Source: Candidatus Udaeobacter sp.
GTDB lineage: Bacteria > Patescibacteriota > Patescibacteriia > Magasanikbacterales > GWA2-37-8
DNA length: 64,000 nt
Direction of reading: 5' to 3'
NCBI GenBank assembly: GCA_035473115.1
Contig: DATION010000001.1
Span: 461-64,460, forward strand
Shown: in pieces, positions 1 to 64,000 of the stretch
Layout of the letters: each line of letters starts with the position of its first letter
Numbering within the stretch: the stretch's first letter is position 1
Translations under genes and position numbers: made by a program
The notes under the pieces: generated by a model
Told to the model about the DNA's origin: nothing
The model's database searches: none
What the model saw: the letters and a program-made list of their open reading frames with translations, nothing else

Positions 1-515
1 CCAGCTACTGCCCACCAGCGTCCTACCACCAAAGCTTTACTCGCGCGTAGAGCGTTTAATCCTTTGGCTCCGTCAAGTATTACTGCATAAGAAGCAAAGG
101 TGTACCAAACAGCAAAAATTATTCCGGGAATAATCAGCAGTAGTGTGCCGCCGATTACGCTTAGGGTAATAAGAAGAGAAACAAGTATCACTGGCCAGAT
201 TAGAGCGCTGGAAGTGGAGAATGTTTCCTTCCATTTTATTTGATTGCCAACCAAGGAGTCAAGAATAGTTCTGGCTAAAGCGGTCGTTACCCAGATAGCA
301 AATACCATGCTGGCAGCAAAGACAAGCATGATAATTATATTGCTAAATAAAGCAGCTGAAGGCAGATAGACAGACAGGTAAAGACTAATTGTGCCAATAG
401 CTGACAAAATAAGTGTTGGTAAAAATAGCATTATGATAAATGGCAGAAATCCTCGCCAGTTTTTTTTGTATAAATTCCAACTATCGACGATTATTTCCGT
501 AGGACTCTTGAGCAT
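1..515 (-). CDS. Integral membrane protein, C-terminus runs off the window
   Basis: Minus-strand ORF with ATG at 513-515, read by eye (MLKSPTEIIVDSWNLYKKNWRGF...). Several hydrophobic segments. Absent from the ORF track because it has no in-window stop. Confidence 0.4.
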   Translation of the reverse strand, partial: MLKSPTEIIVDSWNLYKKNWRGFLPFIIMLFLPTLILSAIGTISLYLSVYLPSAALFSNIIIMLVFAASMVFAIWVTTALARTILDSLVGNQIKWKETFSTSSALIWPVILVSLLITLSVIGGTLLLIIPGIIFAVWYTFASYAVILDGAKGLNALRASKALVVGRWWAVA

Positions 516-558
516 ACAATTGTAAATTACAAGGTTAAATTTTAAGGTAAAGGAAGGA

Positions 559-1266
559 TTATTGTTTAATAATACTTTTAAGAAGTTCCGTACCTTCTTG
601 TTTCATTATACCAATTTCAGATTCAGCGTTCAAGTAATGAACTTCTGTGCCTCGGTCGGTAAATATTTTTTGGTACTGGGCGGAGTTAAAGTTTTCTGTC
701 GCTTTTTTGAGAAAATCTATTTTTTCAAAAATAGCGTTGTCATTCTTATCAAAACGGGAACTTATTCGTGCGGCCGCTTTTTCGGCAGGGATTTTGGCAA
801 TGATCAAATGATCTGGCCTGTTCTCCAGAGCTAGCTGGTTGCCCGGGAATTGGGCAATTTTATCATAGGTAAATTCTGAATTTTGTAAGCTTTGATAGGC
901 TAGCGAAGTGCTGACGCCGCGATCTTGGATAACAATTTTGCCGTTAGCGAGCAGGGGAATTATTATTTTGGTGTATAAAACTAATCGGTCTAGAGAGAAG
1001 GCTTCGATAATAGCGCGAGGCGGGTAGTTGGTGCCGGTTTTAACCAGTTCTTCGCGAATGACTTTGCCCACACCGGCATAAGTTGGTTCACAGCTAAAAA
1101 TAAAATCATAAGATTTTAGTTCATGAAGTTCCGGGTATTTCCCGTTGGTTTGCCAGTATTCTTTTAAATCAAAAATAGCATTGCCTTGAGCAGTAAGATA
1201 ATCTTTCCAAGCTTGAACAATAGTGCTCTTGCCGCTGCCATCAATGCCGTCGATCATGATGAACAT
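559..1266 (-). CDS. tmk: Thymidylate (dTMP) kinase
   Basis: N-terminal P-loop IDGIDGSGKST and a DRxxxSSLAYQ LID-like region typical of Tmk. Confidence 0.85.
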   Translation of the reverse strand: MFIMIDGIDGSGKSTIVQAWKDYLTAQGNAIFDLKEYWQTNGKYPELHELKSYDFIFSCEPTYAGVGKVIREELVKTGTNYPPRAIIEAFSLDRLVLYTKIIIPLLANGKIVIQDRGVSTSLAYQSLQNSEFTYDKIAQFPGNQLALENRPDHLIIAKIPAEKAAARISSRFDKNDNAIFEKIDFLKKATENFNSAQYQKIFTDRGTEVHYLNAESEIGIMKQEGTELLKSIIKQ

Positions 1267-1270
1267 AGTT

Positions 1271-1747
1271 CTAAAGTTTTTCGTATTTTACAAATGAAAA
1301 TCCGTCATGGTCTTCACGCCAAGTTTCCTGCCAGATGGTTTTGTCTATTTCCGGAAAAAAAACATCGCCGTCAGGCTCTTGGTTAATAAGGGTGATGTAC
1401 AAAACATCGGCTCGGTTTATGGTTTGTCTATAAATACTGGCTCCGCCACAGATAAAAACATCTTCGTCTTTTAGTTTATCCCAAACTTCATCTAAAGAAT
1501 AAAAAACCCGCACGCCTTCGGGGGCTTTAAAGTTTTTGTCTAAAGTAATCACTGCGGTTTGGCGTCCAGGTAATGGCTTGCCTAGATAGCCGAGAATAGA
1601 CTCAAAAGTTGCTTGGCCCATCAAGCAAGTTTTTCCTAGAGTCATTTTTTTAAAATACTGAAAATCCTCCGGGACATCCCAAGGAATTTTGTTATTTTTG
1701 CCAATGCAGTTATTTTTGGCAACGGCGGCGATTAGGGAAAAACTCAT
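1271..1747 (-). CDS. folA: Dihydrofolate reductase
   Basis: 158 aa. LIAAVAKNNCIGKNNKIPW N-terminus and a GG(A)SIY motif are typical of DHFR. Confidence 0.85.
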   Translation of the reverse strand: MSFSLIAAVAKNNCIGKNNKIPWDVPEDFQYFKKMTLGKTCLMGQATFESILGYLGKPLPGRQTAVITLDKNFKAPEGVRVFYSLDEVWDKLKDEDVFICGGASIYRQTINRADVLYITLINQEPDGDVFFPEIDKTIWQETWREDHDGFSFVKYEKL

Positions 1748-1750
1748 AAT

Positions 1751-2623
1751 TTATATTGCGATTGGGAATTCAATTTTTGGATAGCTTTGATAATTTAAAA
1801 CTACACTATCTTCGCATTTCCAGTCAAAAATTGAAGTAAAATTTTTAGTTTCAATTGTTGGTAGGGGGTAAGTATTTGGATCTCTAGTAATCTGTTCTTT
1901 GGCGCCAGCGATGTGATCGACATAAATATGAGTATCTGCCAAAAATCCTACCAGTTTGCCTTCCTGTAAGCCGGTTTCTTTGGCCAGTAAATGTAGGAGC
2001 AGAGCATAGCTAGAAATATTAAAGGGCAAACCAAGCATAGTATCTACCGAACGTTGGTTCCATAGCAGATTTAGTTTGCCGTTTATTACCGTAACTTGGT
2101 AACAGTAGTGGCAAGGAGGCAAGCCCATTTGACTCAGCATGGATGGATTCCAGGAATTAACGATCATGCGGCGGTCGTTGGGATTGGTTTTTAAAGTCTC
2201 AACTAATTTTTTTAATTGGTCTATGCCTTGGCCGGTATAGTCGCTGTCGTAATTTTTATATTCAGCATTAAAATGCCGCCATTGGAATCCATAAATTGGA
2301 CCAAGATCTCTTTCACTTTTCATTTTTTCTTTAGCCGCTTCGTCGTGTCCATAAGGCGCTTTTTTTGGATTAGCCCATTCGTCCCAAATATGATTATTAT
2401 GGTCTTGCAGCCATTGTTTGTCGGTAATACCTTTGATAAAGAATTCTAATTCTGAAGCCACGGCTTTGAAGGGCACTTTTTTGGTAGTAAGCATGGGGAA
2501 GCCTTTGCTCATATCGTGCTCAAAAATAGTGCCGGCAATAGCGATAGTATCTGTGCCGGTACGATTTTCTTTACGTTCACCGTTTTCTAAAACGTTGCGA
2601 ACAATATCCAAATACGCGCGCAT
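1751..2623 (-). CDS. thyA: Thymidylate synthase
   Basis: MRAYLDIVRNVLENGERKENRTGTDT, FPMLTTKKV, and the catalytic LPPCH motif. Confidence 0.9.
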   Translation of the reverse strand: MRAYLDIVRNVLENGERKENRTGTDTIAIAGTIFEHDMSKGFPMLTTKKVPFKAVASELEFFIKGITDKQWLQDHNNHIWDEWANPKKAPYGHDEAAKEKMKSERDLGPIYGFQWRHFNAEYKNYDSDYTGQGIDQLKKLVETLKTNPNDRRMIVNSWNPSMLSQMGLPPCHYCYQVTVINGKLNLLWNQRSVDTMLGLPFNISSYALLLHLLAKETGLQEGKLVGFLADTHIYVDHIAGAKEQITRDPNTYPLPTIETKNFTSIFDWKCEDSVVLNYQSYPKIEFPIAI

Positions 2624-2665
2624 AGGTTAAGAAAAATTTATTCTAATTATATTTGTTAATTTTTA

Positions 2666-2875
2666 TTAAGCTACATTCTCTAAATCTTCTTCCTCAAGTT
2701 CTATTTCTTCATCAGCTCCATTTGTTATTTTTTTAAAGGCAGTGTCAACTTCAGTATTAATTTTTTTTGCTTCGTCCTTTCGTTTTAGCATGGGTATGTC
2801 TTGTTCTGAATGTACCCCAGGTAAATATCCTTCTGGTTTTCTTGGTCTTGATGATTCAAACATTCCTTTTGCCAT
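2666..2875 (-). CDS. Small acidic hypothetical protein
   Basis: 69-aa ORF between thyA and dut on the same strand. No recognisable motif. Confidence 0.3.
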   Translation of the reverse strand: MAKGMFESSRPRKPEGYLPGVHSEQDIPMLKRKDEAKKINTEVDTAFKKITNGADEEIELEEEDLENVA

Positions 2876-2911
2876 AAATTTTTAAATTAATAATAAGTTA
2901 TTTAATATATT

Positions 2912-3340
2912 CTATCCCGTACTGCCAAACCCGCCGCGGCTGTCTATGTTCATTTCATCTACTTCTTGCCATTCTCCTTTATCTACCCGAACAAAAGCGG
3001 CTTGGCCAACTCGTTCGCCGCGAGCTATAGCCACTTCTTGGTCAGTAAAGTTGTAAACCTGCAGCATTATTTCATCTTTTTCACCATGGTAATCTTGGTC
3101 AATTATACCAATTCCATGTGGCACCAGCAAGCCCTTTTTTTTGGGTGTACTGGAGCGAGTTACGACTGTTAACATGTAGTCTTTTGGAGTTTCAATAATT
3201 AGATTTGTGGGAATTAGAGCAATTGTTTTTGGGGCAATAGTCATATCTGTTCGGCTATATAAATCAAAAGCAACCGCGCCGCTAGTTTGGTATTCTGGTA
3301 GGGGTAGAGAAGTGTCTAGGCGTTTTATTTTAACTTGCAT
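2912..3340 (-). CDS. dut: dUTP diphosphatase
   Basis: 142 aa with C-terminal SRGGFGSTG motif. Confidence 0.9.
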   Translation of the reverse strand: MQVKIKRLDTSLPLPEYQTSGAVAFDLYSRTDMTIAPKTIALIPTNLIIETPKDYMLTVVTRSSTPKKKGLLVPHGIGIIDQDYHGEKDEIMLQVYNFTDQEVAIARGERVGQAAFVRVDKGEWQEVDEMNIDSRGGFGSTG

Positions 3341-3893
3341 GGTATTTGTTGATTAAATCGTCGAGCTGTTTATAGAGCTGCTCAGGAGTGCCGTTGTTGT
3401 CTATATGTTCGGTGGCGTGGCCGGCAACTTCTGGAATAGACATTTCCGTAGAGCGTTTATGGTCTTCCATGAATTGCTCAAAAGTTTTAGTTTTATCATC
3501 AGATTTTTCGGAACGTTTAACTATTCTTTCGTATCTGGTGCGCGGCTGCGCAAAAATTTCTATTAAAACAAAATTTGGCAAGCGGGAAAGATATTCTATG
3601 TCAGCCATACGACGAATGCCTTCAACAACAATAAGTTTGTTTTCATCGGTCTCTGCGTCTTTAGCCATTACTTTAGCCATTGTGTCTTCGCCAAAAGTAC
3701 TGCGGATAGCCTCGGACATTTTAATCAGATTATCTCGGTTAGCTTCCAAATAAATTCTTTGCAGCAGATCAAATAGCATGGTAGAGAAACGGTATGTGCT
3801 CGCTCCGTATTTTTTTTGGTAATATTCAGCAGAAGCCCCTTTGCCGCTGGCTGGTAAGCCGACAAATCCTAGAATTATTTTAGTATTTTGCAT
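3330..3893 (-). CDS. P-loop nucleoside/nucleotide kinase family protein (possible dNMP kinase)
   Basis: Walker A GLPASGKG. Sits inside the nucleotide-metabolism cluster. The exact family is not resolvable by eye. Confidence 0.45.
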   Translation of the reverse strand: MQNTKIILGFVGLPASGKGASAEYYQKKYGASTYRFSTMLFDLLQRIYLEANRDNLIKMSEAIRSTFGEDTMAKVMAKDAETDENKLIVVEGIRRMADIEYLSRLPNFVLIEIFAQPRTRYERIVKRSEKSDDKTKTFEQFMEDHKRSTEMSIPEVAGHATEHIDNNGTPEQLYKQLDDLINKYHAS

Positions 3894-3954
3894 ATAAAGT
3901 GAGAGAAATAAAATTTATTTTAATTTCCGAGCGTATATACAAAATACCTTAGTA

Positions 3955-4458
3955 TTATTTGGCATAATCACAAATATATTGTCGGTATTTAATTTTTGCT
4001 CCATCTAACAATCGGCGAGCTGCGACCCAGATGTCAGCATCATGATACTTATCGCTTTCAAAGATAACTTCGGTGATGCCGTTTTGAATCATGGCTTTGA
4101 CGCATTCATTACAAGGAAAAAGAGTGGAGTAAATTTTGCCTTCTTTTACCGAGGCGTTGGCGTTGTAGATGGCGTTTTCTTCAGCATGGCAAACATAAGC
4201 GTATTTGGTATCTAAAAAACCACCTTCTCGTTCCCAAGGAAATTTTTCGTTATCAATTCCACGCGGAAAACCGTTGTAGCCGATGCCCACAACAACATTA
4301 TTTTGATTGGCTATAACAGCCCCTACCTGAGAAGACGGATCTTTGGAGCGTTCGGCAATGACATGGGCCATACGCATAAAACATTCGTCCCAAGATATAT
4401 AGTTATTTCTGGCTAGTTGCATATAATTTAGAGCTAGTTTATAACTCAAGTTTAACAA
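3955..4458 (-). CDS. dCMP deaminase
   Basis: Zinc-binding HAEENAI and PCNECVK motifs of the cytidine/dCMP deaminase family. Confidence 0.85.
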   Translation of the reverse strand: MLNLSYKLALNYMQLARNNYISWDECFMRMAHVIAERSKDPSSQVGAVIANQNNVVVGIGYNGFPRGIDNEKFPWEREGGFLDTKYAYVCHAEENAIYNANASVKEGKIYSTLFPCNECVKAMIQNGITEVIFESDKYHDADIWVAARRLLDGAKIKYRQYICDYAK

Positions 4459-4478
4459 AAAGTATTTTTTATTGCAAC

Positions 4479-5534
4479 TTAAAAACCGTGGCTTTTCTTG
4501 TATTTTTCCGTTTCCAAAATTATTTTTTTGGCTACCGAAAGAGTATAGGCTGGCCGGGCGCTTAGAGCAGTTTCATTGCACAACATTATGCCATCAGCTC
4601 CATCTAAAACAATATTGGTCAGATCCAAAATATCTGAGCGTAGCGGAATATAATTATAGATACTGCCTTCCAAAATTTGGGAAGAAATAATAACCTGTTT
4701 TTTATATTTTTTAACCATGGCAATAGCTTCTTTTTGGAAAATTCCCAGTCTTTCAAAAGGCATATCCAAGCCCAGTTTGCCGCGGTTCAAAAGTATCAAA
4801 TCATAAAAATCATCTTGGCAGATTTTTTCTAAATTATCCATGGCTATCCGGTTTTCGATGCGGCAGATTTTTTTTGGCTGCCAGCTAAAATCAGATAGTT
4901 TTTTAATTTTTTCATTTACAGCCGGAGATATAAAAGGTATGGCCAGATAATCTGGAGCGACCTCTTCCAGCTTAGATAAAATTTCGCTTAAGCGGTTAAG
5001 GTAGGCTTCATTTTCGGTGTTTTGGGCGATATGAATGCTCAAGCCCGACTGCAAAGTTCCTTCATTGAGAGCTCGGACCCCCACAGTTTCGTTATTTATA
5101 ATTTCCGTTACCTGCAAGGCAATTTTGCCATGGTCAATGGTAGTAATTTGATTGATATAAACTTGATTGCCTAGTTCGGCAATATGAATACAGATATTTT
5201 CTTTAGGCAGTGGTTCGTCTTCAACATCAGAAGTAATTTTTTTTGGGCAATGATCTGCAGAAGCTGATTTTAAAATTATTTCTTCGTTTTCTAGTACTTT
5301 ACGCGGAGTATCAGGTCCGGCAAGACGAACCTGGTTGGATGGCAGGTTAACTATAATTTTGGCGGAAGAATTTAATTCATCAATAATTTTTGCACTGCTG
5401 TTGATGCGGTCAATGGTGTCTTGAATTGGTCCATAGGAAAAACTATAGCGCAAAGCATCGGCGCCAGCCAAAATAATTTTTCTGATTTTTTCTTCCGAGA
5501 ATTTATCAAAACCGACGGAAGCAATAATGAACAT
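4479..5534 (-). CDS. pyk: Pyruvate kinase, short form lacking the C-terminal regulatory domain
   Basis: N-terminal barrel resembles PK. VLDGADGIMLCNETALSARP matches the PK motif ILDGTDAVMLSGESAKG. Only 351 aa. Confidence 0.65.
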   Translation of the reverse strand: MFIIASVGFDKFSEEKIRKIILAGADALRYSFSYGPIQDTIDRINSSAKIIDELNSSAKIIVNLPSNQVRLAGPDTPRKVLENEEIILKSASADHCPKKITSDVEDEPLPKENICIHIAELGNQVYINQITTIDHGKIALQVTEIINNETVGVRALNEGTLQSGLSIHIAQNTENEAYLNRLSEILSKLEEVAPDYLAIPFISPAVNEKIKKLSDFSWQPKKICRIENRIAMDNLEKICQDDFYDLILLNRGKLGLDMPFERLGIFQKEAIAMVKKYKKQVIISSQILEGSIYNYIPLRSDILDLTNIVLDGADGIMLCNETALSARPAYTLSVAKKIILETEKYKKSHGF

Positions 5535-5590
5535 ATAATTAGTTAGAAAATATTAATTTATTATTGATGTTCATGCTATATGTATAATTA

Positions 5591-5627
5591 CAAATCCCGC
5601 CTTGGCGGGCGGGATTTGGTTTTTAGG
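5591..5627 (-). terminator. Hairpin after the rplA stop
   Basis: Stem AAATCCCGCC / GGCGGGATTT flanked by A/T-rich runs on both strands. Confidence 0.45.
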
Positions 5628-6297
5628 CGGAGATTTTTATAGCCGGACCCATAGTTGAGCAAAGGGTAACATTTTTTAGGAATGTGCCTTTGGATGTGGC
5701 CGGTTTAGCTTTTTTAAGAGCTTCCAGTAAGGCGTTGATGTTTTCTTTTAGGTTAGCTTCGCCAAAACTCAGTTTGCCTACAACCTGATGAACATTGCCA
5801 CCATCATCGTTTTTAAAAGTTATTTTACCTTTTTTAAGTTCTTCAATCATCTTTTTGATGTTGGTTCCAACCGTATCTGTTTTTGGGTTAGGCATTAAAC
5901 CTTTTGGACCCAAAACTTTGGCAATTGAAGCCAGCTTAGGCATCATATCCGGAGTAGTGACAGCGATTTCAAAGGGAATCTTGCCGGTGTCTTTAATTTT
6001 TTTGATTTCTTCTTCACCATAAATAAAATCAGCGCCGGCTTCTTTGGCTTCCTTTTCTTTGTCAGCCGAAACAAAAGCCGCTATAGTTTTGGTTTTTCCG
6101 GTTCCGTGCGGTAATACCACGGTAGCGCGAACTTGCTGTTCAGTTTTTTTGGTATCAATACCAAGATTAGCGTGAATCTCTACGCTGGCGTCGAATTTTA
6201 CGCCGCTAGTTTCATTCAAAAGTTTAACCGCTTCTTCCAGAGAATAGGTTTTACTTTTGTCCACTTTTGCCTTTAAGGCAGCCATCCGTTTTGACAT
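5623..6297 (-). CDS. rplA: 50S ribosomal protein L1
   Basis: The ORF track starts at 6321. The canonical L1 N-terminus MSKRMAALKAKVD begins at 6297. Confidence 0.9.
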   Translation of the reverse strand: MSKRMAALKAKVDKSKTYSLEEAVKLLNETSGVKFDASVEIHANLGIDTKKTEQQVRATVVLPHGTGKTKTIAAFVSADKEKEAKEAGADFIYGEEEIKKIKDTGKIPFEIAVTTPDMMPKLASIAKVLGPKGLMPNPKTDTVGTNIKKMIEELKKGKITFKNDDGGNVHQVVGKLSFGEANLKENINALLEALKKAKPATSKGTFLKNVTLCSTMGPAIKISA

Positions 6298-6356
6298 ATT
6301 TTTTAAATTTAGGTGGTGCAAACCCCTAGGTTGGCTAGGGTCCCACTTATGTGGCC

Positions 6357-6385
6357 AGTATATTATAAGTAGGCTATTTTGTCAA
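6357..6385 (-). promoter_or_regulatory. Sigma-70-type promoter for rplA
   Basis: Minus strand: TTGACA, 17-nt spacer, TATACT. A small hairpin (CCCTAG...CTAGGG) follows in the leader. Confidence 0.5.
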
Positions 6386-6401
6386 TGCTAAAACCGGCCA
6401 A

Positions 6402-6472
6402 TAAAAAACCACCCGGTCTCTATAAGTACAAATTATATTTTTATACTTATAGAGACAGATCGGGCGGTTTTT
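6402..6472 (-). terminator. Long imperfect hairpin terminator after the sigma-54 activator gene
   Basis: CCACCCGGTCTCTATAAGTA ... TACTTATAGAGACAGATCGGGCGG, flanked by an A-run and a T-run. Confidence 0.5.
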
Positions 6473-6492
6473 AAGCTATGTGCTGAGGATTT

Positions 6493-7455
6493 TTAGTTAA
6501 TCGTTCGGCTAGTACTTCTAAAATCATCGGGGTTGATCTCGTTTGATACCATAATTCGAACTAGACTCGTTCTATTCATCCCCAGGGATCTGGCGGCTTT
6601 TGATACATTGCCCTTGGCCTGTATAAGAGCCTCTCTTACTTGGTTAGCCTTGATTTGTCTGGTTGCAGCTTTAAGATCATTTTTAATGAGCGCAGGCGGC
6701 GGTTCCATTAGAAGTGGCATATCAGCAACGCCAGCCTCTGTTCCTTCACAGGCAATAACCATGCGCTCTACCACGTTGCGCAATTCGCGAATATTTCCCG
6801 GCCACGAATATTGGCGAAGCTTCGTTCGCGCTTCGGAGCTGATGCTGGTGACGATTGAAGATGGGTTTTCTCTTTTTACCTGACCCAGCAGGTGGTCAGT
6901 TATAGAGTCAATATCTTCTCTGCGTTCGCGCAGTGGCGGTAAACGCACACTTACTACGTTAAGACGATAAAACAGATCTTGGCGGAAGCGCTTCAGTTGT
7001 ACTAACTCCTCAAGGTTAGCATTGGTGGCGCAAACAATTCGAACGTCAATCGGAATTTCTTTGGTTGCTCCGATCCGACGCACTAGTCTTTTTTCTGCAA
7101 CTCGCAACAGCTTAGCCTGAGCGGCTTCTGACATCTCTCCTATCTCATCCAGGAAGACTGTTCCTGCGTAAGCTTGCTCAAATACTCCAGGATGTGCCGC
7201 GAATGCACCGGTAAAGGCGCCTCGCTCATGGCCAAACAGCTCGCTTTCAATAAGATGCTGGTTGAGTGCGGAGCAGTTGATAGCCACTAGCGGACCAGTC
7301 TTGCCACGAGGGCTTCGAGTATGGATATACTCCGCTAGCAGCTCTTTGCCCGTGCCGGTTTCTCCGGTTATTACTACCGAACAATTTCCTTGCTCGGCAG
7401 CTTTGGTTGCTATTGCCATGAGATCCAACATCGCTCTAGTCTTTCCAATAATCAT
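6493..7455 (-). CDS. Sigma-54-dependent transcriptional activator, PspF-like (AAA+ plus HTH, no sensor domain)
   Basis: Walker A GETGTGKE and the GAFTGA sigma-54 contact motif. C-terminal Fis-type HTH. 320 aa, with GC visibly above its neighbours. Confidence 0.8.
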   Translation of the reverse strand: MIIGKTRAMLDLMAIATKAAEQGNCSVVITGETGTGKELLAEYIHTRSPRGKTGPLVAINCSALNQHLIESELFGHERGAFTGAFAAHPGVFEQAYAGTVFLDEIGEMSEAAQAKLLRVAEKRLVRRIGATKEIPIDVRIVCATNANLEELVQLKRFRQDLFYRLNVVSVRLPPLRERREDIDSITDHLLGQVKRENPSSIVTSISSEARTKLRQYSWPGNIRELRNVVERMVIACEGTEAGVADMPLLMEPPPALIKNDLKAATRQIKANQVREALIQAKGNVSKAARSLGMNRTSLVRIMVSNEINPDDFRSTSRTIN

Positions 7456-7542
7456 TTGGACCTCCTTTGTTGAGAACGTATTTTATTTTAACTGCAAATT
7501 TAACGGTTTGTCAATGTAAAAAAAGAAGTTTTTTGCCAGTGT

Positions 7543-8727
7543 TTAAAAAGCCGATTCTTTTTTTATGCCCGGACGAAGAACTTTAAAAGATAAGAAGAAA
7601 CAAACCAAAAGCAAAAGACCGCCAACTAGGAAAGTCACAGGAATAGAAATAGCGGTAGCAATAACTCCGCCTAGGATTGGGCCCAGTATCATGCCAATAC
7701 TTTGATATGATGTGTTTAGACCCATAATTGAACCCTGAGATTTTTCATCAGCTTCTTGAGAAAGAATAGTAGGGATAAGAGTTTGAGACAGGCTGTTGAA
7801 AAGAGCCAGGCCGATTATGGTAATTACAAAAACGATAATAGAATGGGATAAAGACATTATTATGAGTGATAAGGCAGTAAAGAATATGCCGGTGCTGAAT
7901 GATTTTTTTGTGCCTAATTTTTTGGCTACTCGTCCAACCAAAAATGTTTGCGCGATCAGTCCAATAGCTCCAAAAAGAGTAAACAGTAGCGCGTTTTGTG
8001 ACTGAGTGATATGCAAAATATTTAAAGTAAATGGCTGGAAGCCGTAAATGATTGAACAGGCAAAGGCTAAAAAGAAAAAGAAAGATATCAGAAAGGTGGC
8101 GCCGACATTGGGGTCAAATAAAGTTTTCCAGATGAGTTTAAAATCAAAAAGTTTGCCATTTTTGACTTCGCCCATGTGCTTGTTTGTTTCCGGCAAATAA
8201 AGCGCTGTAAGTATAGCGGCAATAGTGGTAATCACACCAGCAATAATAAAAGGTAAAGCTGGATGTAGAGCGATCGTAAGGGCGGCAATAGCCGGACCAA
8301 AAACAAAACCAAAATTAAAAGCCGAGCTGATCAAGCCAAAGGCTTTGGCGCGCTCTTCTGGTTTAGTTGAATCAGAAATAACGGCAAAAGCTACCGGGAT
8401 ATTGCCGGCAGTTAAACCATCCAGAGCGCGGGATAATAATAAAAATAGTGCGCTGGGCGCAAAAGCCATCATAAAAAACGATAGAGCTGTACCGATAATT
8501 GAGATCAGCAGCATTGGCCGGCGGCCATATTTATCCGATAGTCGGCCGATTATGGGAGTGGAAAAAAATTGGCAAATGGAATAAGTGGCGAACAATAAGC
8601 CATTTTGAAAATCGGATAAACCAAATTTTTTGGAATAGGAATAAAGCAGGGGAATAATAATTCCATAGCCAAGCATATTCACCAGCGCGATCAGAGCGAT
8701 GATTAATAGGTTTTTATTTTTTATCAT
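7543..8727 (-). CDS. MFS transporter (DHA1/TetA-like)
   Basis: About 12 predicted TM helices. MFS signature GRLSDKYGRRP. Confidence 0.85.
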   Translation of the reverse strand: MIKNKNLLIIALIALVNMLGYGIIIPLLYSYSKKFGLSDFQNGLLFATYSICQFFSTPIIGRLSDKYGRRPMLLISIIGTALSFFMMAFAPSALFLLLSRALDGLTAGNIPVAFAVISDSTKPEERAKAFGLISSAFNFGFVFGPAIAALTIALHPALPFIIAGVITTIAAILTALYLPETNKHMGEVKNGKLFDFKLIWKTLFDPNVGATFLISFFFFLAFACSIIYGFQPFTLNILHITQSQNALLFTLFGAIGLIAQTFLVGRVAKKLGTKKSFSTGIFFTALSLIIMSLSHSIIVFVITIIGLALFNSLSQTLIPTILSQEADEKSQGSIMGLNTSYQSIGMILGPILGGVIATAISIPVTFLVGGLLLLVCFFLSFKVLRPGIKKESAF

Positions 8728-8741
8728 ATTAGCTATCTAAT

Positions 8742-9359
8742 TTATAAAAGTATTCCAAAATTTTGTAAATCCTTTTTGAGTTGTTCGTTATCTTGAAACA
8801 AAATTGGATGATAGCCAATTTCAGCGGCTTTTTCCAAACTTTTACTAGCATCATCTATAAAAATTGTTTCTTGAGGCAATACGTTTAGCTTTTCAAATAG
8901 GTGCAGAAACGCTTCTTTATGAGGTTTTTGAAAGCCAATCTCGGAAGAAATAACAATCACGTCGGTTAGGTTATGTATTCCTTGAGCTTCGATTTCTTGT
9001 CTAAGTTTTGAAGTATTATTGCTTAAAATACCAACTTTGAATCCTTGCTGTTTTAAAACTGTAAACCAAGACAAAAGCTCGGTATTTAATTTTTTGCTGG
9101 TACTCCATTTATGGATCAGGGCTCTGACAGCACTTTCGGTTTCAGTGTTATCGCTAAAAGTTTTAACTGCTTTAATAATTATTTCTTCCCAGTTTTGATT
9201 GCCGATATTTGTTAAATGATTATGTTTAAAGTATTCGGCGCGAAAGTCGGCTAAAGGCACATTTAACAGTTCGGCAATTTTTGGCAATATTTTGCCGTAT
9301 TCGTAGAGTTCAATAACTCCGCCAAAATCAAAACAGACAGCTTTAATATCGGGTATCAT
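8742..9359 (-). CDS. HAD-superfamily hydrolase
   Basis: Motif I CFDFGGV and a motif IV-like FIDD. Confidence 0.75.
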   Translation of the reverse strand: MIPDIKAVCFDFGGVIELYEYGKILPKIAELLNVPLADFRAEYFKHNHLTNIGNQNWEEIIIKAVKTFSDNTETESAVRALIHKWSTSKKLNTELLSWFTVLKQQGFKVGILSNNTSKLRQEIEAQGIHNLTDVIVISSEIGFQKPHKEAFLHLFEKLNVLPQETIFIDDASKSLEKAAEIGYHPILFQDNEQLKKDLQNFGILL

Positions 9360-9385
9360 TAGGGAGTGTTAATTATTTATGACGA

Positions 9386-10189
9386 TTATTTTTGCGGGTA
9401 CCAGTTTAGCTGAACAACTTCTATATTTGGATCAGCGGCGTTTACTAGTTGTTTAAATTTAGCTACATCAGCCAGTTCGTTTGGATGGCCATTATTATAG
9501 CCATAATGGTATGGATAAACCTGTTTTGGTTTAAATGCTAAGACAGCATCAGCTGCTTGCTCTATACTCATAGTATATGGCAAGTTCATAGGGACAAAAG
9601 CGATATCTATATTTTTTAGGGCGCGCATTTCCGGAACATCTTCAGTATCACCGGCAATATAGACGCGAGTGCCGCTAGATTCTAAAACATAGCCATTACC
9701 ATTTCCTTTCGGATGTTTATCTAGGTCTGCCGAGCGTAAGTTATAAGCTGGAACAGCTTGGATATTAATATTTTTTTGGCTGGTAGTGTCGTTATTTTTT
9801 AGAACAATCAAGTTGTGGGTCAGAGTTTTAGGCAGTTTAGCAGCAATTACTGACGGCACTATTAAAACAGTATTAGGCTGCATTATTTTTGCTAAAGTAT
9901 CAGGACTAAAATGATCTGGGTGTTCATGAGTTATCACTATAATATCTGGTTTTGGCACATTGGCGTAGCTTTCCGGAGCTCCGACCGGATCAGCATAAAC
10001 AACGGCAGTTTTCCAATCAAGCACCACAGACGCGTGGGAGATAGGAGTTATTTTTATATTAGGATTAGTTGTTATAGGAGAGCCGGCCATAGAGTTTTGG
10101 GTTTGTTTTTGGCGAGTAAAATTTTTTAAGATTAATAATCCCGCTGCCAAGACAACGACTGTGATTAAAAGTAGTAGTTTAGTTTTCAT
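9386..10189 (-). CDS. MBL-fold metallo-hydrolase, membrane-anchored or secreted
   Basis: N-terminal TM or signal segment. HEHPDH metallo-beta-lactamase motif. Confidence 0.8.
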   Translation of the reverse strand: MKTKLLLLITVVVLAAGLLILKNFTRQKQTQNSMAGSPITTNPNIKITPISHASVVLDWKTAVVYADPVGAPESYANVPKPDIIVITHEHPDHFSPDTLAKIMQPNTVLIVPSVIAAKLPKTLTHNLIVLKNNDTTSQKNINIQAVPAYNLRSADLDKHPKGNGNGYVLESSGTRVYIAGDTEDVPEMRALKNIDIAFVPMNLPYTMSIEQAADAVLAFKPKQVYPYHYGYNNGHPNELADVAKFKQLVNAADPNIEVVQLNWYPQK

Positions 10190-10260
10190 ATTTGATTAAA
10201 ATTGTTTTATTAAAAACTTATCAAAGTATAACATACAATCTAGAGTTTATAAAGTCGGAA

Positions 10261-11352
10261 TTATTTTTGATAATATTGTTTTCTTTTTAGTAAAGAAGTG
10301 TTGCAGGCTGGCTGATTGGCCGCCTCTAAAGAAGCGCAAAATGTTTCTGTTTTTTCGATGGAGTTATAGTTTACCAGATGATATGAAACGAGTCCGTCAA
10401 TACAGGCTGATTTAACAGCTTGATTATCAATTTGCTCGCAAATACTTTCTGCTTTTTTTGGATTGTTCAGGTTGGTAGCCATAATATAGCTGCCCATACC
10501 GCTAACGCATTGATTTATATATCCCGATTCGGAAAAGTTGCAGGCAGAAAATAAATCAGTATTTGTTTTTAAGTTTTGTTTGGCTAAATAAGCGCCGGCA
10601 TAAAGATAGCAGGCAGGCTTAAAGTGTGTTTCCGTTCGGCAGATTTTTAGCGGATCATTAGGGAAAAAATAAGGTGTAGCGTACATCTGTAGTTCACTGC
10701 TTTCAAAATTTTGCATAAATACTCCTTCGGAACAGCGAGTTTGATGTTCGTTTGTATCTAGTGTCAGACAGTAGTTGGCAGAGTCGGGCACATTATTTTT
10801 GGTATAGAACATTAGTCCGTGGCCAATGCCGTGATAACAAAAACCGTCCATGCCATCGCACAAAGAATGGATAGTGTCGGTTGGGTTGGCAGAAGCATTA
10901 AGTACATTTATGGCTAATCCGTGCACATAACCCGAACCGCAGATATCGTCGTTAAATTTTATCGCCTCTTTGAAGTTTTTGTATTTTATAAAAGCTGATT
11001 CGCCGATTGTATGCGCAAGCAGATGGCAGCGGCTGGCGACATTATCATCGGCCATTAATCGGCGCAGCTGGGCGAAGGCTGCTGCTGGGTTTTGGTTTTT
11101 TACAATCTCGTCTAGTTGTTGGTCAATCATGGGGATAGTAGAGCTTGTCATCTGTCCAATCCGTATTATATTTGAAGTATCATTATGAGCCGCCATTAAA
11201 ATTCTTTGGTTGTTTGCTGGTTTAGATTGTAGCCATGATAAATTTAGAGGGAATAAATTTTTTGTATTTAAGCAAAATGAAATAATCAGGATGATTATGA
11301 CAGCAAATAAAAAAATACCGTACTTATGTTTTTTAAGTAACACCGGAACCAT
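10261..11352 (-). CDS. Cys-rich exported hypothetical protein
   Basis: N-terminal TM anchor, at least 20 Cys, and a CYHGIGHG motif. No family recognised. Confidence 0.4.
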   Translation of the reverse strand: MVPVLLKKHKYGIFLFAVIIILIISFCLNTKNLFPLNLSWLQSKPANNQRILMAAHNDTSNIIRIGQMTSSTIPMIDQQLDEIVKNQNPAAAFAQLRRLMADDNVASRCHLLAHTIGESAFIKYKNFKEAIKFNDDICGSGYVHGLAINVLNASANPTDTIHSLCDGMDGFCYHGIGHGLMFYTKNNVPDSANYCLTLDTNEHQTRCSEGVFMQNFESSELQMYATPYFFPNDPLKICRTETHFKPACYLYAGAYLAKQNLKTNTDLFSACNFSESGYINQCVSGMGSYIMATNLNNPKKAESICEQIDNQAVKSACIDGLVSYHLVNYNSIEKTETFCASLEAANQPACNTSLLKRKQYYQK

Positions 11353-11359
11353 GAAGTTA

Positions 11360-11482
11360 TTATCTTCTTTTCTTAGAAGCTTTTTTGGCCAGCATCTGTT
11401 TTTTGATTTCCAAGCGCTTTTTTGTTTTTGGAGAATGTTTGGATTTAGTTTTCTTGCGTAGGCTGTTTGGTCTTTTTGCCAT
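11360..11482 (-). CDS. Small highly basic 40-aa ORF (MAKRPNSLRKKTKSKHSPKTKKRLEIKKQMLAKKASKKRR)
   Basis: Read by eye. Below the ORF-track size cutoff. Lies 8 nt upstream of the next gene on the same strand. Confidence 0.25.
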   Translation of the reverse strand: MAKRPNSLRKKTKSKHSPKTKKRLEIKKQMLAKKASKKRR

Positions 11483-11612
11483 ATATTATAAAAATAATAA
11501 ATTAAGTTTAAGATATTTTAGCACAACTCTGGTAATATAGCCAGAGATAAACATTTTTGTTTGTTATTATGTGTGGTATAATTTAATAGGAGTAAATAAT
11601 TAACTTAATAAT

Positions 11613-12461
11613 ATGGATAAAGCTAAAGTGGAAAGAATATTCAATTCGGTCACATTGTTTTTTATCAACGCAGCTATTATTATCATAGCTGAAAGTACCG
11701 GGCAATTATTTTTCCGCATGGGGTTAATACATATTATCGCGCTCTTGTTTATCGCCCTATCAGTTATCAGAATATTTGTCCGTTATTATTCCTATGATTC
11801 TGTCTTAGAGAAATTTTTCCAAGCCAGTTTAGCCGCTTTGTTCGTTTTTACCATTGCCCATATTGTGGAGTACTTTAATATGACTATGGGTATGTCTGCT
11901 TATTATTCCGATGCAGCCTTGGTTAATACGGCTAACTTTTACTTAATCAGTTTAATAATTATTATAATTGGAGCTGACGCTTTTTTGCGCATTTACGATA
12001 ATCGTTCCCGAGCCAGAATAAATTTTTTAATCGGTTTGATTGCCGCTCTGGTTGTTTTGATTTTTGTATTTACCGCCAAGAAAGATTTGGCTTCATTGGA
12101 ACTTGATGAACCGATGCCTTATGTATATCTGGCAGCAGTATTTACTTTTGGCTTGCTAGCCTTAAGAAAGGTTCGTTTAATTGGCAAGCGAGTAGGTATC
12201 TCTACCGCCTTTGCCAAGTTGCTTTCAGCTTCTATTATTTTGCTAATGCTTTCAACAGTTCCATATATTCTTTATGATTTATTAGAAGAACATTTTGGTT
12301 TCCCTCTTTATCAAATAATGTATTTGAGCCACTTTATTTTTTACGCTTCTTTAAGTCTGTTATTTTTAGCTTTTGGCAGGGTTAAAATTATGGGCGGGGT
12401 TTATGAAGATTTAAACAAAAATTCTTCAGACAAACCTGATTCAAAAGTTTGTTTATCTTAA
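11613..12461 (+). CDS. Integral membrane protein
   Basis: 282 aa with multiple hydrophobic helices. No motif recognised. Confidence 0.5.
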   Translation: MDKAKVERIFNSVTLFFINAAIIIIAESTGQLFFRMGLIHIIALLFIALSVIRIFVRYYSYDSVLEKFFQASLAALFVFTIAHIVEYFNMTMGMSAYYSDAALVNTANFYLISLIIIIIGADAFLRIYDNRSRARINFLIGLIAALVVLIFVFTAKKDLASLELDEPMPYVYLAAVFTFGLLALRKVRLIGKRVGISTAFAKLLSASIILLMLSTVPYILYDLLEEHFGFPLYQIMYLSHFIFYASLSLLFLAFGRVKIMGGVYEDLNKNSSDKPDSKVCLS

Positions 12462-12465
12462 AATT

Positions 12466-12541
12466 AAAAGCACCGACCCCCTTCTTGCGAAAAAGGTCGG
12501 CTTGACTAGCGCATAGTCACGAGACTGCTGTCTGCAGTCTC
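12466..12541 (-). terminator. Two hairpins after the RCC1 gene
   Basis: Perfect 9-bp stem CGAGACTGC/GCAGTCTCG. Then a CCGACC/GGTCGG stem followed on the minus strand by a T-rich run. Confidence 0.45.
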
Positions 12542-12557
12542 GGTTCGGTCTCCTGTA

Positions 12558-13883
12558 CTACTGGAAGATCACCGAGATGATCTTGGCCGGATTGTTCTGG
12601 GGGAGGAACGTCCCGTTGCCCACTTGGCCGGAAGATCCGTTGCCTTCACACCAGACACTCGTTTCCCAGTTCACCGGAGACGTGCTGGTGAGAGCATCGC
12701 TCAATTCGGAGCACTGAGTGTGGCCGCCACCAGAGACTGCGACGTAGCCTCTGTTTTGAGTCGCCGGCAAGGGCGGCATGCCCGAAGCCAGCGTGGCGGA
12801 AGTCTTGTCGATCATCGTCAGGTCTCCGAGCTGACGATTGTTATTGTAACCCCAGCACCACAAGTGCGGAGGAAACTTGGGAGAAACCGGATCCTGCTTC
12901 GAAACGCAGGAGTGGTTCTGGCCCAGTTTGTCACCCACCCGCGCGAGAGACGTGCCACTGGGCAGTCCCAACACGAGCGCCGGCGAGGTCTGATCAACTC
13001 TGTTGCCATTGCCGACCTGTCCATAGAAATTGTAGCCCCAGCAGCGCAGAAGGTCATCTGAGAAGCCCAGCCCGCAGGTATGCGATCCGCCTGCGGAAAT
13101 TGAGATGAAGTTCTGCAGAACTCTGGTCGGCCGTGGCTGGGACACAAAGCCGCCGATTCCGAGCTGGCCATGGTCATTGTCTCCCCAGCAGTACGTTACC
13201 CCGGTGGCAAGATCCATGACCACGCATGCGTGCTGTGGACCTGCCGTCCAACTGTAGAAGCCGCCCTGAACGGTGGTGGTAAGATTGCCAACTCCGTTCG
13301 GGTTCACGACAGGCGTCGGCAGGTTCTTCAGGCCGCTGAAGGTGCCGATGCCAAGCTGGCCGTTGGTGTTCTCACCCCAACAACGGAGTTGGTAGGTGAT
13401 CGGGTTCACCGTGGATGTCACGATCTCGGCGCAGGTGTAGTTGCCGGCGGCGGTAACCCAGACCACATTGCTCATGACCCGGGTCGGGGTAGCCTGGTTG
13501 GTAAAGTTACCAATCCCGAGCTGCCCTTCGAGGTTCCGGCCCCAGCAGTAGAGGTCCTGGTTCCCGATGCCGCTGGGATCCTTGAGTCCGCAGGCGTGTT
13601 CGGCACCGACCGACACCCACGTCCAGACCAGGGTTGGCGTGGCTGGGATCGTCGCCAGTCCAGCAGCTACAGGCACAGAAGAAGGGCTGAACCCTCCCGT
13701 TCCGAGCTGTCCCTTGTCGTTGCTGCCCCAGCAGAGCATCTTGCCTGCCAGGCTACCCAGTCGAGTAGTCTGTTTGTACACATAGCATCCGCTCGTATCC
13801 CCCACGGATAGGCGGGATGCCTCTGCCGTGCTGGCAGAGAGCATCAGGAATAGACCGAGAATGATGTACAAGAGCCTTTGCAT
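12558..13883 (-). CDS. Secreted RCC1-repeat (beta-propeller) protein, GC-rich
   Basis: Signal peptide. Repeated CWGxNxxGQLG RCC1 motifs. GC visibly about 60% against roughly 37% flanks. Confidence 0.8.
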   Translation of the reverse strand: MQRLLYIILGLFLMLSASTAEASRLSVGDTSGCYVYKQTTRLGSLAGKMLCWGSNDKGQLGTGGFSPSSVPVAAGLATIPATPTLVWTWVSVGAEHACGLKDPSGIGNQDLYCWGRNLEGQLGIGNFTNQATPTRVMSNVVWVTAAGNYTCAEIVTSTVNPITYQLRCWGENTNGQLGIGTFSGLKNLPTPVVNPNGVGNLTTTVQGGFYSWTAGPQHACVVMDLATGVTYCWGDNDHGQLGIGGFVSQPRPTRVLQNFISISAGGSHTCGLGFSDDLLRCWGYNFYGQVGNGNRVDQTSPALVLGLPSGTSLARVGDKLGQNHSCVSKQDPVSPKFPPHLWCWGYNNNRQLGDLTMIDKTSATLASGMPPLPATQNRGYVAVSGGGHTQCSELSDALTSTSPVNWETSVWCEGNGSSGQVGNGTFLPQNNPAKIISVIFQ

Positions 13884-13946
13884 TTGTTTCCCTTTCAGTC
13901 GTAACTCTACGTGTCTGTATCAGCCATCCGAATTGATGGCGGCGCA

Positions 13947-13975
13947 ATCTTAGCAGATAGGCCAAAAAATGTCAA
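13947..13975 (-). promoter_or_regulatory. Sigma-70-type promoter for the RCC1 gene
   Basis: Minus strand: TTGACA, 17-nt spacer, TAAGAT. The same style of element recurs at the other GC-rich ORFs. Confidence 0.5.
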
Positions 13976-14037
13976 TGGGAGTATCAACGTTCTTTCAGAT
14001 TGACATTGGCCGAATTTAGGTCTATCATAATATAACT

Positions 14038-14427
14038 ATGAATAAAAACTCTTACTTTAACCTATTTTTTTGGCTAATAATCGGCCTAAGTCTAGCTTTT
14101 TATGCTAACTCAACAGCTTTAGCTGCAACTGCCAAGACTTCTGAAGCTAAACATATTGTTAAGCCTCAAGTTCAAAGTACTGCCAAAAAAACTGTTGTGA
14201 CTCAATTAAAAGACAAAACAGTTGCCTCGCCAGCCAAAAATACTTCCGTTGTTTCAACAAATAAGCCGGCAGATACTTGTATGCAAGCTATTGCTAAGGC
14301 TAATAAAGAATGCAAAGCTATTTCGCAAGGCTGCCACTCTTTTAGCGAAACTCCTCGCTGTAAATCGGCCGATCAAACTTGTGCCGATAAGCAGCAGGCT
14401 GCTATGGAGCTTTGCGGGGTTAAGTAG
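14038..14427 (+). CDS. Small secreted Cys-containing hypothetical protein
   Basis: Signal peptide, Lys/Thr-rich linker, C-terminal part with 6 Cys. Confidence 0.5.
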   Translation: MNKNSYFNLFFWLIIGLSLAFYANSTALAATAKTSEAKHIVKPQVQSTAKKTVVTQLKDKTVASPAKNTSVVSTNKPADTCMQAIAKANKECKAISQGCHSFSETPRCKSADQTCADKQQAAMELCGVK

Positions 14428-14482
14428 TCAAAGTTTAATAGTGAATAATTGGTTAGCCTGTCGTCATAAAATTAAATAATAA

Positions 14483-14518
14483 TAAAAAACAGCTCGTCTA
14501 GTAACGAGCTGTTTTTTA
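14483..14518. terminator. Bidirectional rho-independent terminator
   Basis: Perfect hairpin AACAGCTCGT ... ACGAGCTGTT with A6 and T6 flanks, between convergent genes. Confidence 0.7.
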
Positions 14519-14920
14519 TTATCTTTTGTAAGGATGCTTTTTCATGGCCTTTTTTGCTGTAGTTCCTGGTGGCGCGTTTCTGGTAAATACATCCTGGCCA
14601 ATAAGCATTGATTCCCAATTGTCGGCCGGATTAGTCGTTTGATTTAAAAGCCACATGGTAGTTAGAGTCTCCTGGCCGTTTATCATTTGTAACTGACCGC
14701 ACCAGGCAGTGGTTGATTGCAGATCCGAGGTGCTGTTGTTCCATACTACCACCATGCCGAAAGTTTGCCCGGCGGCTTGCACTGGATCAACCATGCCAGT
14801 CATTTGAAAAACACCTTGACCTCCGACCGCGCTTTGGTAGGTGCCGGTAAGCATCTGACCGCTGGCTTTAATGATTACTTTTGAACCAAGTTCGTTGTAC
14901 CACACGCCATTAATATTCAT
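14519..14920 (-). CDS. Avidin/streptavidin-family biotin-binding protein
   Basis: Alignable by eye to the streptavidin core: [51 protein letters not shown] versus [52 protein letters not shown]. Confidence 0.8.
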   Translation of the reverse strand: [133 protein letters not shown]

Positions 14921-15031
14921 AATTTTTTTAAAAATTAATTAAGTACGACAAAAACTAAATTAAATTAATATAAAATATAATTTTAGATCATAGCCCTCCT
15001 TTCTTAGTCAATTTTTGATAAATTTATAGAC

Positions 15032-15463
15032 TTATCTTTTTGGTTGCAGCATGGAAAATCGGTTGCCCTCGGTGTCCATAGCCGAAATCCAAAGCCCAAC
15101 ACCCGGTATATCTTGCGGCTCGTCGCTATGCTGGCCTGCTTCGTTCATTGTGCCAAGGATTTTCCCGCCAGCAGTTTTGACGTCAGTCATTGCTTGGTTA
15201 ATATCTTCAACGGCAATGACAACCGACGGAGCGTGTGATGAAGGGTTATCTGTTTTTTGATAAAATCCGCCGTTAATGTTACCTGGATTTTTTATCATTC
15301 CTTTGTCATCAGTTTCGGTGGTTTGCGCAACTACATAACTGCCCATGTCTAGCCCCATCATTTGGGTTTGCCAGCCAAAGACATTGGTATAAAAATCAAC
15401 CATCCGTTGCTTATCTTGGTAGCCCATTTCAAAATGGACTACTGGGCTCATTTTTTTGTGCAT
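15032..15463 (-). CDS. VOC (glyoxalase/bleomycin-resistance) family protein
   Basis: VHFEMGY...FYTNVFGW N-terminus typical of the VOC/PhnB-like fold. Confidence 0.7.
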   Translation of the reverse strand: MHKKMSPVVHFEMGYQDKQRMVDFYTNVFGWQTQMMGLDMGSYVVAQTTETDDKGMIKNPGNINGGFYQKTDNPSSHAPSVVIAVEDINQAMTDVKTAGGKILGTMNEAGQHSDEPQDIPGVGLWISAMDTEGNRFSMLQPKR

Positions 15464-15511
15464 AAATTTTATTTAAAATTAATTAAAGTTTATTTTATTA
15501 TAGCAAAAGAA

Positions 15512-15940
15512 TTAGGAATGCGCCTTCTTCATATATTGATACGATCTCTTGATAAGAGACGCAAGCACTTTTTCATCAACATCAGATAGTTTGTTGATAT
15601 ACAAACAGCCACCGATGCCAGCACTTGTTTTATATTTTCCCAGTTTGCCAAGTAACTCGTGGCTATCCTTATTGCCGTGCATGATATAAAGTGTAAGGTT
15701 TTGTTTTCGTGGAGAGAAACCAGTTAACATCCAGTCTCCTTCTTGGGCGCTTCTGTCGGATTTATAATGATACTTGCCGAAACCAACAATACTTGTTCCC
15801 CAGATGACCGCTTTTTCACCGGTAACCTGCTCAAATATTTTAAGCAGCGCAAAACCATCTGTCCGTTTTTCTTTGGGTCCAATGGAGTTGAGAAATTTTT
15901 TAACGCTTGTTTTAGTTGCTTTGGTTTTTAATTCAGCCAT
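15512..15940 (-). CDS. DUF1801 (YdhG-like) domain protein
   Basis: Overall pattern including FGKYHY is typical of DUF1801. Confidence 0.6.
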   Translation of the reverse strand: MAELKTKATKTSVKKFLNSIGPKEKRTDGFALLKIFEQVTGEKAVIWGTSIVGFGKYHYKSDRSAQEGDWMLTGFSPRKQNLTLYIMHGNKDSHELLGKLGKYKTSAGIGGCLYINKLSDVDEKVLASLIKRSYQYMKKAHS

Positions 15941-15946
15941 ATAATT

Positions 15947-16237
15947 TTAACGATGAGGGCAGCCTGCCCAACAACAGGGTCGACGCATACCTTTACGCAT
16001 CTTATCAAGACCAACTGTTATACGCCGGTCTCTGGTTTCAGCTTGCTTGGCAGATGTCACCCAACAAATCCATTCATTGCGGGCAAGCGGCGTAATATCA
16101 TCCCACACCGACAGCGCCTTGGGGTCAGAAGCAAGGGCTTTCCGAAAATCTGGTGGGAGTTTATGCTTGCTTGTTCGTAACTCTCCATGGCGAGCGGAGG
16201 CGGATGGTACACTGATAGAAATTTCTTTTTTGATCAT
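15947..16237 (-). CDS. YdeI/OmpD-associated family protein
   Basis: C-terminal WICWVTSAKQAETRDRRI matches the family pattern W(I)xxAKrxETRxrRI. Confidence 0.6.
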   Translation of the reverse strand: MIKKEISISVPSASARHGELRTSKHKLPPDFRKALASDPKALSVWDDITPLARNEWICWVTSAKQAETRDRRITVGLDKMRKGMRRPCCWAGCPHR

Positions 16238-16247
16238 ATGTTTATCA

Positions 16248-16514
16248 TTATCTTTTGTTCCGCCCGTATAAAAACCATCCTATTAAAATGATAGCTGATA
16301 TTATAGCGCCAATAATATTAGGTATGATTATAGGGGTGTTTTTTATCTCAAACCCGTACAGTATCCAGATAAATGATCCAATAGTTGTTATAAAGTAGGT
16401 AGTAGCAGAAACGTCTCCGGCGCTTTTATTTCTGAATATTTTTATTGCTTGAGGAAGAGCTCCGAAGCCTAAAAAAATACCCGAGATTGTAGCCAAAATA
16501 GAAAGTATTGTCAT
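16248..16514 (-). CDS. SemiSWEET (PQ-loop) sugar transporter
   Basis: 88 aa, three TM helices, PQ motif (GALPQAIKIF). Confidence 0.8.
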   Translation of the reverse strand: MTILSILATISGIFLGFGALPQAIKIFRNKSAGDVSATTYFITTIGSFIWILYGFEIKNTPIIIPNIIGAIISAIILIGWFLYGRNKR

Positions 16515-16630
16515 ATTTAATTTATTATATCATATACAAAAAATAAACCTATAATAGGGTTTATTTTTGTTTTTGGCTCGCATACACGGACAGCTTCCGA
16601 ACTTTTTTATCTAAGAATTTAAACCTCCTT

Positions 16631-17116
16631 CTATCTCAGGTTTAAATTTTTCAGTCGCCACATCATTGCTTCGCGGCTCACCTGATATTGTTCAGACAAT
16701 TCTATCAACCGATCTTCATAAGAACCATCTAATTTTCTAAAGTCGTTTAATAGTAGTTGTTTGGGCATAAGTAAATTCGCAGCAAAATCATCCGCTCTTT
16801 TTTCAAAAATAGTTTTATCCGGACGATTATTGTTATCCCTATAGTCAATGGAGACGGCTGTAGTACTTTCTAAAAAGAAGTGGCCGAGTTCGTGGGCGAT
16901 AGTGAAGCGGCGTCTCGCCGGAGACTCCTCAGTATTAATACCCATAAGAGCGCCACCATTTTTGCGTATTAAAATACCAGAATATTCAACGCTGGGAGCG
17001 TAGCTGATCTGAATATTCATTTTTTCTGCAATCTGTTCGACAGGTACCGGTGCCTCAGTTACCTTAAAGTGGGTAAGAATTTTCCGAACTTTCGCTTGTA
17101 TAATTTGACTGGACAT
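16631..17116 (-). CDS. ImmA/IrrE-family metallopeptidase
   Basis: HEXXH motif (HELGHF). Confidence 0.8.
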   Translation of the reverse strand: MSSQIIQAKVRKILTHFKVTEAPVPVEQIAEKMNIQISYAPSVEYSGILIRKNGGALMGINTEESPARRRFTIAHELGHFFLESTTAVSIDYRDNNNRPDKTIFEKRADDFAANLLMPKQLLLNDFRKLDGSYEDRLIELSEQYQVSREAMMWRLKNLNLR

Positions 17117-17118
17117 AA

Positions 17119-17529
17119 CTATTTATTTACTTTACCAAAAATTTTCTCCGCCCACTCTGCCGCGTTCTCATCTTTCTTTTTTATATTTTCAACGTCTATT
17201 TGGCTAAGTTCATAGCCCTTTGGAATGTCTGGAAAAAAATCTTTAACTTCACACCCCAGGATTGTGGCAAGTTTCCAGAGAGTGACAGCATTAACATGAT
17301 TTTGGCCGTTTTCAAGCTGAGTCAAAGCGACACGGCTCACACCTAATTTATGAGCCACCACTTCGGCGGTCAGAAAACCACGAGAATTTCTGCGTATTTT
17401 TTTTATCTTCGCCCCGATCTCTTCTTTGACCGTTTGTTCAATGTCTTTCTTAACGTTAATTATAGCCGATCGATCAAGATTGGACAACTTGGGGACAGGA
17501 AGTATTGCAGGGTTACTTTTTGTTTTCAT
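17119..17529 (-). CDS. XRE-family HTH transcriptional regulator
   Basis: HTH_3 region (LTAEVVAHKLGVSRVALTQLENGQ). Co-oriented with, and immediately upstream of, the ImmA peptidase. Confidence 0.8.
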   Translation of the reverse strand: MKTKSNPAILPVPKLSNLDRSAIINVKKDIEQTVKEEIGAKIKKIRRNSRGFLTAEVVAHKLGVSRVALTQLENGQNHVNAVTLWKLATILGCEVKDFFPDIPKGYELSQIDVENIKKKDENAAEWAEKIFGKVNK

Positions 17530-17530
17530 A

Positions 17531-17577
17531 GCTTACATATGTAAGCACAGATTACAGTACTGTAAAGTACAGCTTAC
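17531..17577. promoter_or_regulatory. Palindromic operator cluster upstream of the XRE gene
   Basis: Perfect 16-bp palindrome GCTTACATATGTAAGC (17531-17546). Perfect 12-bp palindrome TACAGTACTGTA (17553-17564). Another GCTTAC half-site at 17572. Confidence 0.55.
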
Positions 17578-17719
17578 ACAATTATAGTATAATCTATCAT
17601 TTGCAATTTGTCAAGATGTATGGTAGACTTAAGGTCTAGAAGGGAAATACCTTTAAAGATTTATTACTTTACGTGGCATCCTCGCCAACCGAGGGTCACG
17701 CTATACCTAAGCTAAAAAT

Positions 17720-17953
17720 ATGGCAAGGAATCAACAACACGTTGTACGACGCGATGAAGGGTGGGCGGTAAGAGGCGCTGGAAACTCCAGAGATACTGCG
17801 CATACCAAAACTCAAGGCAAAGCAATTGATATTGCACGAAACATTGCGATTAACCAAAAGGCGGAAGTGGTCATTCACGATCGGCACGGTAAAATTCGCG
17901 ATTCAGATTCTTACGGAAATGACCCAAGCAATATCAAGGATACTAAATTTTAA
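17720..17953 (+). CDS. DUF2188 family protein
   Basis: 77 aa with VVRRDEGWAVRGAGNSRDTAHTKTQGKAIDIARNIA...VVIHDRHGKIRDSDSYGNDP, the typical DUF2188 pattern. Confidence 0.65.
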   Translation: MARNQQHVVRRDEGWAVRGAGNSRDTAHTKTQGKAIDIARNIAINQKAEVVIHDRHGKIRDSDSYGNDPSNIKDTKF

Positions 17954-18067
17954 TCATTTAAACAAGCCGTCCAATGAAACGATGTAATGCGCCAGCGCTT
18001 CAATCGTGGCACTCTTTATTCTACCAGGCTTCGGTTACGAAGCCGGCTACTAAAACATTCTATCTAT

Positions 18068-18301
18068 ATGGCAAACGATAAAAAACCAATCGTGGAAATA
18101 ACGATAAATAATACACACTACAGCATTGAGCGTGGAAATTACTCTGTAGAGCAAATTAAAAATCTTGGACATGTGCCACTTGCCGACGATCTGCTTGAAA
18201 TTTTAGATAAAAAACTTAAAACTTTAAATGATAATGCTCACGTCGAGATTAAAGGCGGCGAAGTATTTGTTAGCCATCCAAAGGGTAGCGCATCCTCCTA
18301 A
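18068..18301 (+). CDS. Small ubiquitin-like (beta-grasp) protein
   Basis: 77 aa from the internal ATG at 18068 (MANDKKPIVEITINN...EIKGGEVFVSHPKGSASS). First gene of an operon with E2-like, JAB and E1 genes. Stop overlaps the next start (TAATATG). Confidence 0.5.
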   Translation: MANDKKPIVEITINNTHYSIERGNYSVEQIKNLGHVPLADDLLEILDKKLKTLNDNAHVEIKGGEVFVSHPKGSASS

Positions 18302-18302
18302 T

Positions 18303-18653
18303 ATGCGCGACCTTCCTTTGGACGAACTGGACGAGCTCAAGCTGGTTTGTGTATCGTTGAGTATAGCAGAGGAGGCTGGTCTCAGGTATATTCTTCTTCA
18401 AGGGTTGAATCTTCCAGTTGGCTGCCTCCCGGATAGAACAGATGCGTTGTTTTGCCCGATGCCACGCGACGGCTACTTGTCGAGATTATTTTTCGCAGAG
18501 AAGGTTAAGTTTCCAGGTGTTGAAAATCCCAACTGGAACGCAACTGACGTTCGGATACTTGAACGAAACTGGCACGCTATTTCATGGAAAGTACCCAGGG
18601 AGGATTTGCGCCTGGCTCAAATACTTTCAGATCATCTAAATCCACACATGTGA
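18303..18653 (+). CDS. Putative E2-like conjugating protein (divergent)
   Basis: 116 aa from the ATG overlapping the upstream stop. Conserved Cys residues (VGCLPD, FCPMP). Assigned mainly from operon position. Confidence 0.35.
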   Translation: MRDLPLDELDELKLVCVSLSIAEEAGLRYILLQGLNLPVGCLPDRTDALFCPMPRDGYLSRLFFAEKVKFPGVENPNWNATDVRILERNWHAISWKVPREDLRLAQILSDHLNPHM

Positions 18654-19147
18654 AAATCATAGTACGTATTAATGAAACACTTTATAAGCGCATGCTCGCT
18701 GATTTGAAGCGCTCACATCCAACCGCCTTTGAGCGAGTGGGTTTTGCTTTTGCAAAACAAGGCAAGGTGTCTAAAGAAGAGGTCCTTATCTTGTTTTGCG
18801 ACTACCTGTCATTACCAGATGGCTGTTATGTGGCTGATGAAAATGTAGGAGCGCAGATAAATTCAACCGGAATCAATATGGCGATGCAAAAAATTCTTGA
18901 CGAGCAGCAAGGCGCCTTCCATGTTCACCTGCATGATTGGCCGGGCAAGCCCAATTTGAGCTTAACTGATGTCGGCGGTATTTTACCTCTAATCCCAGGG
19001 TTTCAGGCTGTAGGGCCGCAACTGCCGCACGGTGTCCTTCTTCTTAGTCGAGACAGTGTAATTTGTTATGTTTGGCTTCCTGGTTCGGGCCAGCTATTGG
19101 CAGAAAAAATTACGATTGTAGGCAAACAAATGAAATTTTATGCTTGA
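18650..19147 (+). CDS. JAB/JAMM-family metalloprotease (deubiquitinase-like)
   Basis: HVHLHDWPGKPNLSLTD fits the JAMM HxH-x(7-8)-S-xx-D signature. Probable GTG start overlapping the upstream stop; start uncertain. Confidence 0.65.
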   Translation: MKIIVRINETLYKRMLADLKRSHPTAFERVGFAFAKQGKVSKEEVLILFCDYLSLPDGCYVADENVGAQINSTGINMAMQKILDEQQGAFHVHLHDWPGKPNLSLTDVGGILPLIPGFQAVGPQLPHGVLLLSRDSVICYVWLPGSGQLLAEKITIVGKQMKFYA

Positions 19148-19943
19148 TGAACAATATTCACGACAATCATTCCTGGGGGGTAGTGTTCAAAAAAGATTCC
19201 AGGCTGTCAAGGTTGCGATAATCGGTCTTGGGGGTGGCGGTTCGCATATAGCGCAACAATTAGCGCACTTGGGAATTTTGAATTATGTTTTATACGATCC
19301 GCAAACTATCGAACTATCCAACTTAAACAGGATGGTCGGAGCGCGCCGTTCTGATGTCGGTGCTTTAAAAATTTTAGTCGCACAAAGAATAATTTTAGAT
19401 ATTCAACCCAAGGCAAATGTCTATGTTGTTGCCGATCGTTGGCAAAAAATGCCTGAGCTTTTACGTGGATGTGATATTATTTTTGGATGCGTAGACACTT
19501 TTAAAGATAGGAATGAATTAGAAGCTAGCGCGAGGCGTTATCTCATTCCATACATTGATATCGGAATGGATATTTTTAAAATTGGCAATGAGCTTCCGCG
19601 AATGGTTGGGCAAGTAATTTTGTCATTACCTGGATCTCATTGTTTACGGTGTCTGGATTTTATTACCGAACAAAATTTGGGAAACGAGGCAAGTAACTAC
19701 GGGGCTGCTGGTGGTCGTCCGCAGGTCGTTTGGCCAAATGGTATCCTAGCTTCGTCGGCTGTGGGTCTTGCAGTGAGCATGATAACAGGGTGGAATGAAA
19801 CAAATAATTTTCCAATATATTTATCTTATGACGGTAACAGTATGTGCGTTACCCGACACATACGATTAGATTATGAGTTGCCAGAAAAATGTGAGCACTT
19901 TCCTCCCAGTAAGGTCGGTGAACCAGAATATAAGAATGTTTAG
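19140..19943 (+). CDS. E1-like ThiF/MoeB-family adenylyltransferase
   Basis: YSRQ...VAIIGLGGGGSHIAQQLAHLG Rossmann motif. CxxC (HCLRC). Overlaps the JAB gene stop. Confidence 0.8.
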   Translation: MLDEQYSRQSFLGGSVQKRFQAVKVAIIGLGGGGSHIAQQLAHLGILNYVLYDPQTIELSNLNRMVGARRSDVGALKILVAQRIILDIQPKANVYVVADRWQKMPELLRGCDIIFGCVDTFKDRNELEASARRYLIPYIDIGMDIFKIGNELPRMVGQVILSLPGSHCLRCLDFITEQNLGNEASNYGAAGGRPQVVWPNGILASSAVGLAVSMITGWNETNNFPIYLSYDGNSMCVTRHIRLDYELPEKCEHFPPSKVGEPEYKNV

Positions 19944-20004
19944 ATGTTTTAATCAAAAGAAAACTGACCGTAGGGGGGGTCGTTGGCTATACAGAATAAA
20001 TTTG

Positions 20005-20076
20005 CTCCGGGGGCTGGACTCGAACCAGCGAAATCCACGTTAACAGCGTGGCGTTGTACCACTCAACTACCCCGGA
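20005..20076 (-). tRNA. tRNA-Asn (anticodon GTT)
   Basis: Manual cloverleaf: acceptor TCCGGGG/CCCCGGA, D-stem GTTG/CAAC, anticodon stem CCACG/CGTGG with loop CTGTTAA, T-arm GCTGG-TTCGAGT-CCAGC. CCA not encoded. Confidence 0.85.
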
Positions 20077-20089
20077 ATAAAATGCAAAA

Positions 20090-20115
20090 GCCCACTTTCG
20101 TGGGCATAGTTTTTA
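20090..20115 (+). terminator. Hairpin with T-run next to the tRNA
   Basis: GCCCAC-TTTC-GTGGGC followed by ATAGTTTTTA. Confidence 0.4.
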
Positions 20116-20293
20116 TATTAAAACTACACCTGTCTCAGCAGTTATTATTATTCACCAAATTATTGTTAATTATTTTCATATAGTTTATCTTAAATCTTTT
20201 GAGTTTTTCTGTCAATTTATTCTCAGTATTTTATCTATTAAAATTTGCAATTAACGTCTTTTATGATAGTTTATAGAGAAAGCGAGGCATCCG

Positions 20294-20770
20294 ATGGCGA
20301 ATCAAAAAGTTGTCGAGATCTGCATTTCTCCTGTAAAGGGAGAACCCATGCAAAGTGTAGAGCAAGTTTTGGCTGTGGCCGGACGCGGCCTTAAAGGAGA
20401 TCGTTACTTCGCAGGTGAAGGCAGCTATAGTCAAGGAAAGGTAGGAAAGCGTCAGGTGACCCTGATGAATGCGAGGTTTTTCAGGACTACAGACAAGGCT
20501 GCCAATTTTACCTTTGCTGATAGTCGGCGGAATATTTTTACTGATGGAGTAGAGTTGATGTGGTTGATTGGGCGTGAGTTTTATATTGGTGCGGCTGGTT
20601 TTAGAGGGATAAAGTATTGCGATCCTTGCAAGCGCCCTAGCCATTTGGCAGGTCTGAATGATAATTTTGCGGATGTTTTTCATGATGTAGGAGGCTTGGT
20701 AGCCGAGGTTGTGGTTACAGGATTGATTCGAGTTAATGATTCAATCATTACTCCGCCAAAAGGCTATTGA
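20294..20770 (+). CDS. MOSC-domain protein
   Basis: 158 aa with GDRYF...RQVTLM, typical of MOSC/YiiM. Confidence 0.65.
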   Translation: MANQKVVEICISPVKGEPMQSVEQVLAVAGRGLKGDRYFAGEGSYSQGKVGKRQVTLMNARFFRTTDKAANFTFADSRRNIFTDGVELMWLIGREFYIGAAGFRGIKYCDPCKRPSHLAGLNDNFADVFHDVGGLVAEVVVTGLIRVNDSIITPPKGY

Positions 20771-20789
20771 AATACAAGAAGGAGAGCTA

Positions 20790-20930
20790 ATGTGGAACAT
20801 TGTTCTAGCTGTTTTTGCAGGGCTAGGCGTGATCGGAGCCTTTTATTCTATCCTAGGGCTGATCCGCCGTGAGCGCGCAATGCGTAACTTGCATCGCCAG
20901 GTCGCAGAAGCTGGCCGTAAGAAAACGTAG
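20790..20930 (+). CDS. Small single-TM protein
   Basis: 46 aa from the internal ATG (MWNIVLAVFAGLGVIGAFYSILGLIRRER...). A hairpin with T-run follows at 20955-20988. Confidence 0.3.
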   Translation: MWNIVLAVFAGLGVIGAFYSILGLIRRERAMRNLHRQVAEAGRKKT

Positions 20931-21059
20931 CCTGTTTGTTCTTTATTCGGCGAGGTAAGCAGACGATGCTGCCTCTTTGTTTTTTTAAATTCAAACTTGT
21001 CATTATCATATTTTATTGCTAATCTATTAGAATAGTTCGATATTTATATTTGAGGATGT

Positions 21060-22298
21060 ATGCAATATTCAAATCTTTTCGGTAAAACTACTAAAAATGT
21101 TCAGGCAGATGCCGATAGCGCCAATGCCAAACTGCTTACTCAGGGCGGATTTGTGGATCAAGAAATGGCTGGTGTTTATACCTGGCTGCCTTTGGGTTTA
21201 AATGTTTTGCGCAAAGTAGAGCAGATTGTGCGTGAAGAAATGAATGCGCTGGGAGCTTTAGAAGTATTTATGCCAAGTTTGCAACCAAAAGAGTACTGGG
21301 AAAAAACCAAACGTTGGGAAAACGTAGATATTCTTTTTAAAATAAAATCACAAACTGAAAAAGATTATGCTTTGGGCTGTTCTCACGAAGAAGTGGTGAC
21401 TCCGCTCGTACAAAAATTTATTCATTCCTATAAAGAATTGCCGCTGGCTGTTTATCAGATAAACACTAAATTTAGAGATGAGCTGCGGGCAAAATCCGGC
21501 GTGTTGCGCGGACGAGAATTTCGGATGAAGGACATGTATAGCTTTCATACCACTCAGGAAGATTTAAATAATTTTTATCAGCGCACTTTGCAGGCTTATG
21601 TAAAAGTTTTTTCTCGCTGTGGTATAGAAGTCAAAGTTGTTCAGGCCAGCGGCGGCATATTTACTTCCAATATTAGTCATGAATTTCAAGCCATTACTCC
21701 GGCCGGCGAAGACGTATTGTTGGCTTGTGAAAAATGTTCCTTTGGTCAAAATATAGAAGTGGCCACTGTTAAAGAAGGCGACGCCTGTCCACAGTGCGGC
21801 GGAAAAATTATTAAAACCAAAGGCATTGAAGTCGGTAATATTTTTGATTTGGGAACTAAGTATAGTGACTCTTTTAAATTTGAAGTAAATAATGCGGAAG
21901 GAAAAACTCAAAGATTAATTATGGGTTGCTATGGAATCGGCACATCTCGTTTGGTCGGAGCAGTTGTGGAAACATTCCATGATGAAAAAGGAATTATCTG
22001 GCCAAAATCCGTAGCTCCATATCAAGTTCATTTGGTTTCTTTGGGAGCAGATGAGAACGTGCAGGTGGAAGCGGAAAAATTATATAACCAATTGTTAGAA
22101 AAAGGCATAGAAGTTTTGTGGGATGATCGAGACGCTTCAGCCGGAGCCAAATTAGCGGATGCGGATTTAATTGGTGTTCCAACCCGGCTGGTTATTTCCA
22201 AAAAAACTTTGGCCGATGACAGTGTTGAATTAAAAGAGAGAAATAAAAATGAAGCAGAGATGATAAAGATAAGCGAGTTGATGGAAAAGTTAAAATAA
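21060..22298 (+). CDS. proS: Proline--tRNA ligase (short form, no INS editing domain)
   Basis: Class II aaRS motifs and an anticodon-binding domain. 412 aa. Confidence 0.9.
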   Translation: MQYSNLFGKTTKNVQADADSANAKLLTQGGFVDQEMAGVYTWLPLGLNVLRKVEQIVREEMNALGALEVFMPSLQPKEYWEKTKRWENVDILFKIKSQTEKDYALGCSHEEVVTPLVQKFIHSYKELPLAVYQINTKFRDELRAKSGVLRGREFRMKDMYSFHTTQEDLNNFYQRTLQAYVKVFSRCGIEVKVVQASGGIFTSNISHEFQAITPAGEDVLLACEKCSFGQNIEVATVKEGDACPQCGGKIIKTKGIEVGNIFDLGTKYSDSFKFEVNNAEGKTQRLIMGCYGIGTSRLVGAVVETFHDEKGIIWPKSVAPYQVHLVSLGADENVQVEAEKLYNQLLEKGIEVLWDDRDASAGAKLADADLIGVPTRLVISKKTLADDSVELKERNKNEAEMIKISELMEKLK

Positions 22299-22320
22299 AA
22301 TTTTAAATAAAAATTAAAAC

Positions 22321-22355
22321 AAAAAACAGCCTTTGATTAAAACGCTGTTTTTTGT
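22321..22355. repeat. 35-bp perfect direct repeat, copy 1 (also the bidirectional terminator of proS and of the gene at 22462-23244)
   Basis: AAAAAACAGCCTTTGATTAAAACGCTGTTTTTTGT, identical to 23482-23516. Hairpin AACAGC/GCTGTT with A/T flanks. Confidence 0.8.
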
Positions 22356-22461
22356 TTTTGTCCCGACCCATGCTTCACAGCTTTGGTCAGGACGAGTTGA
22401 GTATCCGCTTCACTTCAGGAGAACGATTTCGTTCTCAGTGAAGTAGAAGTCGGATCTTCTG

Positions 22462-23244
22462 TCAGTAGGCGACTCGCCACCTATTCCAGTGGCGGTGCTT
22501 CTTGTACTGATCACCATCATGACCACGGCGCATTTTGCGAACGCCGTGGTATTTAGATTCGATAGCGATCATCTCATCTTTGGTCATACGGTAGTAGCGG
22601 TCAGCGAAGTCGCCGTACCGCTCCTCGATCTTGTCCATCTCCACCTGCCTGATCCAGGCCTCTTCCAGCTGATCACCCTGTAGCTCGGTGATCATGCCGT
22701 ACTCGATCAGCCCAGCGGTGGCACTGATCAGTACTGCATCGATCAGAGGCATGAATCCATGACGGAGAGCGTACAGCGCCTGCAGCGCCGAATCGAGGTA
22801 CTTCTTCTTGAAATCCTCGATCTGCATCTGGCGCAGTGTCTCCTTCCTGAACTCTTCCTCTGCTTGGCGCTCTCGCTCAGCCCGCTGCTTGCGATCTTCC
22901 ACCTCAGCCTTGAGTGTGGAGATCAGCAGCGGCATTTGGTTCACCCACCGCTCGAGCCCGTCCACTTGCGTGGGGATGGGTCGGGCGGCGAGCGCGCGAA
23001 CCTGATCTCGGAACTCGCTGTCTGCGTCCGTTCCGTGCGGACAGTGCGAAGCCAGGTTGAGAACCTGCTCCTTGAACTGTTCCGCCGATCGGACGAGTTC
23101 ACGGCGACGCAGTTCGCCGCTTCGCTCCAGTTCCTGGAGCTGTTGAGCGGCTTCAGCTGCAGCCCGTGCCTGTTGGGCGCGGAGGTGGGTGGTCGTGTAT
23201 GACGACGACCGGCTGCTGACGATGACTTCGACCTTGCGTGGCAT
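22462..23244 (-). CDS. GC-rich hypothetical protein, predicted coiled-coil
   Basis: 260 aa, GC visibly about 60%. AGGAG SD (ACAGGAGACATCAG) before the ATG. Consensus promoter upstream. Confidence 0.5.
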   Translation of the reverse strand: MPRKVEVIVSSRSSSYTTTHLRAQQARAAAEAAQQLQELERSGELRRRELVRSAEQFKEQVLNLASHCPHGTDADSEFRDQVRALAARPIPTQVDGLERWVNQMPLLISTLKAEVEDRKQRAERERQAEEEFRKETLRQMQIEDFKKKYLDSALQALYALRHGFMPLIDAVLISATAGLIEYGMITELQGDQLEEAWIRQVEMDKIEERYGDFADRYYRMTKDEMIAIESKYHGVRKMRRGHDGDQYKKHRHWNRWRVAY

Positions 23245-23444
23245 CTGATGTCTCCTGTTGAAGTTGCGGTTGCCCGCACTTCTTCAGGTTGAACACCATT
23301 TGCCATGACGTTGACGTGCGGGGGAAATTGTCTTTTGTACTTCCCCTTTATAACTTCCAGATCATGTTGGTTTTCTCCTTCTCGGGTGGTTTTCCCGCAA
23401 AAAATAGTTATGGATAATTAGCTTTTGCAGAAAAACAACTGTAA

Positions 23445-23473
23445 ATCTTAGCAGGAATATAGTTTTTTGTCAA
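23445..23473 (-). promoter_or_regulatory. Sigma-70-type promoter for the gene at 22462-23244
   Basis: Minus strand: TTGACA, 17-nt spacer, TAAGAT. Lies immediately downstream of repeat copy 2. Confidence 0.5.
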
Positions 23474-23481
23474 GATGGAAC

Positions 23482-23516
23482 AAAAAACAGCCTTTGATTA
23501 AAACGCTGTTTTTTGT
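23482..23516. repeat. 35-bp perfect direct repeat, copy 2 (terminator of the gene at 23566-24258)
   Basis: Identical 35-mer to 22321-22355. The flanks differ. Confidence 0.8.
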
Positions 23517-23565
23517 GTTGGCCACGACTCCCTCCGTGAGTCATGGCGGATGTTGTACAACTACT

Positions 23566-24258
23566 TCAGCCGCCCTTTTTTCCTCGGCCCCCGCGCGCTG
23601 CCGCGCGGTGAACTTTGGCTCTCGCTGCCTTGTAGGCAGCGTGGGCCTTGGCCCCCGCGCTTGTGCCCGTGCTGGACTGCTTCGGCTGGTTCTCCTCGAG
23701 CCACTTCTCGTCCTGACAGCCATCGGCCATGCAGAACTTGAAGGAGACGGGGATCACTGCCTGGCAGCCCTGGCCAGAGCATCGGTGTCCGCAGTCCGAA
23801 CAGTAGTTCGGACCTTCGACTGGGAGTTCCGCGCCGCATCCATTCCCTTTGCAGAGTTTGGTAGTTGGCGCGAAGCTCTTGCATCCTTGGCAGAGCGGGT
23901 ACCATGTCGGGATCTGCCGACCACATCCACCCTTGCATGGGTGAATGCAGTCGTCACAGAGACCGAATCGTTTCCCGACCCGCACCTGGTTGGTGCATTG
24001 AGTGCCAGTTTCCGGATGTTCCCGGTTGCGGCACTGCTGGGTCTGGACAACGACTCGATCGGCCTTGGGTGGCGGTGCAGACTTCATGATGGTTGGTTCG
24101 GGCGTTGTTGCATCGCCCTCCTCCATCACAGCCGTGTGGATGGTCGCCTGTGGCGAGGCCGCTGGCGCCTCGCAGTTGGCGACTGCCTGGACAGGCTGGG
24201 TCTGCATGAGCACAGCAGAGAGAACTTCTTCCAGAACGTTGACGAGATCAGTGAGCAT
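23566..24258 (-). CDS. GC-rich Cys-rich hypothetical protein (multiple CxxC pairs)
   Basis: Start placed at MLTDL (24258), which has an AGGAGA SD 6 nt upstream. The ORF track extends it to 24303. CDDC, CQGC, CSDC and related pairs suggest zinc-ribbon-like modules. Confidence 0.45.
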   Translation of the reverse strand: MLTDLVNVLEEVLSAVLMQTQPVQAVANCEAPAASPQATIHTAVMEEGDATTPEPTIMKSAPPPKADRVVVQTQQCRNREHPETGTQCTNQVRVGKRFGLCDDCIHPCKGGCGRQIPTWYPLCQGCKSFAPTTKLCKGNGCGAELPVEGPNYCSDCGHRCSGQGCQAVIPVSFKFCMADGCQDEKWLEENQPKQSSTGTSAGAKAHAAYKAARAKVHRAAARGGRGKKGG

Positions 24259-24516
24259 GAGAATCTCCTCGTGGGATGTAGTGAACGGGAATGAACCGCA
24301 CACTACTTCCCTGAGAGATCATCTCGTGATCACTAGGTTGATGTGCGGTAGATATTCACAAGCATAAAGCTTCAACGAAAATTTGGTTGTCGTTCCATGA
24401 TCCCCTCCGTAGGTAATTGTACAATGAACGCGGAAACGGCCGTCCGAAGGACAGTTATTCCGACGGAAAGAATTTTTTCCTTTCCCTAGGAACAACTTTC
24501 ATATGAGTAATAAAAG

Positions 24517-24545
24517 AGCATACTATAAAAAAGTATTTTTGTCAA
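24517..24545 (-). promoter_or_regulatory. Sigma-70-type promoter for the gene at 23566-24258
   Basis: Minus strand: TTGACA, 17-nt spacer, TATGCT. Followed by a roughly 280-nt 5' UTR. Confidence 0.45.
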
Positions 24546-24561
24546 GTATGGGCTGGAGAAT

Positions 24562-24589
24562 AAAAAACTGCCATTTCAGGCAGTTTTTT
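24562..24589. terminator. Bidirectional hairpin terminator
   Basis: AAAAAACTGCC-ATTTC-AGGCAGTTTTTT. Confidence 0.6.
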
Positions 24590-24610
24590 AATTTTTATTT
24601 TGATTTATAT

Positions 24611-25027
24611 TTAAAGATTTTCATCCTTTCGGCGCAGTATTCTCCAGTGAAATATAAATAAAGGGATGGCAACTACAATCAGGGAAATATCACGAACTAC
24701 GCTCATCTGTTTTTGCGCCAAGCGGCTGGCTTCTTGCTGCTTAGCATTGATCTCATTTTGTTTTTCGCATTGCTCTTTAGGCATTGTGGTAATGGTATTG
24801 TCCGGGCCAGGTCTAACAGCTACGGTGGTAGTTGTTAGATCTGCGCAGACCATAGGAATCGAGTAGTATATATTTTTGTCTGCCTGAGTAAACACCCAAG
24901 TTTTTAAAGCGATATTTATAATATCGGAAGTAGAAAATACCAGGATCATTAAGGCTACAAAAGATACCAAATAAAAGTATAAATTTTTTATAGTTTTTCC
25001 GGTTGATGCTGTAGGTTGATTATCCAT
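24611..25027 (-). CDS. Small membrane protein (2 TM)
   Basis: 138 aa. Hydrophobic helices near both termini. Confidence 0.45.
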   Translation of the reverse strand: MDNQPTASTGKTIKNLYFYLVSFVALMILVFSTSDIINIALKTWVFTQADKNIYYSIPMVCADLTTTTVAVRPGPDNTITTMPKEQCEKQNEINAKQQEASRLAQKQMSVVRDISLIVVAIPLFIFHWRILRRKDENL

Positions 25028-25201
25028 ATTTATATTTTTGACAGGAATAGTTTAGACTGCTTTTGGTTTATTTGTTCCATTTTTAATTTCATCAAGCGCG
25101 GCTTTAAGGTTTTTAATTTCATTTTTCATTTCCTTTAGAAATACCAAGTTTACAATTGTCAGGGCCAAAATTGCGATTGTCATATTTTTTATAATTTTTT
25201 T

Positions 25202-26176
25202 TTAAATTAAACCAATTTTTGTTTTTACTTCTTCCGTTTTTTTCCGAGCGATTATTTCGGCTTTCTTGGCGCCATCGGCCAAAATAGCTTGGACTTTAGT
25301 GTCATCCAAAGCATTAAATTTTGTTTGGAAATTAGCCGTAAATTCCATAATTACTGCGGATAGACCTTTTTTAAAATCCGCGTAACCTTTGCCATTATAT
25401 TCTTTCTCTATATTTTTTATAGTTTGGCCGGAGAGAAGGGAATAGATGGTAAGCAAATTGGTTAATGCTGGTCGGTCGGCGCCAGACTCAATGGTTGAGC
25501 CGGAATCGGTCACGGCACGGCTGATTTTTTTGGCAATAACTTCCGGAGAATCAAGTAGGGCAATAAAATTATTTGGGCTGGTGGCACTTTTGCTCATTTT
25601 TTTACTTGCGTCATCCAGGCCCATGATGCGCGCCCCTTCTTTTTTGATTAATGGTTCTGGTTCAATAAAAGTTTTGCCATAAAGAGAATTAAAACGAGCC
25701 GCCAAATCACGAGTTAGTTCGACATGTTGTTTTTGATCTTCACCGACTGGCACAACTTGCGTGTCATAAAGCAAAATATCTGCGGCCATTAGGGCAGGGT
25801 AAGCAAATAATCCTAGATTAATATTTTCTTTATGTTGTTTGGCCTTATCTTTAAACTGAGTCATTCGTTCCAATTCAGACATTTTCGCAATCGTATTCAA
25901 AACCCAAGCCAATTCAGTATGTTGTGGCACATGCGACTGCACAAAAATAGTTGATTTGTTTGGATCAAGCCCCAAAGCTAAATAAGTTTTGGCGGTATTT
26001 AAAATATTTTGGCGGAGCTGTTTGGGATCTTGTTTGATGGTAATGGCATGCAGGTCAACCACGCAATAAAAAGAATCATAGGAGTTTTGCAGTTCAACCC
26101 AATTTTTAATGGCGCCCAAGTAGTTGCCCAGATGTATATTATTGGTTGGTTGGATGCCGGAGAAAATTCGTTGCAT
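25202..26176 (-). CDS. trpS: Tryptophan--tRNA ligase
   Basis: Class I aaRS with a KMSKS motif (KMSKSATSP) and an HIGH-like region. Confidence 0.9.
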   Translation of the reverse strand: MQRIFSGIQPTNNIHLGNYLGAIKNWVELQNSYDSFYCVVDLHAITIKQDPKQLRQNILNTAKTYLALGLDPNKSTIFVQSHVPQHTELAWVLNTIAKMSELERMTQFKDKAKQHKENINLGLFAYPALMAADILLYDTQVVPVGEDQKQHVELTRDLAARFNSLYGKTFIEPEPLIKKEGARIMGLDDASKKMSKSATSPNNFIALLDSPEVIAKKISRAVTDSGSTIESGADRPALTNLLTIYSLLSGQTIKNIEKEYNGKGYADFKKGLSAVIMEFTANFQTKFNALDDTKVQAILADGAKKAEIIARKKTEEVKTKIGLI

Positions 26177-26236
26177 AGAGTTTCATTTTCAGAGAGTGTT
26201 TATTATAGGGATAGTTTACAGAATTTAACTTAGATT

Positions 26237-26615
26237 GTAAACAATATTTAAAAAATTGAACCCCGCGATGCCGGAGCATGCGGGGGCGGGCGGGAGAGGG
26301 TGGCCAAGTTAGTTGTACCTATGCCGCCTTCTTCGGTGATTGTGCTGGAAGTTACGAGGTTTGTTCCTGCCGCGTTGTGCGCGTTGTGAAATTTTCCAGC
26401 GTTTGGTTCCCGGGTAGAACACTTCAGACCGGGGAATGAAACCGTGTCCGGTTATCATGGTTCTATGTGGAGCTCGTTGCCCCATCATAATCCACCAGCA
26501 GGCGAAAGCCGGAATAAAATTAATGAACATTTACTCTCCTTTGCAGAGAAGTTGTTGTGTTTTTTACTCTCCGTTTGATGACACAATTTTAACAGGTTTT
26601 TGTAAGCAGTCAAGC
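26237..26615 (-). other. GC-elevated noncoding region between tgt and trpS (candidate structured RNA or leader). A GC-rich terminator ends about 60 nt upstream of the trpS start.
   Basis: GC visibly about 50-55% against mid-30s flanks. Minus-strand hairpin CCCCGC...GCGGGG followed by TTCAATTTTTT at about 26238-26275. The embedded 73-aa ORF (26309-26530) has an Arg-rich tail typical of a spurious reading frame. Confidence 0.3.
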
Positions 26616-27779
<1,164 letters not shown>

Positions 27780-27841
27780 CTATCTTAGACGATTTTGTCT
27801 AAACAATCAAGCTGTGGTACTATCTTTCACATACTATTAAT

Positions 27842-29866
27842 ATGATAAATTTTTCTGCGGAATTAAACCCGGAACAGCTAGAAGTTGTTTTGCACGGTGA
27901 TGGACCGTGTTTAGTTTTGGCTGGCGCGGGCAGCGGCAAGACCAGAGTCATTACCTACCGAGTGGCTTATCTTTTAGAAAAAGGAGTTAGCCCAGAAAAT
28001 GTTTTGCTGGTTACTTTTACCAATAAAGCGGCTGATGAAATGATTCGCCGTATGCAGCAGCTTACAGGTGTAGAAGAAAAATTGCCTTGGGCGGGAACTT
28101 TTCACCACATTGCCTACAGAATTTTGCGGCAATATGCTCCGCTATTGGGTCATAAAAATAATTTTTCCGTATTGGATAGCGATGACAGTGAAGCGTTAGT
28201 CAAGTTATGTGCCAAACCATTTAAATCAGAAGACAAAAGAAAATTTCCTTCCGCTTCTATTTTACAAAATATTATTAGTTACAGCCGTAACTCTCAGTCG
28301 AGTATAAATGATGTTTTGGAATCAAAATATCCGCAGTGGCTAATTATTGAAGATCAGATAAAAAGTATTGCTCATGAGTATGGCTTAAAAAAGAAAGAAG
28401 CTAATGCCATGGACTTTGATGATCTGCTGGTTAATTTTTTATTATTGCTCAATAGTCAATCAGTTTTGCAAAAATATGCCGAGCAGTTCAAATATATTTT
28501 GGTGGATGAATATCAAGATACGAATAAAATTCAGGCTTCCATAATAAAAAAATTAGCCTCGGTTCATAATAATATTTTGGTGGTAGGCGATGATGCGCAA
28601 AGTATTTATTCTTTTCGCGCGGCCGATGTGCAAAATATTCTTGAGTTCGAAAAAGATTATCCGAACGCCAAAATTTTTAAATTGGAAACCAATTATCGTT
28701 CCAGCCAGGAAATTTTGGATGTGGCCAATGAAGTCATCTCTTTTAATTTGAAGCAGTATAAAAAAGAATTAAAAACTTTGTCTAAAAGCGGATTGAAACC
28801 AAGCTTGCATCCGCAGATGGATGCGGCCGGAGAAGCTGAGTTTGTGACCAGTAAAATTTTGGAATTAATAGATGGCGGTACGCCGGAAAACGAAATTGCC
28901 GTTTTGTTTCGCGCCGCTTATCATTCGCAGATGCTCGAAATGGAATTAGTCAAAGCTGGAATTAGTTATGATTATCGAGGGGGCTTAAGATTTTTTGAAC
29001 GTGCCCATGTCAAAGACGTTTTGGCTTATATGCGCATCTTAAATAATTTTGCTGATACTGCCGCTTGGATGCGGGTCTTGATGCATGAAGAAGGCATTGG
29101 TCCGGCCGCGGCTGGCAAAATTGTTGAAGCGCTAAAGAGCGCCACCAATGTGGAAGATGTGAAAACTATTGGCCAAAAAGTTTTGGGAGAAAAAGCCAAG
29201 AATGGTTGGTATAGTTTTGTGCGGATTTGGGAAGCGATGCTGGGAAATAGCAAAACCGATGCAGCTGCTTTAATTGACGCAATTATAAATTCTCCGTACA
29301 AAGATTATTTGGAGTCAGAATTTTTGGATAGCAAAGATAGACTGGAAGACTTGGTGCAGCTGCAAGTTTTTGCCAAAAAATATAATGAACTGGAACAATT
29401 TTTGGCCGAAGCGACTCTGCAAGAATCTTTTAATATCAAAAATAATCAAAGCAAAAATCATCATGGCCCGAAAGTTGTTCTTTCAACTATTCATCAAGCC
29501 AAAGGTTTGGAATGGTCGGCCGTATTTATTATTAATTTATCCAGTGGCGCTTTTCCTAGCGATCGATCTTTTCGCGAACCCAATGGTTTGGAAGAAGAGC
29601 GCCGTTTGTTTTATGTGGCCATCACCCGCGCCAAAAAATATTTACATTTGACTTATCCCATGGCTGGCGGCGGATTTGGCGACTCTATGTCCGGCCCAAG
29701 TTTGTTTTTGGGAGAAATTAGTTCGGATTTAATTGAAGACCATTCTTTATTATCGGGCAATGGCTTGGTTTTAAATGATGAAGAAGCGGGAGTGACTTAT
29801 GAATCGGAAGACAAGCCTTTACAGATTAAACCAGGCAGTTTTTTGCGCAGTTTGGATGATTTATAG
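27842..29866 (+). CDS. UvrD/PcrA-family ATP-dependent DNA helicase
   Basis: Walker A GAGSGKTRV. Motifs II (VDEYQD) and VI. Confidence 0.85.
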   Translation: MINFSAELNPEQLEVVLHGDGPCLVLAGAGSGKTRVITYRVAYLLEKGVSPENVLLVTFTNKAADEMIRRMQQLTGVEEKLPWAGTFHHIAYRILRQYAPLLGHKNNFSVLDSDDSEALVKLCAKPFKSEDKRKFPSASILQNIISYSRNSQSSINDVLESKYPQWLIIEDQIKSIAHEYGLKKKEANAMDFDDLLVNFLLLLNSQSVLQKYAEQFKYILVDEYQDTNKIQASIIKKLASVHNNILVVGDDAQSIYSFRAADVQNILEFEKDYPNAKIFKLETNYRSSQEILDVANEVISFNLKQYKKELKTLSKSGLKPSLHPQMDAAGEAEFVTSKILELIDGGTPENEIAVLFRAAYHSQMLEMELVKAGISYDYRGGLRFFERAHVKDVLAYMRILNNFADTAAWMRVLMHEEGIGPAAAGKIVEALKSATNVEDVKTIGQKVLGEKAKNGWYSFVRIWEAMLGNSKTDAAALIDAIINSPYKDYLESEFLDSKDRLEDLVQLQVFAKKYNELEQFLAEATLQESFNIKNNQSKNHHGPKVVLSTIHQAKGLEWSAVFIINLSSGAFPSDRSFREPNGLEEERRLFYVAITRAKKYLHLTYPMAGGGFGDSMSGPSLFLGEISSDLIEDHSLLSGNGLVLNDEEAGVTYESEDKPLQIKPGSFLRSLDDL

Positions 29867-29930
29867 GTTGACTTTTGAGTGATTTTTTGGTATAATATAT
29901 AGGTAAGATTTTTATTTTTTAAATTAAAAT

Positions 29931-30587
29931 ATGCCAGATGAAAGAGGTGGAAGATATTTTGGCGGTAAAAGAATAGATGAAAAATTAGGAACTACCGTCG
30001 GTGGAGAAATTGAGCCTACAGAAGTGGTAAATGCGGAACCTTTTGCTCAAGCAAGCTCTATTGATGAGATGATAGCCATTTTAAGACAATTGCCTGAAAC
30101 GACATTTATAGACAATTATAACAAACCTGCTGGAGAATCTTATAGAAAAGTTCTAGAGGTTATAAAAGAAGGAATAGGTAGAGGGATTGTCTTACCAAAG
30201 GAAGTATTCCGTTTGGTTTCTGGTAAATTTGGCTTGCGAGAGTCTGTTGTTAGGGTAATGTCTCCTAGCTTTATACAGGACAATACATTTGCTGATGTTA
30301 TGCCAAAATTGCGCAGAGCTGAAGAGCAAAATCAAGAGCTCGTGGCTTTCCGTGATATTACCGGTAAACCTCTATCTTTACTAAAAAATACCAGTGGTGA
30401 TGCTATAGATATAGCAAACTATATTAAAACTTTAGAGAATATTATAGGAAGTTTCGGTAATCAGTATCCTCCTGATCGCGACTCTCTTCATGCTGTGGCA
30501 GAGAAATTTACTAGCTCACAGGGGTTTAGAGGAGCGGTAAAAAGAAGCATAGAGAATGCTTTAGCGGCGTATCAAAGAAATCCTTGA
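29931..30587 (+). CDS. Hypothetical protein
   Basis: 218-aa ORF. No motif recognised. Confidence 0.4.
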   Translation: MPDERGGRYFGGKRIDEKLGTTVGGEIEPTEVVNAEPFAQASSIDEMIAILRQLPETTFIDNYNKPAGESYRKVLEVIKEGIGRGIVLPKEVFRLVSGKFGLRESVVRVMSPSFIQDNTFADVMPKLRRAEEQNQELVAFRDITGKPLSLLKNTSGDAIDIANYIKTLENIIGSFGNQYPPDRDSLHAVAEKFTSSQGFRGAVKRSIENALAAYQRNP

Positions 30588-30612
30588 CATTTTTTTGATT
30601 TTAATTTATACT
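30584..30612 (+). promoter_or_regulatory. Sigma-70-type promoter for the str operon
   Basis: TTGACA, 17-nt spacer, TATACT, about 220 nt upstream of rpsL. Leader hairpins follow. Confidence 0.5.
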
Positions 30613-30833
30613 CATACCTAGAACGCAAATAACACTCGTGGCTGAGCAACTTCCGTTCAGTTTTTTTGTTACTGGCTCGAAATTTATAGCTTAAGCTAAT
30701 AAATTTCATTAGCAGTAACAATCCGCCGAGTTTGCTGATACCCAGAGCCGAATGGTTGTGCGGTGGAGCGAGAGGGGGATATCTAACATTAAATTTAAGA
30801 CTTATTAATTTAACTCAAAGAAATTAGCAGACT

Positions 30834-31262
30834 ATGCCTACAATAAATCAGCTTATCCGCAAAGGTAGACACAGCAAGGTACGCAAAAGCAAAGTACCTG
30901 CTTTGCAGTTTACCATCGACAACTTGCACAGACGCAAAACTATTTTTGCCAAAGGAACTTCTTTTAAGAGAGGTGTTTGTACCAAGGTATATACCACTAC
31001 TCCAAAAAAACCAAACTCTGCTTTGCGTAAAGTAGCCAAGGTTCGTCTTTCCAACGGTATGGAAGTTATCGCTTATATTCCTGGAGAAGGACACAATTTA
31101 CAGGAACACTCCATCGTATTATTACGCGGCGGCCGTGTAAAAGATTTACCAGGTGTGCGTTATCATATCGTACGCGGTGTTTATGATGCTCAGGGTGTGG
31201 AAGGCAGAAAAAAGGGTCGCAGTTTGTATGGCGCCAAGAGACCAAAGGCAGCTAAGAAATAG
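30834..31262 (+). CDS. rpsL: 30S ribosomal protein S12
   Basis: [13 protein letters not shown]-terminus and overall S12 sequence. Confidence 0.95.
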
Positions 31263-31295
31263 TAATTCCTAAATCATTTATCATCATAAAATAAT

Positions 31296-31772
31296 ATGCG
31301 CGGTGGAAAAAAAGATTACTTAAGAGTGATAGCTCCGGACCCAAAATACGGCAGTGTATCTCTGGCTAAATTTATCAATCATATAATGAAAGGCGGAAAG
31401 AAAACAGTTGCGCAAACAATTGTTTATTCTGCTTTTGACAAAATTGCGGCAGCCAAAAAAGATCCGATGAAAACTTTTGAGGATGCCATCAAAACTGTGC
31501 AGCCTCAAGTAGAAGTTCGTTCTCGCCGAGTTGGCGGAGCCAACTACCAGGTGCCGATGCCGGTTAGCGCCAGCCGCCAAAATGCTCTAACTTTCCGTTG
31601 GATTGTAGATGCAGCTCGCAGCAAAAAAGGCCAGGCTATGGCCGATAAATTAGCTGCAGTTTTAATGGACAGCGCCCAAGGCGTTGGTGATGCAATTAAA
31701 AAACGCGATGATGTTCACAGAATGGCTGAAGCCAACAAGGCCTTTGCTCATTTTGCGAGATTTGCTAAGTAA
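31296..31772 (+). CDS. rpsG: 30S ribosomal protein S7
   Basis: S7 family. Conserved operon position after rpsL. Confidence 0.9.
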   Translation: MRGGKKDYLRVIAPDPKYGSVSLAKFINHIMKGGKKTVAQTIVYSAFDKIAAAKKDPMKTFEDAIKTVQPQVEVRSRRVGGANYQVPMPVSASRQNALTFRWIVDAARSKKGQAMADKLAAVLMDSAQGVGDAIKKRDDVHRMAEANKAFAHFARFAK

Positions 31773-31784
31773 AAATTAAATTTT

Positions 31785-33860
31785 ATGCCACGTGAATTTG
31801 CTTTGGATAAATCGAGAAATATCGGCATCATGGCTCACATTGATGCAGGTAAAACTACTACTACTGAGCGTGTTTTGTTTTATACAGGTAAAAAACATAA
31901 GATCGGTGAAGTGCATGAAGGTGCTGCCGAAATGGACTGGATGGAACAAGAAAAAGAACGCGGTATTACTATTACTTCCGCGGCTACTACCTGTTTTTGG
32001 AAAGGTTTTCGTATCAATATCATTGATACTCCGGGCCACGTAGATTTTACCGTAGAAGTAGAGCGTTCTCTGCGCGTTTTAGACGGCGCGGTTGCTTTAT
32101 TTGATAGTTCTCAGGGTGTGGAACCACAATCAGAAACTGTTTGGCACCAAGCGGATAAATATAATGTTTCCCGCATTGCTTTTGTAAATAAAATGGATAA
32201 ACTTGGAGCTGACTTCTTTATGAGTTTAGCTTCCATTAATGAAAGATTATCCAAAGATGCTGTGGCTGTACAGTTGCCGATTGGCGCAGATAGCACATTT
32301 TCTGGATTAATTGATTTAATCGAAGAAAAGGCTTTTAAATTTGAAGGCCAGCACGGAGAAAATATCGTTGAAATTCCTATTCCGGAAGACATGAAAGAAA
32401 TGGTAAAAGAATACAGAGGAAAAATGATTGAAAAAGTTTCCGAAGCTTCCGATGAATTAATGGACAAGTATCTTAACGGTCAATCTTTGACAGTTGAAGA
32501 AATTAAAAAAGCGATCAGAGTTTTGGTTTTGCAAAGTAAAATGTACCCAGTTCTTTGCGGATCTGCTTTGTCCAATATCGGTGTGCAGTTCATGCTTGAT
32601 GCTGTAACTGCTTATCTGCCTTCTCCTTTGGATATGCCACCGGTCAAAGGTGTTAATCCGGATTCCGAAGCTGAAGAAACTCGTCAGGCCGATGATAATC
32701 AGCCATTCTCCGCTTTAGCTTTTAAAATTGCTACTGATCCGTTTGTTGGTAAATTAATTTTCTTCCGTGTTTATTCCGGCCATGTTTCCGCTGGTAGTTA
32801 TGTTTACAACAGCACCAATGGCACCAAAGAACGCTTGGGCAGAATCGTGCGTATGCATGCTAACCACCGTGAAGATGTAACTGATGTTTATGCCGGAGAA
32901 ATCGCGGCAGCCATTGGTTTAAAATCGACTTTTACCGGTGATACTCTTTGCTCTGAAGATAATCCAGTAATTTTGGAAAAAATTGTTTTCCCAGAGCCGG
33001 TTATCTCTATTGCTATTGAACCAAAAACAAAAGCTGACCAAGAAAGAATTGGTATGGCTCTGCAAAAAATGACTGAAGAAGATCCAACCTTCCGCGTACG
33101 CACCGATGAAGAAACATTGCAGACTATTATTTCCGGCATGGGTGAATTGCACTTAGATATTATCGTTGATCGCATGCGTCGTGAATTTAAAGTTGAAGCT
33201 AATGTTGGTAAACCTCAAGTTGCTTATAAAGAAACAATTAAAACTTCGGCTGAAGCTGAAGGTAAATATGTTAAGCAGTCTGGTGGTAAGGGTCAGTATG
33301 GTCATTGTTGGATTAAAGTTGAGCCGATGGAACAAGGAGCTGGCTACGAATTTATTGATGAAGTAAAAGGCGGTTCTATTCCAAAAGAATTTATTCCAGC
33401 TATTGAAAAAGGTGTTAAAGCATCTTTGACCCGCGGTATTCAAGCAGGGTTCCCGGTAGTAGATGTCAAAGTTACTGTTTATGATGGTTCTTACCATGAA
33501 GTTGATTCTTCCGAACAAGCCTTTAAGATGGCCGGTTCAATGGCTTTCCAAGCAGCTTGTAAGAGAGCCAATCCAATGATTATGGAACCGATAATGAAAG
33601 TAGAAACTGTCACTCCGGAAAGTTTCATGGGTGATGTGATTGGTGACTTGAATTCCAAACGCGGACAGATTCAAGAAATGTTTGATCGCGGAACAATGAA
33701 AGTTGTGAAAGCAATTGTACCGTTGGCCAACATGTTCGGTTATGCCACCACCTTGCGCAGTATCAGTCAGGGCCGCGCCAGCTATAGTATGGAATTTGGT
33801 CATTACTCCGAAGTTCCAAGTAATGTGGCTGCAACTATTATTGCCGGTAGTCAAAAATAA
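31785..33860 (+). CDS. fusA: Elongation factor G
   Basis: GTPase G1 AHIDAGKTT and DTPGHVDF. 691 aa. Confidence 0.95.
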
Positions 33861-33889
33861 TTTTAAGGGTATTTAAGCCCAAATAAACT

Positions 33890-33920
33890 AAAAATCCAGT
33901 CTAATTAGACTGGATTTTTA
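33890..33920 (+). terminator. Rho-independent terminator after fusA
   Basis: AAAAATCCAGTCT-AATT-AGACTGGATTTTT. Confidence 0.7.
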
Positions 33921-34007
33921 GTTTAAGTAAAATTTACCTAAAACTAAGTGCATCGTTTTATTTTTTATGGTATAATAAAAACCAATAAAGAAAGCCACTT
34001 TATTTTT

Positions 34008-37000
34008 ATGAAGAGGGGACAAATTTTTAGTTTATACCCAGTTCTCTTCAAGAGAAAATTAAAGAGATTATTTTTGTTGTTTAAAGAAAAATATAATCCG
34101 CATTTAATAATTATAAAAAAGAAATTTCATGTTACGGTGGCGGTAATTTTACTGACAGTAATTTTGGTAAATTTATTTCAATTTTGGTCAGTGCCGATAG
34201 TTCAGGGTGCTACCTATACTTTTGTGCAAAGAGATTGGAGCGGAGGAGTTAGTAATTCTGTAATTGTTCATCCTGATAATCAAACCGGTTGGAATAGTTT
34301 TTCTACCAGCACAAATACCTTTACATCAGGAACCACCACAGTCTCTATCGCCAGCAGCACATACAGTTCTACTGACGACGGCACTTTTTCATCCACTGGC
34401 AGCGCAACTGGCGGCGGTTTTAGCAACGGTGCAACTTCCACTACTTCTATATCAGGCAGCGGCAGCTCTGCCTCCATTAAATTATCCGGTAGCACTACAG
34501 CGGTAAATCGTGTTACTGCCACAACTACAATGACTGGTGCTTTTTATCACGGAGGTGGTCAGATGGTTGGTGCTGCTGGATCTGATTATTTATATATTAT
34601 TGAAGGAGGTAATCGAGCTGCCCCACTGCGTCGTTTGACTATCTCAACTGCTGCTACTTCCAGTTTGGCCACTTATACCTATGCGTATTTTGGCGCTCAA
34701 TTGCTTTGGAATGGCAGTGATGATTATATTTATTTAGCTGAAGGGCAAAATGATAAATTTGATCGTTATTCAATATCAGGTAATTCATGGACTTCAATGG
34801 CTAATTTTCCGGCATCTTTACCAACTGATGTTTCAGAAACTGCTGCTTTACGTTACAACACAGAAGATTACATTTATTTTTTTAGAGGCAGCAGATTTGC
34901 TGATTTTTACCGTTACTCAATCAGCGGCAACAGTTGGTCTTCACTAACCTCATTACCAATAGTAGCTGGTTATGGTATTCAGGCAACAAGAGATGCAAAC
35001 AGCGATAGTATATATGTTTTACCTGCCAATGGTACTAATTTTTATCGCTATTCTATCGCTGGAGATTCGTGGACATCTATGGCAGCTGTTCCTTTATCTT
35101 TTGGTACTACTACAAATGCCGGTATTTTGCATGATGAAGGCAGTGATTATATTTATCTTTTAGTCGGAGATCATCTGTATAGGTATTCAATTAGTGGTAA
35201 CTCCTGGACAACTATGGCTGACGCTTCGTCGGTAAATCCTGATTTTGGTACAACATTATTGCATACTGCCGGCGAAGACACAATTTATGTGACTGGCCAA
35301 TGGGATTGTTGTGCTTCTGTGAGGGTATGGGCATATTCTATTAGCGGCGACAGCTGGACACAGTATGCTATAGTTTCAAACCATAGTGGTGGTTATGGTT
35401 CGCCAAATAAAACAGCTTTTCGTCGTACTTCTGATGAGTCTTTTTATTTTATTACGGCTGCTGGTGGAGATAGTGAAGTGTTCAAATATACAATTAGTCA
35501 AACGATATATAATTCTTCTGGCAACTTTACATCTGCCAGCCTGGATTTAGGGGTTGCCAAAATGAATTCTTTGTCTTGGACCAGCACAACTCCGTCCGGA
35601 GTTGGGAGTAATTCAATCCAATTCCAACTAGCTGCCAATAATGATAACAGTACTTGGAATTATGTTGGTCCGGATGGCACAAATTCTACATTTTTTACTA
35701 GTAACGGCACAACTTCTTTTCCTTCATCTCTGCTAAACAAAAGATATTGGCGGTATAAAGCATTTTTAACTACTGCTGATACCACTGTTTCGCCATCGTT
35801 AGACAGCGTTACTTTTTCTTATTCCTCTTACGCAACCTCTAGCTCTTTAATTTCCTCTATATACGATACGGTTGATCCAACAAATGTTTTGGCCAGCATT
35901 GGTTGGAGCCCATTTTTGCCAACTAGCACTACTATTAAATTTCAACTGCGCACCGGATCTAGCACCTCCAGTATAAACTCGGCCACCTGGGTTGGTCCGG
36001 ATGGTACAGCCTCCACTTTTTTTACTAATAGTTCCGGAGAGACTACCACTTCCACTATGCGTGATGGATCCGGTGATAGATATTTCCAGTACAAGGCTTT
36101 CTTACAAACCACAAATCCTGCATTTACGCCGGTCCTTTCCAGCGTTACTAGCACCTATGTAGTTAATGCTAATCCGGAAATTCAAAATGTTTCCGCCAGT
36201 GAAAATGGTAGTGGTGTAGTAACTATTACTTATCAAGCCAGAGATCCTGATACTAGCACAGGTACTGTTAATCCGGGCTTTGTCAGCTCCACGTTTGAAT
36301 ACTTAGACGCCAACGGCGCTTATCAAACTATACCTGCCAATCAGCTTTCAGCCGGAGCAAATAGTAATTTGGCTGTTCAAGGAGTTAACTGGACTACCTC
36401 TACTGTTAGTTGGACATTGCCGTCCGGGCTTAATATTGCCGCTAGTCGGATAAGAGTAACGGTAAATGATAATGAAGCGGCGAATAACACCGCTGCCTCT
36501 TCTTCGCCTACCTTTCAGATAGATAGCGTTGCTCCATCGGCAACATCAGTAATTGTGGATGGTTCCCAAACACCAGCTCTGCTTACTTTTAATGTCAGTG
36601 ATAGTTCTACTTTATTCATGAAAGTTTCGGAAAATAGTACCTTATCAGATGTTTCTACCTGGTCAGCTTTTACAGCCACTACCACATTTACACTGAGTTC
36701 TAATCCAGATACAGTTTATGCTCAGTTTAAAGATGTTTATGGTAATACCTCAACTATTGTTCATGCCACGACACCGCAAACCCCAAATAGTTTTATCGTT
36801 CAGGATAATTCCAATGTTTTAAATGGCGCTACTGATTATCGTCTTTTTGTAGCTTGGAGAGTAGTGGCTACTCCTAGTCCGGGCTTTGGCAGCTATAAAG
36901 TTTATCGATCTGAGGATCAATCCACCTGGACTTTAATTTCAACCATTAGTTCTATCAGTGATAATTTCGTTACTGACAATACCACTGTTTCAAATACTCT

Positions 37001-40000
37001 TTACTATTATAAAGTAAAAACTGTTGATGCGGATGGCAACACTTCAGTTTTTTCTTCCATTGTAAATGGGCGCGCTAATGGCGCCCAAGATGCTGGTGAA
37101 GGTGGAGGCGGGTCAGGTGTAGGCAGCGATCCGGTTATTACTTCGGTCGCCACTTCTTCACCTACTCCATCTTCTATCACCATTACTTGGGATACGGATG
37201 CTTTATCTAATTCTGTTGTTGGTTTTTCTACTACCCCAGGAAATTTTACCGATAATACCGTGACGGTTAATTCCATGGTAAATAATTCTTCCGGAGTAGG
37301 AAATCACAATGTGGTTTTGGGAGGACTTGTTCCAAATACTACTTATTATTTTAATGTAAAATCTGTTTCCGCCAGCAACGCTTCTTCAACCGATAGTAAT
37401 GGCGGTAATGGTTATATTTTTACCACTCCTTCCGGCCCGACTATTACCGGGGTTTCGGCCGTAGAAGTTAATAATACTTTTGCCAGAGTAGTTTGGAGTA
37501 CTTCAGAAAATTCTAACAGTTCAGTAATTTATTCCACTTCCACAAGCTTAACCAACTCTGTAACCACCAGTTCTGTTCAAATGGGCACTGCCCATGATAT
37601 GACTTTAACTGGTTTAACAGCCGGTACGAGATATTATTTTTACGTTCAATCGGTCAACGGATCCGGAGTAACTTCCACAGATAAAAATTTAGTAGGTGGC
37701 ATACTTCAATATTTTAATTTGGCGACTACTCTAGACAGCACCGGTCCGACAATTTCTTCCATTGCCACCACTACCAGCGATAACTCGGCTAACATTACTT
37801 GGAACACAAACGAAAGCGCCGATTCGCAAATTATTTATGGTCTTACGACTAGTTATGGCTCCACTACTACTTTAGATAGTACTTTTACTACTCAACATTT
37901 AATGACTCTCTCGGGACTTAGTTCTTCAACAGCTTATCATTTCAAAATATTATCCAGAGATAAAAATAATAATTTAACAGCTTCAGCTGATCAATTAATA
38001 ATTACTTCCGCTACTCCCGATACTACCGCGCCAATTATTACTAGTGTTGCCACCTCTAGCGTATCTCTGACCGGCGCCACTGTTACTTGGACAACAGACG
38101 AGTTAGCTTCCTCAATTGTTGAATACGGTATTACCACTTCTTCATATAGCAGTCTGGCTGGTTCAAATTCCGATTCAGTCACTTCGCATTCTGTTTCTTT
38201 AGCTAGTCTGAGCGGCAATACTGCTTATTATTTTAGAGTTAGATCAGCTGATTCGGCCGGCAATTCGGCCATGAGTGATAATAGCGGCCAGGGCTGGCAA
38301 TTTGTTACCGTAGCCGATACCACTGGTCCGGTAATTTCGGATGTAAATCTTTTGGTCAATGATACTTCGGTAGCAATTTCTTGGACAACCAATGAGCCGG
38401 CTAGTTCAGAAGTTGATTATGATACAACTTCCAGTACATTCGGTTTTTCTAGCTCCACTGCTTCACTCGTTACCAACCATACAATTACTATTACCGGTTT
38501 AACAACTAATGTTACTTATTTCTTCCGCCTAAAATCCACGGATAGTGCTGGTAATACTACTATAGATAATAATGGCGGTGCTGCTTATAGCTTTACTACT
38601 CAACAGACTCCGGGCTTGGTTAGAGTAGGTGGCGGCGGTGGCGGAGCGCCAAGAGATACCGATCCTCCGGAAATTAGCAATCTTAGCATAACCGATATTG
38701 CTCCTAGCTCAGCTAGTGTTATTTGGCAAACCAGTGAAGATGGTAATTCTTTGGTACGGTTTGGATCAAGTATTAAATATGGAACTTTAACCGGTAATGA
38801 TTCAGAACTGCTTACTTCCAAACATAATGTCAGTCTGTTTGATTTAAAACCAGGACAAACCTATCATCTAAGAGCCGTAACTTATGATGCTGCCGGTAAT
38901 CGCGCCGAATCAATCGATAAAACTTTTTCAACTTTGAATTCAGACGGTTCGGAAGTTACCCCAAGCACTAGCACCGAAAAGACACCGGAAGAAGAGGTGA
39001 CTCCGGAAACCCAATTTATATCCGATTCTTTGCAGAAGGCTTCAAGTCAATCTTTGCAAAAGTTCCTAGCTGATATAGCTTCTAATCCATTCTTGAAAAA
39101 TATTCCTGAAGATAAGTTTATTCAAGCTATTTTCGAAATGACCAGTAAAGTAGTTGAAGCTCCGACCATCGTTGGAGTTAAACCGACAGTAGAAGTAAAA
39201 GGAACCTCCGCTCTTATTAGGTGGTCGACAGATAAAAAATCTTCCTCTGAGTTAAACTATGCCAGAGATGTTGATTATAAGCCTGCTTCTAATAACGCTT
39301 ACACTAACGCAGCTGTTAATCCGGATGAATTTAGTGTTAACCATTCTGTACAATTAACTGGTCTTGATCCGGGAGTCTTATATCACTTTAAAGTAAGTTC
39401 AAAAGGCTTAATTGGTCCGGCAGCTGTCAGCGGTGACTATACTTTCTTAACCACCGGTGATCTGCCGATAATTTCCAATATTAAAGTGGCCAGACCAACT
39501 GAATCGCAGTCTTCTATCATAGTTGATTGGAGAACCAATATTCCGACTGCCGGTACCGTAGAATATAAGAATGTTAAATCCGGACAATCCTTGACCCAAG
39601 GAGACGAAACATTGCTCGTTAATCATGAAGTTGCTCTCAAAGGTTTGGAGGGCGGCGTAAATTATACTTTAGTTATCAAAGCTAGAGATGAATTCAAAAA
39701 CGAAGTTGCCAGTTTGCCGATAACATTCTCCACTCTTTTAGATAAGATAAGTCCGGTAATAACTAAACTTTCTTCCGAATCAACTTTATACCCGGGTAAA
39801 GATTCTAAAGTTCAAACTATTATTTCTTGGGAGACAGATGAGCCGGCTACTTCTCAAGTGTTCTATCAGGAAGGTTTGGCTGGTGATAATGTAATTTCGT
39901 TGCCGCTAGACACCTCGCTTAATACTCGCCACGTGGTGGTAATAACCAAATTTAAACCTGGCACAGTTTATAAATATTGGGTAGAATCAAAGGATCTGGC

Positions 40001-40124
40001 AGGCAATAATGGAAAGTCAGAAATATTTTCTATTCTTACGCCGCAGCAAAAAGAAACGATTGTTGATATTATTATTAATAATTTCCAATCAGTGTTTGGC
40101 TGGACAAAGAATATAGGTTTGTAG
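34008..40124 (+). CDS. Giant (about 2,038 aa) cell-surface protein: N-terminal TM anchor, Kelch-like beta-propeller repeats, then an array of fibronectin-III-like domains
   Basis: Start at the ATG downstream of an extended -10 (TGGTATAAT, about 33963-33971). Repeated YRYSISGNSWT blades. Many FN3-like units (VTWTTDE...S.VEYG..., ARVVWSTSENS...). Gly runs. Ser/Thr-rich. Confidence 0.7.
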   Translation: MKRGQIFSLYPVLFKRKLKRLFLLFKEKYNPHLIIIKKKFHVTVAVILLTVILVNLFQFWSVPIVQGATYTFVQRDWSGGVSNSVIVHPDNQTGWNSFSTSTNTFTSGTTTVSIASSTYSSTDDGTFSSTGSATGGGFSNGATSTTSISGSGSSASIKLSGSTTAVNRVTATTTMTGAFYHGGGQMVGAAGSDYLYIIEGGNRAAPLRRLTISTAATSSLATYTYAYFGAQLLWNGSDDYIYLAEGQNDKFDRYSISGNSWTSMANFPASLPTDVSETAALRYNTEDYIYFFRGSRFADFYRYSISGNSWSSLTSLPIVAGYGIQATRDANSDSIYVLPANGTNFYRYSIAGDSWTSMAAVPLSFGTTTNAGILHDEGSDYIYLLVGDHLYRYSISGNSWTTMADASSVNPDFGTTLLHTAGEDTIYVTGQWDCCASVRVWAYSISGDSWTQYAIVSNHSGGYGSPNKTAFRRTSDESFYFITAAGGDSEVFKYTISQTIYNSSGNFTSASLDLGVAKMNSLSWTSTTPSGVGSNSIQFQLAANNDNSTWNYVGPDGTNSTFFTSNGTTSFPSSLLNKRYWRYKAFLTTADTTVSPSLDSVTFSYSSYATSSSLISSIYDTVDPTNVLASIGWSPFLPTSTTIKFQLRTGSSTSSINSATWVGPDGTASTFFTNSSGETTTSTMRDGSGDRYFQYKAFLQTTNPAFTPVLSSVTSTYVVNANPEIQNVSASENGSGVVTITYQARDPDTSTGTVNPGFVSSTFEYLDANGAYQTIPANQLSAGANSNLAVQGVNWTTSTVSWTLPSGLNIAASRIRVTVNDNEAANNTAASSSPTFQIDSVAPSATSVIVDGSQTPALLTFNVSDSSTLFMKVSENSTLSDVSTWSAFTATTTFTLSSNPDTVYAQFKDVYGNTSTIVHATTPQTPNSFIVQDNSNVLNGATDYRLFVAWRVVATPSPGFGSYKVYRSEDQSTWTLISTISSISDNFVTDNTTVSNTLYYYKVKTVDADGNTSVFSSIVNGRANGAQDAGEGGGGSGVGSDPVITSVATSSPTPSSITITWDTDALSNSVVGFSTTPGNFTDNTVTVNSMVNNSSGVGNHNVVLGGLVPNTTYYFNVKSVSASNASSTDSNGGNGYIFTTPSGPTITGVSAVEVNNTFARVVWSTSENSNSSVIYSTSTSLTNSVTTSSVQMGTAHDMTLTGLTAGTRYYFYVQSVNGSGVTSTDKNLVGGILQYFNLATTLDSTGPTISSIATTTSDNSANITWNTNESADSQIIYGLTTSYGSTTTLDSTFTTQHLMTLSGLSSSTAYHFKILSRDKNNNLTASADQLIITSATPDTTAPIITSVATSSVSLTGATVTWTTDELASSIVEYGITTSSYSSLAGSNSDSVTSHSVSLASLSGNTAYYFRVRSADSAGNSAMSDNSGQGWQFVTVADTTGPVISDVNLLVNDTSVAISWTTNEPASSEVDYDTTSSTFGFSSSTASLVTNHTITITGLTTNVTYFFRLKSTDSAGNTTIDNNGGAAYSFTTQQTPGLVRVGGGGGGAPRDTDPPEISNLSITDIAPSSASVIWQTSEDGNSLVRFGSSIKYGTLTGNDSELLTSKHNVSLFDLKPGQTYHLRAVTYDAAGNRAESIDKTFSTLNSDGSEVTPSTSTEKTPEEEVTPETQFISDSLQKASSQSLQKFLADIASNPFLKNIPEDKFIQAIFEMTSKVVEAPTIVGVKPTVEVKGTSALIRWSTDKKSSSELNYARDVDYKPASNNAYTNAAVNPDEFSVNHSVQLTGLDPGVLYHFKVSSKGLIGPAAVSGDYTFLTTGDLPIISNIKVARPTESQSSIIVDWRTNIPTAGTVEYKNVKSGQSLTQGDETLLVNHEVALKGLEGGVNYTLVIKARDEFKNEVASLPITFSTLLDKISPVITKLSSESTLYPGKDSKVQTIISWETDEPATSQVFYQEGLAGDNVISLPLDTSLNTRHVVVITKFKPGTVYKYWVESKDLAGNNGKSEIFSILTPQQKETIVDIIINNFQSVFGWTKNIGL

Positions 40125-40158
40125 ATATGAAAATTTTTGGCTATATAAATTTTTTAGC

Positions 40159-41496
40159 ATGGATCCGATTATTAAAACAGAAAACATTAAAGTTATTTAT
40201 AATAGAGGGCAGGATAATGAATATATCGCTCTTAATGATATAAGTATTGAGGTGTTTCCCCAGGAGTATACAATTTTTTTTGGACCTTCCGGCTGCGGGA
40301 AATCGACTTTGCTTTATACAATTCTTGGACTGCAAAGACTAAGCGAAGGAAAATTGTATATCCAGGGCCGGGATAGCGCCTCTTTTACAGAGGAAGAAAA
40401 GAGCAAGATGAGTTCACAGTTTTTTGGGATAGTTTTCCAAAATTTTAACTTGATATATTCTTTAAATGTTATTGATAATATCGCTCTGCCCCAGGTGTTT
40501 ATTGAAGCTAATCAGGAAGAAAGGCTGGCCAAAGCTCAAAGCCTGCTCACTCGTTTTGGCATAGCAACCAGAGCCAAGAATTTACCGGCATCTCTTTCGG
40601 GTGGTCAGCAGCAAAGAGTAGCCATTTGTCGATCTTTGATTAATGACCCTTTGATCCTTTTGGCTGATGAACCGGTTGGAAATTTGGATAGTGAATCTGC
40701 TAGAATAGTAATGCAATCGCTTTATGATATTAATAAGAAAGATAAAAAAACGGTAATTCTGGTTACTCACGATCCGAGCTATCTGCCATATGCCGACCGA
40801 GTCTATTATTTTAAAGATGCTAAGTTTGAAAAAGTTGTGCAAAATAGAAATCCTAAAAAAATGGTCAATGGCGGTATTGAAATTAAACCTAAGGGCAAAG
40901 AAGATGAAAACGGTGAATCTGATCTTTTGGGTGAATTAGAAAAATTAGCGCGAGTGCATCATTTTATGACCGTGCCTCAGTTAAAGGCTTGGAGCATAAC
41001 CAATTATCTGATCGATGATTTTACTATTAATCAGGTAGAAAGACTGGAACAATTTATGGAAGAAATGTTGGCTGGAAAATTAAGTCAGCATGCATTTTTT
41101 GAAAATCTAAATACCCCGTATAATGAAGGAGGCGTAGGTTTGTACAAAGGCACTGCTATCAGGTTCGTTAAAGAAACGGCCGCTATCTTAAAACAAGTCA
41201 ATGAATTTTTGGCAGAGGTAAAAAAGCATAATAATTCGGATAATAATATAAAAATATTGAGCATGTTAAGCAGATTCTTATTACAAGAACACCGGGGCAA
41301 TCTGAAAGCGGAAGAGATCGAAAGATTTGAAGCCGGCATCAGAGATCGTTTAAATGGCAGTATGAACTCTGTCCAGTTTAGTAAATTATTACATAAGCAT
41401 TTTGCAGATGGCGGCGTGGGGTTAAGCGTAACAACGGCCGAACATTTATCGGAGAGGCTGCAGATTATCCTGACCCAAGCTTATGAAGTACATTGA
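40159..41496 (+). CDS. ABC transporter ATP-binding protein (MacB/LolD-like) with a C-terminal extension of about 215 aa
   Basis: Walker A GPSGCGKST, signature LSGGQQQRV, Walker B LLADEP. Residues after about 230 have no recognised domain. Confidence 0.8.
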   Translation: MDPIIKTENIKVIYNRGQDNEYIALNDISIEVFPQEYTIFFGPSGCGKSTLLYTILGLQRLSEGKLYIQGRDSASFTEEEKSKMSSQFFGIVFQNFNLIYSLNVIDNIALPQVFIEANQEERLAKAQSLLTRFGIATRAKNLPASLSGGQQQRVAICRSLINDPLILLADEPVGNLDSESARIVMQSLYDINKKDKKTVILVTHDPSYLPYADRVYYFKDAKFEKVVQNRNPKKMVNGGIEIKPKGKEDENGESDLLGELEKLARVHHFMTVPQLKAWSITNYLIDDFTINQVERLEQFMEEMLAGKLSQHAFFENLNTPYNEGGVGLYKGTAIRFVKETAAILKQVNEFLAEVKKHNNSDNNIKILSMLSRFLLQEHRGNLKAEEIERFEAGIRDRLNGSMNSVQFSKLLHKHFADGGVGLSVTTAEHLSERLQIILTQAYEVH

Positions 41497-42682
41497 TCTG
41501 TTTTCTTTATCAACCAGAATGTTTCGCACTAATCCGTCACGTACCTGGCTGACAGTTTTAGGTATCAGTGTTGGAATTTCAGCAGTTTTATTTCTGGTCT
41601 CTTTTGGCTATGGGTTGCAGAATATTATTTTGCAAAAAATAGTTTTTAACCAGGCTTTGCTTAGTGTAGTGGTTACTCCCAGCAGTGACTTGATTGTTTT
41701 AGACGACCAGGCTTTGGCTGATATTGGTAAAATAAAAAATGTTGTTGATGTGGCCGGTTTGGCAAAATTTACAGGGCAGGTATCTCTGGACGGAATAAAT
41801 GGCACAGTCGATATGAGAGCGGTTAGCGCTTCTTTTTTGGCCTATGCCGGCACAATGGTAAAGTATGGAAATTTATACGAGGAAAAGGATCAAAATCAGA
41901 TTTTGATTTCTGACGCTGTTTTAAAATTATTTGGTATTACCGATGCCAGCACGGTGCTGGGAAAAAAAGTTAGTTTAAAAATTTTTGCCAATAAAAGCGG
42001 CGCCGATCAGTCGCAATTAGAAATTGTTGATATACCGGGCAGTTATACCATCAAAGGTGTTATAGAAGACAGCCAAGAGAGTTATATTTTTTTACCGCTT
42101 AAAGAAGTGACTCAGTATGTAAAAGTGGATCGTTATGAACAGGCACGGGTAAAAGTAAATAATAGTACTGATCTGGCGGGAGTCAAAGAAGAAGCTATAG
42201 CCAAAGGCTACCAAACCCAATCGCTATCGGAAACAATTGATCAAGCCAATAAAATCTTTCATGTGATCCAGATAGTCTTGGGTTTGTTTGGGGCCGTGGC
42301 TTTGATAGTTTCTTCTATCGGCATGTTTAATACGATGACTGTAACTTTGCTTGAACGTACCAATGAAATTGGTATTATGCGCGCTTTGGGAGCCAGCAAA
42401 TCAAATTTACGCAATTTATTTTTGGCTGAATCGGTAATCATTGGTTTTTTGGGCGGGTTGGTCGGCACGGCCTTGGGTATTATCGCCGGTCAAATTTTTA
42501 ATTTAATTATCAATGGTTTGGCTGCTAAGTTTGGCGGAGCCAAAATATCTTTATTTGTTTATCCAATTTCTTTTTTGTTAATAATTGTTTTCCTTTCATT
42601 ATTTATTGGTTTTTTGTCAGGAATATTTCCGGCGCGCCGGGCTGCAGGTATGGATCCGTTGGAAGCTTTGCGCTATAAGTAA
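41483..42682 (+). CDS. ABC transporter permease, FtsX/MacB family
   Basis: N-terminal TM, large periplasmic domain, C-terminal FtsX 3-TM bundle. Confidence 0.8.
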   Translation: MKYIDLFSLSTRMFRTNPSRTWLTVLGISVGISAVLFLVSFGYGLQNIILQKIVFNQALLSVVVTPSSDLIVLDDQALADIGKIKNVVDVAGLAKFTGQVSLDGINGTVDMRAVSASFLAYAGTMVKYGNLYEEKDQNQILISDAVLKLFGITDASTVLGKKVSLKIFANKSGADQSQLEIVDIPGSYTIKGVIEDSQESYIFLPLKEVTQYVKVDRYEQARVKVNNSTDLAGVKEEAIAKGYQTQSLSETIDQANKIFHVIQIVLGLFGAVALIVSSIGMFNTMTVTLLERTNEIGIMRALGASKSNLRNLFLAESVIIGFLGGLVGTALGIIAGQIFNLIINGLAAKFGGAKISLFVYPISFLLIIVFLSLFIGFLSGIFPARRAAGMDPLEALRYK

Positions 42683-42690
42683 AACACCCC

Positions 42691-42797
42691 TTGACAATAA
42701 AACTAGCTGTGCTATACTTAAACCAAGTTAGGAAGCGGTAAGCAATTATTCGCTTTCAGCAATACAGGACTCCTTCGGGAGTCTTTTTGCTTTTTTA
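42691..42797 (+). ncRNA. Candidate short transcript: consensus promoter, about 70 nt, then a UUCG-loop terminator
   Basis: TTGACA, 16-nt spacer, TATACT (42691-42718). Hairpin AGGACTCC-TTCG-GGAGTCT (42766-42784) followed by TTTTTGCTTTTTT. No ORF. Confidence 0.35.
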
Positions 42798-42813
42798 AGC
42801 TTAGATTAAGGGG

Positions 42814-42841
42814 TTGACTTTAAATTTTCCAGTGGTAAGAT
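42814..42841 (+). promoter_or_regulatory. Sigma-70-type promoter for the gene at 42866
   Basis: TTGACT, 16-nt spacer, TAAGAT. Confidence 0.45.
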
Positions 42842-42865
42842 ATATAAAATAATGTTTCTTAAAAT

Positions 42866-43321
42866 ATGCAAAATTCTCAACTTAATAGAATTATTAAATT
42901 GATCAAAAGAACCGGAGAGAAAACTGTGATTATGGACAATGAGTCTGACGCTGTTATGATGTTGATGGATTTAGGTGTTTACGAAAAAATGTTGGATCGC
43001 TCTCAGGGCGTAGAAAAATTGACTGAAGAAGAACTACTAGAAAAAATCAATCGTGATGTGGCTATTTGGCGAGCTTCTAATAACGACAAAAACGAGATTG
43101 ATTTAGAGGATGAAATAGTAGAGAAGCCTCAAAGCGTCAAACCGCTTACCTCAAGCGAAACATTCGTAGAAAAAAATAAATCCGAAAATCAAACAGCACC
43201 TCAGGATAATACAATTACCATTAATAAATACCCAAATATTAATGCGGAACAGGAGCACTCAGCTGCTGATATTATCGCCGAAGAAGAGGAAGAGAAGTTC
43301 TATCTAGAACCAGTAGAATAA
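42866..43321 (+). CDS. Acidic hypothetical protein; N-terminus weakly resembles Phd/YefM antitoxins
   Basis: GEKTVIMDNESDAVMMLMDLGVYEKML resembles the Phd/YefM N-terminal pattern. Long Glu-rich tail. Low confidence. Confidence 0.3.
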   Translation: MQNSQLNRIIKLIKRTGEKTVIMDNESDAVMMLMDLGVYEKMLDRSQGVEKLTEEELLEKINRDVAIWRASNNDKNEIDLEDEIVEKPQSVKPLTSSETFVEKNKSENQTAPQDNTITINKYPNINAEQEHSAADIIAEEEEEKFYLEPVE

Positions 43322-43394
43322 GGAGTTTTTCCCGAAGAGGTCCCGTTGGGATTGGTTGTCCACAGTTTTTCCCAGCTAGTTTAGGGTAGGGGGC

Positions 43395-43422
43395 TTGCAT
43401 TTTTTTTTGTTTCTGATATAAT
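43395..43422 (+). promoter_or_regulatory. Sigma-70-type promoter for tuf
   Basis: TTGCAT, 16-nt spacer, TATAAT. Confidence 0.5.
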
Positions 43423-43520
43423 GGTAAAACTTAAATTTGTATATTTATATATAACAAAAAACGGCTGGAACAAAATCTACCACCGACCACTCGGTGTAGT
43501 GCCGTGTAAGGATTAAATTT

Positions 43521-44708
43521 ATGGCTGAGTTTATACGAAACAAGCCACACTTGAACATTGGTACTATCGGTCACGTTGACCATGGTAAAACAACCTTGAC
43601 TGCTGCTATTTTGGCAGTTTTACGCTCTCGCGGAGGCGCTGCTTCCAATAAGGGTGTTGATGATTTAGATAAATCTCCAGAATCTAAAGCTCGCGGTATC
43701 ACTATCTCCACCGCTCACGTAGAATACGAAACTGACGCTAGACACTACGCTCACGTAGACTGTCCTGGTCATGCCGATTATGTTAAAAACATGATTACTG
43801 GTGCTGCTCAAATGGATGGCGCCATCTTAGTTGTTTCTGCAGCTGACGGCCCAATGCCTCAGACCAGAGAACACATCTTGTTAGCTCGCCAGGTTGGTGT
43901 GCCTTACATTGTTGTATTCTTAAACAAAGTTGACCAAGTTTCTGATCCAGAGTTAGTAGATTTAGTTGAAGACGAAGTTCGTGATCTATTAAAGAAATAT
44001 GGCTTCCCTGGAGATACTACCACTATAATCCGTGGTTCCGCTTTGCAAGCTTTACAAAATCCTACCGATGAAGCTGCTGCCAAACCAGTTATGGATTTAA
44101 TGGCTGCTTGTGACGCAATTCCTCAGCCTACTCGTGATATTGATAAACCTTTCTTAATGCCTATCGAAGACGTATTCTCTATTGAAGGCCGCGGTACAGT
44201 AGTTACCGGTCGTTTAGAGAGAGGTATTATCCGCATCAATGATGAAGCGGAAATCGTAGGTATGGCTGAAACTACATCAAAAACCGTTGTTACTGGTGTA
44301 GAAATGTTTAATAAACAATTAAAAGAAGGCCAAGCTGGTGATAACGTTGGTTTATTGCTCCGCGGTACCAAGAAAGAAGATGTAGAACGCGGTATGGTTA
44401 TTGCTAAACCTGGCAGTATTACTCCTCACACTGAATTTGATGCTCAAGTTTATATCTTAACTAAAGAAGAAGGCGGCAGACATAAACCTTTCTTCAAAGG
44501 TTATAAACCTCAATTCTATATCCGCACTACAGATGTAACCGGAGAAGTAGAATTAGCAGCCGGTACCGAAATGGTTATGCCTGGCGACACAGTTTCTTTC
44601 AAAGTTAAATTGATTACTCCGGTTGCGATGGAAGAAAAAATGAACTTTGCTATCCGCGAAGGTGGCAAAACTGTAGGTTCAGGAGTAGTAACTTCAATCA
44701 CAAAATAA
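43521..44708 (+). CDS. tuf: Elongation factor Tu
   Basis: [25 protein letters not shown] motifs. 395 aa. Confidence 0.95.
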
Positions 44709-44716
44709 TCTTAAAA

Positions 44717-44757
44717 GATCTCTCACCGCCTCGTAACGCGGGGCGGTGAATAGATCT
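44717..44757 (+). terminator. Long inverted repeat after tuf (terminator or attenuator)
   Basis: AGATCTCTCACCGCC ... GGCGGTGAATAGATCT. No strong T-run follows. Confidence 0.35.
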
Positions 44758-44785
44758 AATAATATAATAGTTCTTTATATAATGT

Positions 44786-45160
44786 ATGACTGCAACTCAG
44801 ACACAAAAGAAAACTGAACGCGCTCCGCACAAAGTCGTAGCTGCTGCCGTAGAAGTTATTAGCCGAATCAGAATCAAGATTCGAGCTTATGATAACAAAA
44901 TTATAGATTTGGCTACCAAATATATAATTGAAACTGCCGAAAGACATGGCGCGCAGGTAGTTGGCCCAATTCCTTTGCCAACTGAAAAGACAAAATTTAC
45001 CGTTAATCGATCTACTTTTGTGCACAAAGACGCTCGCGAACAATACGAAATGCGCGTTCATAAAAGATTGATAGATATCGTTAATGCTAACCCAAAAACA
45101 GTAGATGCGTTAATGAGTCTACAGTTGCCAGCCGGTGTAGATATCGAAATTAAAATGTAA
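44786..45160 (+). CDS. rpsJ: 30S ribosomal protein S10 with an N-terminal extension of about 25 aa
   Basis: Core [20 protein letters not shown]... matches S10. Confidence 0.85.
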
Positions 45161-45183
45161 ATTCTTGTCCCCATTGTGGGGGC

Positions 45184-45212
45184 TTGACAGGAAGCTGTAA
45201 GTATAGTATTAT
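45184..45212 (+). promoter_or_regulatory. Sigma-70-type promoter at the head of a 380-nt structured leader before rplC
   Basis: TTGACA, 17-nt spacer, TATTAT. The leader contains CTGCTTCT...AGAAGCAG and ACCGCC-GCGA-GGCGGT hairpins. Confidence 0.4.
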
Positions 45213-45538
45213 TTGCTTAGAAAAATTCGTTGATTTTGATCCAGTAAATAAGATCCAAGTTTGCCTAGCATAGCGAAGCAAAATATGGAAAACATTTATC
45301 AGATCTTAAGAAACATTAGGAGAAAAAGTTATTAAAAATTTATTAAAATAAAAGCCAAACTAAGTTAATCTGCCTCTGCTTCTTTGAAGCTATGGCGAGA
45401 CGAAGAAGGCTAGAAACAAAAGCAGGTTTTTCACCGCCGCGAGGCGGTATCACGCTGCGGCGTAGAAGCAGTAGTGAAAAACAGGTTGTTGTTTCTAGTT
45501 TTTTAAATCAAAAAATCCACAGCTTGTTATCTTTAATT

Positions 45539-46246
45539 ATGAAATTCATTTTAGGTAAAAAAATCGGCATGACTCAAGTGTTCTTGCCAAACGGAGTGGT
45601 AGTGCCAGTAACCAAAGTTCAGGCTGGACCTTGCCAAATTGTTGAAGTTAAAGAAAACGTTAATAAGAACGGACTAAAAGCCGTTCAGATTGGTTTTGAT
45701 GAAACAAAAGAGGCTCGTTTAGCTCGTCCTCAAGTTGGTCATCTCAAAGATTTGGATAAAGTTAGAAACTTAAAAGATTTTAAGATCGAAACTAAAGCCG
45801 AAGTTAAACGCGGCGATACTATTACTGTAGAAACATTTGTTACCGGAGATAAGGTTGTGGTAGTTGGCGAGTCCAAAGGTAAAGGTTTTGCCGGTGTAGT
45901 TAAACGCCACCACTTCCGCGGTGGTCCTGCTTCTCATGGTCATAAAGATAACTTACGCATGCCTGGTACTATTGGTGCCGGCGGTGTACAAAGAGTTTTT
46001 AAAGGCCAAAAAATGGGCGGACGCATGGGTGGTGAAAGAATTACCGTAAAGAATTTAGAAATTATCGAAGTTCACCCAGAAGTAAATGAAATTTATATTA
46101 AAGGCGCAGTACCGGGCGGACGTAATGCTTTATTGTTGATCAGCGGCGAGGGAGAATTGAAATTACAAACAAATAAAGCAGCTGAAACAGCCATAGCTCC
46201 AGAAGCAGCTCCTGAATTAGTAGTGGCTGAACAAGTAGCCCAATAA
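45539..46246 (+). CDS. rplC: 50S ribosomal protein L3
   Basis: True start at MKFILGKKIGMTQVF. The ORF track's upstream extension translates the leader. Confidence 0.9.
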   Translation: MKFILGKKIGMTQVFLPNGVVVPVTKVQAGPCQIVEVKENVNKNGLKAVQIGFDETKEARLARPQVGHLKDLDKVRNLKDFKIETKAEVKRGDTITVETFVTGDKVVVVGESKGKGFAGVVKRHHFRGGPASHGHKDNLRMPGTIGAGGVQRVFKGQKMGGRMGGERITVKNLEIIEVHPEVNEIYIKGAVPGGRNALLLISGEGELKLQTNKAAETAIAPEAAPELVVAEQVAQ

Positions 46247-46256
46247 TTTTAAAACT

Positions 46257-46886
46257 ATGAAAGTTAAAGTTTACAATCTAGAAGGAAAAGAAACTGGCGA
46301 GATGAATCTTTCCGAAAGTATTTTTGGAGTTAAAGTAAAACCGGAAGTTGTTCACGGAGTTTTTACCGCGCAAAATAATAACCAAAGAGAACCTTGGGCT
46401 GATACCAAAAGCAAAGGCGAAGTAAGAGGCGGCGGCAAGAAACCTTGGGCTCAAAAAGGCACAGGCCGAGCTCGCCATGGTTCTATTCGCTCACCAATTT
46501 GGAAGGGCGGCGGCGTAACTTTTGGTCCATTATCAATCAGAAATTACAAAACAAAAATCAACAAGAAAACCAAACGCTTGGCTCTGAAAATGTGCTTAAG
46601 TGATAGATTGGCCAGTAAAGCCTTGTTGGTAATTGAAGATTTTAATTTTGCCGAACCAAAAACAAAATTGTTTGTTAATTTTATCAAAGCATTGCCGGTT
46701 AAAGCCAAATCATTCTTGCTGCTTACCCCTGGTAAAAACGAAACAGTTTTACGCATGACTAAAAATTTAAAGTCAGTAAAAACTGTTAGAGCCGAAGATA
46801 TTAGTGTAATGGATTTATTGTCAAAATCAACTGTTTTAATCAGCAAAGCCGGCGTAGAAACTGTTGAAAAAGTTTTTAATAAATAA
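46257..46886 (+). CDS. rplD: 50S ribosomal protein L4
   Basis: L4 family sequence and operon position. Confidence 0.9.
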   Translation: MKVKVYNLEGKETGEMNLSESIFGVKVKPEVVHGVFTAQNNNQREPWADTKSKGEVRGGGKKPWAQKGTGRARHGSIRSPIWKGGGVTFGPLSIRNYKTKINKKTKRLALKMCLSDRLASKALLVIEDFNFAEPKTKLFVNFIKALPVKAKSFLLLTPGKNETVLRMTKNLKSVKTVRAEDISVMDLLSKSTVLISKAGVETVEKVFNK

Positions 46887-46887
46887 T

Positions 46888-47391
46888 ATGGGATTGCTAA
46901 ATAATTTTTTGGGAAAAAAACAGACAAAAGAACAGTTAAACAAGATTGGTGAAAAACAATCCACTGCTGTTGTGGCTGCTAAAGAAAAAAAAGTAAAAGC
47001 AAAAAAAGAAACCGCTAAAGAAGTTAAGGCGCATGACCATAACCACGATCATAAGCATGATCATTCTGAAACTGAATCTAAACCAAAAGCTAAATTATCT
47101 GTTCATAGTGTAGCTTTCAAGGTTTTGGTAAAACCGCTTGTTACCGAAAAAAGCGCGGTAGCGGAAAGTAAAAATAAATATAGTTTTGTGGTAGCTAAAT
47201 CCGCTAACAAAGATCAGATCAAAAAAGCTATTGAAGAAGTTTACGGTGTTAAGCCATCCAATGTAAATGTAGCCAATATTGAAGGACGCCGGGTCCGTTT
47301 TGGCCGCAGCATGGGACGACGCAGTGATTATAAAAAAGCTATCATTACTTTGCCTCAAGGCAAAACAATTGATATCCATACAGGAGTTTAA
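46888..47391 (+). CDS. rplW: 50S ribosomal protein L23 with a Lys/His-rich N-terminal extension of about 70 aa
   Basis: C-terminal 95 aa match L23 (LVKPLVTEKS...). The extension contains HDHNHDHKHDH. The ORF-track start at 46864 overlaps L4; the ATG at 46888 is preferred. Confidence 0.8.
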   Translation: MGLLNNFLGKKQTKEQLNKIGEKQSTAVVAAKEKKVKAKKETAKEVKAHDHNHDHKHDHSETESKPKAKLSVHSVAFKVLVKPLVTEKSAVAESKNKYSFVVAKSANKDQIKKAIEEVYGVKPSNVNVANIEGRRVRFGRSMGRRSDYKKAIITLPQGKTIDIHTGV

Positions 47392-47399
47392 TCAAATTT

Positions 47400-48245
47400 A
47401 TGCCTATTAAGATTTACAAACCAACCAGCGACGGACGACGCCACTCAAGTGTGGATGCTTTTGCCGATATTACTAAAACAAAACCAGAGAAGTCTTTGAT
47501 TGTTTTCTTAACTCCAAATTCCGGAAGAAACAATCAGGGTGTTCTAACCGTTAGACATCAAGGCGGGGGCGTAAAAAAGTTTTATCGCTTAGTTGATTTT
47601 AAATTAGATAAATTTGATGTTGAAGCAACTGTTTTAGCTATTGAATATGATCCTAATCGCGGTCCGCGCATTGCTTTGGTACAATATACTGATGGTGTAA
47701 AATCTTATGTTCTGGCTCCGGAAGGATTAAAAGTAGGTGATAAGATTTTATCTTCAAAAAAAGCTATCGAAGCTAAAACAGGTAATCGCATGCCATTAGA
47801 ATTTATTCCAGTTGGTATGTTTGTCCATAACTTGGAATTAACTCCGGGTAAAGGCGGACAGTTGGTTCGTGGTGCCGGTATGGCTGCTCAGTTGGTAGGT
47901 ATGGAAGAAGGTTATGCTTTGGTAAAATTGCCATCTGGTGAAATTAGAAAAATCTTAAAAGAATGCACTGCTACTATCGGTACAATGGGAAATGCTGATT
48001 ACAGACTGATCCGCTGGGGAAAAGCTGGCAGAAACCGCATGCGCGGTATTCGTCCAAGAGTAAACGGCAAGAACATGAACCCGGTAGATCACCCACATGG
48101 TGGTGGTGAAGGTCACAACCCGATTGGTCAAAAACGTGGTCCGCAAACTATTTATGGTAAGCCGGCTAGAGGAGTTAAGACTCGCAAGCCAAGCAAGTGG
48201 AGTGATAAGTTTGTGGTTAAATCACGCCGAGTTAAATCAGAATAA
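47400..48245 (+). CDS. rplB: 50S ribosomal protein L2
   Basis: L2 family sequence; conserved position after rplW. Confidence 0.95.
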   Translation: MPIKIYKPTSDGRRHSSVDAFADITKTKPEKSLIVFLTPNSGRNNQGVLTVRHQGGGVKKFYRLVDFKLDKFDVEATVLAIEYDPNRGPRIALVQYTDGVKSYVLAPEGLKVGDKILSSKKAIEAKTGNRMPLEFIPVGMFVHNLELTPGKGGQLVRGAGMAAQLVGMEEGYALVKLPSGEIRKILKECTATIGTMGNADYRLIRWGKAGRNRMRGIRPRVNGKNMNPVDHPHGGGEGHNPIGQKRGPQTIYGKPARGVKTRKPSKWSDKFVVKSRRVKSE

Positions 48246-48261
48246 TTAGAAATTTACCAAT

Positions 48262-48612
48262 ATGTCCAGAAGTTTAAAAAAAGGCCCTTATGTTGATCCG
48301 AGAGTATTGAACAAAGTTAAGAATATGAAGGCCGGAGGAAAAAGACAACCGATAAAAACTTGGTCTAGAGCCTGTGTTATTTCTCCGGAAATGGTGGCTC
48401 AAACTTTTTTGGTACATAACGGTAAAGATTTTATTTCCGTTCTGGTTGATGAAAATATGGTTGGCCATCGTTTAGGAGAATTTTCTCCTACCAAGAAGTT
48501 TATCCGCCACGGTGGTAAGATGGCTAAAGAACAAGAGGCAGGCGCCGCTGCCGGCCCAGCAGCCGATGCTGGCAAAGGAGCTGCTGCAGGTAAGGATGAA
48601 AAAAAGAAATAG
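48262..48612 (+). CDS. rpsS: 30S ribosomal protein S19 with an Ala/Gly/Lys-rich C-terminal tail of about 25 aa
   Basis: [12 protein letters not shown]...HNGK S19 core. Confidence 0.9.
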
Positions 48613-48631
48613 AGAATTATAACAATAATAT

Positions 48632-49051
48632 ATGCAAGAAGTAACAGCCAAATTAAGATTTCTGAGAATCGGTCCGCGCAAGGTCCGGCTTATTGCTGAT
48701 ATGGTTCGAGGTAAAAAAGTAACCAAAGCCTTGGATATTTTATCGGTAATGCCAAAAAGAGCAGCGCGACCAGTTTTAAAGCTTTTAAATTCTGCTGTTG
48801 CTAATGCTAGACATAATCATTCTTTAGCTGTAGAAGATCTAAAAGTAGCTCAAATTTATGTTGATGGCGGTCCAGTATTAAAGCGTTGGATGCCAAAAGC
48901 GCACGGCCGAGCTACCCCGATTAGAGAAAGAACCAGTCATATCAATTTAGTTTTGGGAACTATGGGTGAGAAAGCTAAAAAAGAAGAACCGGTTGAAACA
49001 ATAAAAACAGTTACTGCTAAACCTAAGAAATCTAAAAAGACAGATAAATAA
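48632..49051 (+). CDS. rplV: 50S ribosomal protein L22
   Basis: L22 family; conserved position after rpsS. Confidence 0.9.
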   Translation: MQEVTAKLRFLRIGPRKVRLIADMVRGKKVTKALDILSVMPKRAARPVLKLLNSAVANARHNHSLAVEDLKVAQIYVDGGPVLKRWMPKAHGRATPIRERTSHINLVLGTMGEKAKKEEPVETIKTVTAKPKKSKKTDK

Positions 49052-49060
49052 TATACTATT

Positions 49061-49810
49061 ATGGGTCATAAAGTTCATCCGAAAATTCACCGCATTCCAA
49101 CCATTTATTCTTGGGACTCAAAATGGTTTGCTAAAAGAAAATCAATGCCTTTATTTTTAGAGCAAGAAGTTGGCATTAGAGATTTTTTAGTAAAAAAATT
49201 AAAGGAATCTTTGATTGATGGCATTAGCGTTGAAAGAACTCCTAAAGATTTGACCGTGTATATTTTATCCGCCAAACCGGGCACTATTATCGGCCGCGGC
49301 GGACAAGGTTTAGAAGATTTACGAAAACATATTGAAAGAAAAATTTTACAACAAAGTTTAAAAGTTAAGATAAATATTTTAGAAGTCCGCAATCCGGCTT
49401 TATCAGCTCAGATCGTGGCAAATAACGCCGCTAATGATATTGAAAAGCGTTTTCCTTTCCGCCGCGTGATGAAACAGTTAATTGAAAGAGTAATGAGTGC
49501 CGGCGCTCAGGGAGTTAAGGTTTGCATGAGCGGCCGTTTGAATGGTGTAGAAATTGCCAGAACTGAAAAATTAAGTGCTGGAAAAATGTCGCTAATTACT
49601 TTACGCAGCGATGTAGATTATGCGATTGCGGAAGCTCATACTTTGTACGGAAAAATCGGCATAAAAGTTTGGATCTATAAAGGAGAAGCTTTTAGCCGCC
49701 GTGATAAATTTGCGCAAAAAGAAGAAGATTCAAAAACAGCTGGAGCTGCTAAAGAGCCGGTAAAACACGAAAGAGCAGTCCGCAAAGCGGTGGCTGTAAA
49801 AGCAAAGTAA
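49061..49810 (+). CDS. rpsC: 30S ribosomal protein S3
   Basis: MGHKVHPKIHRI N-terminus, KH domain. Confidence 0.95.
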   Translation: MGHKVHPKIHRIPTIYSWDSKWFAKRKSMPLFLEQEVGIRDFLVKKLKESLIDGISVERTPKDLTVYILSAKPGTIIGRGGQGLEDLRKHIERKILQQSLKVKINILEVRNPALSAQIVANNAANDIEKRFPFRRVMKQLIERVMSAGAQGVKVCMSGRLNGVEIARTEKLSAGKMSLITLRSDVDYAIAEAHTLYGKIGIKVWIYKGEAFSRRDKFAQKEEDSKTAGAAKEPVKHERAVRKAVAVKAK

Positions 49811-49819
49811 AATAATTTT

Positions 49820-50233
49820 ATGTTGTTACCAAAAAAAGTATTACATAGAAAATGGCATAAGGGCCGACGCAGACAGTTGGGTGTAGCTACTCGTTCTAAT
49901 TTTGTCGCTTTTGGCGATTACGGAATTAAAAGCCAAGAGCACGGATGGATCAGCAGCCGCCAAATTGAAGCTGCTCGCCGAGTACTCACTCGTTATGTAA
50001 AAAAGGGTGGAAAGATTTGGATCCGCGTGTTTCCAGATAAGCCAATTACTAAAAAAGGCAATGAAACCCCGATGGGTGGAGGAAAAGGTTCTCCAGATCA
50101 TTATGTAACAGTAGTTAAGCCGGGTACAGTAATGTTTGAAATGGGTGGTCTACCGGAAGAAACTGCCAAAGAAGCCATCAGATTAGCCGCTTTCAAGATC
50201 GGAGTTCGTACTAAATTTGTTACTAAACACTAG
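49820..50233 (+). CDS. rplP: 50S ribosomal protein L16
   Basis: [16 protein letters not shown]. Confidence 0.95.
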
Positions 50234-50234
50234 T

Positions 50235-50459
50235 ATGCAATGGGAAGATTTAAAAAATAAAAGTGTCGCCGAGCTAAAAGAATTGTTGTCTGAAAACAGA
50301 CAGGAATTGCAGAATTTGTATTTTCAAGCTCATGGCCGACAGTTAAAGCAAGTGCATAAGATTGGCTCAATTAAAAAAGTGATTGCGCAAGTTTCTATGC
50401 TTTTACAGCAAGCTCAAAAGAGTTTGGTTAGCAAACAAGAAGTAAAGCCACGTAAATAA
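50235..50459 (+). CDS. rpmC: 50S ribosomal protein L29
   Basis: Start at the internal ATG (MQWEDLKNKSVAELKELL). Confidence 0.85.
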   Translation: MQWEDLKNKSVAELKELLSENRQELQNLYFQAHGRQLKQVHKIGSIKKVIAQVSMLLQQAQKSLVSKQEVKPRK

Positions 50460-50542
50460 TTTTAATATATGAGAAGCATATATTCTCATTCACTCGGAAA
50501 TAGTTAAATAAATTTAACAATTTCACTCAATTCATTTCGAAT

Positions 50543-50803
50543 ATGGAAACAAAACAACCTAGTTTGAATAAAAGAAAATTTGAAGGAGAAGTAGTCTCCG
50601 TCGCCATGAGCAAAACCGTGGTTGTTCGAGTTGAAACTCTTAAAATGAATTCAAAGTACGGCAAGAGCTATAAAGTAAGCAGCCGCTACCCTGTACATGA
50701 TGAAAAAGGTGAAGCCAAATTAGGAGATAAGGTTGTATTTGTAGAATCCCGCCCAATTTCAAAAACAAAAAAATGGAGATTAGTAGAGGTTATTAAAAAG
50801 TAA
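50543..50803 (+). CDS. rpsQ: 30S ribosomal protein S17
   Basis: S17 OB-fold sequence. Confidence 0.9.
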   Translation: METKQPSLNKRKFEGEVVSVAMSKTVVVRVETLKMNSKYGKSYKVSSRYPVHDEKGEAKLGDKVVFVESRPISKTKKWRLVEVIKK

Positions 50804-50812
50804 TTACAGAAT

Positions 50813-51184
50813 ATGATTCAACATCGCTCAATGTTACAAGTCGCAGATAATACTGGTGCAAAGAAATTACAATGCATCCGTGTTTTGGGTGGCTACAAGA
50901 AGAGATATGCCCGTCTTGGCGATATTGTTACTTGTTCTGTAAAAGAAGCTGCGCCTCACGGTTTGGTAAAGAAAGGTGAAGTTGTTCATGTGGTTCTGGT
51001 AAGAATACATAAGGAAACCCGCAGACCAGACGGCACTTATATTCGTTTTGATGACAATGCCGGTGTAATTATTGATAGAAAATCAAAAGAACCAAAAGGT
51101 ACCCGTATTTTGGGCCCGGTATCCAGAGAATTACGCACTATGGGATTTCAAAAAATTATTTCTTTAGCGCCGGAAGTGCTGTAA
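50813..51184 (+). CDS. rplN: 50S ribosomal protein L14
   Basis: [17 protein letters not shown]. Confidence 0.95.
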
Positions 51185-51196
51185 ATTGTAAATATT

Positions 51197-51505
51197 ATGA
51201 AAATCAAATTAAAAGATAAAGTAAAGGTAACTAGTGGAAAATATGCTGGCAAGGTTGGTCCAATTGTTCAGGTTTTTCCAAAAGAAGAGAAAGTAGTTGT
51301 TGAAGGTGTTAATATCATGAAGAAAAATTTAAAATCTGGCAAGAAAGGCGAAAAAGGCCAGTTGATAGAATTAGCCGCTCCGATGCACGTAAGCAAAGTA
51401 GCTTTGATTTGTCCAAAATGCAATTTAGAAACCAGAGTTGGTTATAAAATAGAAGGAAAAGACAAAAAGAGAATTTGCCGAAAATGTAAAGAAATAATTG
51501 ATTAG
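51197..51505 (+). CDS. rplX: 50S ribosomal protein L24 (with CPKC...CRKC zinc-ribbon tail)
   Basis: KOW motif. C-terminal CxxC pair. Confidence 0.9.
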   Translation: MKIKLKDKVKVTSGKYAGKVGPIVQVFPKEEKVVVEGVNIMKKNLKSGKKGEKGQLIELAAPMHVSKVALICPKCNLETRVGYKIEGKDKKRICRKCKEIID

Positions 51506-51515
51506 CAATCATTGT

Positions 51516-52058
51516 ATGAAAGTAAACTTATACGAAAAATATAAAAAAGAAATAGTTCCTGCTTTGCAAAAAGAGTTGGGCTATAAAAACATAATGCAAG
51601 TGCCAAAGATCAAGAAGGTTGTTATTAATGCCGGTATCGGCCGTTTTGTGAAAGAGCCTCGTTATATTGATAACGTAGAAAACACTTTAAGCAAAATTAC
51701 CGGTCAAAAGCCAATGCGCACAAAATCCAAGAAATCAATTTCCAATTTTAAAATTCGTGAAGGCATGGAAATTGGTGTCGCTGTCACTTTGCGCGGCGCC
51801 AGAATGTATCAGTTCTTAGAAAAACTTGTTTCTATTACCTTGCCTCGCGTTCGCGATTTTAGAGGTTTATCCGAAAAAAGTTTTGATAAAAACGGCAATT
51901 ACACAATCGGTTTTAAAGAAAATTTAGCTTTCCCGGAAATTAAAGCGGAAGAGCTGGAAAAAATTCATGGTTTACAAATTATTATAAATACCAGTGTAAA
52001 TAATAAAGCGGAAGGAAAAGCTTTGCTAACTCATATGGGCTTTCCCTTTGTTAAATAA
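51516..52058 (+). CDS. rplE: 50S ribosomal protein L5
   Basis: Start at the internal ATG (MKVNLYEKYKKEIVP). Confidence 0.9.
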   Translation: MKVNLYEKYKKEIVPALQKELGYKNIMQVPKIKKVVINAGIGRFVKEPRYIDNVENTLSKITGQKPMRTKSKKSISNFKIREGMEIGVAVTLRGARMYQFLEKLVSITLPRVRDFRGLSEKSFDKNGNYTIGFKENLAFPEIKAEELEKIHGLQIIINTSVNNKAEGKALLTHMGFPFVK

Positions 52059-52061
52059 TTT

Positions 52062-52247
52062 ATGGCTACCCAATCACAAATCGCAAAATCAAACAGAAAA
52101 CCAAAGTTTACCACTAGAATCGTTAGACGCTGCTGGAAATGCGGCCGTAACAGAGGCTATATGGGCGAGTTTGGATTGTGCAGAATTTGTTTCCGCGAAC
52201 TAGCTAATCAGGGCAAGATTCCAGGAATCAGAAAAGCTAGCTGGTAA
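52062..52247 (+). CDS. rpsZ: 30S ribosomal protein S14 type Z (zinc-binding)
   Basis: 61 aa, CWKC...CRIC. Confidence 0.9.
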   Translation: MATQSQIAKSNRKPKFTTRIVRRCWKCGRNRGYMGEFGLCRICFRELANQGKIPGIRKASW

Positions 52248-52330
52248 TTTAAAATTTTATTTAATAAGTTAATAACTAATAAGACTACACCTGCCTGCCG
52301 GTAGGCAGGAGCTAATAAGCTAATATCTCT

Positions 52331-52720
52331 ATGATGACGGATCCAATCGCTGACATGTTAACTAGAATACGCAATGCCTCCTTGATATATAAGAAAGAGG
52401 TGTCTCTTCCTTATTCTAAGATAAAGCTGGGTATTGCCAATATTTTGGTTAAGCACGGATATTTGGAAAAAGCGGAAGAAAAGAAAGATATTCATCCTTA
52501 TATTTTGTTGACCTTAAAATTCAACAGCGGCATGCCGGCTATAACCGAAATTAAGAGAATTAGTAAACCTGGTCATAGAAAATATATCAAGAAGGATGAT
52601 ATTGATGCTGTTTTGAGTGGATTTGGCGTAGCGATTTTATCAACTCCTAAAGGATTGCTTACTAATGATGAAGCCAGAAAGCAGCAAGTAGGAGGAGAGT
52701 TAATTTGCGAGGTATATTAA
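52331..52720 (+). CDS. rpsH: 30S ribosomal protein S8
   Basis: MMTDPIADMLTRIRNA. Preceded by a CCTGCC...GGCAGG hairpin in an 83-nt spacer. Confidence 0.9.
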   Translation: MMTDPIADMLTRIRNASLIYKKEVSLPYSKIKLGIANILVKHGYLEKAEEKKDIHPYILLTLKFNSGMPAITEIKRISKPGHRKYIKKDDIDAVLSGFGVAILSTPKGLLTNDEARKQQVGGELICEVY

Positions 52721-52748
52721 TCTTTGATGAAGTGATAAAATAAACTAT

Positions 52749-53300
52749 ATGTCCAGAATAGGTAAAAAAAATATAACTATCCCAGCCGGTGTTACCGCTG
52801 GAGTAGAAAAAAACGAAGTTTATGTTAAGGGTCCAAAGGGCGAATTAAGATTGGCTTTGCATCCTAGAGTTACGGTTGCTTTTGAACAAAATGTAATTAC
52901 TGTTTCTGTAATCAGCGAAAACAACAAGCAGGATCGTTCTCTATGGGGAACTTTTTCCAGCTTGATTGCCAGTATGGTAAAGGGTGTTACCGAAGGATTT
53001 AAAAAACAATTGGAAATAAACGGAGTTGGTTATAAAGCCGGCATGAAAGGAACTAACCTTATTTTGGAAGTTGGTTTTTCTCACCCGGTAGAAGTTAAAC
53101 CAGTAGCCGGAGTAAAATTTGCGGTAGAAAAAAATGTCATTACAGTTGAAGGAGCCGACAAACAGCTGGTTGGTGAGATGGCCGCTCAGATTAGAAAAGT
53201 GAAAAAACCAGAACCTTATAAAGGCAAAGGTATTAAATATATAACCGAAGTTGTGCGTCGCAAAGCTGGTAAGACAGCTGCTAAGGGCGCTGCGGCTTAA
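52749..53300 (+). CDS. rplF: 50S ribosomal protein L6
   Basis: L6 family; conserved position after rpsH. Confidence 0.9.
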   Translation: MSRIGKKNITIPAGVTAGVEKNEVYVKGPKGELRLALHPRVTVAFEQNVITVSVISENNKQDRSLWGTFSSLIASMVKGVTEGFKKQLEINGVGYKAGMKGTNLILEVGFSHPVEVKPVAGVKFAVEKNVITVEGADKQLVGEMAAQIRKVKKPEPYKGKGIKYITEVVRRKAGKTAAKGAAA

Positions 53301-53314
53301 AATTATCCACTTAT

Positions 53315-53689
53315 ATGAAAAGATTGTTTAATAAAAACAAAAGCACCTTGCGTCAAATTAGACATATTCGGGTTCGCAAAACTTTGATTGGCACAGCCGC
53401 TGAACCAAGACTGTCTGTTTTTCGCAGTTTAAAAGGCATGACTGTTCAGTTGATTGATGATAACACTGGCAAGACTTTGTGCGCCGCCAATGCTCAGGAA
53501 ATAAAAGAAAAGAAATCAGCTGATAAAACTCATAAAGTAGCGGTCAGTTATTTGTTGGGTAAATTATTGGCTGAAAAAGCAAAAACTAAAGGAATTAGTC
53601 AGGTAAAGTTTGATCGCGGCGGTTATAAATATCATGGACGCGTAAAAGCTTTGGCTGATGGCGCTCGTGAAGGCGGTTTAGTTTTTTAA
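53315..53689 (+). CDS. rplR: 50S ribosomal protein L18
   Basis: L18 family; conserved position after rplF. Confidence 0.9.
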   Translation: MKRLFNKNKSTLRQIRHIRVRKTLIGTAAEPRLSVFRSLKGMTVQLIDDNTGKTLCAANAQEIKEKKSADKTHKVAVSYLLGKLLAEKAKTKGISQVKFDRGGYKYHGRVKALADGAREGGLVF

Positions 53690-53712
53690 ACTAATATTAA
53701 GCAATTTGTAGT

Positions 53713-54198
53713 ATGAGTAAACCAATGGGAAGAAGAAATGATAAGCCGAAAGAAAAACCTGAATTTGATCAGTATGTTTTAGATTTGGCTCGTGTTACCA
53801 GAGTAACTAAGGGCGGAAAGCATATGAGTTTCCGCGCTTGTATTATTTTAGGTGATCGTCGCGGCCGAGTTGGCTTTGGTTTAGCCAAAGGAAAAGATGT
53901 GCAGATCGGTGTAGAAAAAGCTGTTCATCAAGCCAAAAAGCATATGATCACAGTACCGATTGTGAATGGAACTATTCCTCATGCTATTATTTACAAATTT
54001 AAAGCAGCTACTGTATTTTTGAAGCCAGCGCCGCAAGGATCCGGTATTATTGCCGGCGGAGCTGTTCGCGCTATGTTGGAATTAGCCGGCATACCAAATG
54101 TCTCTTCTAAAATTTTAGGTAAAACAAAAAATAAAGTTACTATTGTTAAAGCCGCTTTCAACGCTTTGCAATTATTTAAAAAAGGATCAGAAAAATAG
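53713..54198 (+). CDS. rpsE: 30S ribosomal protein S5
   Basis: S5 family; conserved position after rplR. Confidence 0.9.
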   Translation: MSKPMGRRNDKPKEKPEFDQYVLDLARVTRVTKGGKHMSFRACIILGDRRGRVGFGLAKGKDVQIGVEKAVHQAKKHMITVPIVNGTIPHAIIYKFKAATVFLKPAPQGSGIIAGGAVRAMLELAGIPNVSSKILGKTKNKVTIVKAAFNALQLFKKGSEK

Positions 54199-54233
54199 AT
54201 TGTTTATAGCGTACCGTTTAATTAAAAATTCTT

Positions 54234-54674
54234 ATGACTCTACACGTACACACAATTAAACCGGCCAAAGGCTCAAAAAAACCAAAGAAAATTTTGGGCA
54301 GAGGCAACGCGTCTGGACACGGTACTACCGCCACTAGAGGTGGAAAGGGTCAAACCGCCAGATCCGGAGGCAGCCAGGGAACTCGCCGCCGCGGTTTTAA
54401 ATTCCAATTGCAATCAACTCCAAAATTACGCGGCTTTACCAGCTTAGAGAACAAGCCGGCCGAAGTATACTTAACCGACTTAGAACAGTCTTTTCAAGCC
54501 GGTGAAGTTGTCAATTTAGCTTCCTTAAAAGAAAAGAAATTGATCAGCGCCAGAGCCAAAGCAGCCAAAATTTTGTCAACCGGAGAAATAACTAAAAAAT
54601 TGGTTATTGAAGGAGTTGCTAGTTCTGCTAGCGCTGCCGACAAAATTAAAGCTGTAGGCGGAGAAATAAAATAG
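54234..54674 (+). CDS. rplO: 50S ribosomal protein L15 (follows S5 directly; no L30 gene)
   Basis: Gly/Arg-rich L15 N-terminus. Only 35 nt separate it from rpsE. Confidence 0.9.
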   Translation: MTLHVHTIKPAKGSKKPKKILGRGNASGHGTTATRGGKGQTARSGGSQGTRRRGFKFQLQSTPKLRGFTSLENKPAEVYLTDLEQSFQAGEVVNLASLKEKKLISARAKAAKILSTGEITKKLVIEGVASSASAADKIKAVGGEIK

Positions 54675-54703
54675 CTTTCTTAATTAGCTGTTAATCCTTT
54701 ACT

Positions 54704-55978
54704 ATGTTGGAAAAATTGCAGCAAGTTTGGGGGATAAAAGAGATTAGAAATAAAATTTTGTATGTACTGGGAATGCTGGTAATTTTTAGATTAACCGCTC
54801 ATATTCCTATTCCTGGAATTAACTTAAATAATTTACGACAATTTTTGGCTGGTAATCAGATATTCGGTTTGTTAGATGTTTTTTCCGGCGGCACAATGAA
54901 GAATTTTTCCATCGTCATGTTAGGTGTCGGTCCATATATTACTTCTTCCATTATATTTCAATTGTTAGCCATGATTGTACCAAAATTAGAGGAGCTCTCT
55001 AAAGAAGGCGAGTCAGGACAGCAAAAAATAAATACTTACACCAGATTGCTTACCGTACCATTGGCATTTTTACAGTCTTACGGCACTATAAAATTATTAA
55101 ATAGATCATCTTTGCCAATTATTACCGATTTGTCAGCATTCCGCTTAATCGCGATCATGATGACTATCACTGCCGGCACAATGTTTTTAATGTGGATCGG
55201 TGAGCTTATTTCTGAACAGAAAGTCGGCAACGGTGTTTCCCTTTTGATCTTTGCCGGTATTGCTGCCAGTTTGCCAGGTGGTTTGCGCAATCTTTTGTTG
55301 AATTATAATTCAGCTGATTTCTTTACCTTTGTTTTATTTGCCGGCGTGGCTATTTTAACAATAGTGGGAGTTGTATTTATCAATGAAGGCCAGAGAAATA
55401 TTCCGGTAAATTACGCCAAACAAGTCAGAGGCAATCACATCCAAGGCGGTGGCAGTACTCATTTGCCATTACGCGTAAATATGTCCGGTGTTATACCTAT
55501 CATCTTCGCCATTTCTTTGATTTTATTTCCATCACTGATCGCTCAATTTTTTACTCAAGCTAGAACTCCTTGGTTGGCAAATTTGGCGGTTCATGTTATT
55601 AGTTTGTTCCAGAATCAGTTATTCTATGGAATACTGTACTTCTTGTTAGTGTTTGGCTTTACTTATTTTTATACCGCCGTCATCTTCCATCCGCAAAAAA
55701 TGGCCGAGAATTTACAGAAACAGGGCGGTTTTATTCCTGGTATTCGTCCGGGTACAGAAACCGAAAAGTATCTTGGTCAAACCATGAATAGAATTAATCT
55801 TACTGGCGCATTATTTTTGGGGGTTATCGCTATCTTGCCATTACTGGTTCAATATTTTATGGGTACCAAAAGTTTGGCTATTGGTGGTACCAGCTTACTA
55901 ATCGTAGTATCGGTTGCCATAGAAACAGCTAAACAGATAGATGCTCAGATAACAATGCATGCTTACGATACGGTCTAG
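54704..55978 (+). CDS. secY: Preprotein translocase SecY
   Basis: Ten TM helices, SecY family sequence. Confidence 0.95.
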   Translation: MLEKLQQVWGIKEIRNKILYVLGMLVIFRLTAHIPIPGINLNNLRQFLAGNQIFGLLDVFSGGTMKNFSIVMLGVGPYITSSIIFQLLAMIVPKLEELSKEGESGQQKINTYTRLLTVPLAFLQSYGTIKLLNRSSLPIITDLSAFRLIAIMMTITAGTMFLMWIGELISEQKVGNGVSLLIFAGIAASLPGGLRNLLLNYNSADFFTFVLFAGVAILTIVGVVFINEGQRNIPVNYAKQVRGNHIQGGGSTHLPLRVNMSGVIPIIFAISLILFPSLIAQFFTQARTPWLANLAVHVISLFQNQLFYGILYFLLVFGFTYFYTAVIFHPQKMAENLQKQGGFIPGIRPGTETEKYLGQTMNRINLTGALFLGVIAILPLLVQYFMGTKSLAIGGTSLLIVVSVAIETAKQIDAQITMHAYDTV

Positions 55979-56106
55979 TGTAGATTTTCATTTCTCTCGC
56001 TTTATGATGCAAAATAAAAAAATTACAACTTGGTCTGGCTTTACTTCTTCTGCCTTTTCGTTCCGATCGAGAGGGTAGGCTTTGAAATTCTTCAAGTCTT
56101 CGAAAT

Positions 56107-56131
56107 CTGCCCTGCTCGGGCGGATTTTTTG
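56107..56131 (+). terminator. Terminator after secY
   Basis: CTGCCC-TGCTC-GGGCGG followed by ATTTTTTG. Confidence 0.55.
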
Positions 56132-56156
56132 TTACCAACAACCAAAGAGGTGTGTC

Positions 56157-56933
56157 ATGCCAGATATGCTATCTCTCACTGATTATAGATGGACTAGCAG
56201 AGATTTTAGTTGGGTATTTGAGTTTTTGCCTGGGTCTCCAGTAATTATGACTGTACCGCACGATCGGGGTTTTTCTCATTTTGATTTGCTTGGTTTTCTA
56301 GAACCTAGAAAAGATGGTGTTAAAGGTAGAGATAAGCATGTTTGGCCAATAGCAAAAGATATAATGTCAAAATTTGGTATTAATGCTGTGCGAGGACTTT
56401 TTCCACGTCATTTTATAGATTATAATCGTTCCCCACAAGGTATTAATTATTACCCACTTTCGCAAAAGAAAGCGCAAACTGCTTTTGATGACGAGTCATT
56501 ACAGCCGATTTATGATGTTTATCATGAAGCAGTGGCTGATCTTATTATGAAATCTATATTAAAGTATGGAAAAGAAAGATGCTTGCTAATTGATCTGCAT
56601 GGGTTTACTACTCAGCCTCCATATGGAGATTATGATCTTATTTTTGGAACTGGCAATCGAGTTACCATTAATAATTCAAGTATCGATCAGCTGCTAGCTG
56701 ATTTCTTTTCAGCTCGAGGTTATAAGGTTTTTTTGCCTTTGCCAGCCTCTATGGGGCCTCTAGAGGATTGGTATAGTGCAGACTTTACAACTCGGCATTA
56801 TGCGCAAAGATTTGGTATTGATGCTATCCAAATTGAGGTAGCTAAAAGATTTAGAACAGAAGAGGGGGTAGATGCCGGTCGAAGATTATCAGTTGATTTT
56901 GCTGAGTTTTTTAGGTCTAATTTTAATCTATAA
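56157..56933 (+). CDS. Putative N-formylglutamate amidohydrolase-like zinc hydrolase
   Basis: Start at MPDMLSL; the ORF-track start overlaps the terminator. CLLIDLHG resembles the metal-binding motif of the FGase/AstE-AspA-like fold. Low confidence. Confidence 0.35.
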   Translation: MPDMLSLTDYRWTSRDFSWVFEFLPGSPVIMTVPHDRGFSHFDLLGFLEPRKDGVKGRDKHVWPIAKDIMSKFGINAVRGLFPRHFIDYNRSPQGINYYPLSQKKAQTAFDDESLQPIYDVYHEAVADLIMKSILKYGKERCLLIDLHGFTTQPPYGDYDLIFGTGNRVTINNSSIDQLLADFFSARGYKVFLPLPASMGPLEDWYSADFTTRHYAQRFGIDAIQIEVAKRFRTEEGVDAGRRLSVDFAEFFRSNFNL

Positions 56934-57170
56934 ATTGTTCTTTTATTTAATTAGGTCCAATGTTAGTAATCCATTGGACCTTCTAGTTGATTTTTAGGTA
57001 GTAACATCAAAAGCATGAGGGGGATTGAAAAAAGTTTGGTAAAATGTTAGTATAGCAAGCGCTATTATTTGTTTTTATATAGATTTATTATATGGGCTAA
57101 AAAGCCCATATAAACTTATTCGTTCGAAAATATCTTGGCAAGCCAGATATTTCCCTCACTCATTTCGTTT

Positions 57171-57833
57171 ATGAAAAAGATAATTATCATGATTGGTCCG
57201 CCCGGTTCTGGCAAGGGAACTCAGGCTAAAAAGATTGCTGCTAAGTATGGCTATCAGCATATTTCTACCGGTGATTTATTGCGCGCTTTGACCAAAAAAA
57301 CCGATCTCAGTGCCTTGGAAAAAGAAGCTGCCGACAAGATGAAATCAGGAGAACTTGTATCTGATAGTTTGATTTATAAATTAGCTTTCAGCGAGATTGA
57401 AAAAAGTTTAGCTAAAGGAATGGGAGTAGTGCTGGATGGAGCAATCCGCAATTTAGAGCAGGCGCAAAATTTTCAAAATTTTTTTAAAGAAAAAGATTTG
57501 AGTGAAGAAGTTTTAGCTTTAGAAATTAGTTTAAGTGATGAAGATTCTTTTAATAGACTAACTAAGCGTCGCATTTGTACAGCTTGCGGAGAAATAGTTC
57601 CTTGGCTGCCTAGTACAGAAAGTTTAACAGCTTGTCCAAAATGCGGAGGAAAATTAGAGACCAGACATGATGATGATCCAAAAGTTATCAAAGAAAGAAT
57701 TAAAAAACAAGGCAACGATGCTCTGAGTCCGATAATAAATTTTTATCAGGATTTAGGCGTATTAAAAAAAGTTGATGGCAACCAAACGATTGAAGATGTA
57801 GAAAAGGGTATTACGGATATTTTACAATTTTAA
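57171..57833 (+). CDS. adk: Adenylate kinase (with zinc-ribbon lid)
   Basis: GPPGSGKGTQA. LID has CTACGE...CPKCGG. Start at the internal ATG. Confidence 0.9.
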   Translation: MKKIIIMIGPPGSGKGTQAKKIAAKYGYQHISTGDLLRALTKKTDLSALEKEAADKMKSGELVSDSLIYKLAFSEIEKSLAKGMGVVLDGAIRNLEQAQNFQNFFKEKDLSEEVLALEISLSDEDSFNRLTKRRICTACGEIVPWLPSTESLTACPKCGGKLETRHDDDPKVIKERIKKQGNDALSPIINFYQDLGVLKKVDGNQTIEDVEKGITDILQF

Positions 57834-57837
57834 ATTT

Positions 57838-58644
57838 ATGTTAATAAAAACCCCTCAGGAAATAAAATTAATAAAAGAAGGCGGCCAAATTATGGGCCGT
57901 ATTTTGGATGATTTGGCAAAAATGGTCCGACCGGGGATGTCTACTTGGGAAGTAGATCAAGCGGCTGAAAAAATGATTATTGAAGCTGGCGGTCGGCCAG
58001 CGTTTAAGGGTTATAAAAGCAGACCATCAGATGTTCCTTTTCCAAGCACAATTTGCGCCTCAGTGAATGAAGAGTTGGTGCATGGTATTGCCAAAAAAGA
58101 TAAAATTTTAAAAAATGGCGATATTTTTACAATTGATATTGGTATGGAGTGGCCGTACAAAGGTAAAAAAGAAGCCGAAGGTTATTATACTGATACTGCC
58201 CTGACAATTCCAATTGGCAAAGTTGCGCCCAAAACAATGGAACTTTTACAGGTTACGCATGACTCTTTAGAAGCCGGAATTAAAGCTATTAAACCGGGCA
58301 ATACTATTGCTGATATAGGCAAGGCGATTGAAGATTATATTAAATCTCATGGTAAATATGGTATTGTGAGAGATTTGGTTGGTCATGGTGTTGGCCACGC
58401 GGTTCATGAAGAGCCAAGGATACCAAATTTTTATGATCGAAGTTTGGACTATATTGTTATTAAACCGGGAATGGTTTTGGCTATTGAACCAATGGTTTCT
58501 TTGGGCGGCTGGAGAGTAGTAACCGCTAATGATGGCTGGACAATTTCTATGGCTGATAACTCTTTGTCAGCTCACTTTGAGCATACAATTGTGGTAACAA
58601 AAAGCGGCAATGTGGTGGTTACCAGAAGACCGAGCGAATTATAA
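57838..58644 (+). CDS. map: Methionine aminopeptidase type I
   Basis: 268 aa. Pita-bread fold with conserved metal-ligand residues. Confidence 0.9.
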   Translation: MLIKTPQEIKLIKEGGQIMGRILDDLAKMVRPGMSTWEVDQAAEKMIIEAGGRPAFKGYKSRPSDVPFPSTICASVNEELVHGIAKKDKILKNGDIFTIDIGMEWPYKGKKEAEGYYTDTALTIPIGKVAPKTMELLQVTHDSLEAGIKAIKPGNTIADIGKAIEDYIKSHGKYGIVRDLVGHGVGHAVHEEPRIPNFYDRSLDYIVIKPGMVLAIEPMVSLGGWRVVTANDGWTISMADNSLSAHFEHTIVVTKSGNVVVTRRPSEL

Positions 58645-58661
58645 AGTTTATAAAGAGCGGT

Positions 58662-59042
58662 ATGAATATTTTGGCCATAGATTATGGCAGTAAAAATATT
58701 GGTTTGGCGCGTACTTCGACCAGTGTCGACGTGGTACTACCTTTTGGTAGGCTTGAAAATAAAAACGCAGATTTTGTTAAACAAAAATTAATTGAGACGA
58801 TAACTAAAGAAAAAATAGATAAACTGGTGGTTGGTTTGCCATTTGGTTTAGATGGGACTGAAAATAAAAATACGGAACGGATAAGAGATTTTATTGATGA
58901 TCTGAAAAAACAAATTGATATTCCAATTGAGTTTGTGACTGAAGTTTTTTCTTCTCAAGCCGGAGATAGAATGGGTGCGGGTGTAAGCCGAGACGAAAAA
59001 GCTGCCATGATAATTTTGCAAAATTATTTGGTTAAAAGATGA
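58662..59042 (+). CDS. ruvX: Holliday-junction resolvase-like YqgF/RuvX
   Basis: ILAIDYGSKNIGLA N-terminus. Confidence 0.8.
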   Translation: MNILAIDYGSKNIGLARTSTSVDVVLPFGRLENKNADFVKQKLIETITKEKIDKLVVGLPFGLDGTENKNTERIRDFIDDLKKQIDIPIEFVTEVFSSQAGDRMGAGVSRDEKAAMIILQNYLVKR

Positions 59043-59045
59043 AAT

Positions 59046-59654
59046 ATGCTAGCTGTTGTTTTGGCCAGAAAAAATTGGCGCGAATTTGATCAGATGATTT
59101 CGCTATATACTCAGCAGCAAGGGAAGATTGAAGTTTTGGCCAAAGGAATCAAAAAAATTATCAGTAAAAATTCTTCTAATTTAGAAATTTTATCTTTAGT
59201 TGAAGCGGAGTTTGCTCAAGGCAAAGAAATAGACTATTTGACCAAAGTTCAGCCTGTAAAAATTTTTAAAAATATTTATTCTTATGCCGATAAAATGTTT
59301 ATCGCTAGTTTTGTGGTAAAAATTATTGATACTAATACTTTGCCCCAAGAAAAAGACGAAAATATTTTTAATTTACTATTAAGTTTTTTAGAGTTTTTAA
59401 ATTCAGCGGCAGCAGTTAATCCTTTAAATTTGGCGATCGGATTTATTTTTAAATTTTGGCAATGTTTGGGTTTTGGTACTGAGCAAGCAGATAAAGATAT
59501 TTGGCTGCGAGGGAATTGGCTGGAAATAAACGAGCTTCCACAAACAAAAAATGAACAGTTGAAAACATATGAGTTTGCCAAAAATTTTGCTGTAGCTAAT
59601 GGCGGCAAGATTTTAACTGATTGGTCGATTGTGAATAAAATATTTGACTTCTAA
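59046..59654 (+). CDS. recO: DNA repair protein RecO (probable)
   Basis: RecO-like N-terminal OB-fold pattern. 202 aa. Confidence 0.55.
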   Translation: MLAVVLARKNWREFDQMISLYTQQQGKIEVLAKGIKKIISKNSSNLEILSLVEAEFAQGKEIDYLTKVQPVKIFKNIYSYADKMFIASFVVKIIDTNTLPQEKDENIFNLLLSFLEFLNSAAAVNPLNLAIGFIFKFWQCLGFGTEQADKDIWLRGNWLEINELPQTKNEQLKTYEFAKNFAVANGGKILTDWSIVNKIFDF

Positions 59655-59718
59655 TTATAACAGTGTTATCATTTTGAGAATTTGGGGCAAAAACAACTTG
59701 CTTTAGGATGGCAAAAAG

Positions 59719-60012
59719 ATGAACGCTCAAACTTTTCAAAAAGCTGTCGCAGCCTACATTCGTTACCGGCCATATACTGAACCTGAATGTGACAGATTTG
59801 ATCTTGAGAGAGTGCTTCAGTTATGTGCAATTCTTGCTGGTCCAGAAACCAAGGAGCAAAAGATCATCAAGATCAAAAGTTGGGCAGCAGACCCAGTTCA
59901 ACCTTGGTATGAGACCAAGCAAGGTGAAAAAAAGATCGCTCACCAAGCTGAGCGTGAGCAAGTTCTTCGTTATATAGAAGAACAGCTCCAGGAGGTAAAG
60001 TATGCGTCTTAG
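59719..60012 (+). CDS. Hypothetical protein
   Basis: 97 aa. Followed by a CCTTGC...GCAAGG hairpin with T-run. Confidence 0.4.
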   Translation: MNAQTFQKAVAAYIRYRPYTEPECDRFDLERVLQLCAILAGPETKEQKIIKIKSWAADPVQPWYETKQGEKKIAHQAEREQVLRYIEEQLQEVKYAS

Positions 60013-60158
60013 CAGATTTTTGTCACCCCCGCCCAAGCGGAAGATAGGCAAAAATTGCCGGCGCGACCCTTGCTCCAGAAATGGCGCAAGGTTTTCTTTT
60101 TCACTTGCTATTTTTAGGCAAAATGATAAGATAAAATGGTTATAAGCTAATCATTATT

Positions 60159-61451
60159 ATGCAAGTTTTTATTAAAAATTTGATGGATTTGGTGGGTCAG
60201 GAGGTAGAAATTAAAGGCTGGTTATATAATAAACGATCTTCCGGGCCGATCTCTTTTTTGGAGTTGCGTGATGGCACGGGCTGGATACAGGCAGTAGCGG
60301 TAAAATCTGGTTTAAGTGAAGAAGTATGGGCTTTGGTAGACAAAGCTAGTCAGGAGTCTTCAGTGGTAGTTGTGGGAACTGTCAGCAAGCATCCAAAAAA
60401 AGAAAATGTTTATGAATTACAGGTAAAAGATTTTAAGATTATTCAATTAGCCCAAGAATACCCAATTGCTCACAAAGAGCACGGGCCAGATTTTTTGATG
60501 GATAATCGCCATTTATGGCTGCGCAGCAAAAGGCAGTGGGCAATTTTGCGCGTCCGTGACGCCATCATCACCGCCATAGGCGAATACTTGCATCAGCAAA
60601 ATTTTATTAAAGTTGATTCGCCAGTGTTTACTCCTAATGCTTGTGAAGGTACTTCTACGCTTTTTCCGGTTCCATATTTTGATATCGGCACTGCTTACTT
60701 GTCTCAATCCGGTCAACTATATATAGAAGCAGCTATTGCTTCGGTTGGCCGATGTTATGATTTTGGTCCGGTATTTAGAGCGGAAAAGAGTAAAACCAAA
60801 CGCCACTTAACAGAATTTTGGATGATGGATGCCGAAGCGGCTTTTGTAGAGCATGCAGAAAATTTAAAAATTCAAGAAGGATTAGTACGGCATATTATTC
60901 GTTACTGTTTAAAAAATTGTTTGGAAGAATTACAAATTTTAGAACGCAATCTTGAGCCTTTGCAAAAAGCTGATCAGCCGTTTACTCATTATACTTATGA
61001 TCAGGCGATTGCTAAATTGCATGAAGTTGGTTCGGATATTAAGTATGGCGAAGATTTGGGCAATGATGACGAAGGTTTGCTTACCAAAGACTCGGCTGTA
61101 CCGGTATTTATTACCAAGTGGCCAAAAACAATCAAGCCTTTTTATATGAAGCGTGATCCGGAAAATACCGAGCTCGTCTTAAATGATGATTTGATTGCTA
61201 CCGAAGGCGCTGGTGAGCTGATTGGCGGTAGTCAGCGTGAAGATGATTTTGATTTATTGTTATCTAGAATAAAAGCTGAAGGTCTGGACGAGTCTGATTA
61301 TGATTGGTATCTGGATTTACGCAAATATGGCAGTGTGCCGCATTCTGGTTTTGGTATTGGTCTAGAGCGCACGGTGCGTTGGATTACGGGCGTAGAACAT
61401 ATTCGAGAATGTATTCCTTTTCCTCGGACTATTGGTAGGTTGAGACCATAA
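60159..61451 (+). CDS. asnS: Asparagine--tRNA ligase
   Basis: Class IIb. GGSQRE and VPHSGFGIGLER...IPFPR closely match AsnRS motif 3. Confidence 0.8.
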   Translation: MQVFIKNLMDLVGQEVEIKGWLYNKRSSGPISFLELRDGTGWIQAVAVKSGLSEEVWALVDKASQESSVVVVGTVSKHPKKENVYELQVKDFKIIQLAQEYPIAHKEHGPDFLMDNRHLWLRSKRQWAILRVRDAIITAIGEYLHQQNFIKVDSPVFTPNACEGTSTLFPVPYFDIGTAYLSQSGQLYIEAAIASVGRCYDFGPVFRAEKSKTKRHLTEFWMMDAEAAFVEHAENLKIQEGLVRHIIRYCLKNCLEELQILERNLEPLQKADQPFTHYTYDQAIAKLHEVGSDIKYGEDLGNDDEGLLTKDSAVPVFITKWPKTIKPFYMKRDPENTELVLNDDLIATEGAGELIGGSQREDDFDLLLSRIKAEGLDESDYDWYLDLRKYGSVPHSGFGIGLERTVRWITGVEHIRECIPFPRTIGRLRP

Positions 61452-61483
61452 AAGAGGTCAAAGAAAATCAAGTTAAACAAAAA

Positions 61484-61557
61484 AACCGCTAATCTTAGCG
61501 GTTTTTTTGTTTTATAACAATAGGAGTATTGACTAAAAGTTAAAAGTAGTATATATT
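61484..61557 (+). promoter_or_regulatory. Cassette 1 terminator-promoter unit
   Basis: Hairpin ACCGCTAA-TCT-TAGCGGT with A6/T7 flanks (also the asnS terminator). Then TTGACT (61529), 17-nt spacer, TATATT (61552). Confidence 0.6.
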
Positions 61558-61602
61558 TGTGGCGCATGGCAACACGCCATGAATGCTAACAAGGAGATAT
61601 AG

Positions 61603-62124
61603 ATGAAGACCCTTCTGTTGACACTGGCATTCCTCCTCCCGATGGTAGCCCCTGGCTGTGCCATAGAGCCCGAAGGAGGCAGTGCCCCACCCGATGCGAG
61701 TGCGGCTCCGGCTCCGACTGCTGACAAGCCGACGGCCAGTACTCGTACGTCAGATCCCGATGAGGGGTTTCGCCAGGACTGCGACTGGTTTCCAGATCAG
61801 CAGGTCTGCGGGGAAGATGGCGGAGGCGGTGGTGGTGGAGGTGGCGGCGGAGGCGGTGGTTCGTCATGCTGGATGAGCTGCTCACCTTACACGTGTTGGC
61901 TCTACCTGGATGGTGCCCTTCATTGGACGTTCCAGTGTACTACTGGTTCGGGAAACAGCACCTGCTCAAGTTCGGGGTGCGGTTCATGTCCGGCTCAGGG
62001 CGTGACCCCAGGATGCATCACCGGTTGTGGCAATGGTGGGGGGGACGACTACGCTCTGGCATTGTGCCGAGCTACTTGCTGGATCAATTCAACCTCTACA
62101 TGCTCAGGTGGCTACACGTCATAG
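61603..62124 (+). CDS. GC-rich secreted Cys-rich protein with a poly-Gly tract (paralog of 63218-63724)
   Basis: Signal peptide ending APGC. Pro/Ala-rich linker. G16 run. C-terminal domain with about 14 Cys. AGGAG SD. Confidence 0.6.
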   Translation: MKTLLLTLAFLLPMVAPGCAIEPEGGSAPPDASAAPAPTADKPTASTRTSDPDEGFRQDCDWFPDQQVCGEDGGGGGGGGGGGGGGSSCWMSCSPYTCWLYLDGALHWTFQCTTGSGNSTCSSSGCGSCPAQGVTPGCITGCGNGGGDDYALALCRATCWINSTSTCSGGYTS

Positions 62125-62189
62125 TAACTTAGTGTATTAGTAGAACCGCACCGCGCAAGTGGTGACGCTTCTCCGATACTAGATGGCCC

Positions 62190-62235
62190 GGACCCGGTGC
62201 AGCACGAAGTGCAGCCCGGGTCCTTTGTTTTATTG
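62190..62235 (+). terminator. GC-rich terminator of cassette 1
   Basis: GGACCCGG...CCGGGTCC followed by TTTGTTTTATT. Confidence 0.55.
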
Positions 62236-62286
62236 ATCAATTTTAAAATAATTTCTAAGATTTTTATAAAAAATTAAATTTAATGT

Positions 62287-62367
62287 ATAGAAAAATCGCT
62301 AATTTTAGCGATTTTTTTGTATTTTTTACAAAAGGGTATTGACAAAAAAATTAAAATAGTGTATATT
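62287..62367 (+). promoter_or_regulatory. Cassette 2 terminator-promoter unit
   Basis: Hairpin ATCGCTAA-TTT-TAGCGAT with A/T flanks. Then TTGACA (62339), 17-nt spacer, TATATT (62362): a perfect consensus -35. Confidence 0.6.
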
Positions 62368-62437
62368 TCTTTTCGCCTGGCAATTAGTTGTCGGGTACGC
62401 GGCGATCATGCCGTGGTTACAGGAGGTTCTAGTAAGA

Positions 62438-62623
62438 ATGAAGAAGGCAATCAAGACGTCGCTCACGTTGAACAGCGAGACCGTTCGGCAGCTCGGCACC
62501 ACCGAGCTGAAGGGGGTCGTCGGCGGTTACCAAACCGCCACCCGTGGCAACACGGACTGTGCCTCCGAAGCGACGGGGTGCTACACGACCGAATGGTCGT
62601 GTCCGGGCTGGAGCTGCTGGTAG
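62438..62623 (+). CDS. Double-glycine-leader peptide precursor (bacteriocin- or RiPP-like), 61 aa
   Basis: AGGAGG SD 10 nt upstream. Leader MKKAIKTSLTLNSETVRQLGTTELKGVVGG fits the LxxxELxxVxGG motif. The 31-aa core is Thr/Ser-rich with 4 Cys (...EWSCPGWSCW). Confidence 0.55.
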   Translation: MKKAIKTSLTLNSETVRQLGTTELKGVVGGYQTATRGNTDCASEATGCYTTEWSCPGWSCW

Positions 62624-62948
62624 CAGCCACACCCCTTGATTCCATCACCGAATGGAAACCACCAACAATGGGAGGGCATAATATGCGAACATCGAACCAG
62701 TGACCTTTGGCTATCGTCGCACGAGATCCGTTCGTTTCGAGAAGTTTGGCGACTGTTGGTCGCCTGGTTACATGGTTACGAAAATCGCTGACCTTCCGCA
62801 AGGATCAGTCAGCACCGCTGCCCATCACTGATGGGCAAACACACGAACGGAGCTCCGCAAGAGCTCCGAAACAGTGAGGACAACTGAGTGTGTCCGGAGA
62901 AGCTCGGCCGCGCAAGCAGCAGTACTTCTCCGACACCACACGACCCCG

Positions 62949-62983
62949 ACCCGGTGCACGAGCACCGGGTTCTCTGTTTTTAT
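62949..62983 (+). terminator. GC-rich terminator of cassette 2
   Basis: CCCGGTGC-ACGA-GCACCGGG followed by TTCTCTGTTTTTATT. Confidence 0.55.
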
Positions 62984-63081
62984 TAAGGAGTTGTTAAGAT
63001 TAAATCGGCCTTTTATTTTATTTATTATTTTCAATAATTTTTGATATTTTAGTAAAAAATTAAATTTGACTTGGAGAAAAA

Positions 63082-63159
63082 ACTGCTAGCTCTAGTGGTT
63101 TTTTTGGTTTTATAAAAATGGAGAGGGGTATTGACCGAAAGTCAAAAGTAGTGTATATT
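63082..63159 (+). promoter_or_regulatory. Cassette 3 terminator-promoter unit
   Basis: Hairpin ACTGCTAG-CTC-TAGTGGT with A6/T7 flanks. Then TTGACC (63131), 17-nt spacer, TATATT (63154). Confidence 0.55.
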
Positions 63160-63217
63160 TGCTCCGCCCAACAATTTTGTTTGGGTACAGTAACCTCCCC
63201 CCGTATAGGAGATACAA

Positions 63218-63724
63218 GTGCAGAATAGTGTCAAGAAGAAGTTTGAGATCATGAAGACGGCAGCGTTCGTTCTGGCTCTGGCCTCAGGCTCCGCCTGTGC
63301 CATTCCCGACGGACCCAACACCTCAGATGCGGGTACCGATCCCACTGGGAGTTCCACGGTGTCGTTGCAAGAGCAGCAGGACTGCAATGCCGACCCATCA
63401 TCATGTTGGGGAGGTGGCGGTGACCCCAGTGGTGGAGGAGGTGGTGGCGGCGGAGGAGGTGCGGTGTGCGTTGCAGATACATGTTACCCCAAACTGTGTT
63501 CGTACGATCAGGATACGCACGGAAATTGGGGGTATTGGTGCATTAAGCACCCAGCTGCCGACGCGGGCTGCTATTCGAGTGGGTGCAACAAGTGCGCGCC
63601 TGCAGCTGCGGGTGCGAACAAGCCCTGTTTTGATCACTGCTACACCCTTCCTACTCAATACCAATGGGCGGTGTGCGCGGCAGGTTGCGGAAACTCAACT
63701 CCCAGCGTCTGTGTCAGCATTTGA
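63218..63724 (+). CDS. GC-rich secreted Cys-rich protein with a poly-Gly tract (paralog of 61603-62124)
   Basis: GTG start 5 nt after an AGGAGA SD. Signal peptide ...LALASGSAC. G-rich run. C-terminal domain with about 14 Cys. Confidence 0.55.
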   Translation: MQNSVKKKFEIMKTAAFVLALASGSACAIPDGPNTSDAGTDPTGSSTVSLQEQQDCNADPSSCWGGGGDPSGGGGGGGGGGAVCVADTCYPKLCSYDQDTHGNWGYWCIKHPAADAGCYSSGCNKCAPAAAGANKPCFDHCYTLPTQYQWAVCAAGCGNSTPSVCVSI

Positions 63725-63911
63725 GACGCTGGCCCCTTTCGATCCTATGGCATGACATAGTCAGCTAGGCTCGTCCTAGCTGGCGCCCACACTGGATGGG
63801 CAAATCACACGCGTTCTTCGGAGCGCGCGAACAAGTGAGAACAACTGAACGGTCGTTCGGAGGAGTGCCACGCGCAAGCGATTGGCGTTGCTCCGACACC
63901 AGATGACCCCG

Positions 63912-63950
63912 ACCCGGCGCAGCACCAAGAGTGTAGCGCCGGGTCTCTGT
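63912..63950 (+). terminator. GC-rich terminator of cassette 3
   Basis: ACCCGGCGC...GCGCCGGGT followed by CTCTGTATTTAT. Confidence 0.5.
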
Positions 63951-64000
63951 ATTTATAGGCATATTCAATTGACAAAGACTTATCGTTCAACTATACTGCT

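Follow-up and report, generated by a model that had tools for sequence, protein, structure and literature searches.

Seven-bladed propellers of the RCC1 fold are described both inside and outside the cell. UVR8, RPGR, the HERC2 RLDs and RCC1 itself are intracellular, without signal peptides or per-blade cysteine pairs. The ectodomain of CRINKLY4/ACR4, part of a plant receptor kinase, is an extracellular RCC1-like seven-bladed propeller in which every blade has its conserved Cys pair; CRINKLY4 extracellular propellers hold one disulfide per blade (bioRxiv 10.1101/2020.08.10.245050). Its pore is plugged by an N-terminal strand, and the receptor also carries a cysteine-rich domain of TNFR-like type. 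In the cultivated episymbiont TM7x (Saccharibacteria), an RCC1 seven-blade propeller tips PilX2, a type IV pilus minor pilin of a system implicated in host binding, and so is shown outside a Patescibacteria cell (PMC12206443); PilX2 joins propeller and pilin in one fusion, and its gene belongs to a pilus locus. BLIP-II from Streptomyces exfoliatus (β-lactamase inhibitor protein II) is a bacterial, secreted, stand-alone seven-bladed propeller, and has no blade disulfide pattern. Bacterial secreted RCC1-repeat proteins (COG5184, 'alpha-tubulin suppressor-like RCC1 family'; PF00415/PF13540) are marked by a HxC...CWGxNxxGQLG signature with two invariant Cys per blade, a signal peptide in most members and GC-rich coding sequence, and contain 14 to >100 repeats in 570–7000 aa. 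The presumed lifestyle of Patescibacteria is attachment to other microbes, and their partner-recognition molecules are largely unknown. Singly transferred genes are common in the streamlined genomes of this group, with most reported transfers occurring between Patescibacteria (PMC12455944).

Here we describe an RCC1 gene from a 64-kb window (the whole stretch of DNA analysed, 64,000 nucleotides). Its product shares the signature, cysteines, signal peptide and GC-rich coding sequence of the COG5184 proteins, but its 441 aa make up just one propeller of seven blades, with irregular inter-blade loops (blade spacing 49–69 aa), and its gene lies on an AT-rich Patescibacteria chromosome. The coding sequence (12558..13883, minus strand; GC 0.60, GC3 0.73) is assigned to a secreted RCC1-like seven-bladed β-propeller from its ORF, Pfam and an AlphaFold2 model. 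It opens with ATG downstream of a Shine–Dalgarno-like AAGGGA; the NCBI annotation gives 437 aa from an internal TTG. Neither the minus strand nor the Patescibacteria host was stated in the preliminary description of this DNA.

The blade signature, CWGxNxxGQ(L/V)G, occurs in seven copies, with C[W/E]G motifs at residues 51, 113, 168, 232, 281, 343 and 412. A 45-nt DNA repeat family detects 6/7 blades and, together with a motif scan, places blade 1 (CWGSNDKGQLGTG, Cys pair 33/51) at 13689..13733, blade 2 (CWGRNLEGQLGIG, 98/113) at 13503..13547, blade 3 (CWGENTNGQLGIG, 151/168) at 13338..13382, blade 4 (CWGDNDHGQLGIG, 220/232) at 13146..13190, blade 5 (CWGYNFYGQVGNG, 270/281) at 12999..13043 and blade 6 (CWGYNNNRQLGDL, 326/343) at 12813..12857; the degenerate blade 7 (CEGNGSSGQVGNG, 391/412) comes from the motif scan at 12606..12650 (all on the minus strand). 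Pfam RCC1 (PF00415) passes its curated threshold in tandem copies (E = 2e-44, 150.3 bits against a cut-off of 21.7, over 5 stretches), as does PF13540 (70.7 bits, cut-off 22); the whole-domain model PF25390 scores 142.5 bits, under its cut-off of 150, and NCBIfam has no family for the protein. The chain ends at blade 7 with no extra domain. An ARAGORN call of tRNA-Ser at 13672–13762 (minus strand) was rejected: it has no Rfam tRNA match at the gathering threshold or at E ≤ 1, and it sits in frame within the conserved coding sequence.

Codons 1–22 (13818..13883, minus strand) read as a Sec-type signal peptide, MQRLLYIILGLFLMLSASTAEA, with n, h and c regions and an AxA-type site whose predicted cleavage falls after AEA and before SR; AlphaFold2 renders this signal region as a helix, in part at low confidence. 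The motifs, the Pfam matches and this predicted peptide agree with the preliminary description, which had read the ORF as a 441-aa signal-peptide protein with about seven RCC1 repeats. We propose that the product would be exported through the Sec pathway, that the 22-residue peptide would be cleaved, and that the mature protein of ~419 aa would be a free, single seven-bladed RCC1-like propeller whose blades each carry two conserved cysteines; the signal peptide suggests that secretion actually takes place. All 14 cysteines fall into seven pairs, one per blade, and these pairs are invariant across 26 homologues. The two conserved cysteines of each blade probably form one disulfide, as an extracellular adaptation. 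A role as a type IV pilus minor pilin of the PilX2 type was rejected, the protein having a plain Sec signal (cleavable between AEA and S) and no pilin helix, and its gene no pilus genes around it. Neighbouring genes include an unknown secreted protein, an avidin-family gene and a glyoxalase, among others.

The AlphaFold2 model (pLDDT 85.7, pTM 0.87) predicts a seven-bladed propeller of the RCC1 type, with UVR8 as its best Foldseek match (E = 1.8e-30, TM 0.85), followed by RPGR, HERC2 and RCC1 (1a12 among the matches); across this set E runs from 1e-30 to 1e-19. A phmmer search of all PDB chain sequences at E ≤ 1e-3 returned 25 sequences (UVR8, HERC1/2, RPGR, RCC1, RCC2 and ACR4), with E = 2e-27 for UVR8. 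The UV-B sensing, Ran GEF and ubiquitin-ligase scaffold roles of these eukaryotic RLDs have no target in the bacterial setting, and Ran guanine-nucleotide exchange is not expected of a secreted protein from a bacterium without evidence of a eukaryotic host. CRINKLY4/ACR4 resembles the protein in its cysteine pairs, its sequence (through 7a0j, E = 2e-7) and, given the predicted secretion, its extracellular setting, although the structural match is weaker (TM 0.45–0.53), and the C-terminal TNFR-like cysteine-rich domain of the CRINKLY4 type is absent by both Pfam and the AlphaFold2 model.

The preliminary description had equated RCC1 and BLIP-II repeats, an equation that did not survive these searches: BLIP-II is missing from the phmmer matches to all PDB sequences at E ≤ 1e-3 and from the top 50 Foldseek PDB matches. 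The protein shares with BLIP-II the form of a bacterial, secreted, stand-alone seven-bladed propeller. On a rival reading of its function, it would be a BLIP-II-like secreted inhibitor that binds and blocks a neighbour's β-lactamase, penicillin-binding protein or other hydrolase. We regard this as very unlikely, given those two absences, the lack of a per-blade cysteine pattern in BLIP-II and a neighbourhood free of β-lactamase or PBP genes. By analogy with the propellers above and from the predicted fold, we favour instead an extracellular binding module, not an enzyme, which may recognize a partner, a host cell or a competitor by one of its proteins or surface structures; no ligand, partner gene or operon context was found in support of such binding. 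A freely secreted, disulfide-type RCC1 propeller from a GC-rich bacterium would be a plausible candidate recognition or interference factor in the partner-dependent life of Patescibacteria.

RCC1 homologues are abundant, with 113,346 representative clusters at E ≤ 1e-3. Leaving out the protein itself, the best matches are multi-repeat secreted RCC1 proteins at 31–46% identity, and most full-length homologues have a signal peptide and exactly two Cys per repeat. Three of the closest matches, whose contigs we examined, sit in uniformly GC-rich DNA (flanks 0.61–0.64) among non-CPR genes. A word-indexed search and exhaustive HMMER of 1.84 billion representatives (~15 billion proteins) found nothing above ~46% identity and no donor; the homologues examined, native to GC-rich non-CPR contigs, stand too far off to name one. 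The bin label 'Udaeobacter' was considered as a hint to donor or host and set aside as unsupported, with no Verrucomicrobia or Udaeobacter names among the matches.

The gene stands out sharply from its surroundings. On recomputation in 200-nt windows, GC is 0.33–0.37 at 12200–12500, climbs to 0.57–0.64 over 12500–13800 and falls to 0.34–0.39 past 13900, far from uniform, and maximum-likelihood change points fall at 12469 and ~13842. Against a background of 0.392 ± 0.021 (1326-nt windows), the coding sequence has a GC of 0.597 (z = 9.7), which confirms the abrupt jump over about 1.5 kb that had been noticed in the sequence. Codon usage departs too. The gene has a GC3 of 0.73 against a host-gene mean of 0.344 ± 0.05 (host means GC 0.40, GC3 0.34; z ~8–10), and its RSCU correlates with the host pool at −0.26, compared with 0.56–0.82 for single host genes. 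This bias is not due to amino-acid composition, because a host surface protein rich in Gly and Thr (2058 aa) has a GC3 of just 0.30.

A splice of a GC-rich organism's fragment into a Patescibacteria contig during assembly or binning could in principle produce such a profile, and the binning is wrong: the contig is demonstrably misplaced, because it was deposited in a 'Ca. Udaeobacter' bin, and a published MAG of Ca. Udaeobacter has 55.2% GC (PMC7343977). A second assembler nevertheless yields the same 15.6-kb contig through both junctions (Logan assembly of SRR9656165, 100% identity over 15,622 bp, from reads that are possibly the same as the MAG's). The compositional boundaries also match a complete promoter–ORF–terminator unit, the ORF is intact, the junctions lack repeats and the same architecture recurs at least five more times in the window and in a Patescibacteria relative (L017) from another sample; an artefact is therefore extremely improbable.

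Despite its public label, the chromosome is, on its gene sequences, that of an ultra-small Patescibacteria (CPR) host. The window's HisRS is 86%, 79% and 71% identical to Patescibacteria MAGs, and orthologues of its membrane protein are 66–73% identical (two are named Ca. Buchananbacteria). The window also carries EF-G, EF-Tu, an L3-L4-L2-S3 operon and SecY (54704–55978). A conserved backbone (ThyA-...-PK-L1-...-membrane protein-...-PQ-loop-...-HisRS-DUF5671-TrpRS) runs through the region, and in six relatives the slot past the membrane-protein gene is filled by genes that differ from one relative to the next and have a host-like GC. We found no RCC1 gene by tblastn in 88 Patescibacteria loci (~1.5 Mb). 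An exact empty site was not found either, the slot being variable in every relative and the relatives only ~70% identical (66–73%) in the anchoring membrane protein. A metagenome scan gave no relatives of the adjacent 129-aa ORF (14038–14427).

On another reading, the gene would have arrived not singly but within a larger mobile island (~6.4–20.8 kb) beside a tRNA-Asn (20004–20076). In its favour, the interval from L1 (6321) to HisRS (21060) consists mostly of genes that relatives lack, and it contains this tRNA and an HTH/M78-peptidase pair. The neighbouring genes, however, are host-like in GC and codon usage, conserved backbone genes (membrane protein, PQ-loop) break up the interval, and it has no integrase and no tRNA att repeat: no partial tRNA-Asn copy longer than 12 nt, 3′ end included, was found anywhere. 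Such an island is thus highly unlikely. At the edges of the RCC1 islet itself, direct and inverted repeats are short, chance-level matches, with no target-site duplication, no terminal inverted repeats and no adjacent integrase or transposase.

Foreign composition, absence from relatives, GC-rich kin and junctions reproduced in an independent assembly together make single-gene horizontal acquisition from a GC-rich bacterial lineage the best explanation, and, with the secreted binding-protein role included, we hold it to be probable. The preliminary description had called this acquisition clear. Its foreign composition and codon usage and its absence from syntenic relatives uphold that reading; the certainty goes too far for a locus with no donor, no mobility signature and no exact empty site. 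As we picture the event, a segment of ~1.5 kb (~12469–13946) carrying one gene would have come from a GC-rich bacterial lineage and been inserted into a hypervariable core-chromosome slot of an AT-rich Patescibacteria (Magasanik-/Buchanan-/Uhrbacteria-like), directly downstream of the conserved membrane-protein gene; the direction and mechanism of transfer are those that we infer from this evidence. Unlike the transfers between Patescibacteria that dominate the earlier survey (PMC12455944), with which it shares the form of a foreign single gene in a streamlined CPR genome, this one points by composition and family to a source outside the AT-rich CPR, a donor that was not recovered. Taken alone, it would be ordinary horizontal transfer of a very common repeat family, illustrating the uptake of single foreign genes under host-type promoters by streamlined genomes.

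The expression signals are indeed of host type. A −35 hexamer TTGACA (13970..13975) is separated by a 17-nt spacer from an extended −10, TGC-TAAGAT (13947..13955), both read from the minus-strand sequence (13975–13970 and 13955–13947); the promoter of the preliminary description, TTGACA-17-TAAGAT, is thus present and gains a TGC extension. The form TTGACA-17-TGCTAAGAT recurs at 23445–23473 (minus strand) upstream of another GC-rich gene, TTGACT-N-TGnTAnnAT precedes host genes at 29868 and 59644, and the window has 4 copies of TTGAC-N15-TGnTAnnnT where 0.19 would be expected, so that a single promoter type is common to the RCC1 gene, host genes and another GC-rich unit, as had been claimed. Between promoter and start codon lie a GC-rich discriminator and 5′ UTR (13884..13946, minus strand; ~57 nt, GC ~0.5) with a 6-bp 5′ hairpin (GCCAUC/GAUGGC) and the Shine–Dalgarno-like sequence (13889–13894); the fold of this 5′ UTR is not significant (z = −1.2).

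Three hairpins form in the 3′ tail (ΔG −41.1 kcal/mol, z = −4.8). Two GC-rich 3′-UTR hairpins of 9 bp and 6 bp (12503..12542, minus strand), with no T-run, precede an intrinsic terminator (12461..12501, minus strand; hairpin 12501–12472) formed of a 13-bp stem, a CGCAAG loop and a T-run, with the compositional change point at 12469. The two terminating GC-rich hairpins reported previously are therefore real in kind, but they number three, and only the last, with its T-run, is a canonical intrinsic terminator. It adjoins the stop codon of a convergent host gene (11613–12461) and may serve both genes. Transcription would accordingly be expected to start at a σ70-type extended −10 promoter of the kind that the host uses and to stop at this terminator.

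The RCC1 gene is not alone in its composition. At least six gene-sized GC-rich units lie in the window, each GC-rich tract starting just after a −10 box and stopping at a terminator; units at 22462–23244 and 61.6–64 kb belong to this set. One of them (23566–24303) has a syntenic orthologue in L017, with promoter, 5′ leader and terminator conserved (a ~50-nt block of the leader is nearly identical), yet the two proteins share just 34% identity; their genes have GC3 values of 0.69 and 0.87, and between the two lineages the dS of HisRS and TrpRS is saturated at 2.0–2.7. As this unit is GC-rich on both sides of such a distance, GC-richness can persist here, and high GC alone neither proves nor dates a recent transfer of the RCC1 gene, and the use of GC as proof in the preliminary description falls away. 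The leader of this neighbouring island matches no Rfam family, and its motif was found in the window and L017 only, among 92 loci, and was absent from JGI metagenome contigs.

Such units suggest another history, in which the RCC1 gene is a long-standing resident, one of a set of GC-rich accessory genes, mostly secreted and Cys-rich, whose GC is actively maintained, either through mRNA or codon selection or because coding parts are replaced again and again between regulatory flanks that stay conserved. Several observations would suit it: the shared limits of the GC-rich units at −10 box and terminator, the old orthologous pair, the correlation of RCC1 codon usage with genes of the 23566–24303 island (0.66–0.68) and the presence of high-GC3 single-gene islands in other Patescibacteria loci. 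The lack of any RCC1 homologue above 46% despite an unameliorated GC3 fits a fast-evolving resident gene equally well as an unsampled donor. We nonetheless think long residence unlikely, since no Patescibacteria RCC1 orthologue was found (88 loci), unrelated genes fill the slot of six relatives, and the closest kin with examined contigs are native to GC-rich non-CPR bacteria. The argument for residence also depends on a single orthologous pair, found elsewhere than at the RCC1 locus and in a region where discordant HisRS and TrpRS trees demonstrate allele exchange, and no GC-maintaining mechanism is known. Horizontal acquisition of a single gene remains our preferred reading.

The wider claim, that the RCC1 gene is one of a class of GC-rich units, among whose products are a RiPP-like peptide and proteins that are secreted or Cys-rich, and that these units hold a GC3 of ~0.6–0.9 in AT-rich Patescibacteria beyond synonymous saturation elsewhere, is in our estimate unlikely. 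If true, it would imply an undescribed process, perhaps one in which coding cassettes from GC-rich partner or host bacteria are repeatedly swapped into conserved AT-rich promoter, leader and terminator modules; gene-specific selection for GC-rich mRNA would be the other option. The neighbours of the RCC1 gene raise the more interesting question of why GC-richness should last, within a genome that is AT-rich, in several units the size of a gene, of which one or more seem old. The Cys-rich island protein has only one other homologue in the word-indexed database.

The window averages ~0.39–0.40 GC, rising to 0.57–0.64 at ~12470–13950. The sole long open reading frame (ORF) of this stretch, 12558–13883 (−), encodes a 441-aa protein with RCC1 repeats; the single gene of the preliminary description is thus present, its strand now corrected to minus. 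The abrupt GC jump is upheld on recomputation, with 0.597 GC in the ORF against 0.392 ± 0.021 in equal-length background windows (z = 9.7). Likelihood change points lie at 12469, 8 nt past the convergent neighbour's stop codon and at the terminator foot, and at ~13842, within the signal-peptide codons, which together with the 5′ UTR have a GC of ~0.45–0.5. Codon usage, a comparison proposed in that description, also departs from the host: GC3 is 0.73 versus 0.344 ± 0.05 (50 host ORFs), and relative synonymous codon usage correlates negatively with that of the host pool (r = −0.26; individual host genes, 0.56–0.82). Amino-acid composition is not the cause, because a Gly/Thr-rich 2058-aa host surface protein has a GC3 of 0.30. 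That protein (33948–40124 (+)), with host-like codon usage, Kelch motifs and many FN3/purple-acid-phosphatase-N type domains, is probably a giant cell-surface protein.

The RCC1 gene has the reported promoter, TTGACA-17-TGCTAAGAT (13975–13947 (−)), and its 3′ tail folds as GC-rich hairpins (dG −41 kcal/mol, z = −4.8), three rather than the two first counted, the third being a 13-bp stem followed by a T-run. The same promoter type occurs at a further GC-rich unit (23445–23473) and at host genes (29868 and 59644), supporting the remark that the gene carries host-type expression signals like other GC-rich ORFs. A divergent promoter, TTGACA-17-TATCAT (in 14000–14037 (+)), shares one 154-bp intergenic region with that of the RCC1 gene and ends 10 nt ahead of the ATG of a 129-aa secreted-protein gene (14038–14427), so that the mRNA of the latter should have no leader or a very short one. 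A 91-nt tRNA-Ser(GCT) called by ARAGORN inside the RCC1 coding sequence (13672–13762 (−)) is a false positive, with Rfam silent even at E ≤ 1.

Both junctions are reproduced by a 15,622-bp contig from the Logan assembly of SRR9656165, 100% identical to window 6726–22347, although it may share reads with the MAG assembly. Misassembly of a GC-rich fragment into the contig is therefore highly improbable, the more so as the compositional edges match a complete promoter–ORF–terminator unit, the junctions have no repeats, and the same island architecture is seen again at other sites of the window and in a relative from a different sample.

The exact RCC1 protein is on record, annotated as hypothetical, in a ‘Candidatus Udaeobacter sp.’ MAG (65-kb contig, locus tags VLK22_...). 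The contig's HisRS is 86%, 79% and 71% identical to those of Patescibacteria MAGs, the membrane protein encoded at 11613–12461 has orthologues at 66–73% identity (two named Ca. Buchananbacteria), and flanking genes are 78–89% identical to a Ca. Magasanikbacteria genome; the contig is therefore not verrucomicrobial. The window also encodes EF-G, EF-Tu, an L3-L4-L2-S3 ribosomal operon and SecY, and contig GC is 40%, versus 55.2% in a published Ca. Udaeobacter MAG (PMC7343977). HisRS, neighbours, ribosomal operon and GC together indicate that the bin label is probably a mis-binning, the contig being a chromosome fragment of an AT-rich CPR bacterium.

The clade shares a backbone of ThyA–dUTPase–kinase–dCMP deaminase–pyruvate kinase–L1–(peptidase M10)–membrane protein–...–PQ-loop–...–HisRS–DUF5671–TrpRS. 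The slot after the membrane protein, filled in the window by the RCC1 gene, holds a different gene in each of six relatives (Patescibacteria loci L082, L083, L084, L086, L091 and L092), of 82 to 773 aa and with GC3 of 0.32–0.49, far closer to host values than the 0.73 of the RCC1 gene. No RCC1 homologue was found by tblastn in 88 Patescibacteria loci (~1.5 Mb). The family is large (113,346 representative clusters at E ≤ 1e-3), and the homologue search suggested earlier returns multi-repeat proteins of 570–7000 aa as best non-self matches, only 31–46% identical, among which no donor was found. Three of the closest lie on uniformly GC-rich contigs (flanks 0.61–0.64 GC), near two-component regulators, MreB, AraC regulators and transposases. 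Signal peptides and a count of exactly two cysteines per repeat are found in most full-length homologues. The RCC1 gene thus resembles a single-propeller branch of a secreted-protein family native to GC-rich bacteria. The proposed single-gene horizontal acquisition is favoured by the foreign composition and by the slot that differs in six relatives, but searches revealed no mobility gene next to the RCC1 gene and no target-site duplication at its junctions; neither an att copy of the nearby tRNA-Asn nor an exact empty site was found. In Patescibacteria, transfers of individual genes are well known (PMC12455944). The protein, a secreted bacterial one with RCC1 repeats, and the probable event, uptake of one gene by a CPR genome, both belong to known types, and the initial reading of a foreign single gene with host-type signals, encoding a secreted RCC1 propeller, was largely right.

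Further gene-sized GC-rich units encode a coiled-coil protein (22462–23244 (−)) and a Cys-rich protein (23566–24303 (−)), both within 22299–24610 (GC 0.59–0.61, GC3 0.69–0.71), two lipoprotein paralogues whose ends are poly-Gly and Cys-rich (61603–62124 and 63218–63724) and, between these, a 71-aa peptide with a double-glycine leader (62408–62623). In all GC-rich units the tract begins directly after a TTGAC-17-TAnnnT promoter and stops at the terminator. The peptide sits in the middle of a tandem array (61500–64000) of three or more GC-rich units, all preceded by nearly identical AT-rich modules (a terminator hairpin and gtaTTGAC-17-TATATT) and all with a conserved GC-rich 3′ tail; its leader, ...LGTTELKGVVGG|YQTATRGNTDCASEATGCYTTEWSCPGWSCW, gives weak matches to models for lanthipeptide and rSAM-RiPP leaders (NF038153, E = 3.6e-4, just under cut-off).

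Both units of 22.4–24.3 kb are missing between HisRS and DUF5671 in loci L002, L019, L082 and L086, and the Cys-rich gene has an orthologue in L017 (960–2290) at exactly this site. Upstream terminator, promoter and 5′ leader are conserved, the leader comprising a hairpin and a 7–8-codon upstream ORF (a ~50-nt block with 4 mismatches; no matching Rfam family), and the downstream terminator is kept; identity between the two proteins is only 34%, with a GC3 of 0.69 for the gene of the window and 0.87 for that of L017. For HisRS and TrpRS, dS between the window and the L017 lineage is 2.0–2.7 (saturated), with 31–40% identity at four-fold sites. If the unit is as old as these flanks suggest, neutral amelioration is expected, and since GC3 was not erased, either GC-richness would have been maintained or the coding part repeatedly replaced. 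HisRS and TrpRS trees are discordant, and the locus is clearly recombinogenic. The window's HisRS (21060–22298) is 85–86% identical to those of L002 and L017 and only 59–61% to those of L019, L082 and L086, whereas TrpRS (25202–26176) and other backbone genes are 80–85% identical to the latter three and 69% to L002, a contrast suggesting that the HisRS allele was replaced within the clade; the window's type is also nearer (68–70%) to HisRS of GC-rich (0.58–0.66) Patescibacteria.

Single-gene islands with GC3 of 0.75–0.91 recur in further Patescibacteria loci, all sampled around HisRS (L009:3359–4279, L045:3160–3891, L062:5029–5625, L047:12059–13258 and L005/L007:~9293–9832) from genomes of 0.41–0.53 GC, and include MetK (L047) and small Gly-rich lipoproteins. 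Persistence of the GC-rich Cys-rich unit despite saturated housekeeping dS makes high GC a weaker argument for recent single-gene transfer than it seems, and would accord with an RCC1 gene that is itself long resident and kept GC-rich. We consider this unlikely, given unrelated genes in the slot of relatives and the GC-rich hosts of the nearest family members examined; the caveat does not overturn acquisition of the RCC1 gene by transfer. What novelty remains lies in the GC-rich units themselves, whose persistence in the host lineage is unexplained.

The RCC1 protein begins with the predicted signal peptide (an n/h/c sequence ending AEA|S) and contains seven C[W/E]GxNxxGQ(L/V)G motifs spaced by 49–69 residues, in line with the approximately seven repeats first noted (Pfam RCC1, 150 bits versus a cut-off of 21.7). 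Structure prediction, likewise proposed earlier, gave an AlphaFold2 model (26-sequence alignment; pLDDT 85.7, pTM 0.87) with an N-terminal helix followed by an all-beta repeat. The best Foldseek match in the PDB is UVR8 (E = 1.8e-30, target-normalised TM 0.85), followed by RPGR, HERC2/HERC1 RLDs, RCC1 and RCC2; phmmer against PDB sequences recovers these families and, at E = 2e-7, the ectodomain of plant ACR4. BLIP-II, which is of the same broad structural class, is absent from the top 50 Foldseek matches and from phmmer matches at E ≤ 1e-3, and the ‘BLIP-II repeat’ label is therefore unsupported. The 14 cysteines form one invariant HxC...CWG pair in each blade, a pattern reported for the extracellular CRINKLY4 propellers, which have a disulfide in each blade, and lacking in UVR8 and BLIP-II (bioRxiv 10.1101/2020.08.10.245050). 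We infer one disulfide per blade, fitting an exported protein. With no lipobox, C-terminal anchor, pilin-type N-terminus or extra domain, the product is expected to occur outside the cell as a free propeller. Propellers of the RCC1 type serve as binding platforms, and our best guess is that this one would act as a secreted binding or interference factor against a partner-cell surface or protein. In TM7x, a cultivated Saccharibacteria episymbiont, an RCC1 seven-blade propeller is carried on the minor pilin PilX2 (PMC12206443). The neighbouring genes (encoding the 129-aa secreted protein, of unknown kind, an avidin-family protein, a glyoxalase and a DUF1801 protein) give no functional clue.

The avidin-family gene (PF01382; 133 aa, 14519–14920 (−)), two genes from the RCC1 gene, has a slightly raised GC of 0.47 and no counterpart in syntenic relatives. 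Beyond it, a variable segment at 16631–20770, where no att repeat was found, may be what is left of a mobile or defence module: it contains an HTH_3/peptidase M78 (ImmA-like) pair, a DUF2188 gene, a MOSC gene, tRNA-Asn (20004–20076) and a gene for a 187-aa unknown protein that overlaps a ThiF/E1-like gene (18584–19943).

Follow-up and report, generated by a model that had tools for sequence, protein, structure and literature searches.

A signal-less avidin-family gene with a His-Pro tail on a Patescibacteria contig

The avidin locus and the genome that carries it

The stretch of DNA analysed here (the window) comprises 64,000 nucleotides of contig DATION010000001.1 (assembly GCA_035473115.1). 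An avidin-family coding sequence in its list of open reading frames lies on the minus strand at 14519..14920 and encodes 133 aa between an ATG start and a TAA stop. The product name in NCBI is already "avidin/streptavidin family protein" (MAG TPA, Candidatus Udaeobacter sp.), and the protein is an addition to a known family in which automatic annotation had placed it. The gene is the last of a co-directional string on the minus strand (15032..17529, by Pfam), which runs from an HTH gene (17119-17529) through a Peptidase_M78/CapP-like gene (16631-17116; PADLOC capP, E 1.3e-34), a PQ-loop/SWEET-like gene (16248-16514), an OmdA gene (15947-16237), and a DUF1801 gene (15512-15940) to a gene of the glyoxalase/bleomycin-resistance fold (15032-15463). 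The HTH gene is flanked on its other side by a DUF2188 gene (PADLOC PDC-S16) and a further gene that is ThiF/E1-like. Membership of the avidin gene in an anti-phage defence system was considered and rejected, as PADLOC gave no match for the avidin, the glyoxalase, DUF1801, OmdA, or RCC1 proteins, for the convergent 129-aa protein, or for the GMC protein of the sister loci described below.

Converging on the avidin gene is a 129-aa gene of the ORF list (14038..14427, plus strand), whose product matches no family; its N-terminus is hydrophobic and by eye resembles a signal peptide, and its C-terminus is rich in Cys. The sequence-only reading of this locus, which was made without database searches, had described a small secreted-protein gene here; the convergent gene stands, while its secretion signal is a judgement by eye. 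The two genes are separated by an intrinsic-terminator-like hairpin (AAAAAACAGCTCGT...ACGAGCTGTTTTTT; 14479..14522) that overlaps the avidin stop and is bordered by an A-run and a T-run, one at either side. The terminator scan hit it on both strands, confirming the bidirectional terminator that had been proposed between the convergent genes.

On the far side of the 129-aa gene is an RCC1-repeat gene (12558..13883, minus strand; Pfam) with 59.7% GC and a GC3 of 73%, which occupies the same place in an independent assembly (L001, see below). A tRNA-Ser called by ARAGORN at 13672-13762 lies inside this ORF, is unsupported by Rfam, and was discarded as a false positive. The avidin gene itself, said earlier to lie in a GC-elevated region, has 46.5% GC, which is the 86th percentile of the 77 ORFs against a window mean of 40.6%; the rise exists but is only modest, and the truly deviant gene is the RCC1-repeat neighbour. 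Several high-GC patches are found in the window. Relatives with a 79-84% identical ProRS carry other genes around ProRS and no avidin, and the gene order there is not conserved. The avidin region can therefore be called variable only, without precise island borders, and to this extent the accessory stretch of the sequence-only reading is borne out. Integration at the nearby tRNA-Asn was also considered and rejected, as the tRNA end had no att-like direct repeat between 9 and 20.2 kb of the window.

Upstream of the avidin gene is an AT-rich region of 111 bp (14921..15031, minus strand). It holds an in-frame TAA at 14939-14941, seven codons 5' of the ATG, from which the frame reads TAA-TTA-ATT-TTT-AAA-AAA-ATT. 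Because of this stop, neither an N-terminal extension nor a signal peptide is possible, and alternative starts with a hidden Sec or Tat signal are ruled out; no Tat motif was found in the avidin either. The close relatives P0002-P0005 (71-87% identity) likewise begin directly at the core, and the proposal that the protein starts there as the tamavidins do, with no signal peptide, holds. No Shine-Dalgarno sequence lies beside the ATG; there is a lone GGAGG at 14995-14999, with a mini-ORF of two codons (14983-14991) after it. Such a leader is normal for this genome, since only 13 of the 77 window ORFs have Shine-Dalgarno-like motifs. No sigma-70-type promoter upstream of the avidin gene passed the promoter scan.

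The NCBI label of the contig, which is 65 kb long, is Candidatus Udaeobacter, a genus of Verrucomicrobiota. The EF-Tu encoded in the window shares 97% identity with that of "Parcubacteria group bacterium Gr01-1014_13" and 91-92% with those of Candidatus Magasanikbacteria, and the matches of ProRS, encoded 6 kb from the avidin, are Patescibacteria/Uhrbacteria. Moreover, in an independent Logan assembly (L001, 15.6 kb) a single contig carries ProRS, the avidin, the RCC1 gene, and an MFS gene. Judging from EF-Tu and ProRS, the contig is of Patescibacteria affinity (Magasanikbacteria/Uhrbacteria-like), and together with the linkage in L001 this indicates that the avidin belongs to a CPR genome. 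The reduced, episymbiont-type genome surmised earlier is supported by these two proteins at phylum level, and the public taxon label appears to be a binning error worth correcting. It is very improbable that the gene is an artefact, whether as a mis-binned or chimeric piece of a non-CPR organism or as a decaying pseudogene. The NCBI label and the high-GC patches would fit such an origin; against it stand the Patescibacteria-type EF-Tu and ProRS of the same contig and the four linked genes reproduced in L001, as well as an intact ORF with its own terminator, a dN/dS of 0.07, and a leader that matches the habit of the genome.

Family membership, fold, and biotin pocket

The window protein matches the Pfam Avidin family (PF01382) over the full length of the profile (positions 1-116 of 116 against residues 2-113) with an E-value of 6e-28 and 98 bits (cut-off, 24). 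This HMMER result agrees with the searches against PDB, the structure prediction, and the residue-by-residue comparison, and the assignment to the avidin/streptavidin family that had been made by eye is thus upheld. All the motifs on which it had rested are in place, namely WYNELGS (residues 7-13), a further block (24-34), WNNS (60-63), TAWCGQ (71-76), and a C-terminal block (88-114), and the basic C-terminal tail is present as well. Streptavidin and streptavidin-C1 were found at E-values of about 1e-21 (phmmer against PDB), and 178 distinct avidin-family sequences were returned. The NCBIfam streptavidin equivalog NF047623 gave 91.6 bits, below its cut-off of 300, indicating that the protein is a member of the family and not an orthologue of streptavidin. 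Comparison with an 80%-identical orthologue (locus L002) gave a dN/dS of 0.068; the avidin is under strong purifying selection.

The core (residues 2-114; 14579..14917, minus strand) was modelled with AF2 from a 37-sequence alignment (pLDDT 91.4, pTM 0.83). The model has eight strands, from E5-9 to E105-113, with a short helix at residues 98-103 and a C-terminal helix at 119-128. The top Foldseek matches of the model are streptavidins, with a TM of 0.81-0.91 and an rmsd of 1.4 A for the streptavidin core, and we are confident that the predicted fold is the eight-stranded antiparallel beta-barrel.

In the HMMER and BLASTP alignments, 15 of the 16 biotin contacts of streptavidin are identical in the window avidin. 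These are, with the streptavidin residue second, N9=N23, L11=L25, S13=S27, Y28=Y43, S30=S45, V32=V47, G33=G48, W60=W79, S69=S88, T71=T90, W73=W92, W90=W108, L92=L110, W102=W120, and D110=D128. The Trp residues of the pocket and the Trp/Ser/Tyr network picked out by the sequence-only reading are therefore kept on a proper alignment. The lone changed contact is N49 of streptavidin, which is replaced by Gly or lost in a one-residue deletion, and the L3,4 lid loop has one residue fewer. N49 is a backbone contact, to the carboxylate of biotin. These two changes mean that the affinity of the window avidin could differ. In tetrameric avidins, W120 of streptavidin reaches biotin from the neighbouring subunit, and this inter-subunit Trp is kept (W102); Cys74 is the only Cys, and the two Cys that dimeric avidins typically have are thus not both there. 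The pocket appears intact at the level of sequence, and we predict that the window avidin binds biotin functionally. In our judgement, the best explanation of the locus is that a Patescibacteria (CPR) genome encodes a functional biotin-binding protein of the streptavidin/tamavidin type, which we consider probable from the conserved residues and the structural model.

The protein is similarly distant from its best-known relatives, with 39% identity (BLASTP) to both streptavidin and tamavidin 2 (the query sequence of the latter was checked against 2ZSC). It shares with the streptavidins of Streptomyces avidinii and S. cinnamonensis (2BC3 and, for streptavidin-C1, 7CQ0/7CPZ) the barrel, the 15 contacts, the equivalent of W120, and, after strand 8, a short helix that leads into a tail X-Pro at the aligned position. 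Unlike them, it has neither a signal peptide nor an N-terminal extension, has Gly or a gap at N49 in a pocket with the shorter L3,4 loop, carries His-Pro in place of Asn-Pro after a linker shorter by 4-5 residues, and belongs to a CPR bacterium rather than an actinomycete. With tamavidin 2 of Pleurotus cornucopiae (2ZSC) it has in common the lack of a signal peptide, WYNEL a few residues after the Met, and a tail similar in length and composition (TAPTEQQIAHAQLHCRAPRLK) with an X-Pro near the aligned position, whereas tamavidin 2 is a fungal protein and its tail has Ala-Pro, not His-Pro. No closer relationship of the window avidin to tamavidin 2 than to streptavidin was found.

The C-terminal His-Pro tail

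The tail beyond the barrel (residues 115-133; 14522..14578, minus strand) consists of the helix predicted at 119-128 and a terminal HPYKR, as delineated from AF2, Foldseek, and relatives. Its His129-Pro130 (14531..14536, minus strand) is a conserved motif by alignment and tail statistics, and a candidate intrinsic ligand of the pocket. The tail is kept in the relatives P0002-P0004 and P0276. Across the subfamily of related signal-less avidins, His-Pro occurs in 90 of 129 unique tails (70%), whereas in the cores it fills only 7 of 21,976 dipeptide positions. Among the 90 His-Pro tails, the His lies 18-19 residues past the FTR that ends strand 8 in 68, and is preceded by Ser in 52; several subfamily tails read WSHP or SHPQ.

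Several lines of published work bear on such a motif. In full-length streptavidin, residues 150-153 fold back into the biotin site of their own chain (2BC3; PMC3344845), and streptavidin-C1 has a "C-Lid" helix and an "ECP", the latter likewise lying in its own biotin site, with only -NP- common to this tail and that of streptavidin (PMC7924230). Phage-display peptides selected on streptavidin have without exception arrived at His-Pro; they sit in the biotin pocket, where they bind through S88, S45, and T90 (PMC6259150), the equivalents of which are all conserved in the window avidin. The His-Pro of the window avidin aligns with N152-P153 of streptavidin. By the AF2 model and the alignment, the protein thus shows the pattern of avidins with an intrinsic ligand, that is, a helix after strand 8 and an X-Pro at the aligned position. 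Bradavidin of Bradyrhizobium is a further precedent, in which the C-terminal residues (Brad-tag) are an intrinsic ligand of the biotin pocket, a role for which the tail of the window protein is a candidate; the bradavidin tail stabilises the apo protein and inhibits binding by biotinylated ligands of large size (PMC3344845). Bradavidin differs in that it is secreted and that its tail, of the unrelated sequence GSEKLSNTK, enters the pocket of the neighbouring subunit. The His-Pro core also recalls Strep-tag II and other HPQ peptides, and the WSHP and SHPQ tails of the subfamily come near to Strep-tag II (WSHPQFEK). These peptides were selected in vitro, whereas the natural motif lies in cis on an avidin, and the window protein has KKHPYKR rather than SHPQ. 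No paper linking natural avidin tails with HPQ was found among the searchable literature, which is not proof of novelty.

Support for docking of the tail comes from the pLDDT and the Foldseek alignment lengths of the models. The longest Foldseek alignments of the window model are those with the tail-containing structures 2bc3 and 7cq0 (130-132 columns). For P0212, a canonical WSHP member of the subfamily, chains A and B of 2bc3 rank first and second and 7cq0 ranks 16th, and the alignments with these structures are again the longest (146-152 columns). The pLDDT of the WSHP region of P0212 is about 78-90, compared with only about 70 for residues 121-130 of the window protein. From the alignment, the models, and the analogy with the streptavidins, we infer that the tail of the subfamily acts on the biotin pocket as a homologous intrinsic ligand. 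For the window protein this inference is weaker and the reach of the tail into the pocket less certain, because its clade has a linker shorter by 4-5 residues (His at index 14, against 18-19 in most of the subfamily), Lys stands where Ser is usual before the His, and the pLDDT is about 70.

The signal-less subfamily, its gene partners, and possible roles

An exhaustive HMMER search gave 763 avidin clusters (at 50% identity) with E-values of 1e-3 or less, 236 at 1e-10 or less, and only 2 at 1e-30 or less. The statement that bacterial avidins are rare does not survive the 763 clusters, nor a published survey of 2021 that already covers 118 species (PMC8033661). That survey found bacterial avidins in only Actinobacteria, Proteobacteria, Bacteroidetes, and one of the Synergistetes, about 50% of them with a signal peptide (PMC8033661). 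In our set of 105 nearest representatives, all of them single-domain proteins with the WYNEL motif, 80 (76%) are signal-less, with 12 or fewer residues ahead of WYNEL. Members of the subfamily occur in species-representative genomes of Parcubacteria, Bacteroidota, Nitrospirota, Acidobacteriota, Chloroflexota, Actinomycetota, Myxococcota, Gemmatimonadota, and Eremiobacterota, as well as in two archaeal lineages, Ca. Methanoperedens and Nitrososphaeraceae. A Pfam census of 92 genes flanking 24 subfamily loci found no family in more than three loci; no biotin-metabolism gene was among these 92, and no secretion-system gene recurred.

It is improbable, in view of these data, that the window avidin is a classical secreted antimicrobial scavenger which starves neighbouring microbes of biotin, the role that had been proposed for it and for which no secretion signal of any kind was found. 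Streptavidin and streptavidin-C1 are indeed secreted, and act against fungi and bacteria by biotin depletion (PMC7924230, PMC8033661), and the window avidin resembles them in its intact pocket, its gene being placed in an accessory region next to that of a small protein that looks secreted. Nevertheless, the in-frame stop seven codons upstream rules out a signal peptide and a Tat motif is missing, the clade as a whole and 76% of the nearest representatives begin directly at the core, and the subfamily has no recurring secretion-system neighbour.

A protein confined to the cytoplasm might instead act as a store or buffer of biotin, in which an auxotroph holds host biotin for its own use and the His-Pro tail aids release or exchange. 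Fatty-acid synthesis is the main consumer of biotin, avidin-type off-rates are extremely slow, and we know of no release mechanism for avidin-bound biotin. Fatty-acid synthesis has been detected in no CPR group, and many cofactor pathways are missing in CPR bacteria (PMC9166423). As a group without fatty-acid synthesis, these bacteria probably need little biotin. A store would suit the signal-less sequence, the presumed cytoplasmic location, and the lack of cofactor pathways, and an intrinsic competing ligand could lower the effective affinity. We nonetheless regard it as unlikely, if slightly less so than the secreted scavenger, since neither the window nor the 24 other loci link a BirA, BioY, or carboxylase gene to the avidin, and since both the lack of fatty-acid synthesis and the slow off-rates speak against it.

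The closest relatives of the window avidin are few. Only five sequences of at least 70% identity were found among 5.8 billion clustered proteins, JGI metagenomes held none closer (best, 46-50% identity), and a phage or viral origin was discarded, as IMG/VR held no relative. In all three sequenced sister loci (L002, L003, and L004), a GMC oxidoreductase of about 522 aa starts 4-5 nt past the avidin stop, on contigs of 38-62% GC. This protein is of the generic choline/alcohol-oxidase type and has no informative match. By tblastn, neither the GMC oxidoreductase nor a remnant of it was found in the window, including downstream of the avidin, and the RCC1-repeat gene occupies the position that GMC has in the sister loci. 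L003 is syntenic with the window in having homologues of the 129-aa protein (61%, adjoining the avidin) and of a 282-aa ORF (57%). Given this synteny and the presence of GMC in the sister loci, the window lineage most likely lost the GMC gene. The GMC gene is absent from the 24 wider subfamily loci (L006-L029).

The pairing of avidin and GMC in the closest relatives is a hint of a function beyond simple sequestration. The ligand of the barrel might not be biotin but, for example, a substrate or product of the GMC enzyme, with the barrel as a carrier or sequestering subunit; the window copy would then have been orphaned when the enzyme was lost. The tight spacing of the two genes in L002, L003, and L004 on contigs of such different GC, the synteny of L003 with the window, the unconserved N49, and the shorter L3,4 loop would all agree with this. 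We think it quite unlikely, and more so than either secretion or storage of biotin, because the barrel retains 15 of the 16 biotin contacts unchanged, among them the N, S, Y, and D that bind the ureido group, because the link to GMC is missing from the 24 wider loci, and because purifying selection on the window copy persists without a GMC gene; the generic type of the GMC protein also counts against it.

Returning to the biotin-binding protein that we prefer, we can outline how it might work. The window avidin would assemble in the cytoplasm as a streptavidin-like tetramer and capture free biotin with very high affinity. Past strand 8, the short helix and basic tail would bring His-Pro over or into the pocket as an intrinsic ligand of low affinity, in the manner of the C-Lid/ECP seen in streptavidin and streptavidin-C1. 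Free biotin would displace this lid, which would be a hindrance to biotinylated proteins that are bulky or weakly bound. The most speculative step is that the protein may serve the CPR cell as a biotin sink harmless to itself, which withholds biotin from the host or from competitors after lysis, by non-classical release, or by draining imported biotin. The argument that a sink is harmless because the cell is a CPR bacterium is not a general one, as the same subfamily occurs in free-living bacteria that require biotin.

Put together, these elements give a reading that we offer tentatively and as possible rather than probable. The signal-less avidins would carry in cis a Strep-tag-like (W)SHP that plugs the pocket until biotin displaces it, making an avidin compatible with the cytoplasm which ignores biotinylated proteins; in CPR bacteria it would act as a biotin sink, and the window clade would originally have had a co-translated GMC oxidoreductase. 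The candidate roles of the protein are accordingly a biotin sink directed against host or competitors, a biotin store, and a partner of GMC chemistry.

Avidins are workhorse reagents, and their natural roles are poorly understood. The window gene extends the avidin family to the CPR/Patescibacteria, and with the related loci the signal-less subfamily reaches at least ten bacterial phyla and two archaeal lineages. What this analysis adds to an automatic annotation is the CPR host with the correction of its label, a GMC operon specific to the clade, and a His-Pro tail found across the family. If the tail plugs the pocket, a family-wide (S)HP would explain why His-Pro peptides recur in in-vitro selections on streptavidin. 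A small, Cys-poor, signal-less avidin with a His-Pro tail could also be a soluble scaffold with a self-gating pocket that can be expressed in the cytoplasm. Finally, an episymbiont with a protein that sequesters biotin points to a way of manipulating the host that can be tested.

Genome of origin and GC-rich patches

The public record for the window contig names Candidatus Udaeobacter sp. (Verrucomicrobiota). EF-Tu (window 43521-44708) showed 97% identity to a Patescibacteria sequence, and ProRS (window 21060-22298) showed about 70-88% identity to Patescibacteria sequences, the matches of the two proteins belonging to the Parcubacteria group, Magasanikbacteria, and Uhrbacteria. Judging from these sequence identities, the Udaeobacter label probably reflects an error of binning or taxonomy.

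This ~40% GC genome contains patches with a GC content of 52-60% (window 12558-13883, 22462-24294, and 61603-63724). The first of these is the gene of an RCC1-repeat protein with a GC3 of 73%. An assembly chimera was ruled out as the source of the RCC1 patch because the patch is also present in an independent assembly, and it is therefore an insertion. A 91-nt tRNA-Ser called by ARAGORN inside the RCC1 ORF (window 13672-13762, -) is probably a false positive because it is without Rfam support at the gathering threshold. The two ORFs of the 22.4-24.3 kb patch had no match in Pfam. Elsewhere in the window, a 2058-aa ORF (33948-40124, +) contains multiple repeats of the fibronectin-III, purple-acid-phosphatase-N, and Kelch-like types and appears to encode a giant surface protein, a kind typical of CPR (Patescibacteria) genomes.

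Genes adjoining the avidin gene

A signal-less GMC oxidoreductase of ~522 aa is encoded beside all three of the closest avidin relatives (L002:904-2475, L003:3637-5205, and L004:976-2541), starting 4-5 nt past the avidin gene, on contigs whose GC content ranges from 38 to 62%. The avidin-linked GMC gene was found neither in the window nor at more distant avidin loci. The avidin and GMC genes appear to form a mobile operon of two genes.

In the window, an isolated strong Shine-Dalgarno-like GGAGG, followed 3 nt on by a two-codon mini-ORF, ATG ATC TAA (14983-14999, -), is located about 70 nt upstream of the start of the avidin gene. Most genes of this genome lack Shine-Dalgarno motifs, and the element was not conserved in L002 or L003.

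Within the co-directional string of genes upstream of the avidin, a pair encoding an HTH protein and a Peptidase_M78 protein (window 16631-17529, -) is similar to the defence regulators CapH/CapP (capP hit in PADLOC, E 1e-34). A DUF2188 gene (window 17720-17953, +), a PADLOC candidate for PDC-S16 (E 7e-32), faces the HTH gene from the other strand, and a ThiF/E1-like gene lies further on (window 19140-19943, +). These genes may be a small, regulated module for defence or stress that adjoins the avidin string.

Avidins of other lineages and their C-terminal tails

Avidin-family genes were found in archaeal MAGs, namely those of Ca. Methanoperedens (L015, L017, and L018) and Nitrososphaeraceae (L022); archaea are absent from the coverage of the published avidin survey (PMC8033661). 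The archaeal proteins share 39-42% identity with the window protein, are signal-less, and carry SHP in the tail. A second CPR avidin (L005/L006; 53-55% identity, tail HPYRHW) is encoded by Candidatus Parcubacteria bacterium GCA_039796615.1, where it adjoins multicopper oxidase and Cu-ATPase genes and parAB. Its only annotation is "hypothetical protein", and the annotated start cuts off its N-terminus (123 aa versus a 137-aa ORF).

Many representatives of 300-420 aa (P0128, P0130, P0135, P0139, P0141, and others) contain two tandem avidin domains and are natural "dual-chain" avidins. WSHP or SHPQ occurs at avidin C-termini at a fixed spacing from strand 8 (P0164, P0212, P0268, P0175, P0181, and P0186; L008:211-636; and others in L006-L064), and His-Pro, a candidate intrinsic ligand of the biotin pocket, is present in 70% of tails across the subfamily. 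These natural WSHP/SHPQ tails are near-identical to Strep-tag II, WSHPQFEK.

Follow-up and report, generated by a model that had tools for sequence, protein, structure and literature searches.

Stacked GC-rich cassettes and a duplicated terminator palindrome behind proS in a Patescibacteria chromosome

The spacer between proS and a DUF5671 gene in the AT-rich chromosome (~40% GC) of an ultra-small Patescibacteria host holds two GC-rich gene cassettes, M1 and M2, and M1 is bounded on both sides by identical copies of a 38-bp palindrome, T. We hold it probable, with a confidence somewhat above even, that two horizontally acquired cassettes were stacked in this spacer and that M1 was added later, leaving two copies of T. 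Each cassette would constitute an independent and complete transcription unit, the two lying head to tail, and each would consist of a sigma-70 promoter close to consensus, a long, structured leader containing a mini-ORF and a strong Shine-Dalgarno sequence (SD), a GC-rich orphan ORF that evolves fast, a stem-loop tail, and T.

Cassettes M1 and M2 and the repeat T

The window, by which we mean the whole 64-kb stretch of DNA that was analysed, is core chromosome around the locus, with proS, trpS, tgt, a uvrD-like gene, and ribosomal protein operons as neighbors. The predicted features of the locus, in window coordinates, are these:

22318..22355, no strand assigned: T copy 1, a 38-bp palindromic bidirectional terminator that would close proS (plus strand) and cassette M1 (minus strand), from the exact repeat and hairpin energy
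22356..22461, minus: M1 3' tail, two very stable hairpins without a U-tract of their own (-50.7 kcal/mol, z -8.1)
22462..23244, minus: M1 ORF, an orphan protein of 260 aa, all helical, whose C-terminus is basic (GC3 0.71)
23245..23444, minus: M1 leader, a 5' hairpin, then an SD and the mini-ORF MIWKL-stop, then alternative hairpins (-65.2 kcal/mol, z -4.9)
23445..23473, minus: P1, the M1 promoter, TTGACA-17-TAAGAT with an extended -10 TG, from a promoter scan (10/12 matches)
23479..23516, no strand assigned: T copy 2, an identical 38-bp terminator that would close M2 and insulate P1, from repeat and fold
23517..23565, minus: M2 3' tail hairpin (fold energy -18.6 kcal/mol)
23566..24258, minus: M2 ORF, a Cys-rich protein of 230 aa that has CxxC repeats and a basic tail (GC3 0.69)
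24259..24516, minus: M2 leader, a structured core, a uORF, and a hairpin pairing with the SD of the main gene (fold z -4.2)
24517..24545, minus: P2, the M2 promoter, TTGACA-17-TATGCT, from a promoter scan
24561..24590, no strand assigned: T', a bidirectional terminator between proS and the DUF5671 gene, from a terminator scan (-15.9 kcal/mol)

An earlier note on this DNA, made from its letters, had described two minus-strand, GC-rich genes separated and bounded by a perfect 35-bp direct repeat. The description of the genes is borne out: both ORFs lie on the minus strand, with 59% GC for the ORF at 22462-23244 and third-position GC of 0.71 for M1 and 0.69 for M2, as compared to 0.34-0.37 for host genes. 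This contrast marks a foreign composition and counts as support for horizontal acquisition. The repeat is also real and not due to chance, since the 35-mer occurs exactly twice in the window (22321-22355 and 23482-23516) and not once in 100 shuffles, even when three mismatches were allowed. Its length, however, required correction. A comparison of the flanks of both copies, a check proposed in the earlier note, shows identity running 3 nt further to the left (AAC), such that the exact repeat is 38 bp with a period of 1161. To the right, 8 of the next 12 nt still match, and the 3' ends of M1 and M2 are 92% identical over 50 nt.

To within 1 nt, what was duplicated is the palindrome with its arms ACAAAAAACAGC/GCTGTTTTTTGT. 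On each strand T is predicted to form a symmetric hairpin bordered by an A-tract and a T-tract (T6 on both), with fold energies of -17.7 and -19.4 kcal/mol and z scores of -7.5 and -6.6. A stem-loop with a U-tract is found on both strands, and proS and M1 converge on copy 1; T is predicted to be a palindromic bidirectional intrinsic terminator. The proposed roles of copy 1 as the terminator of both proS and the 260-aa gene, and of copy 2 as that of the Cys-rich gene, are upheld in silico by these folds and by the A- and T-tracts. T is absent from the list of a simple terminator scanner, which missed it because of an internal mismatch and a long loop. Nor is the 35-mer a widespread terminator family, a finding that would have told against the earlier note: there are two copies in the 64-kb window, and a search of 185,579 GTDB species genomes and of IMG/VR gave no match to the 23-nt core of T.

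The M1 insert, without T, is 1123 bp. Its protein has a single close homologue in a set of 5.8 billion proteins, and the M1 profile, run exhaustively with HMMER against 1.84 billion representatives, found 4 matches altogether; for either cassette no more than two or three homologues are available. Neither M1 nor M2 matched a family in Pfam, NCBIfam, PHROG, or PADLOC (nothing below E=0.02), transposase families included in the case of M1. The AlphaFold2 model of M1 consists of long helices (pLDDT 78) and has no structural match in the PDB with E<=0.001, and that of M2 is poor (pLDDT 45). The promoter that the earlier note placed directly beyond copy 2 was recovered by the promoter scan and reads 23473-23445, 5 nt from T. 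The mini-ORF with a strong SD in the 5' UTR likewise holds up in silico, at 23365-23348 on the minus strand behind GAAGGAGA, and one alternative hairpin of the leader is predicted to pair with the SD of the main gene. The homologous leaders at L002, L206, and L207 are conserved together with their mini-ORF, which is kept in position and not in peptide (MIWKL, MTRL, MRT, MT). The M1-family homologues elsewhere sit among neighbors that are themselves richer in GC (GC3 0.62-0.74) and are free-standing units in which promoter, mini-ORF leader, and terminator are arranged as in M1, which argues that the unit travels or persists as a whole.

The M2 start was taken as ATG 24258, behind GAGGAG. A homologue, P0004, is 51-54% identical with its Cys columns conserved, and the M2 homologue carried by the related genome L019 is syntenic. 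In this relative and in L084 the -35 and -10 elements of P2 (24545-24517) are conserved, and the position of the M2 tail is occupied by a different hairpin followed by a T-like terminator. The leader contains a core of ~90 nt (24501-24413) that is conserved in three genomes with 72% mean column identity and its helices kept, and a uORF, MERQPNFR-stop, at 24398-24372. A covariance model of the core found no copies beyond the three known in 415 kb of loci scanned. The two leaders share a 12-nt motif, CCGCACRTCAAC, at equivalent positions, and leaders and tails of both cassettes are without a match to known RNA families in Rfam. A separate GC-rich block (L019 4540-4830), together with the trpS-tgt spacer of the window, was considered as a noncoding RNA and set aside, with no Rfam match and no convincing alignment.

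Three states of the locus

In related genomes with ProRS ~85-87% identical to that of the window, one locus is found in three states. It is empty in L004, where a single terminator stands between proS and the DUF5671 gene; L019 and L084 carry the M2 homologue only, with one T-like terminator adjoining it (in L084 at a contig end); and the window carries M1 and M2. In position, T' is orthologous to the single terminator of L004 and to the T' of L019 and L084, and the stem shows compensatory changes. By this comparison T', and not T, is the ancestral proS terminator, so that T came in with the cassettes. Since relatives hold the locus empty or with M2 only, M1 and one copy of T are the latest addition, and M2, which is common to related genomes, is the older resident. 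The T-like terminator of L019 and L084 already differs from T in its interior, although their ProRS is 85% identical, and the identity of the two T copies at 38 of 38 positions therefore indicates a recent copy.

The comparison supports insertion of a cassette at a terminator, and with it one half of the view, held in the earlier note, that a module had been duplicated or recombined here. The other half, site-specific recombination, found no support in the window. The search for one that the earlier note had recommended was run on the window ORFs that were scanned, a subset, and found no tyrosine or serine recombinase, nor any transposase. The cassette ends carry no terminal inverted repeats except the palindromy of T itself, and no integron signature (intI, attI, Pc) is present in the window.

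The age of M2 presents a difficulty for the explanation we favor. Third-position divergence is similar for M2 (0.51) and for proS (0.46-0.47), for which reason M2 may be old, and if it is, its lasting GC-richness lacks an explanation.

M1 and M2 are two of six GC-rich cassettes at three loci in the window. Three of the four others form an array after asnS (61480-63955), in which frames of terminator plus promoter are 72-87% identical and the ORFs C4 and C6 are paralogous, with an unrelated ORF, C5, inside the same frame. Judged from these alignments, the array would be the same architecture at an older stage than M1 and M2. The cassette genes are fast-evolving orphans, whose products are Cys-rich, coiled-coil, secreted Gly/Cys-rich, or RiPP-like. 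When the tails of all six cassettes were compared, only the three of the asnS array aligned convincingly; the M1, M2, and RCC1 tails have a two-hairpin layout in common, their sequence not clearly so. A 3' element common to all six was dropped, as the tails cannot be aligned beyond the asnS array, and a donor could not be traced through the RCC1 cassette, whose best non-self matches are only 28-35% identical.

Route of insertion and rival explanations

In the reading we favor, M1 would have been inserted after M2, between proS and M2, with an identical T left on each side. The likeliest route, we infer, is recombination at the terminator palindrome itself, in one of two versions: a Campbell-type crossover of the resident T with a second T, carried at the 3' end of cassette DNA that had come in or been circularised, or a structure-directed staggered break at the base of an extruded hairpin, followed by fill-in. 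Identical direct repeats flank M1 and a single T-like copy is found in M1-free L019, an arrangement of the attL/attR type; the duplication of T may represent an att-like core or plain homology. Following insertion, T copy 1 would end transcription of both proS and M1, and copy 2 would end that of M2 while shielding the M1 promoter from read-through. From their folds, the mini-ORF leaders probably act as translational gates for the main ORFs, switching between an SD-sequestering hairpin and its alternative.

A different history would be a tandem duplication of an ancestral frame, by unequal crossing-over or slippage, in which the content of one copy was replaced or diverged and T was kept or restored by gene conversion. 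Just such tandem frames make up the asnS array, including paralogous ORFs and an unrelated one, and the M1 and M2 leaders are alike in design as well as in their 12-nt motif. We nevertheless find this quite unlikely. Beyond T and ~12 nt of tail, M1 and M2 are not alignable in their promoters, ORFs, and most of their leaders, yet T is perfectly preserved; a conversion tract confined to a 38-bp palindrome is itself improbable, and M1-family genes are free-standing in other genomes. T might also be a generic terminator that arose twice by common descent or convergence, in a manner unrelated to insertion. Its outer arms, ACAAAAAACAGC...GCTGTTTTTTGT, do have a generic shape, and a degenerate pattern of the palindrome is found in at least 120 unrelated metagenome contigs, with other loops, a pattern so generic that it says no more than that terminators commonly have arms of this form. 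The 13-nt interior, however, is in none of those contigs, the core has no match in the databases searched, and the orthologous terminators of L019 and L084 have already changed inside, so that such an origin is scarcely credible. Much the same low standing belongs to a transposon-like insertion in which the 38 bp are a target-site duplication made by a transposase. Direct repeats do surround a discrete 1123-bp insert, and the repeat is a structural unit, the hairpin; but the ends lack terminal inverted repeats other than the palindromy of T, no transposase was found in M1 or among the scanned ORFs of the window, and target duplications of known transposases, at ~2-15 bp, are far shorter.

The placement of M1 between two T copies comes from one assembly, and M1 could instead be an extrachromosomal or excised 1161-bp circle, an allele of a subpopulation, or a sequence from another T-flanked site. 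A 38-bp repeat makes a loop in the assembly graph. Three Logan contigs of run SRR9656165 are 100% identical to the window, and each stops exactly 30 nt into the 38-nt repeat, which is what a repeat node at k=31 would give; M1 is a separate contig of 1183 bp that ends on both sides in the repeat. The k=31 graph is a loop, and M1 in tandem, M1 as an excised circle, or a subpopulation free of M1 would all be compatible with it. Against an artefact or mixture, the 65-kb MAG contig threads M1 once, and if the assembly used k > 38, as the MEGAHIT k141-type assemblies of the same catalogue would suggest, every junction is read-supported. A loop with two entries and two exits has proS-T-(M1-T)n-M2 as its sole linear solution, and the integrated order provides every gene with a promoter and a terminator. 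The M2 cassette recurs at this site in independent MAGs and runs, and the GC-rich DNA here is for that reason no assembly chimera. We regard an artefact or mixture as very unlikely.

Relation to known systems and significance

Of known concepts the phage "moron" comes nearest; the present case lies in a core chromosome. Morons are autonomous transcription units of HK97- and HK022-type phages, defined as one gene with its own promoter and factor-independent terminator, of deviant GC content, lying between genes that are adjacent in a relative and spread horizontally (Cumby, Davidson & Maxwell 2012, PMC3594210). The cassettes resemble them as extra DNA between genes that are adjacent in L004, with a predicted promoter and factor-independent terminator of their own around one coding region and a composition that deviates from that of the host. 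They differ in that they lie between proS and trpS, near ribosomal protein operons and not in a phage or prophage, and carry long leaders with mini-ORFs; an exact terminator duplication is also no part of the moron definition. Phage origin was dropped, with no homologues in 50,697 phage records or IMG/VR and no PHROG matches.

Integrons offer a second likeness, that of single-gene modules in one orientation, each ending in an imperfect hairpin palindrome, with the new beside the old. Yet integron cassettes are promoterless and served by a common promoter, whereas each cassette here has its own near-consensus promoter; the scanned ORFs of the window lack an intI integrase, attI and Pc are missing from it, the cassettes are spread over three loci, and the arms of T form a plain A-tract/T-tract terminator without RYYYAAC/GTTRRRY core sites. 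Integron, transposon, and group II intron readings were all dropped for want of their defining parts. Elements flanked by attL and attR include integrase-less, cis-mobilisable ones and can accrete in tandem. With these the locus has in common a repeat of a few tens of bp, empty and single-occupancy relatives, and stacking behind a housekeeping gene, but M1 measures only 1.1 kb and contains a single orphan gene, no integrase was found among the scanned ORFs of the window, and the repeat is a terminator palindrome rather than the 3' end of a tRNA or other gene. For the leaders, the systems to compare are translational attenuation of the erm/cat type and minigenes of two to five codons such as lambda bar. 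A strong SD and a very short ORF ahead of alternative hairpins, one predicted to pair with the main SD, are the likeness; the mini-ORF peptide, which is not conserved, is the difference.

A bolder reading, which we think unlikely, is that Patescibacteria may harbor undescribed mobile, self-contained expression cassettes, each with a consensus promoter, a mini-ORF leader, a fast-evolving GC-rich orphan gene, and a stem-loop tail, that are captured and stacked behind housekeeping genes with a palindromic terminator as the recombination site. This may be integron-like accretion without the parts of an integron; ~10% of a 64-kb core-genome window would then be cassettes, and their GC-richness would be actively maintained and not merely uneroded.

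The genomes of ultra-small Patescibacteria are streamlined, and little is understood of how accessory genes enter them. At this locus three successive states survive (no cassette, one, and two), and because an intact duplication of the terminator palindrome marks the newest insertion, the junctions at which a single gene was acquired are open to direct reading, which is a rare case. The conserved mini-ORF leaders suggest shared translational control of the cassette genes, and the fast evolution of these orphans would suit genes that interact with hosts or competitors. If the repeat records one recombination accident only, the locus is a tidy example of ordinary horizontal transfer. If terminator hairpins are landing or recombination sites, this would explain how ready-to-express foreign genes can pile up behind essential genes and leave them undisturbed.

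Two GC-rich cassettes and a repeated terminator

GC content in the window is about 40%, and core genes are present: proS, trpS, tgt, asnS, EF-G, EF-Tu, a UvrD-like helicase and the ribosomal protein operons. Within it lie six blocks at 55-62% GC: 12462-13990, the minus-strand cassettes M1 and M2 between proS and the DUF5671 gene, and three tandem units at 61480-63955 after asnS. The ORFs of these blocks have GC3 values of 0.57-0.73, as compared to 0.34-0.37 for host genes. M1 and M2 are arranged as [proS]-T-[M1]-T-[M2], where T is a palindromic terminator, and contain the following features.

24561-24590, both strands: T', a third bidirectional terminator, unlike T, between P2 and the DUF5671 gene
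24545-24517, minus: P2, the M2 promoter (TTGACA-17-TATGCT; promoter scan)
M2 leader, about 260 nt, minus: conserved structured core, uORF, and a hairpin pairing with the main Shine-Dalgarno (SD)
24372-24398, minus: M2 uORF MERQPNFR*, behind a strong SD
24258-23566, minus: M2 ORF, 230 aa, Cys-rich, followed by a tail hairpin
23479-23516: T copy 2, closing M2; M1 begins five bases past it
23473-23445, minus: P1, the M1 promoter (TTGACA-17-TAAGAT), five bases from T copy 2
M1 leader, 200 nt, minus: 5' hairpin, GAAGGAGA, mini-ORF, alternative hairpins
23365-23348, minus: M1 mini-ORF MIWKL*, behind a strong SD
23244-22462, minus: M1 ORF, 260 aa, helical
M1 tail, minus: two hairpins, -50.7 kcal/mol (folding)
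22318-22355: T copy 1, after the M1 tail, facing the proS end

The earlier note had described an exact 35-bp direct repeat. This 35-mer occurs in two exact copies in the window (22321-22355 and 23482-23516), where chance predicts none even with three mismatches allowed. The identity of the copies held, but the length did not: the flanks add three bases on the left, giving 38 bp (22318-22355 = 23479-23516, period 1161). To the right, 8 of 12 further bases match between copies (50 nt at 92%), and the cassette ends show weak tail similarity rightward beyond the repeat and a sharp boundary on the left. T is palindromic almost throughout, ACAAAAAACAGC-loop-GCTGTTTTTTGT, with an A-tract on one side and a T-tract on the other, and folds as a hairpin on both strands (-17.7 and -19.4 kcal/mol, z about -7); the duplicated segment agrees with the palindrome within one nucleotide. 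T would act as the functional terminator of each cassette, because the M1 and M2 tails both lack a U-tract of their own. The same note had pointed to the promoter beside copy 2, which the promoter scan recovered, and to a MIWKL mini-ORF in the leader of the 22462-23244 gene, which was located at 23365-23348 (minus).

Origin of the cassettes at the proS locus

Relatives present the locus in simpler states. In L004 (ProRS 86% identical, 39% GC), one terminator is all that separates proS from the DUF5671 gene and trpS, and GC-rich DNA is absent. In L019 (ProRS 85%), the order is proS, a T-like terminator, one GC-rich M2 homologue, a T'-like terminator and the DUF5671 gene; the T-like terminator has the arms of the window T and a different interior, and the M2-type cassette conserves promoter and leader. 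L084, a Logan contig of a different run, is likewise in the one-cassette state, its end falling inside its T. These empty, one-cassette and two-cassette loci support the module insertion that had been suggested from the window sequence.

In the four genomes the T' hairpins occupy orthologous positions and their stems show compensatory changes; T is seen only at loci holding a cassette; T is therefore part of the cassette frame, and its candidacy as the ancestral proS terminator was rejected. Since the window alone among the loci compared carries M1, M1 (1123 bp) plus one T copy appears to be the most recent addition. The T duplication is likewise judged young, because the orthologous T of L019 and L084 already differs inside while the window copies agree at 38/38. 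The three ProRS sequences are about equidistant (85-87%), so M2 may reflect either a single gain with loss in L004 or two gains at the same site.

Incoming DNA would carry T at the 3' end of M1, and a crossover inside T with the resident cassette end would give a Campbell-type insertion; the sharp left boundary and weak right similarity are the pattern expected from such a crossover. A staggered break directed by the structure of the extruded palindrome and made at its base, followed by fill-in, would likewise copy the palindrome and nothing more, and we prefer neither route. Site-specific recombination is possible; the cassette ends have no terminal inverted repeats besides T itself, no recombinase or transposase domain was found in the window ORFs scanned, and integron core sites are absent. 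Tandem duplication with content replacement is a live alternative for M1 and M2: the asnS array has a like architecture at an older stage, with an unrelated ORF between two paralogues, but M1 and M2 have almost nothing in common outside T.

Run SRR9656165 contains three Logan contigs that match the window at 100% identity. They stop exactly 30 nt inside the repeat, and M1 stands on a contig of its own (1183 bp) that begins and ends in the repeat. Such breaks are what a 38-bp repeat leaves in a graph built at k=31, and they fit an integrated copy, a circle or a mixed population alike. The MAG contig threads M1 once. Independent assemblies have the M2 cassette in this same position, which shows that GC-rich cassettes in these AT-rich genomes are real.

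Cassette families, leaders and further cassettes

M1 and M2 have one close homologue each among 5.8 billion proteins, and searching 1.84 billion representatives with a profile gave four M1 relatives in total. Neither matches a family in Pfam, NCBIfam, PHROG or PADLOC, and relatives were absent from the phage collections searched. The predicted M1 structure is an all-helical bundle with no structural match at E<=0.001; the M2 model was unusable. Differences at codon positions 1-2 amount to 0.28-0.38 versus 0.04-0.13 for proS, and third positions differ alike in both (0.46-0.51). These codon-position differences show that the cassette proteins evolve fast under real coding constraint. Between L019 and L084, tails and T are 92% identical and the ORFs largely unalignable; the frames stay conserved and their contents change.

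M1-family genes on four contigs (L002, L206, L207, L208) have GC-richer neighbours than those in the window, whose genome is an unusually AT-rich host for an M1-type unit. Where the upstream region is present in the contig, the unit has a TTGACA promoter, 5' hairpin, strong SD, mini-ORF, hairpins, SD, ORF and terminator, a shared layout which marks the whole promoter-to-terminator unit as the heritable or transferable module. The homologues' mini-ORFs (MTRL, MRT, MT) span two to five codons (L002 65-79; L206 249-260; L207 128-136). Across M1- and M2-family leaders with upstream sequence available, ORFs of 2-8 codons behind a strong SD are conserved in position, not in sequence, and in the folds the main SD sits within an alternative hairpin. 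The mini-ORF leader, which has no Rfam match, may be a translational control element.

Further cassettes in the window are:

61480-63955, plus: array of three GC-rich cassettes (ORFs C4, C5, C6), tandem, directly after asnS
62438-62623, plus: 61-aa peptide between C4 and C6, Cys-rich core
12462-13990, minus: RCC1 cassette, with TTGACA-17-TAAGAT promoter, 5' hairpin, ORF and two-hairpin tail

A 78-nt terminator and promoter frame (72-87% identical) precedes each asnS-array cassette, the first frame being the asnS terminator. The tails share a conserved 51 nt (..CGCGCAAG..CTCCGAYAC..GACCCGG, 65-75% identical), and a further promoter follows at the window end. C4 and C6 encode paralogous lipoproteins, each combining a poly-Gly run with a Cys-rich domain. 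The leader of the 61-aa peptide is similar to those of class I lanthipeptides and GG-type RiPPs (NF038153, E 2.6e-4, falling slightly short of the cutoff), and the peptide ORF is followed by ~350 nt of GC-rich non-coding sequence; no RiPP modification enzyme is visible in the window. The RCC1 cassette encodes a 441-aa secreted RCC1-repeat protein (GC3 0.73; best non-self homologues at only 28-35% identity), and its tail is predicted also to terminate the upstream plus-strand gene. Inside this ORF, ARAGORN called a 91-nt tRNA-Ser(GCT) (13672-13762, minus), unreported by Rfam at gathering score and probably a spurious call within GC-rich coding DNA.

Genomic setting and relation to known elements

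Proteins of the 65,041-bp contig are labelled "Candidatus Udaeobacter sp." (Verrucomicrobiota) at NCBI; gene content and the close ProRS relatives, every one a Patescibacteria MAG, indicate Patescibacteria. The label is probably a binning or labelling error, with co-abundance with a host as a possible alternative cause.

Several other loci were recorded. A defence-island-like cluster (16631-20076) adjoins tRNA-Asn (20004-20076): a CapP-like M78 peptidase (E 1e-34) and HTH regulator are oriented divergently to DUF2188, two ORFs of 104 and 187 aa without assignment, and a ThiF/E1-like protein matching PADLOC E1-E2 models (E 4e-11). The 320-aa protein at 6493-7455 (minus; GC somewhat raised at 49%) joins a sigma-54 activator AAA+ domain (E 4e-63) to a Fis-type HTH and has no receiver or sensor domain, which is surprising for a reduced Patescibacteria genome. 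Between fusA and an ABC transporter, a 2058-aa ORF (33948-40124, plus) with internal DNA repeats (families D5, D6, D9) is probably a large repetitive surface protein. The 440-nt trpS-tgt spacer (26177-26615) holds no convincing ORF; in the equivalent region of L019 (4540-4830), 290 nt of GC-rich DNA follow a promoter-like TTGACT site. Neither matches Rfam and their mutual alignment is unconvincing; they may represent an unrecognised ncRNA.

Morons are described as autonomous transcription units, each with a promoter and a terminator of its own (PMC3594210). The cassettes show all of these features in silico but lie outside any phage, and so appear moron-like in working and non-members in the strict sense. 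They lack at least one defining feature each of the integron and the transposon; of a classical att-integrase element they show the flanking direct repeats, with no integrase identified among the window ORFs scanned. Horizontal transfer and genomic islands are documented in general for Patescibacteria (PMC12455944); a limited literature search brought up no account of single-gene cassettes, complete from promoter to terminator, being stacked at terminators in this group. An analogous unit on an unrelated 37% GC metagenome contig (L202 320-1450) has a consensus promoter, structured leader, GC-rich ORF of ~265 aa and GC hairpin terminator, and an adjoining AT-rich ORF shares a C-terminal motif with the GC-rich one; the phenomenon may be more widespread. 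The cassettes are moron-like units, gained by horizontal transfer, in the core chromosome of a CPR bacterium, and the locus provides a three-state series together with a conserved mini-ORF leader.
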